A stretch of 64,000 nucleotides of DNA from contig NW_027361784.1 in NCBI RefSeq assembly GCF_039654945.1, positions 21,204,001-21,268,000 on the forward strand. Direction: 5' to 3'. The position numbers and the translations under genes were made by a program. This stretch comes from Dendrobates tinctorius. Its lineage: Eukaryota. This document shows, piece by piece, positions 1-64,000 of the stretch. The notes beneath the pieces were generated by a model. That model saw only the letters and a list, made by a program, of their open reading frames with translations, made no database searches and was not told the DNA's origin. How positions within the stretch are numbered: the stretch's first letter is position 1; every line of letters begins with the position of its first letter.

Positions 1-2917
1 AAACGTGTCGGGGGGTTGACTGGTTCAATGGTACTGGTGTTCTGTACCGTATTCAGGTGAGTCAGACGCCCTCGTCTTCAGGTTCCTCGCGTCCTATTGC
101 AGCAGTATTCTATCCCTTATCGAGCACTTGGATAGTCCTCTACCAGACAGGTTTAGTCAATACACGCCATCTTTCCGGTAACTCAACCGTACCCGAAGTC
201 CATCGACTACACCGGCCCGGCTCAACTGTCCCATTGTCAGATGAGTCAGGAATGCCCTCTCTCACGTTCCTCAGGGTTCTTTGCAGTTTTTGCCTAGCTC
301 CTGTATAATCACCACTCGAGGTGAGGTGCCAGCATTTATTACCTCTGGCGGGCTGCAGCTGCGATTTCAAGCCTCTTTCATGTGAGTCTAAGACAGCTTT
401 CAGCTGCATATTTCATAGTCAATAACATCTGTGATTTGTTAACAGTTAAACGTAAAAGGCTACCATGTCCAAACAGAGTGGATCTCTACCACAGAGCGGA
501 CCTCAGTAGCAACATAACTGTATACTCCACCTTCAGGTAGGTCAGACACTCTCGTGTCATGTACGGATGGTCGAGGTTTACTGTGGCATGATCTGGACCC
601 TAAGTGTGAGTTGCTCCACAAGAGTTTTTGTCCCACCTTCTGATCATTTTACAGTAGCGTCCGCAGGCTATCTTTACTGCCCGGTGTGTTACGCCTATCA
701 TTAGTGTTTGGCTAATAGTAGTTTATAGGTTCTAGTATGTCCTAAGGGCCTTCGAGCTACTACAATACATAAGCTCCTTATTTGTCGGAACTTACCTATT
801 CTTTCTTACAGACACCGGATAAAGCCTCCAGCAGCTCACAGATGTGATTTCTGACCGTGACTGGGGCAAGTATCCCACCTCAGACAGGAGTGGGATCTCA
901 CTCTGCGCAAGTATCGACCAGGGTAGAAAGCTGCTCCAGTCTTGGATCTAAGGATGAGTCTGGTGATAACATGTTTCTTATTTCAGCTAGAATTGTATTT
1001 TTTCACTGTGATCTTCGGGCGCTTGTTGTCTTAGACTTAGGCATGCGGATCTACACACTGCAATCCCCTCCCTATTGCAGAGGGTCTAGGATGGATTCGG
1101 CCGTTTACATCGTCATAAGGATTGACCTTCCTTTCATCAGCCTAGTTGTCTTTCTGGGGTCTATTTGATCTACCTAGAGCCAACTTTCTTTGCAGTTGAC
1201 ATACTCCATGTTTTGCCGTGGACTTTCCTTGCTCGACTATTTATTTTTGTAAGTCCAGCTGGACTATTTTTCCCATATTCACCCTCATCCCTGTATGCTG
1301 GGTTTATCTTCCTCTTGATCTCAGTCTGAAAAGTCATCCAGTAGTCTTCAGTCTACCTGCTTAATCAAGCAATCAGTTGTCTCTTCATAGCCAACCTGTG
1401 CCTACATCGCAGCGATGAGATCCAGGTTATCCCCAGGTTCCATTCAGTATGTTTTCAGTGTTCGGTTCTTTAGCAGGTTCTCAGGGCCTGCTCTCAGGTC
1501 TTGTCATATTCTCATGGAACGGACTTTCCAAACAAGGGGGCGCCTGGGTATATCTTTTTTTCTCCTGAGCGCTTCACAAATTAGACTACTTCTGCGACTA
1601 CGAACTACGTCCATTTGGCTTTCGGTTTCACGAGCGAAATTATGCCCAAAGAGGTCCCTCACCATCTTTCCGTTCCTTCCCTGTGGCTCTAATAGGCCAA
1701 ATTATTAAGTAGCTCACCGGAAGGACAAGCGCTCCCCTTCCACAGGCTAAGCCTCGTAGTTCTTCAGTGCTTTTTCCTCAGCATGACGTTTGGGGATCTA
1801 GAATTCAGTCCATCCTTGTTTTTTTCAGGAAGAAATTTTCTTCGTTCAACATTTACCTTCTGTGAATCGCATGATTTTTTTTCCTTGTTCCATGAAGCTC
1901 TTATCAAGGTCCTGATTTCTTCAGGGCTTTGGCGATGTCTGCTCTTGCAACGAACAGGTTCATTTTCCTTTTCAGTTGGTATCTTTCCCTTTCAGACTCT
2001 CAACCACTCCTGGGGTCTTACAGAGTCTGTAGCAGCTGTGGTGCACTTCCTGTGGATCAAGGGTCCACTCTCCGTCATTCTGAATTCCCTTTCTTTCGTC
2101 CGCCTTGGACTTTTCCTTCGTGACGCCCTCTCATCAGGCTACTTGGCCACAGCAACGGTACTTCTCAAGCTCAGGCTTGAAGTGTAGAGGTCCTCTGGCC
2201 TTCAGGTTAGAGTTCTGTTCGCGGAAACTGGTCGGCATTAGTAAGGTTGCCGGCTCAGGAAGGACTGTGTTCTTTTGAGTACAACGCACTCTGCCCGGGC
2301 AGTGAGTGTCCTCTTGACGGTACTCTTTGGGCCTTCGTCTGGCACCTCTGCAGTGCGATGATATGTCCTCCACAGGCCTATAAAGTTTTCAAAGCCCATG
2401 CCTAGCTTCGGCAAGTGTCGATCGGGGTAAAAAAGACCTCGCAGGTGACCTTGCAGGTGACGAGGGTGACTTCCTCGTCCTGAAGGAGCTATTTGCTGTT
2501 CCCTACCCTTGAGAACTGCTTTGGGACGTCCCATGGTTCCTGTGTCCCCCAATGAAGCGATAGAGAAAACAGGATTTTTAGTTGCTTACCGTAAAATCTG
2601 TTTCTCTGAGCCTTCATTGGGGGACACAGCACCCTCCCAAGTTGAACAGCTCGGTTTACTGTATAATATTGTTACAGTTTGGATTTGTGTTTCTGTGGTT
2701 TTTATCTCGTTTACAGATTGCTTCTCCTACTGCTTTCTCACTAACTGAACATCCTACTTCCTGTCGGTAGGGTGTACACTGCGGAGGAGGAGCTAACTTT
2801 TTTTCTGCATAGTGTCAGCCTCCTAGTGGCAGCAGCATACACCCCCATGGTTCCTGTGTCCCCCAATGAAGGCTCAGAGAAACAGATTTTACGGTAAGCA
2901 ACTAAAAATCCTGTTTT
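1..2917 (+). mobile_element. DIRS1-type retrotransposon copy A, 3' part only (left end outside window); coding region decayed
   Basis: Internal complementary region (ICR, ~2531-2629) is the exact reverse complement of the right end (...AAAAATCCTGT-TTT, 2917). Right ITR ~2743-2870 resembles those of the other DIRS copies. Only coding remnants remain: an RT DAYLH-like segment ~1030-1065 and the YR HSAR motif (ACGCACTCTGCCCGGGCAGTG) ~2285-2305. Confidence 0.88.
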
Positions 2918-3394
2918 AATTACCATAATTGGCCCCTTTGCAGTCTCCATGAAGGGTTCCTCTCACCCACCTGCAGACCTCTTCGTAAAAAATGATTCTC
3001 CCATCTTGCGAAATTATGACATTGGTCTAGGATGTGCGAACACTTTATAATAAGTGAGGATGTGCTTTCTAGGACTACGAGTGTTGGTAACGAAAGGGGC
3101 CTCAGTCGTGGTGTCACTCTTCTAAGATTTTCCTGCCTGGAGCCGCACTTAGCACCATAATGGAGTCATCCTTAGTCAAATTGTCCTGCAGCAGACCATG
3201 CGATGGGGAACAAAGAGCCTGTGAAATCCACACCATGCAAAATTACTATTACTACCCAGCTGCAAAAATTATTTTAGCACCAAAATCCTTTCTAGTAGGA
3301 AAATAATTTCCCTCATAAATGTCAATATCTTTTAAGCTTTTTCTGATATATTTGGAAAGAATTTTTGGGCAGAAAAAGATTTTTTTCCTTCCAG

Positions 3395-3579
3395 GTGACC
3401 CACTTCTGTCTACCTCAGCTGCTCCCGCTCCTGAAGCACACGACTTCTTACCTCCATGAGGTGTTTGAGTTTTACGAGGAGATTCTCACTTGCCGATACC
3501 CATATACCTGCTTCAAGACCGTATTCGTAGATGAATCATACACGGAGGTCAACATCTATGCATCCATGAGTATTTTCAG
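3395..3579 (+). CDS. TAF2: TAF2 internal coding exon ([37 protein letters not shown]...YASMSIF)
   Basis: ttccag acceptor, gt donor, 185 nt, phase 0->2; peptide recognisable as vertebrate TAF2. Confidence 0.96.
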
Positions 3580-4185
3580 GTTGGTTTCTTTATTTTTGTG
3601 TATTTTAGCTATTAATCCAATTTGCATAAGACCAGGTCACATCGTGATGGTTAGTGAGGGCAGGGCTGCAGGTAAAGGGAGGGATCAGTCAAGTCGTGAG
3701 TAGACGGTGAGGATGAGTAGCAAGATCCCCAGAAGTGCGGCAATATAATTTAGGCATTTCTCATAAAGGAACCTGCTATATTCACAAGTCCTATTGTCAT
3801 GCAGGCATTGTGTTAATCTGCAGATTAATAGCGTTACATTGCTGCCCGGCCGCCGCACGGAAAGTGCAGCTGCTGGGAGAAAATGTAATTTTCCTGAGTT
3901 TCCTGCGTTCTGATGACGAGTCTTGGTTGTAGATGTTTAAAAAACTCAGAATTACTGATGTGTATTACCCAAGTTATGACCGGATTAAGTCTTGTTACGA
4001 GGACTTTGGCCAGAATCTTGACATCTGACAATAACAGCGGGGTAGGCCTTCACCTTGTACTTGTGCCTGCAACATGGCACCCAGCCTACATTGCTGCCTC
4101 CGTCTCTCAGATGTCCTACAACGAGGAGAAAAAAAGCTAAACTTGTCAATGTGATTTGTTTTATTTATCTTTACTACTTTTGCAG

Positions 4186-4299
4186 CACAAACTTATTGCA
4201 CAGCGCCATGATCATCGACCAGACGCCGCTGACCAGAAGATGTCTTGCGGAGTCGCTGGCCGAGCAGTTCTTCGGTTGCTTCATCTCTAGGATGTCATG
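4186..4299 (+). CDS. TAF2: TAF2 exon (STNLLHSAMIIDQTPLTRRCLAESLAEQFFGCFISRMSW)
   Basis: tttgcag/gtaaag, 114 nt, phase 2->2, continues the frame of the previous exon. Confidence 0.96.
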
Positions 4300-4369
4300 G
4301 TAAAGTGAGACTCTGCTCCCCATTCTCATTTATTACCACCTGCAGGTGCTGTCTCTTTTTAAAGCATCT

Positions 4370-4620
4370 GTCAGCTCAGAATGACTGTTCAAACCAGGCA
4401 CAGACGCTCGGTGTACACTTGGTGTGGCCAAACATATGTGCACATTCCCACCTGCTTGTTTTCCATCTGTCTCCGTTCTTCTCTCCATAAAGTCAGAGCT
4501 GTCAATCAATGAATAGGGAACGGAGATAAAACAAATAGGAGGCACGTTGCACTTAAGTTTGTCCACACCAAGCGAGCCATGAAAGACTGTGCTTGGTTTG
4601 AACAGTCATTCTGTGCTGAA
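4370..4620. mobile_element. small inverted-repeat element (MITE-like)
   Basis: TCAGCTCAGAATGACTGTTCAAACCAGGCACAG at the left is matched by an inverted copy CTGTGCTTGGTTTGAACAGTCATTCTGTGCTGA at the right. Confidence 0.6.
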
Positions 4621-4865
4621 TATGTCATTGTTGGAATTTCTGCAATTTTTTTTTCATTGACAAATAAAATAGTAGAAAAAAACCTGCACAGTAAAATGAC
4701 CAAAACGGTAGTCAGACTTTTTTTTTTTTTTTTTTAAATTAATCCTTGTCAAATTTGATCCTGTGGTAATATGTGATCCTCTGCTAGAAATGCTTCTCAA
4801 AAATCTGTAATGTAAGTCCATGCTAATTACTGCGGTGGGTTAATTGCTGCTGTTTGCATTCTCAG

Positions 4866-4965
4866 GTCTGATGAGTGGGTGCTGAAAGGCATCTCCGGTT
4901 ATATTTACGGGCTCTGGATGAAGAAAACATTCGGTGTAAATCAGTATCGGCACTGGATCAAAGAA
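4866..4965 (+). CDS. TAF2: TAF2 exon (SDEWVLKGISGYIYGLWMKKTFGVNQYRHWIKE)
   Basis: ctcag/gtgag, 100 nt, phase 2->0. Confidence 0.96.
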
Positions 4966-4974
4966 GTGAGGAGA

Positions 4975-5470
4975 TCGGAGTTCTATACCACTTTGTTACT
5001 CCCTGGAGTATGATGGGGGGGCGACTCTATGAAGTACACCTGGGGATTGGGGGGGTGATTCGGTGGAGTATACCAGGGGCGACTCGACTGAGCATACCCG
5101 GAGGCAGGACGGAGTGTACCAGAGGGAGGAACAACTAGTCAGAGTGCGCCAAGGGGGGCATCCTGACTGCAGTACACGCACGGGGGGCTATTCGACAGAG
5201 TACCAGGAGAGCGGCGACTTGTCATAGTAGGCAGAGTGGAGTGACTTGACAGAGTATACGAGGAGGAAGGAGACTCTACGGAAGGTGGAATGGCACCAGT
5301 TGGTGATTATACATGTATGGTGGGGTGATTTGACGTAGTATATGGGTGTAAGGGGGAGAGCGATTCAATGAAGTTTATGCCACTCATTGGAGTTTACGGT
5401 GGTGGGGTGAGAGGGATATGTTGCATTTCAATGGAGTATACCAGGGGCACGTCTCAGTGATGTATTCCCA
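4975..5470. repeat. degenerate G-rich minisatellite (~25-28 bp, GAGTATACCAGGGGGCGACTCGAC-like)
   Basis: Recurring GAGTATAC/GGGGGCGACT motifs. Confidence 0.6.
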
Positions 5471-5483
5471 GTGGTGGTATTGA

Positions 5484-5742
5484 GTCCTCATTCAGATGTA
5501 TCGTTTTTGTTTTTTTTCTTGCATACATACAACACATGCAGTGTAGTCCAATGCACCGTCCACAATTCCGTTTATTATTTTATGTGCACATGAGATTATC
5601 GGATGCCACACTGATTGTAAAAACAACCACATGGACCAAAAATTGATGAAAATCGGATCCAGCACACTGATGGGAACGGGGCAGTTTTTTCCAATATGCA
5701 AGAGAAAAAAAAAAAAAAAGAATGGGACATCTGAGTGAGGCC
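5484..5742. mobile_element. PIF/Harbinger-like MITE
   Basis: TIRs GTCCTCATTCAGATGT / ACATCTGAGTGAGGCC with TGA/TAA flanks. Confidence 0.55.
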
Positions 5743-5988
5743 TAACCTGACTCAATAGTGTGTGTGAAATGGACCTGAAAGGATATACAAACCGAGCTCC
5801 TTTCCATATGATGTGAGTGCTGCTGTCACCGAATTATTGAATGTGACCACAAGGGGGCATCACGAGCCGCCTTCTCTTTGGCTTTTCTGTGACAGATGCA
5901 ATTACGTTACTTTTCCTTTATGGCTGCCTCCTTTACAATTGTTTGGTCATCTGAACTCTGTCTAAGTAATCTGTGTTCTGTTTCCTAG

Positions 5989-6074
5989 GAACTGGATAAG
6001 ATTGTAGCCTATGAGCTGAAAACTGGCGGCGTGTTACTTCACCCAATATTCTCTGTTGGAAAAGAGAAGGATAA
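5989..6074 (+). CDS. TAF2: TAF2 exon (ELDKIVAYELKTGGVLLHPIFSVGKEKD)
   Basis: ttcctag/gtacgg, 86 nt, phase 0->2. Confidence 0.95.
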
Positions 6075-6549
6075 GTACGGACTTAATTTTTTTTTTATTA
6101 AGAATTGTACATGAACATAATATAAATAGATTAGTAATGAGAAGTGTGATCTGTTTGCCACAAAAGGTTCTTTTTAATATACAGTGCATAAGCCGGTGTA
6201 AAGAAACAAAGATATGGCTGCAGGTTCAACCGTTTAATAATTTTTTTCCCCCTTCCAAAAGCCATAACTTTTTTTTCCATAGCTTTTTTTTTTTCCCCCT
6301 GCAATCCTGCCATTGTTTTTTTTTGTGGGTTGGGGAGGTGGGGGGCTGTTCATTTTAACAGCGTTTAATGTGTGGTAACAATGTCCTAGCAACATGATTC
6401 TCCAATTCAGTATAATTATAGTAATAGCAAACTTCATTTTTTTTTTTTTCTGTTTAGTGGCTTAAACAAAAAAATCTGAACTTGCGTTAAAAAAAAAATC
6501 CTTTTTGTTTTTTTTTTGTTTTTGTTTTTTTTTTATGCCTGGTGCATAC

Positions 6550-7919
6550 AATCCGGAACTGGATGATGTTTGCATCAAGAATTTGTTGAAATTTCATTGA
6601 ATCCATTCTTCCCTCTACCTGTGAAATGTTCCACTTGCCATTGGCTGCTACACAACCCCAAAGCATGATTGATCCACCCTCATGCTTAATAGTCGACTAG
6701 ATGTTGTTTTCCTGCAATTCTGCGCCAATTTTCATCTTCGTGACCAAAGAGTTCTATTTTAACCTCATCGGTCAACAGGACTTGTTTCCAAATTGCATCA
6801 GGCTTGTTGAGATGTCTTTTGCATACTTTGGACACTGAATTTTATGGTGAGGACGCAGGATAGGTTTTCTTCTGATGACTCTTCCATGATTCTTCATGTT
6901 CTCTGAACAGTAGAACAATTTACCACATCCCCAGAGTCTGCTACATTTTTTTGAAGGTCTTTTGCAGTCAAGCAGGGTTTTTGGTGTGCGCCTCTACTAA
7001 TCTTACGAGCAGCTCTCACTGACATTTTACTTGGTCTTCCAGACCTTATCTTGTCCCAAACTTTTCCTATTAGCTGCCAATTCATAATTACATTTCAAAC
7101 TCAGGAAATGGCAACTTGAAAACGCTTTGCTATCTTATTATCGTCTTCTCCTGCTTTGTGGCCTCCACCATTTTCACTTTCAGAGTGCTAGTCAGCTGCT
7201 TAGAAGAGCCCATGGAGGCTGTTGTTTGGCACAAGGTTAGAGGAGGCTGGAACTCTGTAATGCTTGGAAATTTGCATCACCTGGCCTTTCCTAACGATGA
7301 TAGTGAGAAAAATAAAATGATGAACTCCGGCACTCTAAAAATTAGTTTATTATGAAGACAATGGGCAAGATTGTTGTGGTTGTTGGACCCAAAGAAAGTT
7401 AGAACAGACATATAAATATCAACGTATCGGCAGAATTCAGCCTTTTTCAAGAAAATGCTTCTATAGCATATTAGATGTATACTTCCATCCAGTAAATATG
7501 GTGAGTGATTACACTGGTGAGGGTCCAAATAATTTTTAGAATGCTGGAGTTGATCATTTTATTGGTTTATCTTTTCCCCAGAGAACCTATTCCATAAGCA
7601 GTGAGCACCCCTCTTCAAACATTTGATGATAGTGAACAAGCCATAACCCTAACAGGCTAATTAAGGTCTGAAACCTCAGTCAAGTTATCTGAGCACACAA
7701 ATCTCCAAGGGTGTACATACTTTTGCATTGGCCCATTTTCCTTTTTGTAATTTTTAAAATGTAAAGAATGACTATATAGTTTTTTTTTTTGCCTAAAATA
7801 CAAAGAAAATTTGTCATCTTTAACTTTAGCCCTTTTAGAGCTCATTTCATCTTCAACTTGCTTAACTGTTCACATTAACAGTAATTTTGACCAGGGGTGC
7901 ACAAACTTCTATATGCCAC
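6550..7919 (-). mobile_element. decayed Tc1-like transposon fragment
   Basis: Minus-strand remnant RSGRPSK...P.LTAKDLQ...STVQR (6894-7085) of the Tc1 HTH region; TIR-like end CCAGGGGTGCACAAACTTCTATATGCCACT followed by ATG/TA. Left boundary approximate. Confidence 0.75.
7307..7624. mobile_element. 318-bp insertion with 11-bp target duplication, possibly Penelope-like fragment
   Basis: Flanked by GATGATAGTGA at 7296-7306 and 7625-7635 inside the Tc1. Internal inverted copy AACTCCGGCACTCTAAAAATTA / TAATTTTTAGAATGCTGGAGTT. Confidence 0.55.
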
Positions 7920-8309
7920 TATGTTAAGACAGACACTTTATAGAATATGGACACTTTTTGGAGCATTTTTTCTACCTTAAATGCATGTATTTTTAACAGT
8001 TGTATGTCATAAAAATTCTGCCTCTTATATTTCCATTTAATTGAAAATCCTGAAGAGTTTATAAGTCTGTGGGATTGTCCCACAAAGTACATTGTAATCA
8101 ATAGATCTTGGAACCATAATAATTTCCACAATTGGAGGTGTTAAAAAAAAAAAAATGCTCCTGTACTGAGATCTTCTGTGTGAGTTTGAAGGGAACCTGT
8201 CTTTCAGAATTTCCAGTAGAAAAAGTAGGACCCTGCTTCCTGTTCTGTTGCCATCCAGTCACTCCATTGTACCAAAATCTCCTTTATTCATATGCAAATT
8301 AGGCTTGCA

Positions 8310-9130
8310 ATGGCACGGGGGTGGGGGGATGTGTGAGTGCACTGAGGGGAGGCAGTGTATGAGTGCACTGGGGGGAGTGTATGAGTGCACAGAGGGGGGG
8401 AGGGATGTATGAGTGCACAGGGGGGGGAGGGATGTATGAGTGCACAGAGGGGGGAGGGATGTATGAGTGCACAGAGGGGGGAGGGATGTATGAGTGCACA
8501 GAGGGGGGAGGGATGTATGAGTGCACAGAGGGGGGAGGGATGTATGAGTGCACAGAGGGGGGAGGGATGTATGAGTGCACAGAGGGGGGAGGGATGTATG
8601 AGTGCACAGAGGGGGGAGGGATGTATGAGTGCACAGAGGGGGGGAGGGATGTATGAGTGCACAGAGGGGGGAGGGATGTATGAGTGCACAGAGGGGTGGA
8701 GGGATGTATGAGTGCACAGAGGGGGGAGGGATGTATGAGTGCACAGAGGGGGGAGGGATGTATGAGTGCACAGAGGGGGGGAGGGATGTATGAGTGCACA
8801 GAGGGGGGGAGGGATGTATGAGTGCACTGAGGGGGGAGGGATGTATAAGTGCACTGAGGGGGCAGGTGTATGAACTGCACTGAAGGGGGAGGGATGTATG
8901 AGTACACTGAGGGGGCGTATGTATGAGTGCACTGTGGGGACGGATGTATGAGTGCACTGAGGGGGGATGTAGGATTGCACTGTGGGGGTGTACGTATTAA
9001 TGCACCGAGGTGGGGATGTATGATCACTGCACTGGGGGATGTATTGCTGCACTGAGGTGGGAGGTATCGGTAGTGGAGGTATCAGTACACTGAGCGGGGA
9101 GTGTATTGGTGCACTGGAAGTTGGGTGCAA
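8310..9130. repeat. minisatellite, ~27-29 bp unit GAGGGATGTATGAGTGCACAGAGGGGG
   Basis: About 20 near-identical units that degenerate towards 9130. Confidence 0.95.
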
Positions 9131-9416
9131 CGTTGCATTGGGGGGTCCGATTATCGGTGCACTTGCAGTCGACTGCGTCTTCCCACCGGCGCTGTCCCTG
9201 CTTATTTGACAGTGAACTAGAGGCTGCTCTGCCTGTCGTCACCTCTGATCTCCACTGTTATTCAAGATGCGTGGATGCGGCGCTGCTGGGAAGACACTAA
9301 TATGAGCCTATGAATACAACATTGAATTTTTAAGAAAAAGTTACCAGGGCAGTGGAAGTATTCTGCGCTTACTGGAAAGATGACATCCGCAATTGGATGT
9401 AATATGTAGGTTTATT

Positions 9417-9457
9417 GTCAATGCGTTTCAGAGTCACACCGACCCCTTCCTCAGGAC
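9417..9457 (-). ncRNA. minimal type I hammerhead ribozyme motif (antisense to TAF2)
   Basis: Minus strand reads GUC-CUGAGGA-AG-GGGUCG GUG UGACUC-U-GAAA-CGCAUU-GAC. Confidence 0.6.
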
Positions 9458-9478
9458 GGCCATGTCTTATGTATTGTA

Positions 9479-9519
9479 GTCCTGAGGAAGGAGTCAGTGT
9501 GACTCTGAAACGTGTTGAC
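9479..9519 (+). ncRNA. minimal type I hammerhead ribozyme motif (sense to TAF2)
   Basis: GUC-CUGAGGA-AG-GAGUCA GUG UGACUC-U-GAAA-CGUGUU-GAC: CUGANGA and GAAA cores, stem II intact, stem III a CpG-decayed ACGCGU palindrome. Confidence 0.65.
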
Positions 9520-9536
9520 AATAAACCAGCATATTA

Positions 9537-10741
9537 CCGTATATACTCGTGTATAAGCCGAGTTTTTCAGCACATTTTTTTTTGTCCTGAAAATGCCCCC
9601 CTCTGCTCATACACGAGTCAGTTGTTCCAGAAAGCCGTTGGCGGAAATGAATATTAATTTCTCTTATAGCCTGCAGAGTGACAGTCGCAGCCGCCAGATT
9701 CCAGAAGACATCATACTCGCCTTCCAGTGTGTCCTGCATCTCGTTGGTCCCGGCACCCTCGCAGCATCTTGTTGGTTCCAGCTTCCAGCAGCTCTTTCTG
9801 TGCTGAGTGATCACGTGGCACCTCTCATTAAGTTAATGAATATGCATGCGTCTCCACTCCCATAGGCATGAAGGGAATATTTATTACCTTAAAGAACGGT
9901 GCCATGTGATCGCTCAGCACAGGAAAAGCTGCTGGCACCATAACGAGGTGCGAGGGCGCGCTGGAGTGTTAGTAGAATGTTTGGACAGCTATGGGGAGAT
10001 CCACGCATACCAGGACAACTACGGGAGGCGGGGAGCCATGCATACCAGGACAGCTACGGGGGGAAGGGGAGCCATGCATACCAGGACAGCTACGAGGGGG
10101 AGCCATGCACACCAGGACAGCTATGGGGGAGAGCCACGCATACCAGGACAGCTACGGGGGGGGGGGGAGCCATGCATACCAGGACAGCTGCGAGGGGGGG
10201 GAGCCATGCATACCAGGACAGCTATGGGGGGAGCCATGCATACCAGGACAGCTACGGGGGGGGGGGGAGCCATGCATACCAGGACAGCTACGGGGGGGGG
10301 GGGAGCCATGCATACCAGGACAGCTACGGGGGGAAGGGGAGCCACACATACCAGGACAGCTACGAGGGGGAGCCATGCACACCAGGACAGCTATGGGGGA
10401 GAGCCACGCATACCAGGACAGCTACGGGGGGTGGAGCCATGCATACCAGGACAGCTACGGGGGGGAGCCATGCATACCAGGACAGCTACGGGGGGGGGAG
10501 CGATGCATACCAGGACAGCTACGGGGGGGGGGGGAAGGGGAGCCACGCATAACAGGACAGCTACGAGGGGGAGCCATGCACACAAGGATAGCTATGGGGG
10601 GGAGCCACGCATACCAGGACAGGGATGAGGGGACAATGCATACCCGGTTTATAGTCGCGTCAATAAGCTTACCCAGTTTTCCGTGGCAAAATTAGGTGCT
10701 TCGGCTTATACTCTGATCGGCTTATACTCGAGTATATACGG
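9537..10741. mobile_element. Tc2/pogo-like non-autonomous DNA transposon
   Basis: TIRs CCGTATATACTCGTGTATAAGCCGA / TCGGCTTATACTCGAGTATATACGG, TA duplications at 9535-9536 and 10742-10743; the interrupted sequence resumes after it. Confidence 0.85.
9985..10645. repeat. minisatellite, ~30-36 bp unit GAGCCATGCATACCAGGACAGCTACG(G)n
   Basis: About 19 units inside the MITE. Confidence 0.95.
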
Positions 10742-12454
10742 TATATCCGATTGTAGACTGTCTTCTTTCAAATAAGAGCAGAATACTTCCTATTCCCTGA
10801 CAACTTTTTCCTGACACTTCCATATGGAATCTGCAGAATCTAGATTTTAGTCTTATAGTGGTTGGTTGGCACACAACCTTGTAAGGTGAGCGCATTTACT
10901 TTTTCTGTCCTCTTGTGTACTAGGGTAAGACCCTATTAGGCTGTTGTACTTAATTTCACACTTAGTTTGGTACAAGGGAGCCCAGGATGGTAACTTCAGA
11001 AGGAGAACGGTGCAACATTTTAATGAAATCATAGTGCAAAAAATTATTTTCTTTATCTATTCACTGGGGGACACAGATAACCATGGGGTGTATGCTGCTG
11101 TTGCTAGGAGGCGCTGACACTAGGCAAAAAGGAAAAAATAGCTCCTCCTCAGCAGTATACACCCACCGACAGGCACTAAGCTACTCAGTTTAACCTTCGT
11201 GTCTGTAGGAGGCGGACCTAGATCTAATCCTAGATCAGCAGTTTTTCCTTTTCAGGTATCCTGTTGTGTTTTATTAATATTTTTCATTTGTCTTTCAGGT
11301 TCTTCATCTTCAGGGTAACAGGGTGTAAAGTGTCACCCTGTTTTCCCACACTTATGCGACTGAGAGAGCAGTGTGGTGTCACCCACATCGCCCACTCTCA
11401 GACCCGCAGGCAGGACCTTATCCCCTGTCATCTCTATGGGTGTCTCAGGGTGATTTATGGTGGCCGGTCCTTTGCCTATTCCCCTCCTCACCCCTCTCCT
11501 CGGAGACGGCTGAGAGGAAGACGGTGGTCACCAGAGGTGGCCTCCCCCTTCTTGTAAGGGGTTAATGCCGTCTTCTGCACCGTCCGGAGATGGTGCGGGA
11601 AGGAGGATTCCTGTTTTCCAGCGACCCTTTACTATCCGAGGGCTCCTGACGCGATCCTCATCACTCAAGAGGACCCTGGACAGCCCTCCGTGACTGGTAT
11701 GTATGTCCATTCCTCCCCCCAGCACCACAGTCCGCAGCACGTAGGCTGTTCTATCGGGAGACACGCTGGCTCCGCAGCTCTAGCAGGACTCATTTTTGAA
11801 TTTTTCGGCCGCGCGCCATTTTCTTCCTTCCTTCTGGAAACGGAGCTCCCCGCTGTGGCACGCCTCCCTGATCGTCCTCCAATCGGAGAGGCACCTTCCT
11901 CCTGCTCGGCCGGCCTATCCCTCTGGCTTGACACGCCCCCGACGCGTCAAGCCTATCAATTCTCTGCTTTCTCTATTGCTGGACGGCCTTTTCCCGGCCA
12001 CCACCCCCCCCCCCCCCCCGCTCTGCGCGTGTCGTCCATCTGCCTATCGGATTCCCGGCTGGGACACGCCTCCCGGCGGCATGCCTATCACAAGGGCTCT
12101 TTCCTTTTCGGCCAGCAGATCATCTTGACTGGCCAAGCCCCCTGGCTTGCCAGCCAATCGCAATCAGCTTTTCGTTCTTTCTCCCTGTAGCTTGGCCACG
12201 CCCACCCATTCGAATCATGCTGGCTCAGCGTGGTCTGCCACCATCTTAGATATACTGTGCTTCTGCTGCGTAGCTTCTCTGGCTTGCTCCTCCTGCACAG
12301 GCGGCTCATACACTGCGGACATCTGAAAGGGGGACACTGATATCCATCGGTCTTCGGCTGCATTGTCGCTGGCATCAGGTAGGATTTGCCCCTCCCTTTC
12401 CCTGCCCCTTACGCGCTGTATTGCACTCTTCAGCAGTATCACCAGACCCAACAT

Positions 12455-13924
12455 ATGCCCAACTTTGCAGGGGCTTCTTGTCCTCCCTCTAAGCCCACCT
12501 TCATTTATTACGCCTGCGCCCGCTGTAAGAGCAAGTGGTCCTCAGGTCAGCAGTCTCCCCTCTGCCCGTCCTGCAGTCATTCCACCATATCTGCCCCACA
12601 GGAGCACTCTAATGCCGATTATGAGAGCACACTCCTCCCTCCGGAATGGGCTGTTGCCATGTCTGTCGGTCTGAGACCTGACAAAAATATCATAGTCCCT
12701 CGTCCAGGCTCTGGAACGCCTTCTGAATTTATCTGCTGCGACCAGTGCGCCGAACGCCTCCCAGGGTGATTCGCATTCCCCTGACCACGACCTTCACAGG
12801 GACAAATCGGAAAAAGAGTCTAGAAAGCGGACTCTCCCTAGCTCCTCATCCAGTTCCCCGGCCCCTCTACACCTTCCAGGATGCCCTCCTCTCCCCGTTC
12901 CCCCCTCGGAGGAGGAGGCGGCATTTGGGTTGGAAGTGGATTCCCAGTCCGGGTCCAACTCTGATTCAGACCAGGCTTCCAAGATACAAGACATGGTTGA
13001 TAGACTTATTTTGGCTATTAGTCAAACCCTTAACTACAAGAGGACGAGGTTCCCGCTCCAGAACACTCTGTTTCCTTTAAACGGGTAAAACGTCCTCCCC
13101 AGACCTTTCCCAATCATAAAGGGTTTGAGGCGACCATGGCCAAACACTGGGAGTACCCCTAGAAGCGCTTCCCTGGAAGGAGACAGATATCTTTTATCCC
13201 TTTAGCCCAGCAGAGTCTCCCAAGGTGGACCTCCCCAGTCTCTCGCCTGGCCTCAAAGACAGTTCTGTCTCTCCCAGATAGTGTGTCTCTCAAAGACGCC
13301 ACGGACAGGCAGATTGAGTCTTTGGCCAAAAAGGTCTTTGACGCGACCGGTGCTTCCCTCTGTCCCAGCTTCGCTTCCACCTGGGTGGCGAAGTCTATTT
13401 CTGCCCAGGCTAAAATCCTCCTCCAGGGCATTGTAGCTGCAGCTCCTCCGGAAGAACTCGCAGATTTGGCGTATCAGAAAGCTCACGCCGACAAGTATCT
13501 TCTGGCCGCTTCTTTGGATGCGGCCGGCTGTTCCGCCAGGGCAAGCAGCAACATCATTGCCATACGCCGCATCCTCTGGTTAAAGGCATGGAATGCAGAC
13601 TCTACCTCTAAAAAATCTCTCACCAGCCTGGTTTTTCAGGGGTCCAGGCTCTTCGGTCCAAATTAGACCAAATAATCGCCACCAGGAAGAAGAGTACTTC
13701 TCTTCCTCAGTCTAAGCCTAAACGTCTCTTCAAAAGGAAAGGGCCCCTGCCCTTCAACTCCTTTTCGACCTTTCTCCTCTTCAGGGGCTTCCTCCCAACA
13801 GGACCCCTCATCCACCCCAAGGGAGACGAGGAAACCATCCTTCAAACCATCACCTTACTGGAGGCCAAAGGGAAGTTCCTCCAGGCCCTCTGGGTCCCGC
13901 TCCCACAGGTTTTCCTCTAAATGA
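12455..13924 (+). pseudogene. DIRS B gag-like ORF1 (Cys-rich N-terminus, LAP2alpha-like C-terminus), frameshifted
   Basis: Fragments CARC...CPSC...PPEWAVAMS and SLKDATDRQIE...IRRILWLKAWNADSTSKKSL; TGA at 13922-13924. Confidence 0.85.
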
Positions 13925-16830
13925 CGGGTCACCCTCACCTTCAAATTTTTCCAGGATGGGAGGCCGCCGCCTTCTATTCAGGGACGCATGGTTGCCTGGG
14001 TCAGGGACGTAGTCACGTCTGGTTACAAGATCGACTTTTCTTCCACCCCAGGAAGACCCTTCTTTCTCTCTCGCCTGTCAAAACTTCCCTGTCAAGCTCC
14101 AGGGGTTCTTCAGGCGGTCTCTTCCCTTCTACACTCAGGCGTAATCTTGCCCGTTCCTCGAAACGAGCGGTTTTCGGGTTTTATTCCAATCTGTTCGTAG
14201 TTCCAAAAAAAGACGTGTCCATCTGTCCGATCTTGGACCTCAAACTGTTGACCCGCCACATTCGGACCCGCCACTTCAGAATGGAGTCCTTACGTTTGGT
14301 GATCGCCTACATGGAACTGGGGGAGTTTCTTTGCTCTGTAGACATTCAGGATGCTTATCTTAACATTCCTGTTTGTGTGCAGCATCAGAGATTCCTTAGG
14401 TTCGCAATCCAGGAGGACCATCAGTTTACGTCCCTTCCTTTTGGCCTGGCGTCTGTCCCCAGGGTCTTCACAAAGGTCATGGCAGCAGTCATGGCTATCC
14501 TTCACTCCAACGGGATTCTCATAATCCCTTACCTGGACGATTTCCTGATCAAAAGACCATCCCGCCGGGACTGCGACCAGAGTCTTCAGATCACCTTGGA
14601 CACTGTGGTCCGTCTTGGCTGGATAGTCTGCAAAGCGAAATCCTCCCTGTTTCCATCTCAGCGCCTGGTGTTTCTGGGCATGGAGTTCGATACGGCCCAG
14701 GCCCGTGTCTTCCTTCCGGAGGAAAAGTTTGCGTCTCTCTGCCAGGGAATTCGCTCTTTAAGGCAACCATTCCCTCTCCCCTTACGATCTTGCATGAGGG
14801 TACTGGGGAAGATGGTTGCCGCCATGGAAGCCGTGCCTTATGCCCAGTTCCACACCCGTCCTCTTCAGCTGGCTCTCTTGTCTGTTTGGGACAAGAAAAC
14901 TGTCTCCCTGGACCGACCGGTTCTTCTACCTCTCAAAGTGAGGCAATCTCTGATTTGGTGGATGCTATCCGCCTCTGTCCTGCGCGGGAGGTCCTTTCTC
15001 CCTCCCCGGTGGCAGGTCATCACCACCGACGCCAGTCTCCTCGGTTGGGGAGCGATCTTCCTTCATCACACAGCGCAGGGTCGCTGAAACGTTCAGGAAG
15101 CCCTCCTCCCCATCAATCTCTTGGAGATCAGAGCAATCTTTCTTGCCCTTCTCCGCTGGCAGTCCCTCCTCGCAGGCAAGCCGGTCCGCATTCAGTCGGA
15201 CAACACCATGGCCGTGGCTTGCATAAACCACCAAGGCGGGACTCACAGCAAACAGGTCATGTCAGAGGTGATAAAGGTTCCTCGATGGGCCAAACATTAT
15301 GTCCCTGCCATATCAGCCATTCACATTCCGGGGGTGGAAAATTGGGAATCCGATTTTCTGAGTCGTCAGGGCATCACATCAGGCGAGTGGTCTCTCAACT
15401 CTGCCGTCTTCAACCAAAATATGTCAGAGATGGGGAACTCCGGACGACGATCTCATGGCGTCCCGGGCAAACCACAAGGTTCCTCTGTTCGTAGCCAGGT
15501 CCTGGGACCCGAGGGCCATCGGCTGAGATGCTCTAGTGATCCCGTGGTCCCAGTTTCAGCTGCCTTATCTTTTTCTGCCTCTCCCCTTGATTCCGAGAGT
15601 CGTAAAAAAGATAAAGCCAGAAGGTGTTCCCGTTCTTCTGATTGCTCCAGACTGGCCGAGACGGGCCTGGTATGCGGAGCTGATGAACATGCTCGCAAAC
15701 GTTCCCTGGAAGCTTCCAGACCGACCAGATCTTCTCTCGCAAGGCCCCCTCTTCCACCCAAGTTCTCACTCTTTGAGTTTAACTGCATGGCTGTTGAGGC
15801 TGCATTCCTGAAGGAAGCGGGTTTCTCTACCAGGGTCATCCAGACCATGATTAAGGTGAGGAAACCAGCATCCTCACGTATCTACCACAGATGTTGGAAA
15901 GCCTTCTTCATGTGGTGTGAGGATAACAGCTTGTTTCCAATGTACTTTTCCCTTCCGTCCATCCTAGGCTTTCTTCAAGGGGGCCTTGACTCGCATCTCT
16001 CGCTCAGTACCCTTAAGGGTCAGGTATCCGCTCTGTCAGTCCTCTTCCAGAGAGATTTGGCTTCCCTTTCTCAGGTGAAGACTTTCATTCAGGGAGTCGC
16101 CCACCTGACGCCACCTTACCATCCTCCGGTAGATCCATGGGATCTCAACCTCATTCTCGACGTTCTTCAGCATGCCCCCTTTGAGCCCATCCAGGATATC
16201 TCGTTCTCTCTCCTGTCTTGGGTTGTGGCCTTCCTAATCACCATTACATCTGTCAGGAGGGTTTCTGAGCTAGCTGCACTGTCGTGTCGTTCTCCTTACC
16301 TGATTCTGCACCAGGACAAGGTAGTCCTCCGACCTGTTCCTACCTTTTTGCCCAAGGTGGTTTCTGCCTTTCACATCAATGAAGACATCGTCCTTCCTTC
16401 TCTATGTCCTTCTCCAGTTCATCCACTGGAAAAATCCCTTCACAAACTTGATTTGGTCAGAGCTATTCCAGTCTACCTTTCTAGGACTGCTTCTTTTCGT
16501 CAGTCCGATTCCCTTCTGGTCATCTCTGAAGGTCGTTGAAAGGGGCTCCCAGCTTCTAAGTCCACGATTGCCCGTTGGATTCGCTCGGCGATATTGGAGG
16601 CATACCGCATTCATGACAAACAGCCTCCTCCGGGAGTGAAGGCTTCCCTCCAGGCTGTGGGAGCTTCCTGGGCTGTTAGTCAATAGTCTTCGGCCTTGCA
16701 GATCTGCAAGGCTGCAATCTGGTCATCTTTACACACCTTTACAAGGATTTACAAGGTTAATACCCAAGCCTCGGCTGATGCAGGGGCCTGGGTAGGAAGG
16801 TACTGCAGGCCGGCGGTTTCTCACCGGCCA
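13923..16830 (+). pseudogene. DIRS B RT/RNase H/MT-like and tyrosine recombinase ORFs, disrupted
   Basis: YSNLFVVPKK, LPFGL, YLDD, TTDAS, QSDN, APDWP; YR SVRRVSEL and FLPKV; stops and frameshifts present. Confidence 0.9.
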
Positions 16831-17929
16831 AGATGCCTTTCTCTTTACTTATATTTTCCTTTTCCCACCCTTGGGACTGCTATTGGACGTCCCATGGTTA
16901 TCTTTGTCCCCCAATGAAGCAATAAAGAAAGAGGGATTTTTGGTACTTACCGTAAAATCTCTTTCTTGGAGCCTTCATTGGGGGACACAGCACCCTCCCT
17001 AATTTTTGTACCATTGTTGGCCTATGTGCCCTTGTTTTGGGTTGGTACATATGTTGGGTTTTTGGCCGCTTCTCCTACTGCTTTAACACCAACCGAGTAG
17101 CTTAGTGCCTGTCGGTGGGTGTATACTGCTGGAGAGGAGCTATTTTTTTTTTTTTGCCTAATGTCAGCGCCTCCTAGCGACAGCAGCATACACCCCATGG
17201 TTATCTGTGTCCCCCAATGAAGACTCCAAGAAATAGATTTTACGGTAAGTACCAAAAATCCGTCTTTCTCCTTCGTCTCATTGGGGGACACAGAGACTGT
17301 GGGTGTGTGCTTCTGCCGTCTGGAGGCCGACACTAAGTGTACAAAAAAAGAGTTAGCTCCTCCTCCGCCGCATACACCCTCGCCCCTAGGCCGGGCGTAA
17401 CTCAGTTTTTGCTTAGTGTCTGATGGAGGCACACGCAGTCTGGAGTTCCAGACTAGGTTTTTTTTTTTTTTTTTTTTTTTTTTCTATGAAGATAAGACAG
17501 GGGCGACGGATCCTATAGAGAGGATCCGATCTCCCCAAATCACCAACGGGCGACCACGTGTGAGTAACCCTCCACGTGTCCTCTCCCGCACCGAGGGACA
17601 CATCTGGGTCTTTTTTCCAGACATCTATTTTTTAACGAAAGAGGGGCAACGCGTCCTGATTAGAGGACTCGGTTTCCCCACAACTTCATCAGGCGAGCAC
17701 GCGTGAGCAGAACCAGTGGTCAGCCTCCACGTTGTTCCTCTCCTACAACAGCAGTGTATGGAGGTCCCGTCCACCCCTTGGTTGTGAGTCCAGGGGGCTG
17801 AATCGGAGGCGCAGGTGAGAGCGCGCCCAGGAGCGGGGGATCCGGTACAGGTGCGACAGAGCCCCCCCCCCCCCCCCCCTCCTCGCCTGCACGGCGGATG
17901 GTCCTGCTCACCTTTTAATATATGGGGGA

Positions 17930-18260
17930 GCCGCTCCTGGAGCGCACCGCAAGTTGGCGCTGGTGAGTAGCGGTAGCCACGGCGTTGCACCTGGGCTCCG
18001 CACGCCGCGTGTATCGGAGCGCGGCCGGAAGCCCGCCGGCGGCCGCGGCCCCGCTGCAGCAGGAGGCCGCGAGATCGCGCGAGGCCGCGCCCCGACTTCC
18101 GGTGGTAGGCTGACTTCCGGTGGTAGCCGGAAAGCCCGCCCGCTGACGCGGCGGTGGGATGCGGAGACGCGCGATATAGGGCAGGAGGTCAGACAAACGG
18201 CGGGCGCACAGATCCCGGGGAGACTTCCGCCCTAACACCTCGCATCCACGCAGGGGTACT
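17930..18260 (+). promoter_or_regulatory. CpG-rich internal promoter candidate of DIRS C
   Basis: Very GC/CpG-rich, with tandem ETS-type GACTTCCGG at 18094 and 18112; lies just upstream of gag. Comparable GC-rich tracts occupy the same position in copies B, D and E. Confidence 0.5.
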
Positions 18261-18368
18261 GCAGACAGGAGCCGGTGGGTGAGTGAACTCCGTTTGGAGA
18301 ACCGCGCTGCTTGTCAGGGAAGAGGTTACCCTCCTCCTCCTTCTACTCTGCCTTCAGCCTGTGCAAGT

Positions 18369-19811
18369 ATGTCTGCCAAAGGGAAGGCTCATTCTTTCCT
18401 TTACGCGGTTTGCGTGTCCTGTGGGGTCAGGCTGCCAAAGGCACAGGCGGGTAAATTTTGTGAGGCCTGTCAGTCGGAGCGCGCCCAGGAGCCCCCCACT
18501 GTTTCTGAACCCAGGGGTCAGGACCCTCCGGAATGGGCGGTGTCCTTATCGCAGTCTATGCTGTCCCTTACAAGGGCAATTGAATCCCTTCAGGGCCCGG
18601 GCAGGAACAGGGAGGGGGGTCTGCCGGCGGAGGAGAGCTCGTCCTCGTCTCAGGACCCTCCAACCATTAGAGGTCGCTCCAGTACCAGGCAGGCTCATAT
18701 CAAGAGAGTTCGTTCCCCGTCGGCCGGACCCTCCGGGGCTTCGGCGGCGGGTAGTAGGGCATCCCGTTCCCCGTCACTGAGCGCTGGGAGCGATCAGGAT
18801 GAAGGAGAGGAGGAAGAGGCCTGGAATCTAGAAAGTCTGGGGTTCCAGGATTCGGTGGACAGTCTTATTGAGGCAGTCAACCAGACATTAGAGATCGAGG
18901 ACGATGCGCCCACAGTCTCAGGTCACAAGGTCTCTTTTAAGAAATCCAAGCGACCACATAGAAGATTTGCCACGCATCCGGAGTTTGAGGAGCTAGTCCA
19001 GAAACATAGAGATCATCCGGATAAGCGTTTTGCAATGCAAAAAGCGCTGCAGGCAAAGTATCCGTTTCCTCCTGAGCTCCATAAGGCTTGGGTAGAGTCG
19101 CCAGTAGTGGATCCTCCGGTATCACGTTTAGCATCAAGATCGCTATTGTCAATACCCAGTGTTTCCTCTATAAAGGACCCAACTGATCGCCTCATGGACG
19201 GGCTGGCCCGCTCGGTATATGAGGCAGCGGGGTCGGCTCTGGCCCCCTCCTTTGCGGCGACTTGGGTGGCTAAGGCCATGGTTTCGTGGGGGGACGCTTT
19301 GTATAAGGCCCCCCAGGACAGGGATCTGCCCGCGGAGGTCTTAGAAGTGGCAAATCAGATGTCAGGAGCAAGTGATTATCTTGTCAGCGCCTCACTGGAC
19401 GCGGCCGAGTGTTCGGCGGTGGCGGCGGCGAATGCGATCGCCATTAGGCGTGCATTATGGCTGAGGCTGTGGAAAGCGGATTCTATCTCTAAAAAATCCT
19501 TAACCTCATTGCCGTTTCAGGGCAGTCGACTATTCGGTGAGAAGCTGGATAGGCTTATCTCAGAAGCCACAGGGGGGAAAAGTAGTTTCCTTCCGCAGCA
19601 GAGAAGTTGCCCGGCATTCAGGCAAACGCAAAGGCGTTTTCGACCCTTTCGTAGCCCCTGGGGGGGGACTTCGGCCAGGGCATACTCCTCCGCAAACGAT
19701 GGCCAGAGTAGGGAGAAACAAGTCTCTTACAGGGCCAATCCGCTGGGTAGAGGCCGAGGCCATTTACCCAGAGCGAGGGGGGCCAAGCCCCAAAAACCTC
19801 CAGCTAAATGA
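18369..19811 (+). CDS. DIRS C gag-like ORF1 (480 aa from first ATG)
   Basis: CVSC...CEAC zinc-binding motif, PPEWAVSLSQSM, LAP2alpha-like region VDPPVSRLA...IRRALWL...W.AD..SKKSL; ends AAA TGA. Confidence 0.92.
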   Translation: MSAKGKAHSFLYAVCVSCGVRLPKAQAGKFCEACQSERAQEPPTVSEPRGQDPPEWAVSLSQSMLSLTRAIESLQGPGRNREGGLPAEESSSSSQDPPTIRGRSSTRQAHIKRVRSPSAGPSGASAAGSRASRSPSLSAGSDQDEGEEEEAWNLESLGFQDSVDSLIEAVNQTLEIEDDAPTVSGHKVSFKKSKRPHRRFATHPEFEELVQKHRDHPDKRFAMQKALQAKYPFPPELHKAWVESPVVDPPVSRLASRSLLSIPSVSSIKDPTDRLMDGLARSVYEAAGSALAPSFAATWVAKAMVSWGDALYKAPQDRDLPAEVLEVANQMSGASDYLVSASLDAAECSAVAAANAIAIRRALWLRLWKADSISKKSLTSLPFQGSRLFGEKLDRLISEATGGKSSFLPQQRSCPAFRQTQRRFRPFRSPWGGTSARAYSSANDGQSREKQVSYRANPLGRGRGHLPRARGAKPQKPPAK

Positions 19812-21717
19812 CTCGAGGCACTTCGTACCTACGGACGACAGAGTGGGCGGACGCCTACTAAGGTTCAGCCACGTTTGGGTCGCAGTGACACGCGACACTT
19901 GGGTGGCAGAACTTGTATCGTCCGGGTACAAGATAGAGTTTGTCGGACGGCCACCACAGCGATTCTTCCGTTCGCGACTCTCCAAAACAGATTCGCAGGC
20001 GGAGAGTTTGTTACAGGCTGTAACGTCGCTACAGCACAAGGGGGTCATCGCCCCAGTGCCGCAGGGCGAAGAGTCGCAGGGGTTTTACTCCAATCTTTTT
20101 TCGGTCCCCAAAAAAGACGGGACTGTGAGGCCGGTTCTGGATCTAAAGATCCTAAACAGATTCATCAGGGTCAGGCGATTTCGGATGGAATCTCTCCGCT
20201 CGGTCATTGCAGCCATGGATCCAGGGGAATTCCTGGCCTCAATCGATGTGCAGGATGCATATCTGCATATTCCGATATTCCCCCCACACCAGAGGTTCCT
20301 GCGATTCGCGATCGGAGGACGTCACTTCCAATTCGTGGCTCTGCCCTTCGGTCTGGCCACTGCCCCCAGAGTCTTTACAAAGATAATGGCGGTGGTCATG
20401 GCCATCCTGCATGCACGGGGCATAACGGTGTTACCTTACCTGGACGACCTTTTGGTAAAGGGGCCGTCGTTTCAGGAGTGCCAGGACAATGTCGGTATTA
20501 CTCTGGATACCCTGGCCCGTCTGGGCTGGCTGATCAATTGGAGCAAGTCGTCCTTGGTTCCAGCCCAAAAAATCGTGTTCCTAGGCATGATTTTCGACAC
20601 CTCCCGGGGGCTGGTGATCCTCCCTCGGGACAAGGCGCAGAAAATCAAGCAGGGGATACGGAACCTTCTACAGCCGGGCTCCAGATCCATCCGGTATGGC
20701 ATGAGTGTGTTGGGCAGAATGGTGGCGGCGATAGAAGCAATCCCGTTTGCCCAGTTCCATCTCCGTCCGCTTCAGCATGCGCTCTTGGCAGCATGGGACC
20801 GGAGGCTGCTGTCTCTCAGTCATCGGTGCAAGTTGTCTCCGCTGGTACGGGGTTCACTCCGGTGGTGGACTCGCGACTCGTCGCTGGTCCAGGGGAAACC
20901 TTTTCCCCCGGAACAATGGTTGGTGGTGACGACCGATGCAAGCCTGCAAGGTTGGGGAGCAGTTTTCCAGAGTCACATAGCCCAGGGGCGGTGGTCAGTT
21001 CAGGAGATAGTTCTCCCGATCAACATTCTGGAGATACGGGCAATACGATTGGCCCTACAACATTTCCAGTGTTTCCTGAGACACCGGCCGGTGCGCATCC
21101 AGACGGACAATGCTACAGCGGTAGCATATGTCAACCATCAAGGGGGCACGCGCAGCCAGGCAGCCATGCGCGAGGTCGGACTGGTACTAAGTTGGGCGGA
21201 GAAGAACCGCGTGGTAATTTCAGCGGTGCACATTCCAGGAGTCGAAAACTGGGCGGCAGATTTCCTCAGCCGACAGGGGGTCGCGGCAGGGGAATGGTCC
21301 CTGCACCCCGAGATCTTTCAGCAGATCTGCCAACGGTGGGGGACACCAGACGTGGACCTTATGGCATCCAGAGAGAATGCCAAAGTACTAAGGTTTGTCG
21401 CTCGATCCCTCGATCCGCAGGCGATCGCAGCAGACGCGCTGGTGCTCCCGTGGAGCCAGTTTCGTCTCCCGTACTTGTTCCCCCCGCTGCCGCTGCTTCC
21501 AAGAGTTATCAGGAAAATAAGGAGGGAAAAGGTTCCAGCAATTCTGCTGGCCCCAGACTGGCCCCGGCGGGCCTGGTACGCAGATCTGGTCCAACTAGTG
21601 GTGGACGTACCCTGGCGTCTTCCAGATCGGCCGGACTTACTGTCCCAAGGGCCGATCTACCATCCGAACTTAGGGGCCCTGTGTTTGACGGCGTGGCCAT
21701 TGAATCTTGGCTGTTAA
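19810..21717 (+). CDS. DIRS C reverse transcriptase / RNase H / methyltransferase-like ORF (+1 frame relative to gag; true start unknown, frame open from 19537)
   Basis: VGGRL, FYSNLFSVPKK, DVQDAYLH, LPFGL, YLDD, TTDAS/LEIRA/QTDN/ADFLSR (RNase H), DLMAS...YLFPP...LAPDWP (MT-like). Confidence 0.95.
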   Translation, partial: DSRHFVPTDDRVGGRLLRFSHVWVAVTRDTWVAELVSSGYKIEFVGRPPQRFFRSRLSKTDSQAESLLQAVTSLQHKGVIAPVPQGEESQGFYSNLFSVPKKDGTVRPVLDLKILNRFIRVRRFRMESLRSVIAAMDPGEFLASIDVQDAYLHIPIFPPHQRFLRFAIGGRHFQFVALPFGLATAPRVFTKIMAVVMAILHARGITVLPYLDDLLVKGPSFQECQDNVGITLDTLARLGWLINWSKSSLVPAQKIVFLGMIFDTSRGLVILPRDKAQKIKQGIRNLLQPGSRSIRYGMSVLGRMVAAIEAIPFAQFHLRPLQHALLAAWDRRLLSLSHRCKLSPLVRGSLRWWTRDSSLVQGKPFPPEQWLVVTTDASLQGWGAVFQSHIAQGRWSVQEIVLPINILEIRAIRLALQHFQCFLRHRPVRIQTDNATAVAYVNHQGGTRSQAAMREVGLVLSWAEKNRVVISAVHIPGVENWAADFLSRQGVAAGEWSLHPEIFQQICQRWGTPDVDLMASRENAKVLRFVARSLDPQAIAADALVLPWSQFRLPYLFPPLPLLPRVIRKIRREKVPAILLAPDWPRRAWYADLVQLVVDVPWRLPDRPDLLSQGPIYHPNLGALCLTAWPLNLGC

Positions 21718-22736
21718 CACAGGCAGGATTCAGACGCGATGTGGCGGCCACGATGGTGAGTGCCCGAAAGCCTTCCTCGGCGAGGGTGTATCATCGAACT
21801 TGGGAAGTGTTTTTCCGTTGGTGTAGGGATCGTGAAGTGGCTCCTCTGGTTTTTTCGATCCCCAACGTACTGGCTTTTCTACAGGCAGGGCTGGACGCAG
21901 GGTTGGCTCCGAGTTCCCTCAGAACGCAAATCTCGGCCCTGTCGGTACTTTTCCAACGAAAAGTCGCTTCCGTCTGGCAGGTTAGGACGTTTATGCAGGG
22001 GGTCGCACATTTAGTACCCCCCTATAAGGCGCCGACGGAATCATGGGACCTGAACTTGGTGCTCAGAGCCCTTCAGGAGGCCCCTTTCGAACCATTGCAA
22101 GAGGTCCCCTTGCCTTACCTGTCCAGAAAAGTCGTTTTTCTAGTAGCCATAACGTCTATTAGGCGGGTTTCGGAATTGGCGGCCTTATCTTGTAAACCAC
22201 CGTTCCTAACCTTTTATAAGGATAAGGTAGTTTTAAGGCCAGCCCCCCCCTTCTTGCCGAAGGTTGTGTCTGCATTTCATATCAACGAAGACATCGTCTT
22301 ACCCTCGTTTTGCCCGGCACCGGTGCACAGGGTAGAGAAGGCTTTGCACACCCTGGATCTGGTAAGAGCCCTTAGGAGGTATGTGACGAGGACGGCGCCA
22401 TTCCGCCGGACAGACTCTCTATTCGTGGTTCCAGAGGGACGGCGGAAGGGGCTCGCGGCGTCCAGAGCGACTTTGGCCAGATGGGTTCGCCTGACGGTCC
22501 AAGAAGCTTATCAAATCAGTGGCACGCCGGTTCCGGCAGGGATCAGGGCTCACTCGGCACGGGCAGTGGGGGCCTCATGGGCACTACGACACCAGGCTTC
22601 AGCGGAGCAGGTATGCAAAGCAGCTACCTGGTCCAGTTTACATACGTTTATCAAACATTATAACGTACATACCCAGGCATCCTCGGATGCAAGCCTGGGA
22701 AGAAAGATTCTCCAGGCAGCAGTTGCGCACCTCTAA
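19812..22736 (+). CDS. DIRS C tyrosine recombinase ORF, in frame with gag and overlapping the whole RT ORF
   Basis: No stop from 19812 to 22736; C-terminal ~340 aa carry SIRRVSEL (R), FLPKV (K), AHSAR (HxxR) and FIKHY (Y). Confidence 0.93.
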   Translation, partial: LEALRTYGRQSGRTPTKVQPRLGRSDTRHLGGRTCIVRVQDRVCRTATTAILPFATLQNRFAGGEFVTGCNVATAQGGHRPSAAGRRVAGVLLQSFFGPQKRRDCEAGSGSKDPKQIHQGQAISDGISPLGHCSHGSRGIPGLNRCAGCISAYSDIPPTPEVPAIRDRRTSLPIRGSALRSGHCPQSLYKDNGGGHGHPACTGHNGVTLPGRPFGKGAVVSGVPGQCRYYSGYPGPSGLADQLEQVVLGSSPKNRVPRHDFRHLPGAGDPPSGQGAENQAGDTEPSTAGLQIHPVWHECVGQNGGGDRSNPVCPVPSPSASACALGSMGPEAAVSQSSVQVVSAGTGFTPVVDSRLVAGPGETFSPGTMVGGDDRCKPARLGSSFPESHSPGAVVSSGDSSPDQHSGDTGNTIGPTTFPVFPETPAGAHPDGQCYSGSICQPSRGHAQPGSHARGRTGTKLGGEEPRGNFSGAHSRSRKLGGRFPQPTGGRGRGMVPAPRDLSADLPTVGDTRRGPYGIQRECQSTKVCRSIPRSAGDRSRRAGAPVEPVSSPVLVPPAAAASKSYQENKEGKGSSNSAGPRLAPAGLVRRSGPTSGGRTLASSRSAGLTVPRADLPSELRGPVFDGVAIESWLLTQAGFRRDVAATMVSARKPSSARVYHRTWEVFFRWCRDREVAPLVFSIPNVLAFLQAGLDAGLAPSSLRTQISALSVLFQRKVASVWQVRTFMQGVAHLVPPYKAPTESWDLNLVLRALQEAPFEPLQEVPLPYLSRKVVFLVAITSIRRVSELAALSCKPPFLTFYKDKVVLRPAPPFLPKVVSAFHINEDIVLPSFCPAPVHRVEKALHTLDLVRALRRYVTRTAPFRRTDSLFVVPEGRRKGLAASRATLARWVRLTVQEAYQISGTPVPAGIRAHSARAVGASWALRHQASAEQVCKAATWSSLHTFIKHYNVHTQASSDASLGRKILQAAVAHL

Positions 22737-22802
22737 TCAGGGGCGCAAATTAGCATGGATTGGGTGAGCTAAGATCCCGCCCAGAGGACTGCTTTAGGAC
22801 GT

Positions 22803-22905
22803 CCCACAGTCTCTGTGTCCCCCAATGAGACGAAGGAGAAACATGGATTTTTGTGAGTACTCACCGTAAAATCCTTTTCTCCGAGACGCTCATTGGGGGA
22901 CACAG
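22803..22905 (+). other. DIRS C internal complementary region (ICR)
   Basis: Reverse complement of the left terminus joined through AAA to the reverse complement of the right terminus, i.e. an antisense copy of the circle junction. Confidence 0.95.
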
Positions 22906-24971
22906 CACCCACCCTATCAGCCAGTTGGCATTTACTTATTTTGAGTTTTACAAATCCTTGTACAAGGTTTAGGGTGGCACCCTTTTTCAGACATATACTT
23001 TCTTGCCTGAGTTTAAAGCGCGTTCTCCTACTGCTTATGCACTAAACTGAGTTACGCCCGGCCTAGGGGCTAGGGTGTATGCGGCGGAGGAGGAGCTAAC
23101 TCTTTTTTTGTACACTTAGTGTCGGCCTCCAGACGGCAGAAGCACACACCCACAGTCTCTGTGTCCCCCAATGAGCGTCTCGGAGAAAAGGATTTTACGG
23201 TGAGTACTCACAAAAATCCATGTTTTAGCTAAAAATCCACTCATTTAAAGTAAAAACAAAATTGCTCGCCACATGTTTATATCATTTAAGATAAATGGAA
23301 AGCAGTCACCGCAAGGAATAGTCATGCGCAAGGAGGCACATGGGACGTTACTGAAGGTCCGTGCCTACTTTCTATACACTACACTGTGTCACTTTAAAGG
23401 GGTGTTCCCAACTCAGACACACTCGCTTATTTTGGGAATGCGTTGGGAATATCCCTTTAATGAGCGAATTGATCAAATGCTGGCTGGACGGCGTGGGGGA
23501 GCCGGGGGTCACATATTTATTATGGAGTTTCCAGTAGTTATAAATTAATCCTTACTTAGCACCTATAAATCATCCAGTTTATTCAGAGCCGCCTGTTTAC
23601 ACGTCTGAGCTGGAAAGCTCCCAAACGATCAGGACAAAATGAACAGACTCACACCAGTTTTCACTAAGAAGGTCAACGAAAAAATATTCAATTAATCCCT
23701 TCACTAAGAGCCATTTAATTGCATAAATTGGCATGACTGCTTTTTTTTTTTCTTTTAGCGTAATGTAAATGAAGCAAATGGAACAAGGTGCTTATTATTA
23801 GGGGAAAGGGGCCCTTTAAATTATCGTGACTAGACCTGAGGTCGTTGTAAAAACTTACTGCAAATGTTCCTGAAAAATTATATATAAGAACGAAAGCAGG
23901 CTGCTACGGTCGGGGGGCGAAAGGGAAAAGGAGTATCAGCGGACAGACTGCATGATAAGACTATTCAATGTTGGCGTTCTTCAACCCTTTGTGTCTTGTT
24001 CACACATTGCACTTTTTTTTTTCCGTTGAAGTTTTTCCAACGACTTTTTTAAGTGTTGGTTTTCGTTCTGAAATCTCATGCACACGCTGCTTATTTTTTT
24101 TCCTTGTGGATTTGGACCAGAATAGCATTTTAAAAAAAATTAATATCTGTGGTACATTAATTCGATAAGCTTTTTTTGAAGATTTTTTTTCCCCCATTCA
24201 AATGAACAGGGGGAAAAAAAAAACGTGCATTTTCCAAAGCACTTTTCCTGCCAACACTCTTTGCCGGACGAGTTGTTGTTTTATAAGACACCATTCACTT
24301 TACTATATATTGCGTTGAAATGGTGATTTAAAAAAAAAAAAAAAAAAAATCATCATTTCACTTTTTTTCATTGTTACGATGCACTGGCTATAATAGTCTC
24401 CTGGTCAGTAAGGTGGTGTCGATACCAACAATGTATAGTTGCTGTTTTAAAAAATGTTTAACTTTGCAAAAAGTAAATTGAAAAAAATGTGGTTGGGCTC
24501 GTGATTTTTCCATACCTATATATATTTTTTTAATTTTTACATCATCATTGCTGCTCTGGCCTGTTGTACTTTCATTTTCTTGTCAATGCATTTTATGTGA
24601 GAGTAAGAGGAAAAGTCAATTTTGCATTTGGATTTATCTTTTCTTTTCTTTTACATTTGCATGGGGCCGTTGACTTGCATTTTGCAAATTTGATCTGCAA
24701 AACGGATCAAAGCTAGATATATTTCCTAGTTTTTATACATGTACAGTTGTTGTGCCTAAATGGGGAAACAAAAAATGTGAACAGGGCTCATTAATTCTAA
24801 TGGTTCGATGATCTTTCTGTAAAATTCATATCCAAGAATGTGATGTGTGAAAGAGCCCTTACAGAGTTATGCTGTCCATATACTGTGGTATGCCATATAG
24901 ACCATTAGTAAAAAGGGTAATAGTTGGCTCAACATTTTGAATCCTTAACATTATTCTTTATACAACATAGT

Positions 24972-25428
24972 AGAGAGAACCTGTCACCTACCTAAAAAAA
25001 AACAAAAAAAACACCATTTACCTTCAAATATAGGGTTAATCTGCTGGAAAATAGCATTTAAATCGTATCTGAGTTCACTTATTGGTGCAGTGGCTAAAGG
25101 GAGAAAATGAAGATTTATTCTCCCTGCAGCCGTTTGCTTCCGGCCATCGGTGCAGAAGCGGATACAGTCACTGCTTATGATATAGTGAGTGCAGCTGTCA
25201 ATCAATGTGTGTGTAGTTCAAGCTGTCAATCAAATTGCCTGGAGCGATTACAGCGCCCTCGTGGTATAGCGAGCGGTGACTATAACCGCCCCTTGCTCCA
25301 CCCCAATGACTGTAAACGAGCGGCTGCAGGGAGGATATAACTTTTAGGATGGCAGGCGTAATTGACCTGCAGGTTTGCCCTATATCAGTGAGTAAGTAGC
25401 TGTTTTTGGAGGTGACAGGTTTCCTTTG
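24972..25428. mobile_element. TTAA-type (T2/Kolobok-like) MITE, degenerate
   Basis: AGAGAACCTGTCACCT ... AGGTGACAGGTTTCCT termini; internal inverted arms (CCCTGCAGCCG / CGGCTGCAGGG). Confidence 0.6.
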
Positions 25429-25506
25429 ATAGAAACGTGACATTTGGATATTTTGTTTGTTTTTTCTTTCCTGTAGGTTGTGATTTCTCATCTCTTGTAT
25501 TTTCAG

Positions 25507-25642
25507 TCCTTCTTCCCACCTTCACTTCTCGATCAAACATCCCCATACCTTGTCCTGGGAGTATTACAACATGTTCCAGTGTAAAGCTCATCTGGTGATG
25601 CGACTGATTGAGAATCGCATCAGTATGGAGTTCATGCTGCAG
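25507..25642 (+). CDS. TAF2: TAF2 exon (PSSHLHFSIKHPHTLSWEYYNMFQCKAHLVMRLIENRISMEFMLQ)
   Basis: ttttcag/gtaagt, 136 nt, phase 2->0. Confidence 0.96.
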
Positions 25643-26830
25643 GTAAGTGGCATCAGACACAGAATACGTCACCTACCATATTCATTATTCGCTAAGCCAA
25701 TTAGTAAAATATATTTACACTTCTGACACGTCCCATTTCCGGAGCTATCACTTTTGTAAGTGTGGGAAAGACAGGAGGTAAAACTGCCAGGACTGGAGAG
25801 TTCCTCTAAAGCTGCACATTGCCAGTGGGTGCCTATCAGTCTGTTGTCGGATTTGACAATACAAAATGCATTCATTATTAAATTGATCTCTTAGTCCTGA
25901 TGAGACTGTTGTGGTTATTGTAAATATCCATGTCAGGCTGAATTACCCTGATATTAAAAGGAGCATTTATGGATTCCAGCTAGAGAAAGAGAGCTTGTGA
26001 GTCAAAATGTATTCAGTCTCCACCCAAGCTCGCTGACAGTAGGTTAAGATCTCAGCAGAGGTGAGGAGGGACACTGAGGAGCTGGCAATCAGGCTAAGTG
26101 AGATTAGATTCAGCCTCAACAGAAAGGAAGGACACTGAGGAGCTGGCAATCAGGCTAAGTGAGATTGGATTAAGCCTCAACAGGGAACTAGGGAACACTG
26201 AGGAGCTGGCAATCAGGCTAAGTGAGATTAGATTCCGCTAGAGCAGGGAGGAGGGACACTGAGGAGCTGTTAATTAGGCTAGGTGAAATTAGATTCAGCC
26301 GCAACAGGAAGGAGGGACACTGAGGAGCTGTTAATCAGGCAAAGTGAGATTAGATTCCACCGGAGCAGGGAGGAAGGACACTGAGAAGCTGTTTCTTAGG
26401 CTAGGTGAGGTTAGATTCAGCTGCAGCAGGGAGGAGGGACACTGAGGAGCTGTTAATCGGGCTAAGTGAGATTAGATTGCACTGGAGCAGGGAGGAGAGA
26501 CATTGAGGAGCTGTTATTTAGGCTAGTTCAGGTTAGATTCAGCTGCAAAAAGGAAGAGGGACATTGAGGAGCTGTTAATCAGGCTAAGTGAGATTAGATT
26601 CCCCTGGAGCAGGGAGGAAGGACACTGAGGAGCTGTTCCTTAGGCTAGGTGAGGTTAGATTCAGCTGCAGCAGGGAGGAGGGACACTGAGGAGCTGTTAA
26701 TTAAGCTAGTTGAGGTTATATTCAGCCGCAAACAGAGAGGAGGGACACTCAGGAGCTGTTTCTTAGGCTAGCTGAGGTTAGATTCAGCTGCAACAATGGA
26801 GAGACATTGAGGAGCTGTTATTCAGACTAA

Positions 26831-27029
26831 GGTCAGAGTCAGACGGCTGTATAACTCGTGCGAGAATCGCATCCCACTGCATGGCCTGGCCCAGCACCTC
26901 TTCTGACCTGAGCAGAACAGCATGATGGATTACTATGCAGCTGTCAAGCTCAGGTTAGGAGAGCCCACAGCCAGGATGAGATTTACGATGCGATTCTCGC
27001 ACGAGTTATACAGCCATCTGACCCTGGCC
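26831..27029. mobile_element. PIF/Harbinger-like MITE
   Basis: ~43-bp TIRs (GGTCAGAGTCAGACGGCTGTATAACTCGTGCGAGAATCGCATC); TAA duplicated at 26828-26830 and 27030-27032. Confidence 0.85.
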
Positions 27030-27083
27030 TAAGTGAGATTGGATTCACCCGGAGCAGGGAGGAGGGACACTGAGGAGCTGTTA

Positions 27084-28563
27084 GCCTATGTGCACACAAT
27101 GTGGATTTGTTGCGTTTCCGCAGCGTTTTTTCCGCTCTGAAATGCTCCAAAAATGCAATAGATTACTAAAGCAAGGTTAATCAATGACAATCCTGAAGTG
27201 TTGTGATCATGAGCTGGAATTTTCCGTCCTTATTTGCAGCGTTTTATTTTCTGCAGCATGTCAATTCTTATTTGCAGATCTGCAGCGTTTTTAACCCATT
27301 GACTTCCATTGCGTCAGTCAAATCTGCAGCAAAAATGCAGGTGTAAAAACGTTGGCGGATTAGCTGCAGATTTGCTGCCAAAAACGCTGCAGAATTGTCA
27401 AAGGAAGTGATGTGAGAAGGAGGAAGAGTGTATGGGTGGAGAATATGTGTGAGCGGAGAATATGTGCGTGTCTGTCTGCGTCTGTCTGCGTGTGTGTACC
27501 CATGCGATGAACAGCCCATAGTGATTATACTTAAGCGTCGTCTGATGGGACTACTACTCCCATCTGGGTATGTCTGCTGTCATATATAACAGAGACAGCA
27601 TGAGCCGATGATGGGAAAATAGTCTCATCATCTGGCGCCTGTGTGCAATTGTAAAAAAAAAAAAAAAAAAATCAAAACATCTACATAATTACATACATAT
27701 TCACGTACAAAGTACATACTCACCGAATACCTAATCTTCGACGCCCGCGTCTCCTGCAAGCAATCAAAAATAATAAACCAACATATACTCCCTGTCTGCC
27801 GTAGTCCTTTTAATACCAAGTGTCTCACGGCGATCTCACGTGTAGAACAGTCACATCGGGAGAATGTCGTGGGACTCTTGGTATTAAATGGACTACGTCG
27901 GACAGGATAGTAGTTATATGTTGGTTTATTATTTTATTTTTGTTGCAGGAGACGAGGGAGTCTGGGATTAGGTGTTCAGGAAGTATGGTAAATTAAGATT
28001 CAATAAAGGAATCTGTGTGAATATTCCAAATAAAGGACTTTATTCTGGCTGTGTCTTTATTTACCATGTAACTATAGGATTAGTAATGGATTGGTGTCTT
28101 ATAGACGCCTCTCCATTACTAACCTGTGGGCTTGATGTTACCGGACAATACAAAGGTGACATCAACCCTACAAATATGCCACCGCTACAGGGCAAGTGGG
28201 AAGAGCGAGGCTAAGTGCCAGAATTGGTGCATCTATAAGATGCACCATTTCTGGGACATCTGAGAGCTAATGTTTTTAAAAGCCTGGGGTGGTTCCAATA
28301 TCCGTGGCTCCTTCCCAGGCTATTAATATCAGCCCACAGCTGTCCGCCTAGCCTATGCTGGTTCGATTTTATAGGGGGACCCCATGTCAATTTTTTTTTC
28401 TGGGGTTCCTCTGTAAGCTAGCCAGTAAAGGCTAAGCAAACAGCTGTGAGTTGATATTAATAGCCTGGGAACCTTTATGGCTATTGGCTCTTTCCCAGAA
28501 TATTAACATCAGCTGTCGGCTTTCCCTCTGCTGGATATGAAAATTATGCGGGAGCCCGCGCAA

Positions 28564-28598
<35 letters not shown>

Positions 28599-29082
28599 GA
28601 AAAATAACAGATAATGCGTTTCATGCAGATTTCTGACAGTTGCTGTTTTGTTGTATCATATGTAGGTTAATTATGTTAATGCTCCTACATAGGTTGGTAA
28701 CTGTGTGTGTGTCTCTTTATTTAACTTTTTATGTACCGTTTTATTAATGATGGCATCTGGCTGACACCTGTTCATTACTAAACCTCGGGCTTGGTATTAC
28801 ATATATATGATAGTCACTTATATTTGTTTTGTGTGTGTAAACATATGTGAACATGGTATGTAATGATATTATGGTCTTCAATGGAGAATGAAAAAGAAGA
28901 GGTTGAACAAGGAAATGACATCACTTTTTTATATATATCTTTATTTAGCTTACAAAAACGCATCAAAAACACAACAAAAATGCATAAAATATGTGTGGAT
29001 TTTCCACTGCGTTTTTCTGCCAAGAGATGCATAAACCTTGCAGAAATTTCTGCAAGCAAATCCGCAACATATGCACAAAGCC
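27084..29082. mobile_element. 2-kb non-autonomous PIF/Harbinger-like element
   Basis: TTA duplication (27081-27083, 29083-29085); degenerate TIRs; subterminal GCGTTTT/GCAGA repeats; internal inverted repeat ~27715-27990. Confidence 0.75.
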
Positions 29083-29793
29083 TTAGTTAGGCTAAGTGAG
29101 ATTAGATTCCACTGGAGCAGGGAGGAGGGACACTGAGGAGCTGTTAATCAGGCTAGGTGAGGTTAGATTCAGCCGTAACAGTCATGAGGGACACTGAGGA
29201 GCTGGCAATCAGACTAAGAAGGCAAATATTGTTAAACTTTCATGAAGATTTGTACAGCCATTCTGATGTGGATTTTCAAGTAAATACACCAGTTTCACCA
29301 GCTCTAAGAAGTGTTTATTAATGTTTGTCGCTTATATTGTGAATGTACAGCAAAGGATAATAAGTGCAGGTTGGGAATTGATGAAATCCACCACTTAGCA
29401 TTTGCCACCGATGTCAGGTTTACAGAAATTGGGGGTGGGCACCGATGGCTGGATATATGGGAATGAGACTCATTGACTTTTCTTAAAAATGAAAGGTTTA
29501 GGCTCTTGGCCTCTGCATGTGAACAACATTGTTTCCATTCACTGACAGCAACAGAAGCTCCTTATTATTGTGAGTAATTGAAAAACAAAGTTGGAAAACT
29601 TGACATTATGCTAAAAGTAGCCACTAAATATTTATTTTGTGAATCAAGCATTTGAATTCATGGGGGTTTTAGGGGAAAACTCTTAAGAGATATCTTTTTT
29701 TATAAAGTATTTTATCAGCTGTTCATAGGATTTGGTAATAAATGTGTAAATACTTAGGACCACCATCTATCACTAGAAGAAGAAGAGGGATTG

Positions 29794-30035
29794 CGATGGG
29801 ACCCCCCATTTCTAGTATTCCGATCCCCGGCCATCACACATTGCTCACCCATCTGTGGGGACCATCAGCGATCCCTTGAACAGAGACGTGCCCATCCATA
29901 GTCTGTTGGACTGTGATGGGACCCCCCATTCCTAGTATTCCAATCCCTGGCCATCACACATTACTCACCCATCTGTGGGGACCATAAGCTATACCTAGAA
30001 CAGAGAAGTGTCCATCCATTGTCTGATGGGACCCC
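29794..30035. repeat. tandem duplication of ~120 bp
   Basis: GATGGGACCCCCCATT.CTAGTATTCC...CACCCATCTGTGGGGACCAT occurs twice. Confidence 0.85.
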
Positions 30036-31283
30036 CAGCGCTAGTACATTTGTCCTCACTCCTGTGTAGAGATGATACATGTACTGTGCGGGCCCCCATG
30101 GCTTGATGTCCCCCAGTTACTGTCCGCCATGTCAATATTACCCATCTCTGCCATTTTCTATTTGACGTGTTAGATTTCAAGGAGCCATTGATCCCGTCTT
30201 TAATTCGTCATGGTTCGCACTTTTTGTAATTCTCCACATCGCCCACTCAGGATTAAGGGCAGACTATGTCACCGGCTGCCAAGAAGAACACTTGTCTTTC
30301 TTGTTAAGCGTTTGATCGACACACAAGCAATCGAGTGTTGTAGCAGACTAGGCTGACATTAGAGCGGCCTCTAACAGGATGATTTACTGCCGCGCCCTCC
30401 TCTGATTACAGCCTCCTATCTAGATGCATCCAAAATAAATGTACTGTAGTATTGACTCTGGCCCGGCATGTCGGAGAGTCGGCGAGCTCCCGTGGCTGAT
30501 GATAGCACATTAACAGAAAAATCTATAGGATTATAGACTAGACGTGTGCGAACTGTTAACTTTTCTATTGCTTGTCCCATAACATAATTTTCTGTTTTCT
30601 TCCCATTTTTGGGGGGGTACATATCCTCGGAGAATTTGTGACATAATGGGGTTAGGCAGCGGCTATAATTTCTGCATCAGAAGGTGAGTGGCGCTATTAA
30701 CATGGCATCCCGTCGTCCCCTTGGCTAATATTGTGATGGTCCGCCGGGTATTGTCCTACTCTCATTGATAAAAAAGGGACACGACCTGGATTGCCCTTTA
30801 CAGTTACACCTCTCACCTCCCGATGTGGAAGTGGATAACGCCTTTTAAAGGTCATGTGTCAGAAAATAACCTATAGTTTGAAACAAGATTTATGTTAAAG
30901 GGGTTTTCTGGCATCTTTAAAAAAAAAAAAAAAAAATTACAGTGAGGATCCATCTGGATAAAAGAAAAGAATTTATGTTAACCTCGGTAATCTGCCACCA
31001 GCCTGACTGCTGCAGCTACTTATTGGCGAAAGAGTCAGGCTCACTGGAAACTAATGAAAGTCATAACCAGAAATCATAGCCAAACAACACGTCGGTCTGA
31101 CCTAATGCGCCGAGGCTCCGCATGGGCTCGTCTATCAGTAGTGTTTTTGCTATCGTTCATGTTTGCAGCAGCCGTATTTTTCTTACATGTGTGGAAATGC
31201 ATTCCACTTAGTATATGACCCTCATTGCGGATATTGCGAAAATAATAGCCGGTAGTCCACGATAGCCTCACATGAGGGCGACT

Positions 31284-31715
31284 GTCCTTGTTCTCGTGTT
31301 TGTGGGTAGGGACGGGCGATTAATCAAATTAATTCATTTGCCAATTGCATACTGCACTATTTTTGGCAGAATTGGGCGAAAAAATTTTTTTTTTTTTTGA
31401 CCTGCTCCCACTCAGCACTATTTTACCATTGGTGGAAGCGGGGCTGCGGAGCTTTTTCATTGGGCAGAAAGCTCAGCGGGGGCCGTCCTGGAGAGAGAAG
31501 TTTACCTTGCCCTTGCTCTCATGTTTGTGGATAGGGCAGAGCAATTAATCAAATTAATTAATTTACCAACTGCATAATGCACAATTTTCAGAGAATCGGT
31601 CAGGAATAAAAACAATTTTAACCCGCCCCCAACTTGGCAAAATTTTACCATTGGTGGGAGCGGGGCTGCTGTTCTCCCTGATTTGGCAGAACAGCTCAGC
31701 GAGGGCCGTCTTGGA
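31284..31715. repeat. tandem duplication of ~227 bp
   Basis: CCTTG.TCTC.TGTTTGTGG...ATTAATCAAATTAATT...TTTTACCATTGGTGG.AGCGGGGCTGC...GCTCAGCG.GGGCCGTC occurs twice. Confidence 0.85.
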
Positions 31716-32507
31716 GATCAGCGTGCCTAGAATCTGATTGTACCGAGCAGCGGCGCATAAGTAGGGAACAGCTGGATCACAAATGGGCAGTAAACTGGAG
31801 ATGTTGTGCAGGCGTCGCTCCTAGGACTCCAACTTATAAGGGTTGTCCCCTTTTATGTAAAGAAGGTCCACGACTTGTAAGCAAAAATATAAAAAAAAGT
31901 GTTTTACTCACTTGCCGGGTTCAGCGTTGAGTCTTCACCGCTGCTCCCGGTGTCTGGCTGTTGCTGCCTCACTGATGCCTTGTTGGTAGCACAGCAGTCA
32001 ACCACGGAGCTCTATGCAGGACAATCAGTCAAGGCAGGCAGAACCGCTGAGCTTGGTGTTTGGCGGCAGCCCTAGATCATGGAAGGGTTAGTAAAGTTTT
32101 TTTTTGTTTTTTTTTAAGTTAGAAATTGCAGCAGAGTAACAAGATTTTCTGAAAGAGGAGAACCTCTTTAAAGACCTAAAACGATTTTTTTTTTTTGGTG
32201 TGTGTTTTTCTCTATATCGTCATAGTTGCTTGGCTTCCTTACCAGCTTTGTGGCATCACTTCCCAGGTGCCCTGCCAGTCTCTATATTCGGACCTTTAGT
32301 GATCCTGTGTTGTCTGCTTTCAAAAATAAAAGTAATACAGCAATAATCCACTTTTTTTTTTTTTCAGACCGGAAATACAAAAAAACAAACAAAAACCGTG
32401 ATGTTTTAACTTACATAAACGCTGAGATCTTGCAGTTTTCCTATTCTCTGCCTAAGTAAAGCAGATTATTGGTACGCTGAAGTTTTGTAACTTTGTTTTA
32501 TTTAGAA

Positions 32508-33674
32508 CTAGTAGAATACCCGCGGCTTCGCTCCCGGAAAATATGTTAAATTGTCGGTTATGGTAGCTAAAGTATGTGGTCATTTTCACAACGTTCATCC
32601 TGTTGTTCAGATGTTTCCATATTCCTTGCTTCAGCCTGCCTTATCCGATTCTGGTGAAGACTACATTCCCGTTGCTCTGATGTCTCAGCTGCCTTACATT
32701 TAGCCTGTCTCATCCATTTCTTTTCAAGCCGCGAGTCACGTTGTTCACTTGTCTCAGCTCTTTGACCCAATTTTGCTTTCTTAGCTTTTTGGATGAACTT
32801 GCCCAATAGATGGTCGTTTTTTGGGCGGCATTTTAAAAAAACAGTCCTTAGTATTATGACCCTTTAGTGTTCACCTGACACTGATAAGAGATGTAATAGG
32901 ATGAATTGTAAATACAGAGCAGCCCTCACACAGTATTACTATGACCTGAAGGAGCTCACATCTCAGTAATGAAAACCGCCTCACAGGCAGACTTGTCTAG
33001 TTGCCCATAGCAACCAATCAGAGCTCATCTTTAACTTTACCTCAGCAGCTTCAGTGATGAAAGCTCCCTGTATAGTAAGCAATAATGACAATCTTACTAT
33101 GCGGCATTTTTCACCTGACAAATATTGCTGCTCAGTAATGTTTGTCCGTGTGCGTAGGGTGCATCCATCTGAGTGTGTTTGCATGCGTGTGTGGTCGTTG
33201 CTTGTGTGTGGTATGCATGTGGAATTTGTGGGGTGGTTTTTGTGTTATGTGTGTGTAGAGTGGTCTGGTGTTTGTGTGGTGTGTTGTGGCATTTGTGTGG
33301 TGTTAAGCTTGTGGGTTGGTGTATGTGTGCTGTCTGTGTGATGTTGTATTTTGTTTGTGAAATGTTTGTGTGTTGCGTGTGGTGGTGCGGCCCCTTTAGC
33401 AGCGACTCTTTTTCGACATCACTATAATCCGTCCCAACTTTTGTTTTCCCTTCAGCACTTTTACTTTCACCTTCACATTTCTCCATTATATGTATAGTGC
33501 CTAACTTTGAGGGCCCCAATCTCATGACGGGGGGGACGCTAGCGAGATGTAACATGCGCAGGATTCTGCTCCTGTGGGTGGAGAGGGGGCGTGCCAAATT
33601 TCACCCAAATCGGGCGAGAATTGTGGATTTGTATAGAGCGGGCTACTACAGATTTTGCGTTTTATATATATAGA
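32508..33674 (-). mobile_element. non-autonomous Helitron with RepHel N-terminal remnant
   Basis: Minus strand starts TCTATATATATAAAA and ends with a GCGAAGC hairpin plus CTAG|T; no TSD. Confidence 0.8.
32567..32831 (-). pseudogene. Helitron RepHel N-terminal fragment with STPR-like ETSEQR repeats
   Basis: ATG at 32831 (MPPKKRPSIGQVHPK), frameshift, then three ETSEQ(R/Q) repeats spaced 23 aa apart. Confidence 0.7.
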
Positions 33675-35149
33675 CTGGCACTGCCTTTATTTTGTGACGC
33701 ATTTGCTGCTTCCTATTCTTTCTTTTGACATAGAATCACAGTGAGTGAGGGTGTATATTGTTATTTTTTTTATTTATTTGTATTATTTTAAACTTATCTG
33801 GACTTAAAAGTAAAAACAAATAGACACTAGCCTTGTACGACATGTAGCAGCAATTGGTCTTTTTTGTTTTTTTAAATATGTTCTTCTGTTGCCACCAAAA
33901 ATAAATTGTAACGTGCAAATTTAAGTGCTCAGTGCACGGTTTCCCCCACTTGTATAGATTATGGCGACTCCTTCGCTTTCTCAGAGCCAGCGCTGTCTGA
34001 AGATAAACCTCCGTTACGCGTACAGTGTCCCTGTGCTGGAAGACACATCACTCTCTCCTCGCTGCTAACATTGCTCACTATACCCAAGTGTTGACCGTAG
34101 AGAGGAGAGTGTGAGGTGTGTGTGCGCTCCTGCACTAAAGTGTTGGCGCATGAGACAATTGGGTAGAGTGTGATTTGTGTGCTCACACTCACACTGAAGT
34201 GATAGTAAAGGAGTTCAGCAACGTCCGCGTGGAGAGAGTAATGTGTGCGAGGGACATTGCGCACATAGCGAAGGATGGTGCACAAACTACTAGCAAAACT
34301 GTGATAGGGAGAAAAGCAAACTTTGAAGGTGGCAGCAGTCCAGGCATTGTCCATCATGTCCTGGGGTTGTGACTGCAACTACTGAACCCGACGATTGTCA
34401 GCGAGTTAACGCCTCACCGGACTAGTCCTGGTTCCTTAGCATAGTGCGAGGTGATGTACAGAAGTTGCTTTTGCTGAATTATATGCAGTTGCAGAAAGCA
34501 AAAAAAAAACACAATCCTACAATACTTGAAAAAAAGGCTTGGGGGCAGTTTAGAAGCTACAGGGGTCTTATAGGTTCCCTTTAAAATATTGACTAAGATT
34601 TTAGCCAGTACATTGGTCACAATTGTGTCTCACTCTGTATAGCTCCACGTCTTGTACCTTAATGTGCGGTGAGATGGCTGTGGGCTTTCTTCTCTCATCG
34701 TTTTGTGGGATTAAATATGGGATTCATCTCTTGGGATCGTTAAACCTATGGATAGGTGTAACGTGCATTGTTATATACTGCTTTGTAATCATTATACCTT
34801 TTTTTTTTTTTTTGCGATCCCTGAATAGTCTGGGTTGAGCATGTATCGTGGTGTATGGTGTGGCTGGATGGGGTGACTATATACAGTATATATACTCAAG
34901 CGCAGTATATTCTGCCAGTAATGGGTGCGTACAGTAAATCAGCACACATTCAGCTGCGCTCTGGACTGGCTTCTCCTGAGTGCTGACATCTAAGGATCAT
35001 CGCCCCGAGTTATAGTCCTTCTGGTACACTGCTCCATTTCACATGTGATAATGTTTTTCTGTCTCTCGCTGGCACCGCTGCCCGGTTCTGTCTTAGGTTC
35101 CTTGCTGGTAAACCTTCTCGTAATTATTCCTTTTTTTTCCTCCCTCTAG

Positions 35150-35304
35150 GTTTTCAACAAGCTTTTAAGCCTGGCCAGCACCGCCTCATCTCAGAAGTTC
35201 CAGTCCCACATGTGGAGTCAGATGTTGGTTTCCACATCTGGCTTTTTGAAATCCATCTCCAACGTGTCTGGAAAAGACATCCAGCCGCTAATAAAGCAAT
35301 GGGT
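35150..35304 (+). CDS. TAF2: TAF2 exon (VFNKLLSLASTASSQKFQSHMWSQMLVSTSGFLKSISNVSGKDIQPLIKQW)
   Basis: ctctag acceptor, GTATCCTT donor, 155 nt, phase 0->2. Confidence 0.96.
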
Positions 35305-35409
35305 GTATCCTTTATTACCGAAGTCTCTCATCTAATGTGTGAAGGTGAAGGGATCAGGTCCTGGGGATGTTTGTAGATGGTAGGAAATGAGGACTTTAGA
35401 TATAACAGC

Positions 35410-36420
35410 ACTATATGTATAAAAGTATGTGCCGCCTCCACTTTGCACCTACAGAAGCTTTTATAACATCCCATTCTACATCCATACTCATTAATATGGA
35501 GCTGGTTCCCCCTCTGCAGCTATAACACCTCTTCTGGGAAGATATTATACAAGATTAAGGTTGATATCTCTGAGAATTTTTGACCCTAAAGAAGAGTATT
35601 TTTGGGGTCGGACCCTGATGTTAAGGGAGAGGCCGGGGTCACAATCTCTTCTCTAGTTCATCCCAAAGATATTTGTTACGATTGAGGTCTTGGGGTCTCT
35701 GCGGCCGTTCATGTCCTTCCACCACCAAACTCCCCCTCCATGTCTGTAAGGACCTTGCGCACAGAGAACAGTTATAGGAAACAAAAAAATGACCTTCCCG
35801 AGACTGTTCCCACGAAGCTAGAAGCCACAATTGTCAAAAATGTCTTGTGCTAAAGCACTAAAACTTGCCTTCTTTGGAAGTAAGAAGCCGAGGCTGACCC
35901 CTGAAAAACAAGCCCATAGTGTTTTTCCTCCATCAAACTACGGCAGGTACAATGCAGTCAGGTGAGTAAGTTCCAGGTATTCCCCAAACCCAGACTCGTC
36001 CATCAGATGCCAGAAATAGAATTGTGATCCTTCACTGCACAGAACACGTTTCCTCCAGAGTCCAGTAGTGGTGGCTTAACATCACTCCATCCGACGCTCG
36101 GCAGTGTGCTTGGTGATGTAAGGCTGCATGCAGCTGTTCGGCCATGATGCTCCTGGCAGTTGAACGGCTGGGCTGCTGCAGTTCCGTCTACTTTTCAATA
36201 ATATCACTGTCAGGTGATGGTGGAATATTGAGGAAGGAAGAAAAGACATGAACGGACTTGTTACATCGGTGGCTCCTATTACAGGACCACGCTTGTAGCA
36301 GTGAGTTCTACACCAGTAGCTGTTCTGGCATGGGGAGGCTCAGAGGTTATACACCGGTGGCAGCGGAGCCGGCCATTGCTCCCCAGGGCCGAGGGACCGG
36401 CCGATATTCACTTGGAGCAA
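35410..36420 (-). mobile_element. highly decayed Tc1-like remnant
   Basis: CACTATATG.A.AAAAGTAT TIR-like start; minus-strand remnant ...QDLN...LWDELEKRL. Boundaries approximate. Confidence 0.6.
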
Positions 36421-36693
36421 TGGTGCCAAATGAGAAACATGAACTAAAATTTTTAGGGCTCTTAGGGTGAGTTGAACTTGTGGGCACTCACACTATATAC
36501 TATAGCACTATAATACCACAGTATTGCAGTATCTCTATATAGAAAAGTGAGGGTATGTGTGTGTGTATCACCAACCTATCATGAAGCAGACCACTAAAGG
36601 GAGACATTTCTTCAAATTCAGGGCTCATTAAAAATGTAGGGCTGAAAGTCTATAGGAGGGAGAAGAACAGAGAGGTAGGTGAGCTGGGGCATA

Positions 36694-37304
36694 TCTCTAT
36701 ATATAAAAGTGAATGTAGGTGACAACACCTCAGCAGACACTGCCATGGTGGGAGAAATCTAGCATCCCCGGGAACATAAGCTCCCAGCCATTGTCTGCCC
36801 CCAGAAAGGAGCAGATAGCACAGGACAGAAATGAATCCCCCCGCCTCCCTGCCCATATACCCATATATTAGGGGTAGTAGTCCGGTGCCTCTGACGGGAT
36901 GATGTGGGATATTAGGGGTAGTAGTCCGATGGCTCTGACTGACGGGATGATGTGGGATATTAGGGGGAGTAGTCCGGCGGCTGTGACGGGATGATGTGGG
37001 ATATTAGGGGTAGTAATCCGGTGGCTCTGACGGGATGATATGGGATATTAGGGGTGGGCTGTGGAAGGAGAGCGCGGGGCTGTGGAGGGACAGCCGGACA
37101 CGGATGTAGAGCACTGCTGCTGAGGGATAAAACGGGACGGCGGGTGGAGAGCAAGGCTGTGGAAGGAGAGCGCGTAATGGCGGGTGGACAGTGGGGCTGC
37201 GGAAGGAGAGAGCGTGATGGCGGGTGGAGAGCGGGGCTGTTAAAAGAGAGAGCGGGACCCACAGTTTGTTACTATGCCCGGGCAGCGCTGGGCTCTTCAG
37301 CTAG
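36694..37304 (+). mobile_element. non-autonomous Helitron with internal ~42-bp tandem repeat
   Basis: A|TCTCTATATATAAAA start; CCCGGGCAGCGCTGGG hairpin then CTAG|T end; repeat GGGATGATGTGGGATATTAGGGGTAGTAGTCCG at 36865-37055. Confidence 0.8.
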
Positions 37305-37796
37305 TATAGAATAACTCACAGTCTGCTATGAAGCCCGCTTCACATAGATCTAAAATGGTAGCCTCCGTCTCATTGCGTCATTTAGATGGCAGCGATCGGA
37401 GCTAGCTCCAGTCACTGCTGTTAGACAGATGCCATCTGTCGAACATGTAGTTAAAGGGTTAAAAAAAGCACATATTTTCACTATAACACACAAGATCACG
37501 TGCTTTTACAGTGGATTGGCACTACATAGAATTATGGAGCCCAAATTGTGCTGGAAAAGAGTCAAATAGCGGCATTAGGTAAACTTTTGGACACTTTTTC
37601 AAACTAATGTTATTAGGTAAAATCACCCTTTTTCTGAAAAAGGTCAGCCCCTGACGTGACAGGTGCTCAGTAGAAGGTCATTTTCTGTTGACACATACCC
37701 TTTAAATGTCAGTTAGTGGCCACATATTCGTGATGATATCGGGGGGTTCAGTCTTCCCATCTTGCCGTGGAGCCACTCCTTAACGTTGTCTTCCAG

Positions 37797-37911
37797 AGAC
37801 CAGAGCGGCGTGGTGAAGTTTTACGGCAGCTTCGCTTTTAACAGAAAACGCAATGTGTTAGAATTGGAGATAAAGCAGGAGTGCACCGTTCTTGGCACAC
37901 AGAAATACGTG
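37797..37911 (+). CDS. TAF2: TAF2 exon (DQSGVVKFYGSFAFNRKRNVLELEIKQECTVLGTQKYV)
   Basis: ttccag/gtaaga, 115 nt, phase 2->0. Confidence 0.96.
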
Positions 37912-38587
37912 GTAAGATGCTTCGCTCCTTTCTTGTCTGGCTCGCTCTTGTAATTTTGGTGTTAAACATATAATCTACTTCTGATGAGAACGCTCATCGT
38001 ATGCAATGAACATGAGGCAAACAGATACGTGAGCTGATTTTCTGGGCACAAAATTCTCTGTGTTTTGCAATGCAATCCAATACAGTTGGTGAAGTTAAAC
38101 ATGTTGGGCAATCTGCGCTCTCCATGACGTAGACCAGGAAAGGGGCTGAGCAGACTTTAACATAATTCCCATATGATTTATGCTCATTATGGGCTTAGTC
38201 CAATGGGAGGTGCTACTTGATAACTGACCACTTACATGATTGCACCTTCAGAAATAACCGCTCACTGGACTCATCAGCCCAAATTAAACAAGGACTTGAA
38301 AAGAGCCTACTATCAATTGACAGGTCTGTTTTCCTAAATTCTTGTATTTCCATTTAAATGGGAAATCTTGGGCATCTTTTTGTATAATTTTGCATCATGG
38401 CATTCTTTTATTATTCCTCCTAGCAAAATATCCATACATTGATAACTGGGTGTTACCATTCTTTCTGTCAAAGTAGCGTGTCCCTGCACAGGTTGACACT
38501 GCCAGCACTGATTTGGACAATGGTAGGGTATATAGGGCTACATCCGTAACTCTTGTCATCCAGCTGTCCATTTATTCATGTTTTCTG

Positions 38588-40630
38588 CAGTCATGTCCAA
38601 AAATGTTGAGATTGAGACAAATTTTGTTTTTCGCTAATTTGCTGCTTCAGTTTTTATAGTGGCAATTTACATGAACTCTAGATTGTTATGAAAAGTGATC
38701 AGATGAATTGCAAAAAAAAATTGATTTGAGCCATTTCACCAAATGAACTGCTTACATCTCTAAAATGATCGTCTCGTTAGCTCAGGAGAAAGTGTTAACA
38801 TGGACAAGGCAGCTGATACCACTATAAAGCTGATTGAATTATAAGAGGAGACTGGTTGCTTAAACCCCTGCATGACCTTTGACGTACCCATATGTCACGA
38901 CCTTTGACATACCCATATATACCCATACGTCATGGCTGGAAAGGGACCTCATGGCGAGGAGTGGTGCCTACACGGCCCCGGGTTGTTAAAGCCCCTAAAT
39001 GCCACAATCGATATCGATCACAACATTTAGGAGGCTGGAAGGCAGAAGATGCTCCCTCTCCCAACCTATCGGCGACCTACGAGTCAACCACCTATGGTAA
39101 GCCTTTTAGACCATGCTCTGAGCATGGTCTAAGAGGTTTCTGTCAGTGCAATGCTTTATAACAGCGATCAGAGTCCTATACAGGGACTAAGTTAAAAAAA
39201 AAAAAATAGAAACAAAAGTTTTTTAAAAGTTTATTTAAAAATAAAAAAAAATTACAACATAACGAAAAAAAATTATACACACAGATATGTATATGTAAAA
39301 ACAAAAATAAACAAAAAAATACATATATTTGGTATAGCTGCGTCCAGACCTCTTCTTTAGTGAATACCGTAAAAAAAAATAATTGCAAAACTTGGTAAAA
39401 ACTATGCTTTATCATTATACCGCCGAACAAAAAGTGGACTAAAACGTGATCAAAAAGACGAATGTAAATAAAACTGGTATCGCTGAAAATGCCACCAAAC
39501 AGCTCTGTCAGTGGAGAAATAAATAAGCTATGTCCCTAAGAATATAGCAATGTAAAAGCAATTATTTTTTCTATTAAATAGTTTTTATTGTGAAAAAGCA
39601 GCAAAACAGAAAAAAACTATAGAAATCTGGTATCAATGTAATCGCACCGACCTGAAAAATTCATGTATTCGCTTATACGGCACCCGGAATGGCGTAAAAA
39701 ATTAAACAAAACCAATTCTTCACCTGTTGCTGATTTGTTCATTGTGCCTCCCAAAGATTGCAGTAAGGCTCGGCTCCCAATTATCTTGCGCTGTGCGCTT
39801 ACACAAGAGATTTCCATGTAAATCTCTGAAATACATGATTCAGACAGAACCCGACGGAAGATTCCCTATATGAGGCAGATGGAGGCACTTTGCGCCGGCG
39901 TTGTCCATCTTTTTAGGCGTTTATAAAAAGAGCCGTCAGCCATAGTTTTGTGCACTTCTGAAAAGCCAGGCACTACTAAACAGAGGCCAGACGGAGTCCA
40001 GAGTAAAGGCCCCGTCTCACATAGCGATCTCACCACGTGTGACACATAGCGGTGATCAGCCCCCTGCTGCTATGTCGCTGATCGTGCTCGAATGTCCTGG
40101 GTCATTTTTTGATCGTTGGTGTCCTGCTGGCCAGCGCGCATCGCTTTGTTTGACAGGGACACCAACAAACGACCTCAATACTACAGGTCTGAGAGACAGA
40201 GTCCCAATGACCGTCGTATCGTTCTGTATCGTTGCTGCGTCGCTGTTGAGGTCTGACTGTGCGACCTCGTGGCGACGCACCAGCGATCTCTACTAGGTCG
40301 CATCATTGTCGAGATCGCTGGTGCGTCGCCAAGTGTGACGGTACCCTAACTTTGCTCCCTCATTATAGTGAATGGATCTCTCAGGGGTTTCTTCTGAATC
40401 AAGTGTTTCACATATTTAGATGGAAACCCTACTAAAGAGGATTCAGCTGTAGAATCAGTTCAACACCAGTGCAGAGCTTGGTCAGGGATGGCAGCAGGCA
40501 GGTATCAGTGCAAATGCAGTGTGACAAGGGCTTTTGAAGTCTGGTGTCAAGAGGGGCAGCAAATCTCCTTTTTCATGGTCAGGAAACTCCGCAGATCTTA
40601 ATCTTTTGAGAACCTGTGGTCAATCTTCAA
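38588..40630 (+). mobile_element. nested cluster of decayed DNA-transposon fragments (Tc1-like ends with other insertions between)
   Basis: CAGTCATGTCCAAAAATGTTGAG TIR-like start; N.ADLNPFENLWSI remnant at ~40585-40630; TTAAACCCC piggyBac-like start at ~38860. Confidence 0.45.
40007..40346. mobile_element. PIF/Harbinger-like MITE
   Basis: TAA duplication (40004-40006, 40347-40349); degenerate TIRs AGGCCCCGTCTCACA / GTGTGACGGTACCC; internal AGCGATC/GATCGCT repeats. Confidence 0.7.
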
Positions 40631-41186
40631 ATAAGGGACAACACTATAAATATTAAGTCTTTACATAAATTTTATGTATTTGTCAAAAAAAGGTCTAAAA
40701 AGCTTTCAAAGGCTGATAATTGTAATTTGGTAACCATAAAAACAACAGACTTAAAGATGTAGAGTGAAGGAGAAAGTGAAGCCTGAGCTCAATGGCCAAA
40801 GGGATCTCATGACATAACTATGTCACGCAATCCCTGGGAGAGCCAGTGCCGACACAGCTGCACCAGAGGTAGTGGACAACCCCTTTTAAATGTGACTGTA
40901 ACTTTTAAGAGTTAAGGACATGTGGGGAGGTGGTTGTCACTTACACCTCCATGAGCCACGATCATAGGGGCCAATGAGTTCTCATGGCGCAGTCATATGT
41001 CTGTCCAGATGGCCTCTTGTCTGATATATTACCCCTACTATGAAGTTAAGCCAGAGATCGTCAGTTTTACAATATTCTAAAATACTACAATATTACAGTG
41101 TAGGCAGTGAAATGGTCACAGGTACAAGTCCGTCAAGGAGACTAATAAAAAATGTAACAAAAAACATAAAAAAATTATTTATAGAT

Positions 41187-41188
<2 letters not shown>

Positions 41189-41237
<49 letters not shown>
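41189..41237. repeat. (AT)n microsatellite
   Basis: Perfect dinucleotide run. Confidence 0.98.
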
Positions 41238-41239
<2 letters not shown>

Positions 41240-41600
41240 GTATTTTATGGATAATTCTCCCCATTTTATTCTCAAGCAGAAATAGAAAAATAAAAAAATT
41301 ACATATTTGGTTTTGCAATATGCTAAGTTGTCCAAACGAAGAAAATATCATAATTATCCCATACTGTGAATGCAAAGCAGAAATAAAAAATGTAAATGCT
41401 AGAATTGCTGTTTGCCGTCGTAGTCTTATACTCTCATGTCAATGGGAAATAAATCTATGGATCTTAAGAAGGTAAGGATGGTGAAAAATAAATGAATAAT
41501 GTTGGCGTCCCCAGGGAATGGATCACTTCTGTCATCTATTTTTGCCCCATAAATGTTTTGTTTTGCAGCTTATTACATCTCTCTTTCCTTCCCACCATAG

Positions 41601-41710
41601 GGTCCTCTTAAAGTGACGGTGCAAGAGCTTGACGGATCTTTTAACCACACGTTACAAATCGAAGAAAACAGCTTGAAGCACGACATCCCCTGTCACTCAA
41701 AGAGTAGAAG
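41601..41710 (+). CDS. TAF2: TAF2 exon (GPLKVTVQELDGSFNHTLQIEENSLKHDIPCHSKSR)
   Basis: ccatag/gtgatt, 110 nt, phase 0->2. Confidence 0.96.
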
Positions 41711-42956
41711 GTGATTTCCTGACATGTCCTTCCCATTTGTGTTTCTTTTCTGTTCCTAGAGCGGCGTCGGCCGGAGCTTGAACCACGGCGGCGTCTTTCC
41801 TCGCTGTTGCTATAGCCCTAAGTGTCCTAATAACACGTGTTTCCTCTCCAGATCACATCAGGGGGATCCGGTTTCTTAACATCCTTCCAATCTCTTCTAA
41901 ACAGAAGGCAGCTTATGTAAATGGCAGATCATAGCCGGAGTGCGGAGAATACACACAGGCTTATTTGCCCTCCTTGTATCTTAAGCCTCAGGAGACTGGG
42001 GATGATTCGCAGTTCATCGTGTGGCAGCACATATTTTTAATTACTTTTTTCTTTTGCAGAACACATTTTGGCTGTACATTAAATGGTAATTCCCCACCAC
42101 AAATACAATTTGGTCTATGGGACTGCGAGAAATGGCCAAGTGAGGCCCTCCGCAGTCCCTTTATTTTTATTAAATTTGCCCCAAACTTTTCCCCAAATCA
42201 TAGTTTTTATTAAAAATAAATATCTTGCAATTTTTATGCTTGCCACTGGACTTTTTAGACTCTCATTTTTTGTTGTTTAAAGACATCTACATGTACATTA
42301 GCACCAAAAACTGACTCTGACCCCATCTTTAGTATTGAAGCATCTAGTGAGCATGTGCAAAGGTTGTTGGGGAGGAGGTGAGCTGTGGCATCGCCTATTG
42401 TGGATGGTGGATCCTGTTATCAGTCTGTACAGGAGGAGGAGGTGACCTGTGACATCACCTATTATGAATGCTGGATCCTGTGTTTTCTGCTATGTATAGA
42501 GGTGTTATCTGTCATTGTAATCTTACCTCTGATACTAAGGAGCCTGCTATAAACTTTTCCTGAATGGACTGTAAATGCAAAAGTAGTCCAAATTTACCAG
42601 TAGGAAAATTGCAAAATTTTTAGTTTTGTAAGAGGAAAAAGACTGCTCTCTCTTAAACATTAAAAACTGCACAAATGCATGTAAAACTCTGACACTTTTC
42701 AGGCTGCAATAAGTACAAGAAGTTGGGATCGGATAGCGGGAAGAATTACGCAGGCTCTCACTTGTTTTTTGTCTGTAAGCGTAGGGACACAAAGCGCTTC
42801 TTGAGGGCACAGTATGCTAAGATCTTTCATGAAGTCTCTTTTGCATAATGTTTTTTTTTTATTATTAATATGAATTTGAAAAATAAAAGTAAAATTAACA
42901 AAACTAGAATTTATTATGAAAAATAACTTAAAATGTTTTTCTACATTTTTGAGCAG

Positions 42957-43022
42957 AAATAAAAAGAAGAAAATTCCGCTGATGAATGGGGAAGAAGTGG
43001 ACATGGACCTTTCTGCTATGGA
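42957..43022 (+). CDS. TAF2: TAF2 exon (NKKKKIPLMNGEEVDMDLSAM)
   Basis: gagcag/gtaagt, 66 nt, phase 2->2; the next exon was not found in the window. Confidence 0.95.
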
Positions 43023-45347
43023 GTAAGTAAATGTAAATCTGCTGTGAGAGCCAAAAGGTAAAATGGGTGAATGTTTTATTTCTTTTATTTGCAGTACTAC
43101 CATAGAGAGAGGGAAGCATTTCATGGAGCCCATTGACATCAGTGGTCTGTGGGTTAATATTCCAGGTGTGCTGGATACTAATGGAGTACCAGTGAAAAGT
43201 TGGATACATCTATTCATGCAATGGCTTTCCTTGTTTTTGTTGGAAAGTGCATATTGTAGATTCAGACTGAAGGCAGCAAATCCACGTAGGAACACATATG
43301 GAAACAATAAATAATGAAACGCATGTCAAACAAACCAAAATGTCTGTTAAATGTTAAATTCCTCAAAATACCTCCCTCTTTTACTCTAATGACAGCTTTA
43401 CATCCCACTGGCATCCGCTCACACAGCTTCATTAGATTGACGCCTGGAATGACTTGCAACAGTCCTGAAGGTGTTCCCAGAGGTGCTGATCACTTGTTGG
43501 CTGCTTTGCATCCAACTCATCCCAAACATCTACATTGGGTTGAGGTCAGTTAATTGTGGAGGCCATGTCATCTGACACAGCCTCCATAGCTCTTTTTTTT
43601 TGGTTATACTGCCCTTAATTAGCCTGGTGATGTGTTTGGGTGGGTCATTGTCCTGTTGCAACTCAAATGGTGGTTCCACTAAGTGCAAACCAGATGGGAT
43701 TACATGTCACTGCAGAATGCTGTGGAGCCCATTCTGAGTGATTTAGCCATGAATTTGGAATAAATCTCCATTAGTATCACCATCAAACCTCCTCCAAACT
43801 TCACGTTGGTCACAAGACTTGTGGTTCCTACACTCCATCCACTCACCTTTTCTGCATCTCTCAAGGACCAGGTGGTTGGTAAGAAAAATTCTCAAATTTT
43901 GATTCCTCAGACCACACTACAGCTTTCCACTGATCTATTGGTCAGTCCTTATGTTGCTTGCCCAATACAAGTTTCCCCTTGTTTGCAGTTTTCAGTAGCG
44001 GCTACTTTGCCACAGTTTGACCATAAAAGCCTGCTAGTTTTTGTCTGTGCATGGTTTATGAGGGTTGTTACTGGAGATGCTGTCAGTTTGAGGTTAATGA
44101 GGCTGGTAACTGATGAACTTATCCTCTGCAGCAGCGGTAATGCTTGGCCTTACTTACTCTGTCGCCTAATAGGGGGACACAGAACCGTGGGTGTTATGCT
44201 GCTGTCCACTAGGAGGCAACACTATGCATAATCTGAAAAAGATTAACTTTGGCTCCTCCTCTGCAGTATACACCCCTGGACGGCGTCAGCCTTCTCCAGT
44301 TTTTGCTTAGTGTCGCAAGGAGGCACACCTTTTTTTCTTCCGTTTTTTTCCTTTTTTCGTCCGGAAATACAGATGAAGAAAAGTGGGTCTCCAGCGAGAC
44401 TCCCGGCACCCTCCTCGGTCCCCTATTAGGGGTACCCGGTTGAGGTCGAGGTGGCTATTCCCCATGTCGCTCCCTCCCCAGTCCCTCGGGTCCTGGTTCG
44501 AGGTCGAGACCCCCCTCCTTCCCCAACCCCTTTAAGGGGTCTGGGTTGAGGTTGAGGTGAAGATGAAGACCCCCTGACGGTGACAGACGCACCCTCCCTA
44601 ATCCCCCGCAGGGGGCATTAGGTTGAGACGCCTCAGGTAGGGTCGGAGATCAGGCAGCATTCCGCAGCTTCCAGGGACCCCAGGCCGGCTGAGGGATCCT
44701 GTTGGGGCCGGGGGAGGGTGCGGACTGGATGGCACAGCAGAGACAGGGCTTTTCTGCGTCCCTGTCTCTGCAACAGCAGCGGCTCCATAGCGCTTCAGGG
44801 GCCCCCCATACAGAAACCGCTACCCCCACCGCTATCCAGTCGACCATTCTGGGGGGGTCTGGTACCAATCCGCCTCCCCCCCCGGACTACCGCGCCGCTC
44901 TGGAGCCCTCCTGGGCATCAGGCCTCTAATTTAGACCGCGGCTTCGGCCTAGCCGAAGCCGCCGCCTTTTCCCCGCCCCCCGGCCCGCTCCCCGGATGAC
45001 TAAAATGACACACTGGAGTGTCATAGAAGGGGCGGATTGAGGCAGAAAGGGCGCGTTTTTACACAGCCCAACGCGCCCTTTTCAGCTCTCCGCCCCCTCC
45101 TCCCTCTCCTCAGAGTCCCGGTGGCCATTTTTTCTGGATGAGATCCAGGAGAGGAGCATCACAGCGGTCTCCGGGGGGCACAGAACTGGGATCTGTCGGC
45201 GCTGGACCTAGGGGCACACCGGTGGGGTAAGCTCACAGCTGGGTTCTCATTACTCAGCTGTGAATCCATACTTCCTATAAGGCTCTCTGTGGGTTCCCTC
45301 TGCGTAGCCACCCCTGTACGATCCCTTATAGCCAGCCTCTGTGCACT

Positions 45348-46919
45348 ATGCCGGGCTCAAGGAAGAGAACCAGGCAGGAATGTTTCTATGCATTCTGCAC
45401 AGCCTGCAAAGCCACGCTCCCTAGTGGTAGCACATATCCGCACTGCCGGGACTGCATCCAGAACTCTGGGTCAGAACACAAGGGAGTCCCTACTGACGCT
45501 TCAGTGTCACAGGCCACGCCGGAATGGGCAACTCAGATGTCTCAGTCTATGTCACAGTCCATAGACAACCTAACTGCCACATTGCTGCAAGCTCTGCAGA
45601 GTCGGGCCCCGGCTATGGACGGTACACAGCAAACGGACAGCTTGTCTCAGGAACATGCTGCTTCCGACTCTCACAGACGTAAGCGGACCCACAGGTCTCG
45701 ATCACCTGAGTCGCACTATAGCACAAGGTCGTCCCCCTCCAGGGAGAGACAGCGTCATTCTAGGTCTCCTGGGCAGTCCCCTGCCACAGACAGACAGTGC
45801 AATTTACCACAGGGATCCCCCACCACAGAAGACCCCCGCCCCAGGTCGCCCTCCAGGGATCTCTTTAGCGAGGCACAGGATTCGGAGGGCATCTGTGACT
45901 CCGACTCAGATAACGAAATGGTCAGGTCCGTGGTACCTTCTCCCCCTAGCAATACAGCGCTAGTTGAGGACATAATTTCTGCCATTCATCTGGTGCTAAA
46001 AATTCCAGAGTCTGCCCCGGAAGTCCCAGAACATAGGATTTGCTTCGAAAGTGTTCAGAAACCACCTAAGGTCTTCCCTAATCACCATGAGTTTGAGAAA
46101 ATACTTACCAAACAGTTTGCGCAGCCTGAGAAAAAATTCGCTAATAGCAAATATTTGGAAGCGAAGTACCCCTTCCCACAGAAAGACACCAAACAATGGA
46201 CAGATCCACCTGAAGTGGACCCTCCGGTTTCTAGGCTAGCAGCGCAGACTTTACTCTCTCTGCCGGATAGCTCAACCCTCAGGGACGCAGCAGACCGGCA
46301 AGTAGAACGCATGGCTCGTTCTATTTTCGAAGCGGCAGGCGCCTCTCTGGGCCCTGCGTTTGCTTCAGTTTGGGCAGCCAAGGCCATCCTGGCTTGGGCC
46401 AAAAAACTACAGGAGGGTCTTCAGGCTTCAAATCCTGAGCTCTCGGACCAAGCGGTCCAGATAGCAGTGGTAGCAGACTACATGATTCATGCAGCCCTGG
46501 ATTCCGCCAGAGGTGTAGCGGGAATAGCATCAAACGCCATCACGATCCGACGCATCCTCTGGCTGCGAGAATGGAAAGCGGATGCGGCCTCAAAGAAGTC
46601 CCTCACGCGACTTCCGTATTTTACTGGAAGACTTTTCGGCGAAAAGTTGGACACCATGATAGCCAATGCCACTGGGGGTAAGAGTACCTCTCTCCCTCAA
46701 CTAAAACCGAAACGCACGTTTAAACGAAGAAACCAGACGCGATTCCGATCCTTTCGGAATTCCTTGGGCTGGTCCGTTTCGCGCCCAGTGCAAAACCGTA
46801 ACCGTTCTCCACGCAGAGACAACCCACGGACACAGCAGCGACCGGACAGGGCTTGGCAGTCGAAAGCAGGCCAAGCGAAACCCAAGGGAGGAAAACCTCA
46901 GAACTTCGCTTCATCATGA
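45348..46919 (+). CDS. DIRS D gag-like ORF1, 523 aa, intact
   Basis: CTAC...CRDC, TPEWATQMSQSM, LAP2alpha-like C-terminal region; ends TCA TGA. Confidence 0.92.
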   Translation: MPGSRKRTRQECFYAFCTACKATLPSGSTYPHCRDCIQNSGSEHKGVPTDASVSQATPEWATQMSQSMSQSIDNLTATLLQALQSRAPAMDGTQQTDSLSQEHAASDSHRRKRTHRSRSPESHYSTRSSPSRERQRHSRSPGQSPATDRQCNLPQGSPTTEDPRPRSPSRDLFSEAQDSEGICDSDSDNEMVRSVVPSPPSNTALVEDIISAIHLVLKIPESAPEVPEHRICFESVQKPPKVFPNHHEFEKILTKQFAQPEKKFANSKYLEAKYPFPQKDTKQWTDPPEVDPPVSRLAAQTLLSLPDSSTLRDAADRQVERMARSIFEAAGASLGPAFASVWAAKAILAWAKKLQEGLQASNPELSDQAVQIAVVADYMIHAALDSARGVAGIASNAITIRRILWLREWKADAASKKSLTRLPYFTGRLFGEKLDTMIANATGGKSTSLPQLKPKRTFKRRNQTRFRSFRNSLGWSVSRPVQNRNRSPRRDNPRTQQRPDRAWQSKAGQAKPKGGKPQNFASS

Positions 46920-48771
46920 CTCGCGACCTCCGGAAGACACCCCACCAGTAGGCGGCCGACTTTTACTCTTTCAGCAAGTGTGGCTGCCTATTACAGAAGA
47001 CAGGTGGGTCAGGGAAATAGTGTCTTCTGGATACAAGATAGCGTTCACTTCCGTTCCACCGAACCGGTTCTTCCTTTCTATTCCTCCAACACCACCAGAA
47101 AAGGCTCGTGCTTTCCACCAAGCGGTTTCCTCTCTCCTTCAATCAGGAGTTGTGGTGCCGGTTCCCGCGAACGAGAGATTCCGAGGATTCTACTCAAATT
47201 TGTTCGTAGTCCCCAAGAAAGGAGGCGGCGTCCGACCCATACTGGACCTAAAACAGCTCAACAATTACGTACGGGTCCGTCATTTCCGCATGGAGTACCT
47301 CCGGTCCATCATTGCATCCATGGACCAGGGAGAATACCTCGCCTCCATAGACATACAGGATGCGCATCTCCACATACCAATTGCTCCCGCCCACCAAAGG
47401 TTTCTCAGGTTCGCGGTCAACCAAAACCACTACCAGTTTGTCGCCCTTCCGTTCGGACTCGCCACGGCTCCAAGAACGTTCACCAAAGTCATGGCGGCCA
47501 CCATGGACGTCCTGCACTCAAGAGGCATCCTAGTCGTCCCGTACCTGGACGACCTCCTCATCAAGTCTCCCACTTTCAAAGACTGCGAGGTCAGTGTCTC
47601 AATCACAATAGACACACTGAGTCGCCTGGGATGGCTAGTCAACCTACAGAAATCGTCGACTATCCCAACTCGGACTCTAAGATTCCTGGGAATGGTATTT
47701 GACACCGCCAGGGGCCTGGTGCTCCTTCCCAAGGACAAGACACTGGCCATCCATCTGGGAGTTCGCACACTCCTTCGCAGTCCTCCTCGATCTCTCCGGT
47801 TTGCCATGAGAGTCCTCGGCAGGATGGCAGCAGCAATAGAGGCAGTGCCATTTGCCCAGTTTCACCTCAGGGTCCTTCAACTAGCCTTAATCAGATCTTG
47901 GGACAGGAACCCCTTCTCCCTCGACAGGTCCCTGCATTGGTGGCTCAAACCAACCTCGCTTACACGAGGGAAGCCCTTTCTCTCAGGACAATGGAAGATC
48001 CTGACTACCGATGCAAGCCTGACAGGCTGGGGGGCGGTGCACCTACATCACAGGGCACAGGGCAAGTGGTCACCGAGGGAAGTGACATTGCCCATCAATG
48101 TTCTGGAAATCAGGGCCTTTCATCACTTGCTTGCAGCCTCGCACATACGGATACAGTCGGACAATGCCACGGCTGTGGCATACGTGAACCACCAAGGCGG
48201 GACCCGCAGCGCCCAGGCGATGAGAGAAGTGGCTCATATCCTCCGCTGGGCGGAAGACACGAGGTCGGTACTTTCTGCAGTACACATTCCGGGTGTAGAA
48301 AACTGGGAAGCCGACTTCCTCAGCAGGCAAGGAATGGACTCGGGGGAGTGGTCTCTCCATCCCGAGATTTTTTACCAGATCTGTCAACCCTGGGGAACCC
48401 CGGAGGTGGACCTAATGGCATCCCATCTCAATACCAAGGTCCCCAATTTCATGGCCAGGACACACGACCCGCGGTCGCTCGGAGCGGATGCCCTGGTCCA
48501 GGACTGGTCCCAGTTCCAACTCCTGTACATTTTTCCACCCCTCCCCCTAATCGCCAGGGTCGTGAGGAAGATCAAGCAAGAGGGAGTTCCGACCATCCTC
48601 ATCGCGCCAGACTGGCCCAGACGTACATGGTACGCCGACATCGTCCAACTTACGGCAGACGCCCCCTGGCGTCTACCTGACCGTCACGACCTTCTGTCTC
48701 AAGGTCCGTTCTTCCACCAGAATTCAGGGGCTCTCAATTTGACGGCATGGCCCTTGAAACCTGGATTCTAA
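46918..48771 (+). CDS. DIRS D RT/RNase H/MT-like ORF (+1 frame; no ATG before the RT core; two in-frame deletions)
   Basis: VGGRL, FYSNLFVVPKK, LPFGL, YLDD, TTDAS, QSDN, YIFPP, APDWP. Confidence 0.88.
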   Translation, partial: DSRPPEDTPPVGGRLLLFQQVWLPITEDRWVREIVSSGYKIAFTSVPPNRFFLSIPPTPPEKARAFHQAVSSLLQSGVVVPVPANERFRGFYSNLFVVPKKGGGVRPILDLKQLNNYVRVRHFRMEYLRSIIASMDQGEYLASIDIQDAHLHIPIAPAHQRFLRFAVNQNHYQFVALPFGLATAPRTFTKVMAATMDVLHSRGILVVPYLDDLLIKSPTFKDCEVSVSITIDTLSRLGWLVNLQKSSTIPTRTLRFLGMVFDTARGLVLLPKDKTLAIHLGVRTLLRSPPRSLRFAMRVLGRMAAAIEAVPFAQFHLRVLQLALIRSWDRNPFSLDRSLHWWLKPTSLTRGKPFLSGQWKILTTDASLTGWGAVHLHHRAQGKWSPREVTLPINVLEIRAFHHLLAASHIRIQSDNATAVAYVNHQGGTRSAQAMREVAHILRWAEDTRSVLSAVHIPGVENWEADFLSRQGMDSGEWSLHPEIFYQICQPWGTPEVDLMASHLNTKVPNFMARTHDPRSLGADALVQDWSQFQLLYIFPPLPLIARVVRKIKQEGVPTILIAPDWPRRTWYADIVQLTADAPWRLPDRHDLLSQGPFFHQNSGALNLTAWPLKPGF

Positions 48772-49788
48772 CCCAGGCAGGTTTTTCACCGGCAGTCATT
48801 GCAACTATGATCAGGGCAAGGAAGCCTGCCTCCGCCAAGCTCTATTATCGTACCTGGAGAGCTTTCTTTTCTTGGTGCGAATCTCATGGACAAGTCCCAC
48901 TCCCTTATTCCCTCCTGAAGGTACTAGGTTTTCTTCAATCGGGCCTAGATGCCAAGCTATCCTTAAGTTCGCTTAAGAGTCAGGTGTCGGCGCTTTCAGT
49001 CCTTTTTCAAAAGCGCATTGCTATTAAACCGCAAGTAAGGACTTTCATCCAGGGAGTTTCCCGATTGGTTCCTCCCTACAAACGTCCGTTGGATACGTGG
49101 GACCTCAATCTGGTCCTGACAGCATTGCAAGCTCCACCCTTCGAACCTCAGAGGAGTTCCACTCTCCATTCTGTCTCAGAAAGTGTTTTTTCTAGTGGCG
49201 ATCACCTCGTTACGCAGAGTGTCGGAATTGTCAGCACTTTCCTGCAGACGGCCTTTCCTAGCCTTTCACCAGGACAAGGTGGTTCTCCGCACGGTACCAT
49301 CCTTCCTTCCGAAGGTTGTGTCCAACTTTCACCTCAATGAGGAGATTTCACTGCCATCCCTTTGCCCGGTTCCGGTTCATAGAGTGGAGAAGGCTCTGCA
49401 TACGCTTGACCTCGTCAGAGCATTGCGGATTTACGTGTCCAGGACTGCACCTTTCCGGAAGTCTGATTCCCTCTTCATTCTTCCAGAAGGTAGTCGCCAG
49501 GGACTGCCGGCTTCCAAGGCTACCCTTGCCAGGTGGATCAAGTCCACCATACATGAGGCCTACCGACTTAACAGTTCCCCTCTTCCGGCCGGTATCACGG
49601 CACACTCTACACGGGCAGTAGGGGCCTCCTGGGCCATTCGGCATCAGGCTTCGGCACAACAAGTGTGTAAGGCGGCCACTTGGACTAGCCTACACACGTT
49701 TACGAAACACTACAGTGTTCATACCCAGTCCTCAGCGGATGCGAGCCTGGGTAGACTGGTTCTGCAGGCGGCAGTACCCCAAGTCTAG
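46920..49788 (+). pseudogene. DIRS D tyrosine recombinase ORF (gag frame), two TGA stops and one frameshift
   Basis: Stops at 47700-47702 and 48678-48680; frameshift near 49148; SLRRVSEL, FLPKV, AHSTR and FTKHY retained. Confidence 0.9.
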
Positions 49789-52226
49789 GGAACTGTCAAC
49801 ACAATATTCGTCCACTGCTTCCCACCCAGGGACTGCTTTGGGACGTCCCACGGTTCTGTGTCCCCCAATTAGGCGACAGAGTAAAGGAGATTTTTGTGTA
49901 CTCACCGTAAAATCTCTTTCTCTTTGCCTTTAATTGGGGGACACAGCTCCCACCCTGTTGCCCTTACGGGCCGTTGTTTACTGTTGAGTTCTCATATTGT
50001 TCTTTGAGCTCGTACATAGTAGCCTTCTTACAGGCATGGTTATGTTATTTGGTTACGTTCCTCCTTATGCTTTGGCACAAAACTGGAGAAGGCTGACGCC
50101 GTCCAGGGGTGTATACTGCAGAGGAGGAGCCAAAGTTAATCTTTTTCAGATTATGCATAGTGTCGCCTCCTAGTGGACAGCAGCATAACACCCACGGCTC
50201 TGTGTCCCCCAATTAAAGGCTAAGAGAAAGAGATTTTACGGTGAGTACACAAAAATCTCCTTTTCTTGGTGCGGTCTTCTTGAGAGCAAGTTTCCACATA
50301 ATGATAATTAGTTTCCTTGACTTCATTTGAGGATACCTTCAAGTTTCTAGTAATTTTCTGGATTGACTGACCTTCACGTCTTAAAATAACAATGGATTGT
50401 GGTTTCTTTTTGCTTCGTTGACTGGATCTTGCATATTATGGCTAAGAACAGTTGTGGACTAAGGCTCAGCAATGTATGGAGCTGTGTACCATCGCTGCCT
50501 ACCCAAAACACACCTGATGGTCACAAACACTTTCTGAAAGTCAAAGATTTCATAAGTTAACTCGTGATAAGTCATAAATGTTCATTCCAGGCGACAACCC
50601 TATGAAGGTGCGTGAGACATTGACAAGAGGGTGTAAAGCTGTCATTAGAGTAAAAGTGGGATAGTGTGAGCAATCTTGGGTGGAACACATATTTTGGTTT
50701 GTTTCACACATCTTTTTTTACTTCTTGTTTCCATTTGTTTACCTTTGCGGTTTTGCTGCGTACGGTCTGAATCTACAATGTGCACATTACAATTAAAATA
50801 AAAAAAAATCGTTGGATGAACAGCGCGTGTCCAAACTTTTGACCAGTACTATAGATCCAGTGTGTTAAAATCGTTTTTCAGGGTTGAGAAGTGACACACA
50901 AGACACACAAGATGCTAAATACTGCAGAAGAATGGGAGGGGGAAATGTCATTCAGTCGCGCTGCCTGGCCCTTGCTGGTTTGATTGATATCCCTTTGCAG
51001 ATGTTTTTATAGGCCCAGTTCATCAAAGGTTTTACTCCAGAATTCTGGGATAAAAAGCTGTGAAAGTCACAAAGTTTTGTTTCAGCATTTTTGTTCTGTT
51101 CCGACAGGTTGGTGGCAACCCTAGTCATTAAATTTGTGATGAGCTACCTTCCATGCACTCTTGATTCGTTAATGAATCGGGAGCATCTTACTCCAGCATG
51201 TCCTTTCATCAAGATGGGTGTGATGAATTGGGGTCTATGTCCTGCACTAGGGTTACTTAATGGGTAAAAGGGCTTAATAGGTTCCCATTAAAGGGTTCAT
51301 CCAATATATGCCAAAGTCTGCCATACATGTATAGGATCCTATACGTTTGAATTTTACTTTTCGTTTCATTAATTATATTTTCATCAGATAATATAGACTA
51401 CCACTCTATTTTTTTTGCATTGTGCCAACATGAGCAGATGCGTTTGGCCTACATCATGTTAGTCTTGAAAGATTCTAAACACCTTTGACCTAGGGAAAAA
51501 ATAATTTTGTTGTCTTCATTCCTTCCTAAGTTCATTGTTGCAGTTTTCAGCCTGATCCAAGTTTTAGATTTTCTCCTATGCGAGTGTCTCTCCCAGTAAT
51601 ATAGGCTGGTTGTGAACTGTGTGTGTATCCAGCGTGTTGCTGTCTTCATTAGCTCATAATTTAGCACAGCTTCTATTCTGCATGGATTTTTCCATTTATA
51701 GTTTCTTTGTCGCAAGTTTTTTATTGCTCTCCCTTAGACACTTTTTCTTTCCTCTTCTGCAAAAAGCTGCGTACAACTCCTTCCTAGCTGCTGTCTTTGA
51801 TACTGAGAGGAGGGAGCCAAGAAAGTTATCGGGAACAGGAGCTCTGACGGGTTTTTAACATTTTTATACACTCCTTGACAGAAGTTATGTCGCTTCTCCA
51901 TGTTATGTAAATAAAAGCTTATAACCTGACATTAAATTCATCCATTGGTTGTATAAATTATTCTTTTGAAAACTGAAACCCTCTGAAATGTGGTTTCAGT
52001 TAAGAATATAAATTGTCATGAATGCAGAAATATTGATCATTTAATGGATACAGAATGGTCAGATTTTGGCAAGACAAAAGTTTTGTCGCCTGGTCATATA
52101 ATGCACCCAATCCTAGTTTACATCCTCACCTGTGCTCAGTAAATGATCGGTTGATTAGTGGGTGTGTATAAAAAGAAACCCAGCACCCCAGACCTTCACT
52201 TGAGCTGCAACTTGAGCTCTGACAAC

Positions 52227-54040
52227 ATGCCAAAAATCCACCCTGCGACCAAAGCCTGGATTATCAAGAGGCTGAAGACCAGATCCACTGCAGAGATGGC
52301 TGGCACCTTTAATGTGTCTCAGCGGCAAGTACAAAGAATTAAAAAAGATTAGAAGAGAATGGAGATGTGTTTCACAAGCCCAGGTCCGGCAGACCCCGCA
52401 AGATAACTGCTCAGGAGGAACGTTTGTTTGTTAGAAAATCCAAAGCAAGCCCCTCTCCCACTGCAGCAGAGCTCCAACAGGCCTGGTCACCTCAAGTCCC
52501 TGTGTCAACTAGAACAGTTTGTAGGATTCTGTCTCGAAATGGCCTCCGAGGTCGAATCAGTGCCCAGAAGCCAGTGTTAGGAACGGCGTAACGCAATAAA
52601 TAAATAATAAAGTGCGTTTGCCACTCGGGGTCCACCGTGCAGAAGGTGTTAACACTGCTGCTGAATAATGGCAGACGCGCTATATGGCGGTATAACGCGC
52701 ACGGGTTAAACGCCACCTGATGTGCACTGAGCTGACTCTGTTAGCTCACAGAGGCGCTGTAACATAAACGCCGAGCCTGTTAGACTCACAGGTCTCAGCG
52801 AAATTGGACGCGTGGCATCCGGTCACAGGACACGGGCCCAAGGCTGAGGTCGGTGTCTGTCTAGACCTAACGTGCATGCGGCCTCACTACCGCGGACGTC
52901 GGTTAGTGCTGCTGACTGCAGCGCGGCAGCAAACACAGCCGCTATACGATAGTGCCGTGAGACGTGACACAATCGGACGCTAGTGTAGAGGTGCGGTGTG
53001 CACAGTGGCCTATGGCTTGTCACTGACTGGCGCTGACTCTTTCTCTAGTTCCCTATCCACATGCATAATATCAGAGGGAGGGGAATCATAATAAGTCAGT
53101 CACCAGACTCGTACATCCATCACCATTCACACATCTAGCAAGTAAAGTCTATACTAGCGCATGGCCTTTTATAGCTGTGCACTGCTGGGACCTTCCAGAT
53201 CTCTTGAGATGGACCAATCATATCTGGAGAAGGACCTGAGCACGTGACTCCTGACCTCCAATGAGAGATCGTCTCGTGAGCAGGCTCAGTGGAGCGGCAG
53301 AGGGACTTAGCCTCAGGAATGGCTTGCTGCAGAGCAGCATGTGAGGCTCTGGATTCCGGTTGTGTCGCTGCAGGAATCCGACGCCTAACAGCCAGCACTA
53401 AACAAAAGGCAAATAAAAAACCGTGTGGCATTTGCAAAGTCCCACAGCCTGCTAAACAGACGCTGGAAAAATGGCAGAAGCTGGGTTTCTCTGATGAATC
53501 TTCAGTAGAATTACACCACAGCTGCCGCAAATACTGTCGGAGACCTACTGGAACCTGTATGGATCCAAAATACACCCAGAAAACAGTTAAATTTGGTGGT
53601 GGAAAGATCATAGTCTGGGGATACATTCAGTATGGGGATGTGCGAAGCATTTGCAAGGTGGAAGGCAATATCAATAGCCTAAAATATCAAGAAGTATTAG
53701 CTACCTCTTATATTGCAAATCATAAAAGGGGTCAAATTCTGCAGCAGGATGGCGCTCCATCTCATACATCCAGCTCTACAACAAAGTTCCTCCAGGCAAA
53801 AAAGATCAAGGTGCTCAAGGACTGGCCAGCCCAGTCACCAGACATGAACATCATTGAGCATGTTTGGGGTAGTATGAAAGAGGAAGCTTGGAAGACAAAA
53901 CCAAAGAATCTAGATGAACTCTGGGAGACATGATTGCATTCTTTGCTATTCCTGATGACTTCATTAATAAATTGTATGAATCATTGTTGAACCGCATGGA
54001 TGCAATCTTTCAAGCTCATGGAAGTCACACAAAGTATTAA
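52227..54040 (+). pseudogene. Tc1-like transposase, frameshifted and interrupted by a solo LTR
   Basis: MPKIHPATKAWII..., RSGRPRK, FSDES, QQDGAPSH, SPDMNIIEH; 35 residues between the second D and E; ends HGSHTKY*. Confidence 0.9.
52575..53390 (-). mobile_element. solo LTR (816 bp) of an LTR retrotransposon
   Basis: TGTTAGG...CCTAACA termini; 5-bp TSD GCCAG (52570-52574, 53391-53395); minus-strand TATAAAA near 53170 suggests the orientation. Confidence 0.88.
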
Positions 54041-54391
54041 ATATGACTCTAATTGCACCACAACGTCATTCACCAATGTTATGCAACACACATCTGTATT
54101 TTAAATTAATTATTTGTTTGAATATCACATTACTTTCTGTGGCCGACAAAACCTTTGTCTTGCCAAAATCTGACCATTCTGTGTCCATTAAATGATCAAT
54201 ATTTCTGCATTGATGCCAATTTATTTTCTTAGCCTAAACCACATTTTGGAGGGTTTCAGCTTTCAAAAGAATAATTTATATAACCAATGGATGAATTTAA
54301 CGTCAGCTTATTAGCTTTTCTTTACATAACATGGATAAGCGACATAACTTCTGTCAGGGAGTGTAAAAGCACTGTGCTACTTAAAAGCATA

Positions 54392-57300
54392 AAAGATGGA
54401 TTTTTGGTTCTTACCGTAAAATCTCTTTCTTGGAGCCTTCATTGGGGGACACAGATTACCATGGGTGTATGCTGCTGCTGCTAGGAGGCTGACACTATGC
54501 AAAAAACAAGAGAATTGACTCCTCCCCGGCAGTATACACCCACCGACAGATACCAAGTACCTCAGTTGGTGAGAAAGCAGTAGGAGAAGCCACGGAACAA
54601 TAAACATACGGTATGTACCAACCGAACAAGGGACTCAAGGACCCAACACGGTACAATTTAAATAGGGAGGGTGCTGTGTCCCCCAATGAAGGCTCCAAGA
54701 AAGAGATTTTACGGTAAGAACCAAAAATCCATCTTTCTTTATCGCCTTATTGGGGGACACAGATTACCATGGGACGTTCCAAAGCAGTCCCAAGGGCGGG
54801 AACAGCCATAAGGAACGAAAGAACAGGAAGGGCTTAGGTCGGTCGATGCGCCACCGCCGCCTGCAGGACCTTCCAACCAAACGACTGCATCAGACGAGGC
54901 CTGGGTATGAACCCTGTAGGACCTCGCAAACGTATGCAAAGACGACCAAGTCGAGGCCCTGCAAATTTGCAGAGCCGAAGCCTGGTGTCGAACGGCGCAC
55001 GAAGCTGCCACCGCCCGGGTGGAGTGAGCCCTCACTCCCGAAGGCGGCCGTTTTTCCTGAAGACGGTATGCTTCCAGAATAGTAGAACGAATCCAGCGAG
55101 CGATCGTGGATTTGGATGCCGGAAGCCCTTACCGGTGACCTTCAGAGATGACCAGCGAAGAATCGTATTGATGAAAAGAAGCAGTCCTAGCGAGATAAAC
55201 ACGCAAGGCTCTAACAACGTCCAGTTTGTGGAGAGACTTCTCAAAAGGGTGAGAAGGAGCAGGACAAAATGATGGAAGACTATATCCTCGTTGATGTGGA
55301 AGGAGGATACCACTTTTGGGAGAAAAGAAGGAACGGGCCTGAGGACGACTTTATCCTGATGGAGGACCAGATAAGGAGGACGACATGACAGGGCCGCTAA
55401 TTCAGAAACTCTTCTGATGGATGTTATGGCAATTAGAAAGGTTACCTGCCATGACAGAAAAGACAAAGGAATGTCCTGGATGGGCTCAAACGGTGCCTTT
55501 TTGGAGAGCGCTAAGAACGAGATTGGGATCCCACGGTTCCATCGTGAATGAAGAGGAGGAGCCACATGAGCGACTCCATGGAGGAATGTCTTAACCTGAG
55601 GTAAGGAAGCGAGCTCCCTTTGAAAAAGGATAGACAAAGGGGAAACCTGGCCCTTGATAGTACTGTGAGATAGACTCGAATCTAAGCCAGACTGGAGAAA
55701 AACCCAGTATGGACGGAAAGGAAAAGGACATTGGAAAGACTCTTATCGTCGCACCAACGGAAAAAGGGCCTTCCAATGCCTATGGTAGATACAGGAAGAG
55801 GCTGGTTTCCTGGCTTTGATCATCGTCTGAATCACCTGGCTTGAAAAACCTGAATCTCTTAAGATTGCAGCCTCGATGGCCATGCCGTTAAATTCAGAGA
55901 ACGAGAATTCTCGTGGTAAAGGGTGGCCTTGCGAGAGAAGATCCGGACTGTCTGGAAGCCTCCAGGGGACGTCCGCGAGCATGTTCACCAGTTCCGCATA
56001 CCAAGACCTCCTTGGCCAGTCTGGAGCCACAAGAATAACTGGCACCCCTTCCGATTTTATCTTCTTGACCACTCTTGGGATCAAGGCAAGAGGTGGAAAC
56101 AGATAAGGAAATTGGAACTGGGACCACGGAATTCGCCGCAAGTGACGGCTAGAGGGTCCCTGGACCTGGCTACGAAACGCGGAAACTTGTGGTTCATCCG
56201 AGATGCCATGAGGTCGACATCCGGATAACCCCAGTGCTGGCATATCTGATCGAAGACCGTGGACTGGAGAGACCATTCACCTGACGCTAGGCCTTGACGA
56301 CTCAGAAAGTCGGCTGCCCAGTTTTTCACCCCTGGAATGTGCACAGCGGAGGTTGTTGGAACGTACCGTTCTGCCCAGCGCAGTATCTTGGCCACTGCTG
56401 ACATCACTTGGTTGCTGCGCGTGCCGCCCTGATGGTTTATGTACGCCACAGCCATGGCGTTGTCCGACGGAATGCGGACTGGCTTGCCGACGAGAAGAGG
56501 TAGCCAGGGAAGAAGGGCCAGGAAGATTGCTCTGATTTCGAGACGATTAATAGGGAGCAGGGCTTCCTGTGGACTCCAACGTCCTTGGGCCGTTCACTGA
56601 TGGAAAACCGCTCCCCAACTTAGAAGGCTGGCATCAATGGTAATGACTTGCCACTGGAGCGGGAAGAAGGACCTCCCCTGGAGGACTGACGTAGGCATTG
56701 CCCACCAAGTCAGGGAATGCCTCACTCTGAGAGGGAGGAGAATGGGGCGGTCTAAGGACAACGTCGTCTTGTCCCAAGCTGAGAGGAGGGACAGCTGAAG
56801 GGGGCGAAGATGAAACTGTGCAAAAGGCACTGCCTCCCTGGAAGCCACCATCTTCCCCAGAACTGTCATGCCGAGCCGAAGGGGAATGGGCTTCAGCCGT
56901 TTGAGGGCTTGAGTTTCTTTGGACAGAGGCGCAAATTTTTTCCCTCGGAAGAAACACCCAGGGCAGATTCGTGTCAAGTTCCATGCCTAGGAAGGTCAGA
57001 CGCTGAGTGGGTCTGAGAATGGACTTTTCCTTGTTGACTAACCATCCGAGACGGCCGAGGGTATCCAGGGTTATGTGAAGACTCAGGAGACAGTCTTGAA
57101 GGGACGAGCCTTTGATCAAGAGATCGCCCAGATAAGGGATGATAAGAATCCCCCTGGATCGAAGGATGGCCATGACCGTCACCATCACCTTCGTGAAAAC
57201 ACGGGGAGTAGAGGCTAGGCCGAAGGGATGATCGTGAATTGATAGTGATTTTCCTGAATCGCAAACCGAAGATATTTCTGATGTTGCAAGCAAACAGGGA

Positions 57301-60262
57301 TGTGAAGATAATTATCCCGTATGTCCACAGAGCAGAGGAATTCACTGGGTTCCATTGAGGCTATCACTGATCGAAGAGACTCCATTTTGAAGTGGAGAAT
57401 CTTCACATGGCGATTGAGCAACTTGAGGCCCAGGATTGGTCGAAGGGTCCCGTCTTTTTTCAGGACTACGAAAAAATTTGAGTAGAACCCTGAAAACCGT
57501 TCGTCTGAGGGAACGGGGACAATCACTCCGGCGGAAAGAAGGGAGGAGACGGCTTGAAAGAATCCTGGAACGTGGGACCGCTGTCTTGGGGGTCGAGACA
57601 GGAAAAAACGTCTGTTTGGCTGGGAGAAAATTCGATCTTGTATCCGGATGCGATGATTTCCCTGACCCAAGCATCGTCGACAACAGACAGCCAAGCATCC
57701 GCGAAAAAGGAAAGTCTGCCTCCCACCCTGGAAAAACTTCCAGGTGGGGGTGACCCGTCACTTGGAGGAGAACCTTGCTGGGTAGATTTTTCTGTGGACG
57801 AGAAGGCAGAAAAGGGCCTAAACAGCCAGAAACCCTTTGTTAAAAAAGCATTTTGGCCGAGACTGAGGGAGAGAAGTGCTCTTACCACCAGTGGCATCCA
57901 AAATTATTTGATCTAGCTTGGCTCCAAAGAGCCGAGAACCAAGGAAAGGCAGATTGGTAAGCGACTTTTTGGAGGTGGTACCTGCATTCCATGACTTTAG
58001 CCAAAGGACTCGGCGTACGGCTACTATGTTGCCGTTAGCCCTTGCTACGCACCCAGCCGCTTCCAAGGAGGCGGCTAAGAGGTATTTAGCCGCATGATTA
58101 ATTTGATCTGCTAGATCTGTCAGCTCGTCCTGGAGAGCTGCCGCTAAGATGCCTCTGCGAAGAGTTTTTGCCCAAGCTAAAATGACTTTTGCCACCCAGG
58201 AGGAAGCGAAAATAGGACAGAGAGAAGCTCAGGGATAGAGCCGTCTTAGAGGCTTTACGAGAGACGGAAGGATCCACTTCGGGGGCTTTGGTCCATTTTG
58301 TGAGCAGATCCACATCAAAGGGATACAGGACATCTAAGTACCTGCGGCCTGAAAAGCGTTGTTCAGGGTGCTCCCAATGTTTGGTTAGAGTAGTATTGAA
58401 CTCCTTGTGGTTTGGAAAGGTTCGGGATGGAGGCTTCGCTCGTTTAAATTGAATAGAACATTCCTGAGAAGGCTTGTCCTGCGTAATTTCCAAAGTTTGG
58501 AAGATGGCAGAAAGAGGACTATCGACCATATTCCGTGTTTTAGATATGTTATCTGCTTCTGAACTAGATCCCGATTGGGGATCGTCGTCAGACCTAGGGT
58601 CGTCCTCTGAAGACGGAGAAGGACACCTGGGAGAAGCCGACGGGCCTAGCGAACTGGAAGACGAGCCAGACAGAACATGCTTCCTAGAAATCCTACTCGG
58701 CCTGTCCCTCTGAAGGTCGCGGTCAGGTGCGGACGACCCACCCTGAGAGGTGGTCGGTGCACAGGTGGCTGTAGATAACTGAGGCAAACGTTCTAAGACC
58801 TGGACCAGGGACTGAGAGACTTTAGTCAGATCGGGGACCGACTGCGACATTGCAACGGCCCACTCTGGGAGGTGGGAAGTACCCTCATCCCGGGAATCGT
58901 GTGCTCCTGAGAGGCCGACATAACTAAAGGGCTGCAGGACGGACAGATGACTGACCTGAAGCCCACTTCTTGTTACAGCGTGCACAGGCGTAATGGGAAA
59001 AGGTGGGCTTGAAAGACAGAGCTGTTGCAGGAAAAGATACGCCTTATGGCTGCACTACACAGAAAAGAACTGCAGAGGGGAGCCAATTTGCCATTAAGCG
59101 CTGAGCCTACCGAGAATCTGACGAGCAGCCGGACCCTGACGTGTCCCCCAAGCCGTGCAGGAAGCAGAGAAAAATTGCAGGAGAGAGCTGCTGTGAGTCC
59201 GGAGGGCGGGATTTAGCGCACGGAGGAGATTGGCAATAGAAGGGGGGGGGGGGGCGGTAAAAGAGAGACTGACATCACCTAAAAAGAAAGACAAGCTGTG
59301 ATAGGGTGGAGAGGGCGCGAGAAAAACGTGCTCTCAGAGAAGAAAGCGCGCCCAGTGTAACAGGGAGCGCGCTCAGAGCGGGGAAAGAGAAAGCGCGGCT
59401 GAAAGAGAAAGTGAAAGCGGTCTCTCTCCCCGCCCGAGCTTCTACACCGACACCCGCGGCGCCGCTAATTAAGGTGAGCCTGCGCTACCCTGCTAAATAA
59501 TAAAGAGCCCCCTGAGCCCAGGAAGACCCCCGGGGTTATGTGCCTCTGTATTAACAGGGAGCGCGGCTGATATGAGAGACGCGCGGCTAGTAGGGGCGGG
59601 AGATTCAAATGCAAACTTATCTCCACTCTTGCTTCCTGAGACATGCGGTGCTAAGGGATCGTTCAGGATCTTACCTGACGTCCCTGAAGAGGAGGGCCAC
59701 AGGGGCATGAGTAGGGAACAGGCCGCTGGGAGAGGTCCTCTTACCCGTGTCACATAGAAGACGGTGTCCTTTTGTTGGGAGCGATGGCGACCACCGTCTT
59801 CCTCTCAGCCCTGTCCTGGGATAGGGATGAGGAGTTGTTTTGGCAAGGACCGGCCACCTGTCGTCCGCCCATAGCACCGAATGGTGATATGGAAAAAGTC
59901 CTGCCTGCGGTACTGAGAGTTGCGATGTGGTCGACACCACACTGCTCGCTCAGCCGCATGATATGGGAAAGCAGGGTGAACATTGACCCCCTGTTTCCCG
60001 GTGTAGAATCTGGAAAATAAATGGGAAAAGATTAATACACACACACACAAAACCTAAAAGAAAATGGTTAGATGCGGATCTGGGGAGATCCCGGTCCGCC
60101 TCCTACAGACACTAAGCACAAACTGAGGTACTTGGTATCTGTCGGTGGGTGTATACTGCCGGGGAGGAGTCAATTCTCTTGTTTTTTGCATAGTGTCAGC
60201 CTCCTAGCAGCAGCAGCATACACCCATGGTAATCTGTGTCCCCCAATAAGGTGATAAAGAAA
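54392..60262 (-). mobile_element. DIRS1-type retrotransposon copy E, full length, ORFs heavily frameshifted
   Basis: AAA at both ends; ITRs ~54441-54567 and 60121-60247 identical by my reading; ICR ~54674-54772; fragments of gag, RT (YLGD), RNase H, MT-like and YR (AHSTR) on the minus strand. Confidence 0.95.
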
Positions 60263-60480
60263 GACTTGTTAGTACTCTGTCCCAGGAAAATTGTAAAAAA
60301 AAAAGAGCAAAAATTAATGAACAATGTGTAGAAAGTTGCTTAATTTTGCATTACGGAAGCAACTGAACCAATAGAAAAAAATGATATAATTCTGGAATAC
60401 ATGACACCCATACAAAAATGCATTTGTGAGCTGCTTAGGTGACACTTTGTGTATGTATGTGTATATACAGTGGCAATGTA

Positions 60481-60890
60481 CAGCTCTGGCAAAAATTAAG
60501 AGACCACCACATCAAATCCCTGATCAGCCCATTGTCCAGACCTGAACCATATTGAAAACCTCTGGAATGTAATCAAGAGGAAGATGGCTAGTCACAAGCC
60601 ATCAAACAAAGAAGAACTGCTTTCATTTTTGTACCAGCAGTGGCATAAAGTCACTCAAAAGCAGTGTGAAAGACTGGTGGAAAGCAGCCGAGACGCATGA
60701 AAGCTGTGATTAGCAATCATGGTCATTCCACAAAATATTGATTTCTGAACTCTTCCTGAGTTAAAACATTAGTATTGTTGTTTCTAAATGATTATGAACT
60801 TGTTTTCTTAGCATTATTTGAGGTCTGCAAGCACTGCATTTTTTTTTCGAATTTTGACTATTTCCCATCTGAAGATAAAATGACCTAAAG
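60481..60890 (+). mobile_element. internally deleted Tc1-like fragment
   Basis: CAGCTCTGGCAAAAATTAAGAGACCAC TIR-like start joined to transposase C-terminus PDLNHIENLWNVIKRKM...GHSTKY*. Confidence 0.75.
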
Positions 60891-61020
60891 TTAAAGATAA
60901 CACATTTCCCCTGTATCTTAGGGGTAAATATATATAGTGTCATCTTGTTACTCTTTAGAAATTACAAAACGGAAAATGGGACAATGCTAAAGTTGGGGCA
61001 CCCTGCAAGTTTAGGGTTAT

Positions 61021-61360
61021 GGGAAGTTTCGCCCCCAGGTACATTTTGCCCCTATCATTTTGCCCCCAGCATTTCGCCCCTATCATTTCGCCCCCAGCAT
61101 TTCGCCCCTGGATGTTTCGCCCCCAGCAGTTGGCTCCCGGATGTTTTGCCCCCGGATGTTTTGCCCCCGGATGTTTTGCCCCCGGATGTTTTGCCCCCGG
61201 ATGTTTTGCCCCCGGATGTTTTGCCCCTGGATGTTTTGCCCCTGGATGTTTCGCCCCCGGATGTTTCGCCCCCAGCACTTCGCCCCAGATTTTTCACCCC
61301 TGGCAGTTCACCCCCCCAGATGTTTTGCTCCCGGATGTTTGTACCCTGTTTTGCCCCCAG
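61021..61360. repeat. 15-bp tandem repeat GGATGTTTTGCCCCC; probable subterminal repeats of a Mutator-like element
   Basis: About 20 units, ~900 bp upstream of a FLYWCH ORF. Confidence 0.85.
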
Positions 61361-61573
61361 AATTTTGTGTTTGGATGTTTCAGCAGTTTGTCCTTGTGGT
61401 TCATAAATTCCCGTCCGTCATCAATCCACATGTCACAAAAGTACTGTACAGAGTGCTGCACTTTTCTTGACATGTTAAATCAGCTGTTTCCAACTGTAAA
61501 CCTCACAACTGATAGCTTCATAGTGTCAGAGCATTTTGCCCGCACTTTTAACAAGACATTTTCCAAAACGTTT

Positions 61574-61938
61574 CATGTCATTCTCTGCAAGGAGAAACAA
61601 TACTTCTTGAATATCGGTCAAACGCCTCTCTCACAGCCAAACCAGATCTCACACTTTGCACTGACGAGGAGCAGTACCCCGAAACACAGTGTCTGCAAAC
61701 TGAGATTCTCTTTGTGGCTTTTATCCTAAGTCATGTAACAAGGCTCGTTAAAGGGTCATCATTGACTTTTAGGATTGCTACTTCCAATAGGTGGCACTAG
61801 ATTTCTAGTCCTCTTCCTCTCTCTGAAGAGACAATTTACATATTTCCCAGAAGAGCATTGCGGCTTTAAGTCTCCTCATCTCGGCATGCTTGCTTAGCAT
61901 GTCATTCTCCGCAAGAAGAAACAATACTTCTTGGATAT
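61574..61938 (+). mobile_element. non-LTR retrozyme-like unit (324-bp period with 41-bp terminal redundancy)
   Basis: Direct repeat CATGTCATTCTC.GCAAG.AGAAACAATACTTCTTG.ATAT at 61574-61614 and 61898-61938; contains a type I hammerhead; no credible ORF. Confidence 0.75.
61646..61706 (+). ncRNA. type I hammerhead ribozyme
   Basis: Stem I AUCUCA..UUUGCA / UGCAAA.UGAGAU; CUGACGA 61661-61667; stem II GGAG-CAGUA-CCCC; GAAA 61681-61684; short stem III; GUC cleavage triplet ending 61693. Confidence 0.85.
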
Positions 61939-62267
61939 AAAACATTTTTGTGTTGCAAAAACATAATACGAAAAAAATAAACGGATTAAAAAAAATGCAG
62001 TGTGAATGAGGCCTGATTTAGGTGGGGAATGTAAACCACTCTAAAACATTTTGTGACCTTTTACCTGACCCAGCACTGAGCTGCTTTTTTGCAAGTTTTG
62101 TTGCAGATGTAACAGTTTTCATGTCCGGTGTTCTGCAAGTTACTCTAGACTAGCTCTTATTCCATCTTTACCTCAGAATATAGCAGTGTCAATGATCTCT
62201 ACAAAGAGAGAGGTGTACTAGCACAAAAAAATCAGTCAGCTTCCACGGCAATCAACTTTCTACAAGT

Positions 62268-62754
62268 ATGAATTCTGTTCTATCCAAACGTGGGAAGAAG
62301 AAGTTGGTCTACGAGAATCACATTTACATATTTTCCAAACGAACGGCTGACAATGTCCATTCCATCTGGGTGTGTGAAAAATGTTCGACTTGCAAGGGAC
62401 GTGTTTGGACCAATGAAGCATCTGGTGAAGTGATGAAAGTAAACAAACCCCACAACCACGCAGCAGAAGCAGCAAGACCTGAAGCAATCCGACTTGTCAA
62501 TGAGGCGGTCACCAGGGCAAGGACAACACAGGAGACACCACCACAGATTCTCACAGAAGTCATTTCAGGAGCCCATTCTAATGTTGTAGCACTTCTCCCA
62601 AAGAAAGCATCACTGAAGAGGACAATACGATTATCAAGGCAACTTGGCAATATTCCAAGGTTACCCCAAACCCCTGATCAACTTGTTATTCCCCTGGAGT
62701 TTCAGGAGATCAATATTGATGGTATCCAGCAGCAGTTCCTTCTGCATGACTCTG
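62268..62754 (+). CDS. first coding exon of a FLYWCH zinc-finger / MULE-type transposase
   Basis: SKRGKKKLVYENHIY...WVC...CKGRV...HNH FLYWCH signature; open to LLHDSG where a CTG|GTGAGC donor occurs; no DDE domain seen in the window. Confidence 0.75.
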
Positions 62755-63409
62755 GTGAGCATTTAACATTTCCATAAAGCAGAATTATTGCAAAGTTGCA
62801 CAGTGCTGATATAGAATACTATGTGATTTTTTTTTTTTTATTAAAGGGAAACTTTGAGGATAGTATAATGTAGGGTGAATCCTACTGATTCCCACTATGC
62901 CTCACTTGTTTATTTGCAGTCTGATTCTCTGCTCAGCTTCAAAGTAGAAGTCCTGCCTTTAAAGGGAATCTGTCACCCATATTTAGTGATATCATGTAAA
63001 GATATCACCCAATTGTGCGTCCCATAAGGATTCTATTAGGGCTTTTGACTCCTCCGACCCCGCACCTTTGAGGCATAAATACCTTTTTGTATCTTGTTGG
63101 GGATGTATGCAAATCGCCGAGGTCAGGTCCGATGGGCGTGGTTAGTCGCCTTCTCCCCCCCCCGTGAATATCACAGATAACGCTGGTTTCTGCGCTTGTG
63201 CATTGTAAAGCCTCCGGCGCCTGCTCAGTATGCTTTGCCCAACTGTGGGCGAAGCATATAATCGCTACTGCGCATGCGCTGGTATTTTCCAGCGCTGTCT
63301 ATAGCCCAGAAGTCTTCACATGCAGGACACACTTCCGGGGCATAGACCGCGCTGGAAAATACCGGCGCATGCGCAGTAGCGATTATATGCTTCACTGACA
63401 ATATGAGTC

Positions 63410-63700
63410 TATATTAGTGCATGGCCAAGCGGCCATGTGAGTCTTTTATAGTGGCGACCTTCCGGGACCTTCCCCGTCGTCCAATCGGAACAGGCACGGG
63501 ACCTGAGCATGTGACCCCTGAACTCCAATGGGAGGTTGAGCCTCGGGCATGCTTAGTGGAGCGAAAATGGGACTTAGTCCCAGGAGCTGCTCGCCGCTGG
63601 CTAGTGTAGGCTGCTATAGCTGAACCAGGGATGGCAGCAGCAACCAACCCGACAGCACTAGCTTGAGCAAGGCGCTGGGAATGACGTCTTTGCTGAGCAG
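63410..63700 (-). mobile_element. LTR fragment related to the solo LTR at 52575-53390
   Basis: Shares TTTTATAG, GGGACCTTCC, CCAATC, GGACCTGAGCA.GTGAC.CCTGA.CTCCAATG and GGGACTTAG in the same order as 53160-53320. Confidence 0.7.
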
Positions 63701-64000
63701 CAGGGCTGTGGAGTCGGTAAGCCAAACCTGCGACTCCGACTCCGACTCCTCAATTTCCCTTACACCGACTCCAACTCCGACTCCACGACTCCGACTCCCA
63801 CACATATTGCTTATATTTAAGTGAAAAATGTATTTTAGTACAATGTGAACCTCAGACATTTAATCATTTTTATGATCCAATAATCAAGATATTTAGATAA
63901 AACAGAATATATATTGGTGTACTACCCGGTTTTCATTTTTTTTGGTACAGATACGATATGGATAGACAGATATGGATAAATGGATATATAGATAGAGCAG
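63701..64000. mobile_element. left end of a hAT-like non-autonomous element with (GACTCC)n subterminal repeats
   Basis: Starts CAGGGCTGTGGAGTCGG followed by GACTCC repeats; the other end is not in the window. Confidence 0.5.

What the first reader, a model, noticed from the sequence alone, without database searches (positions are those of the whole stretch)
19795..19860. One leaky stop, three proteins? Conserved recoding-like site at the DIRS gag stop
Seen in all four full-length families: gag ends in TGA-C (B AAA TGA CGG 13922; C AAA TGA CTC 19809; D TCA TGA CTC 46917; E AAG TGA CGG 57760, minus). In C and D the recombinase frame continues directly after the stop in the gag frame. In all four the RT frame is +1, with GAC overlapping the stop, a fixed ~11-12 codons before GGR; D has no ATG ahead of the RT core. 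A hairpin begins 7-10 nt downstream (C: CACT-TCGT..ACGA..AGTG; E: CCCACC-TGGAA..TTCCA-G-GGTGGG; weaker in B and D). Established: UGA-C, especially UGA-CGG plus a 3' stem, drives readthrough in alphaviruses, and +1 shifts at slow stops occur in antizyme and RF2. Overlapping DIRS ORFs are known, but I do not know their expression mechanism to be resolved. Inference: termination gives Gag, readthrough gives Gag-linker-recombinase, and a +1 shift gives Gag-RT.
Basis: partly seen in the sequence, partly recalled or inferred. Interest (0 to 1): 0.82.

Follow-up and report, generated by a model that had tools for sequence, protein, structure and literature searches.

The report
Leaky gag stop in DIRS retrotransposons
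In these frog jumping genes, and in relatives from many other animals, the first gene ends in a weak stop signal followed by about 1,000 stop-free codons that lead to the integration enzyme. The elements therefore probably make their enzymes by programmed mis-reading of one messenger RNA, which would explain an ORF overlap known since the 1980s.

Summary
The sequence facts are real: four diverged DIRS1-like copies end gag in TGA-C, RT is in the +1 frame with GGR 11-12 codons downstream, and in intact copy C the gag frame stays open for 974 codons to the tyrosine recombinase (YR).

In 75 unrelated metagenome loci and 6 named animal genomes this is the main architecture:
- 58 of 71 loci have RT = gag+1.
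- In 48 of 52, the first stop upstream of YR is the gag stop.

Synonymous permutation expects 1239 stops in that frame across the RT ORF; 7 are seen. Gag stops are TGA 45, TAG 8, TAA 0, with +4 C in 66%. Control stops in the same elements are not biased this way. Readthrough to Gag-linker-YR is well supported.

The +1 shift at the stop is not supported for the frog copies. They carry an in-frame influenza PA-X-type YCC_UUU_CGN site about 54 codons upstream. Codon choice there (TTT 21 : TTC 1) shows selection. Lineages lacking it have UCC, CCC, UUU or CUU directly before the stop.

The 3' hairpin is not conserved. RNA data could not test splicing. Other windows of this genome gave the same idea (s1-376831 and others).

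The parts
17253..23225 (+). Copy C, an intact DIRS1-like element. Inverted terminal repeats lie at 17277-17408 and 23044-23175. The internal complementary region lies around 22803-22905.
   Evidence: the arms are 132 nt and 99% complementary. 17253-17303 is 96% complementary to 22803-22853.
18369..19811 (+). gag ORF of copy C. The first ATG is at 18369 and the frame is open from 18180. It has a LAP2alpha-like domain and a hydrophilic Arg/Gly/Pro-rich tail.
   Evidence: PF11560, E 1e-13.
19635..19652 (+). Two in-frame UUU_CGN motifs in the gag tail: CGU_UUU_CGA and CCC_UUU_CGU. These are the candidate +1 frameshift sites into the RT frame, 57 and 54 codons before the gag stop.
   Evidence: Codon-choice test. 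The motif is established in PMC3498833 and PMC5052127.
19809..19812 (+). Gag stop UGA plus +4 C in the context AAA_UGA_CUC. This is the candidate programmed readthrough site and the centre of the finding.
   Evidence: Stop and context statistics.
19504..21717 (+). RT/RNase H/MT-like ORF in the +1 frame relative to gag. The conserved protein starts at VGGRL, 12 codons after the gag stop. The stretch upstream of 19809 is open but not conserved as protein.
   Evidence: RVT_1 E 1.9e-18, RT_RNaseH.
19812..21731 (+). The 'linker': 640 codons in the gag frame overlapping the whole RT ORF. It has no stop, its first ATG lies more than 300 codons in, it is Gly/Ser/Pro/Arg-rich, and it matches no Pfam family.
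   Evidence: Permutation: 0 stops seen, 15.7 expected, minimum 5 in 200 permutations.
21732..22736 (+). Tyrosine recombinase domain in the gag frame, starting 5 codons after the RT stop. The R...HxxR...Y residues are readable.
   Evidence: Phage_integrase E 0.0019 and the N-terminal SAM-like domain E 0.012, both below the Pfam cut-off; homologous YR in 70 or more loci.
46749..46757 (+). Copy D: in-frame UCC_UUU_CGG, 55 codons before its gag stop.
46917..46920 (+). Copy D gag stop in the context UCA_UGA_CUC. The gag frame after it has stops at 47700 and 48678 within the RT overlap, and the YR reading frame is broken near 49150. This is a decayed copy.
13760..13768 (+). Copy B: in-frame CCU_UUU_CGA, 53 codons before its gag stop.
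13922..13925 (+). Copy B gag stop in the context AAA_UGA_CGG. This is a decayed copy, with frame breaks in gag and just after GGR.
57757..57760 (-). Copy E gag stop in the context AAG_UGA_CGG. This is a decayed copy. It is followed by the only convincing hairpin of the four copies.
   Evidence: (z -2.08).

Best explanation
The 3' end of gag in DIRS1-like retrotransposons is a translational recoding cassette that yields three products from the full-length RNA.

1. Most ribosomes terminate at a deliberately weak stop (UGA-C here) and make Gag.
2. A few percent read through the stop. They translate about 640 codons of a low-complexity 'linker', encoded in the -1 frame of the RT gene, and reach the tyrosine recombinase. 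The product is Gag-linker-YR.
3. A few percent shift +1 and make Gag-RT/RH/MT.

In the frog copies B, C and D the +1 shift most likely occurs at an in-frame YCC_UUU_CGN site (19644-19652 in C), about 54 codons upstream of the stop, not at the stop. In other lineages that lack UUU_CGN, a shift-prone codon (UCC, CCC, UUU or CUU) directly abuts the stop, and there one codon may serve both events.

Shown: the sequence architecture, and the selection that maintains it. Inferred: that ribosomes actually read through and shift, the efficiencies, and that the fusions are functional.
For: Window:
- Copy C is intact, with 99% complementary ITRs. It has gag, RT in the +1 frame, and a 974-codon open gag-frame extension ending in YR.

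Survey of 75 metagenome loci chosen only by RT similarity:
- 58 of 71 have RT = gag+1.
- YR frame = RT-1 in nearly all.
- In 48 of 52, the first in-frame stop upstream of YR is the gag stop.
- The same architecture is present in Pseudophryne, Rhinatrema, Ranitomeya, Pogona and Patiria.

The gag frame is kept open by selection:
- Synonymous permutation of RT codons expects 1239 gag-frame stops in 55 loci; 7 are observed. The other frame has 2371 observed against 2110 expected.
- In RT ORFs, TTT_AGR occurs 0 times and TTC_AGR 37 times. TTT_AGR would create a stop in the gag frame.

The stop looks leaky:
- Among 53 clusters, TGA 45, TAG 8, TAA 0; +4 is C in 66% and G in 21%.
- YR-ORF stops in the same loci are TGA 8, TAG 16, TAA 15. 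Fisher p is 5e-10 for TGA and 4e-7 for TAA.
- The last sense codon is enriched for CAA and AAA.

No other entry point is visible:
- No conserved ATG after the stop in the gag frame or the RT frame.
- YR starts right at, or before, the RT stop, with no slippery heptamer there.

+1 shift site:
- In the gag tail, Phe before Arg(CGN) is TTT 21: TTC 1. Elsewhere the ratios are 53:55, 15:15 and 48:35. Fisher p is 2.7e-5. Named hosts give 13:2.
- UUU_CGN is an established +1 motif (PMC3498833, PMC5052127, PMC5644247).
- 25 rows have UUU_CGN, 15 have a shifty codon plus stop, and none have both.

Sister classes carry canonical -1 sites, UUUAAAC or AAAAAAC, exactly where the downstream frame opens. Translational recoding is therefore the family's habit.
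Against: - No direct expression evidence. The only RNA/DNA run data were short Logan contigs of uncertain kind.
- The linker is 640 residues of weakly constrained sequence, with only a modest drop in synonymous divergence. That is an odd thing to translate and carry.
- 16 of 56 rows have neither recognised +1 motif.
- The mutual exclusion of the two +1 motifs is not significant once phylogeny is taken into account (sign test p about 0.125).
- TGA-C also encodes Asp in the RT frame, so part of the context bias could be a coding constraint. The distance from the stop to the RT core varies from 2 to 95 codons, which argues against this.
- No conserved 3' structure in the frog copies.
- Goodwin & Poulter 2001/2005 and Cappello 1985 could not be read, so prior statements may exist.
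Confidence: 0.55

Rival explanations
1. The first reader's exact model applies to the frog copies too. The +1 shift into RT happens at the gag stop itself (AAA_UGA_C, UCA_UGA_C), as in antizyme, RF2 or Euplotes. The UUU_CGN motifs would then be only a by-product of an Arg/Phe-rich gag tail.
For: - The RT core always starts downstream of the stop, 4 or more codons away, and 11-12 codons away in all tetrapods.
- AAA is enriched as the last codon: 7 of 53 against 4.2% background.
- A slow stop favours both events.
- Lineages with UCC, CCC, UUU or CUU plus a stop exist.
Against: - All amphibian rows carry in-frame UUU_CGN upstream, with TTT preferred 13:2.
- The shift-prone last codons never co-occur with UUU_CGN.
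- UCA and AAG (copies D and E) are not known shift-prone P-site codons.
Confidence: 0.13
2. RT and/or YR are made from spliced or subgenomic mRNAs, or by internal initiation. Neither ribosomal frameshifting nor readthrough is involved.
For: - An NCBI gene model in Pseudophryne (P0012) joins gag to RT through a 103-nt GT-AG intron with a strong donor.
- Some retroelements, such as foamy viruses and plant Ogre elements, use splicing. This rests on general knowledge.
Against: - The donor is simply Gly-Glu codons (GGT_GAG), and it is not at the same place in copy C.
- Gene predictors invent short introns to bridge frame changes.
- No joint is shared between runs and none has GT..AG ends.
- Splicing or internal starts would not require the gag frame to be stop-free from the gag stop through 640 codons.
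- No conserved ATG exists.
- Sister classes show classical -1 slippery sites.
Confidence: 0.12
3. The long gag-frame ORF is translated, but it is entered just after the gag stop by another route: termination-reinitiation, or a -1 shift back from the RT frame. The gag stop is not read through.
For: - ATGA overlaps the stop in B, C and D.
- Any entry within the first 20 or so codons after the stop would leave the same ORF pattern.
Against: - The ATG of ATGA is in the third frame and closes after 11-17 codons. E lacks it.
- The first gag-frame ATG is scattered from 7 to 542 codons after the stop.
- The TGA/TAG-only, +4 C/G and 5' CAA/AAA biases are those of leaky stops, and the other routes would not need them.
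Confidence: 0.08
4. The open gag frame across RT is a compositional or codon-usage artefact and is not translated.
For: - The elements are GC-rich, 57-59% in copy C.
- The roughly 95-codon openness of the +1 frame upstream of the stop did turn out to be compositional: 45 stops observed against 49.8 expected.
Against: - 7 stops observed against 1239 expected, with the protein and codon usage held fixed. No single permutation of any locus reached fewer than 5 stops.
- The third frame shows no deficit.
- The YR domain has no other means of expression.
Confidence: 0.02

Closest known systems
DIRS1-like 'long ORF overlap' (Piednoel et al. 2011, PMC3266345; Ribeiro 2019, PMC6681497; Xenopus survey, PMC9210276)
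   Same: The same elements and the same overlap. The YR ORF overlaps pol extensively, and the catalytic YR lies in the non-overlapping 3' end. The overlap was reported in about half of the annotated families, including Xenopus and Anolis.
   Different: Those papers describe the overlap but give no expression mechanism. The words readthrough and stop codon do not occur in them. The following appear to be new relative to the literature I could read:
- the overlap begins exactly at the gag stop;
- it is maintained by selection;
- the stop is of the leaky kind.
Gammaretrovirus (MLV) gag-pol and alphavirus nsP3/nsP4 stop-codon readthrough (PMC3159437; UGA_CUAG genes, PMC4132726)
   Same: An in-frame extension behind a single UGA or UAG, with a +4 C or G preference. 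It gives a fixed low ratio of extended product and a Gag-enzyme fusion.
   Different: The extension first crosses about 640 codons that are the alternative frame of another gene before it reaches its enzyme domain. No conserved 3' structure is seen in the frog copies. The enzyme reached is a recombinase, not RT.
UUU_CGN +1 frameshifting (influenza PA-X UCC_UUU_CGU, amalgaviruses, ASXL1; PMC3498833, PMC5052127, PMC5644247)
   Same: An in-frame YCC_UUU_CGN inside an ORF1/ORF2 overlap with an open +1 frame, and TTT strongly preferred over TTC.
   Different: As far as I could find, this motif has not been described in a retrotransposon. Here it would make Gag-Pol. It is present in only about 45% of rows.
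Antizyme (UCC_UGA) and RF2 (CUU_UGA_C) +1 shifts at a stop; Ty1/Ty3 +1 gag-pol
   Same: A subset of DIRS lineages end gag in UCC_UGA, CCC_UGA/UAG, UUU_UGA or CUU_UGA_C with RT in the +1 frame. Ty1 and Ty3 show that retrotransposons do use +1 shifts for Gag-Pol.
   Different: The window's copies end in AAA, UCA or AAG, not those codons. No polyamine-type or Shine-Dalgarno-like stimulators are known or tested here. In DIRS the same stop would also have to be read through.

Membership tests
DIRS1-like tyrosine-recombinase retrotransposon (copy C) | Inverted terminal repeats plus an internal complementary region matching the termini | tested here: met
   132-nt arms, 99% complementary. 17253-17303 is 96% complementary to 22803-22853.
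DIRS1-like tyrosine-recombinase retrotransposon (copy C) | gag, RT/RNase H (plus an MT-like region) and a tyrosine recombinase in place of an integrase or protease | tested here: met
   LAP2alpha-like gag, RVT_1, RT_RNaseH. Phage_integrase and the SAM-like domain are sub-threshold. HxxR and the catalytic Y are readable; 98% identity to a Dendrobates tinctorius RT model. The MT domain was not confirmed by any profile.
DIRS1-like tyrosine-recombinase retrotransposon (copy C) | Long pol/YR ORF overlap (present in about half of the families) | tested here: met
   19812-22736 is open and overlaps the RT ORF, which ends at 21717.
Programmed stop-codon readthrough | A conserved in-frame coding extension behind the stop, without its own start | tested here: met
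Programmed stop-codon readthrough | Leaky stop identity and context (UGA or UAG, +4 C or G, 5' A-rich) | tested here: met
Programmed stop-codon readthrough | A 3' stimulatory RNA structure (needed for the MLV type and some alphaviruses; not for the UGA_CUAG type) | tested here: inconclusive
   One search shows a class-wide modest excess (p 0.004). Searches show nothing conserved in tetrapods. Copies C and D are not above shuffles.
Programmed stop-codon readthrough | A measured readthrough product | not testable with these tools
   Needs reporters, ribosome profiling or mass spectrometry.
UUU_CGN +1 programmed frameshift | An in-frame UUU_CGN inside the overlap, with the +1 frame open from the site to the downstream domain | tested here: met
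   for copies B, C and D and for 4 other amphibian or echinoderm elements. 19 of 49 metagenome clusters.
UUU_CGN +1 programmed frameshift | Selection on the shift site beyond the encoded amino acids | tested here: met
   TTT 21: TTC 1 before CGN in the gag tail, against about 1:1 elsewhere (p 2.7e-5); 13:2.
UUU_CGN +1 programmed frameshift | A detected trans-frame product | not testable with these tools
   No expression data.
Antizyme/RF2-type +1 shift at a stop codon | A known shift-prone P-site codon (UCC, CUU, GCG, CCC) directly before the stop | tested here: not met
   The window copies end in AAA, AAA, UCA and AAG. The feature is met in 15 of 56 other rows.

The most novel reading that the evidence does not exclude
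Across animal DIRS1-like elements, gag and the recombinase form one reading frame interrupted by a single programmed leaky stop. The 40-year-old 'long ORF overlap' would then be a readthrough conduit: about 640 codons kept open only so that ribosomes can reach YR. The result is a packaged Gag-tether-YR fusion. RT is taken from the same RNA by a PA-X-type or antizyme-type +1 shift. This would be the first retroelement to combine readthrough and +1 frameshifting, and in some lineages both would occur at one codon.
Probability: 0.4. Interest if true: 0.85.

Novelty: new variant of a known kind. Interest (0 to 1): 0.74.

Why it matters
DIRS elements are abundant in amphibian, fish, reptile and invertebrate genomes. 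How they express RT and the recombinase has never been resolved, and the extensive pol/YR overlap has been described repeatedly without explanation.

The evidence here turns that puzzle into a specific, testable model:
- a leaky UGA-C or UAG-G gag stop;
- a selection-maintained open frame behind it;
- a defined +1 shift motif.

If confirmed, the model would:
- add a new recoding architecture, with two different recoding events on one retroelement RNA and a very long overlapping conduit frame;
- extend the UUU_CGN shift site from RNA viruses and ASXL1 to retrotransposons;
- improve annotation, since current ATG-only ORF calls and gene predictors mis-model these elements and fuse them into host genes.

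Tried and rejected
1. **Openness of the RT (+1) frame upstream of the gag stop.** It is open for about 95 codons, against 11 for the third frame, and looked like evidence for an upstream entry. Synonymous permutation shows it follows from the hydrophilic gag tail: 45 stops observed against 49.8 expected. Only the gag frame is conserved as protein there. Dropped as evidence.
2. **A conserved 3' hairpin in the frog copies.** Not supported. Only a weak class-wide tendency remains.
3. **A -1 slippery site at the end of RT, to fuse RT to YR.** Absent: 7 of 55 loci have any heptamer. The YR N-terminus often overlaps the RT tail.
4. **Initiation codons for the gag-frame extension or for RT.** None is conserved.
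5. **Reinitiation at the ATGA overlapping the stop.** It is in the wrong frame and that frame closes within 11-17 codons.
6. **Sequencing-run evidence.** Only short Logan contigs of uncertain kind were available. There were four single-contig joints without GT..AG ends. The data can neither show nor exclude splicing.
7. **Pfam search of the 640-aa linker.** No family.
8. **PDB sequence search of YR.** Nothing significant.
9. **NCBI gag-RT fusion models.**
   - P0019 comes from a mutated copy with gag and RT fused in one frame.
   - P0012 uses a probable artefactual 103-nt intron.
10. **Strong purifying selection on the linker protein.** Only a modest drop in 4-fold-site divergence was found, and most pairs are saturated.
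11. **Goodwin & Poulter 2001.** The paper could not be fetched.


Full report
**What is at the site.** The window holds four DIRS1-like tyrosine-recombinase retrotransposon copies of different families, with gag 35-50% and RT 51-58% identical between them.
- B lies at about 13040-16782.
- C lies at 17253-23225.
- D lies at about 45327-49776.
- E lies at 58868-54886 on the minus strand.

The RT of C is 98% identical to a Dendrobates tinctorius protein model, so the genome is a dendrobatid frog.

C is intact.
- Its 132-nt terminal inverted repeats are 99% complementary, and it has an internal complementary region.
- Its gag carries a LAP2alpha-like domain, and its ORF2 carries RVT_1 and RNase H.
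- B, D and E are decayed.

- The stops are AAA_TGA_CGG (B), AAA_TGA_CTC (C), TCA_TGA_CTC (D) and AAG_TGA_CGG (E).
- RT is in the +1 frame, with GAC overlapping the stop.
- GGR lies 11-12 codons on.
- D has no RT-frame ATG.
- In C the gag frame runs on for 974 codons without a stop to the end of the recombinase.

**What was already known.** Reviews of DIRS1-like elements describe a 'long ORF overlap' between pol and the YR ORF in about half of the families. The catalytic YR lies in the non-overlapping 3' end (PMC3266345; PMC6681497; Xenopus families, PMC9210276).
- None of these papers mentions readthrough, a stop codon context or frameshifting as an expression mechanism.
- The large recoding review PMC5009743 does not mention DIRS in the part that is held.
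- I could not read Cappello 1985 or Goodwin & Poulter 2001/2005.

**Comparative survey.** I fetched 80 metagenome contigs using an RT alignment only, so nothing about ORF layout was selected (RT 35-42% identical to C). I also fetched six named genomes.
- Of 71 loci with the gag end on the contig, 58 have RT = gag+1, 5 have RT in frame with gag, and 8 have RT = gag-1.
- YR is in the RT-1 frame in almost all.
- In the main class, the first in-frame stop upstream of the YR domain is the gag stop itself in 48 of 52 loci. That leaves 640-730 open codons across the whole RT ORF.
- The same layout occurs in Pseudophryne, Rhinatrema, Ranitomeya, Pogona and the starfish Patiria. The oyster Pinctada belongs to the RT = gag-1 class.

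**Is the open frame selected?** Yes. I permuted synonymous codons within each RT ORF, keeping the protein and codon usage fixed.
- The permutation expects 1239 gag-frame stops in 55 loci; 7 are observed.
- No permutation of any locus gave fewer than 5 stops.
- Copy C has 0 stops against 15.7 expected, and D has 2 against 16.5.
- The third frame shows no deficit: 2371 observed against 2110 expected.

A visible trace of this selection is that RT ORFs never use TTT before AGR (0 against 37 for TTC), because TTT_AGR would create a gag-frame stop.

The translated linker is Gly/Ser/Pro/Arg-rich and matches no Pfam family. It is only weakly constrained at synonymous sites. It looks like a conduit or tether rather than a domain.

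**Is the stop of the leaky kind?** Among 53 clusters (70% RT identity), gag stops are TGA 45, TAG 8 and TAA 0. The +4 base is C in 66% and G in 21%.
- Controls in the same loci: the YR-ORF stops are TGA 8, TAG 16 and TAA 15, and the RT-ORF stops are TGA 14, TAG 33 and TAA 7.
- Fisher p is 5e-10 for TGA, 4e-7 for TAA, and 2e-4 for +4 C among TGA stops.
- CAA and AAA are enriched as the last sense codon.

These are the contexts known to weaken termination (PMC3159437, PMC4132726).
- Elements of the RT = gag-1 class end gag in TAG or TAA only. The three of them without a long overlap carry a UUUAAAC slippery site.
- The distance from the stop to the RT core varies from 2 to 95 codons. The TGA-C bias is therefore not a conserved RT residue.

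**Other routes into the gag-frame extension.**
- No ATG is conserved after the stop. The first one lies 7 to 542 codons downstream.
- The ATG of the ATGA at the stop is in the third frame, which closes within 11-17 codons.
- YR starts at, or even before, the RT stop, and no slippery heptamer sits there. An RT-YR fusion by a -1 shift is therefore not the answer.

**How RT is reached.** Many elements have no ATG in the RT frame ahead of the conserved PVGGRL start, so a Gag-RT fusion is likely.

The roughly 95-codon openness of the +1 frame upstream of the stop is not evidence. It follows from the amino-acid make-up of the gag tail, and only the gag frame is conserved there.

I followed a lead from earlier notes of this scan (s1-376851, s1-376831) and tested the PA-X-type motif.
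- B, C, D, Pseudophryne, Rhinatrema, Ranitomeya and Patiria all carry in-frame YCC_UUU_CGN-like sites in the gag tail. In C these are CGU_UUU_CGA and CCC_UUU_CGU at 19635-19652, 57 and 54 codons before the stop.
- Across 49 metagenome clusters, Phe before Arg(CGN) in the gag tail is TTT 21: TTC 1. The ratio is 53:55 for other Phe in the tail, 15:15 further upstream in gag, and 48:35 in RT (Fisher p 2.7e-5). Named hosts give 13:2.
- UUU_CGN is an established +1 shift site with about 1-2% efficiency (PMC3498833, PMC5052127, PMC5644247).

On an RT tree, 25 rows have UUU_CGN. Fifteen instead end gag in UCC, CCC, UUU, CUU or GGG directly before the stop, which is the antizyme/RF2-like arrangement. 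None have both, and 16 have neither.
- The exclusion is striking in raw counts.
- It reaches only p of about 0.125 with phylogenetically independent pairs.

For the frog copies in this window, an upstream UUU_CGN shift plus readthrough at the stop is the better reading.

**RNA structure.**
- Z-scores are C -0.61, D +2.20, B -1.62 and E -2.08.
- RNAalifold finds no common pairs among eight tetrapod sites.
- Across the metagenome set, the 90 nt starting 5 nt after the stop fold somewhat better than control windows: mean z -1.53 against -0.65 to -0.97, p 0.004. A third of elements may therefore have a stimulator.

- Four joints were seen, each in one contig of one run and none with GT..AG ends.
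- This neither shows nor excludes splicing.

Two NCBI models fuse gag and RT.
- One rests on a mutated Xenopus copy.
- The other uses a 103-nt GT-AG intron whose donor is simply Gly-Glu codons.

Splicing would not explain why the gag frame must be open from the gag stop onward.

**Variant layouts.**
- Five loci have gag-stop-RT in one frame, with the YR frame opening 12-35 codons before the stop. L007 has A_AAA_AAC exactly at that opening.
- Loci with RT = gag-1 and no long overlap have UUUAAAC where the RT frame opens.

The superfamily therefore uses recoding in several combinations. This supports a translational reading of the main class.

**Verdict.**
- Shown: the architecture, its breadth across animals, selection for an open gag frame through RT, a leaky-type gag stop, and selection for UUU_CGN in the gag tail.
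- Inferred: that ribosomes read through to give Gag-linker-YR and shift +1 to give Gag-RT, the efficiencies, and the function of the fusions.

I put about 0.65 on readthrough and about 0.55 on the whole model as stated. Copies are described only as they stand.

Noticed in passing
L037:1804-1820, L062:1712-1725, L079:1592-1640: DIRS-like loci of a minority class (RT = gag-1, no long YR overlap, gag stop TAG or TAA) carry the canonical -1 slippery heptamer UUUAAAC right where the RT frame opens.
   Followed up: partly
L007:2167-2275: Swapped arrangement. A_AAA_AAC sits at the opening of the long YR frame, 33 codons before the gag stop, and RT follows the gag TAG_G in the same frame. Here readthrough would give RT and a -1 shift would give YR.
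   Followed up: partly
RT ORFs of L001-L080 and window 19810-21717: Phe before Arg(AGR) is never TTT (0 against 37 TTC) in RT ORFs. This is a codon-level footprint of stop avoidance in the overlapping gag frame.
   Followed up: yes
L002, L013, L055, L058, L034, L021 (gag frame upstream of the stop): In several metagenome elements the gag frame is open for 900-1125 codons, about twice the frog gag. Either ORF1 is much larger or something is fused upstream.
   Followed up: no
proteins P0001, P0024, P0045, P0107 and many Ranitomeya 'ribonuclease H' models: Frog genome annotations fuse DIRS RT fragments into host gene models, for example 'sex comb on midleg-like 2', 'ELMO domain-containing 3', 'hnRNP A2/B1' and 'RYK'. 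These are likely annotation artefacts.
   Followed up: no
window 16891-17300: Just left of copy C lies a second set of DIRS-terminus-like repeats: inverted arms 16901-16990 and 17205-17294, 89% complementary.
   Followed up: partly
window 22684-23040: In all four runs laid, the summed contig depth over the ICR and right terminus is 5-30 times that of the coding part. This suggests many truncated copies or solo termini of this family.
   Followed up: no
L081:6001-7900 (Xenopus laevis): A DIRS copy in which gag and RT are fused in one frame without a stop. NCBI took it for a gene (LOC121403038).
   Followed up: partly
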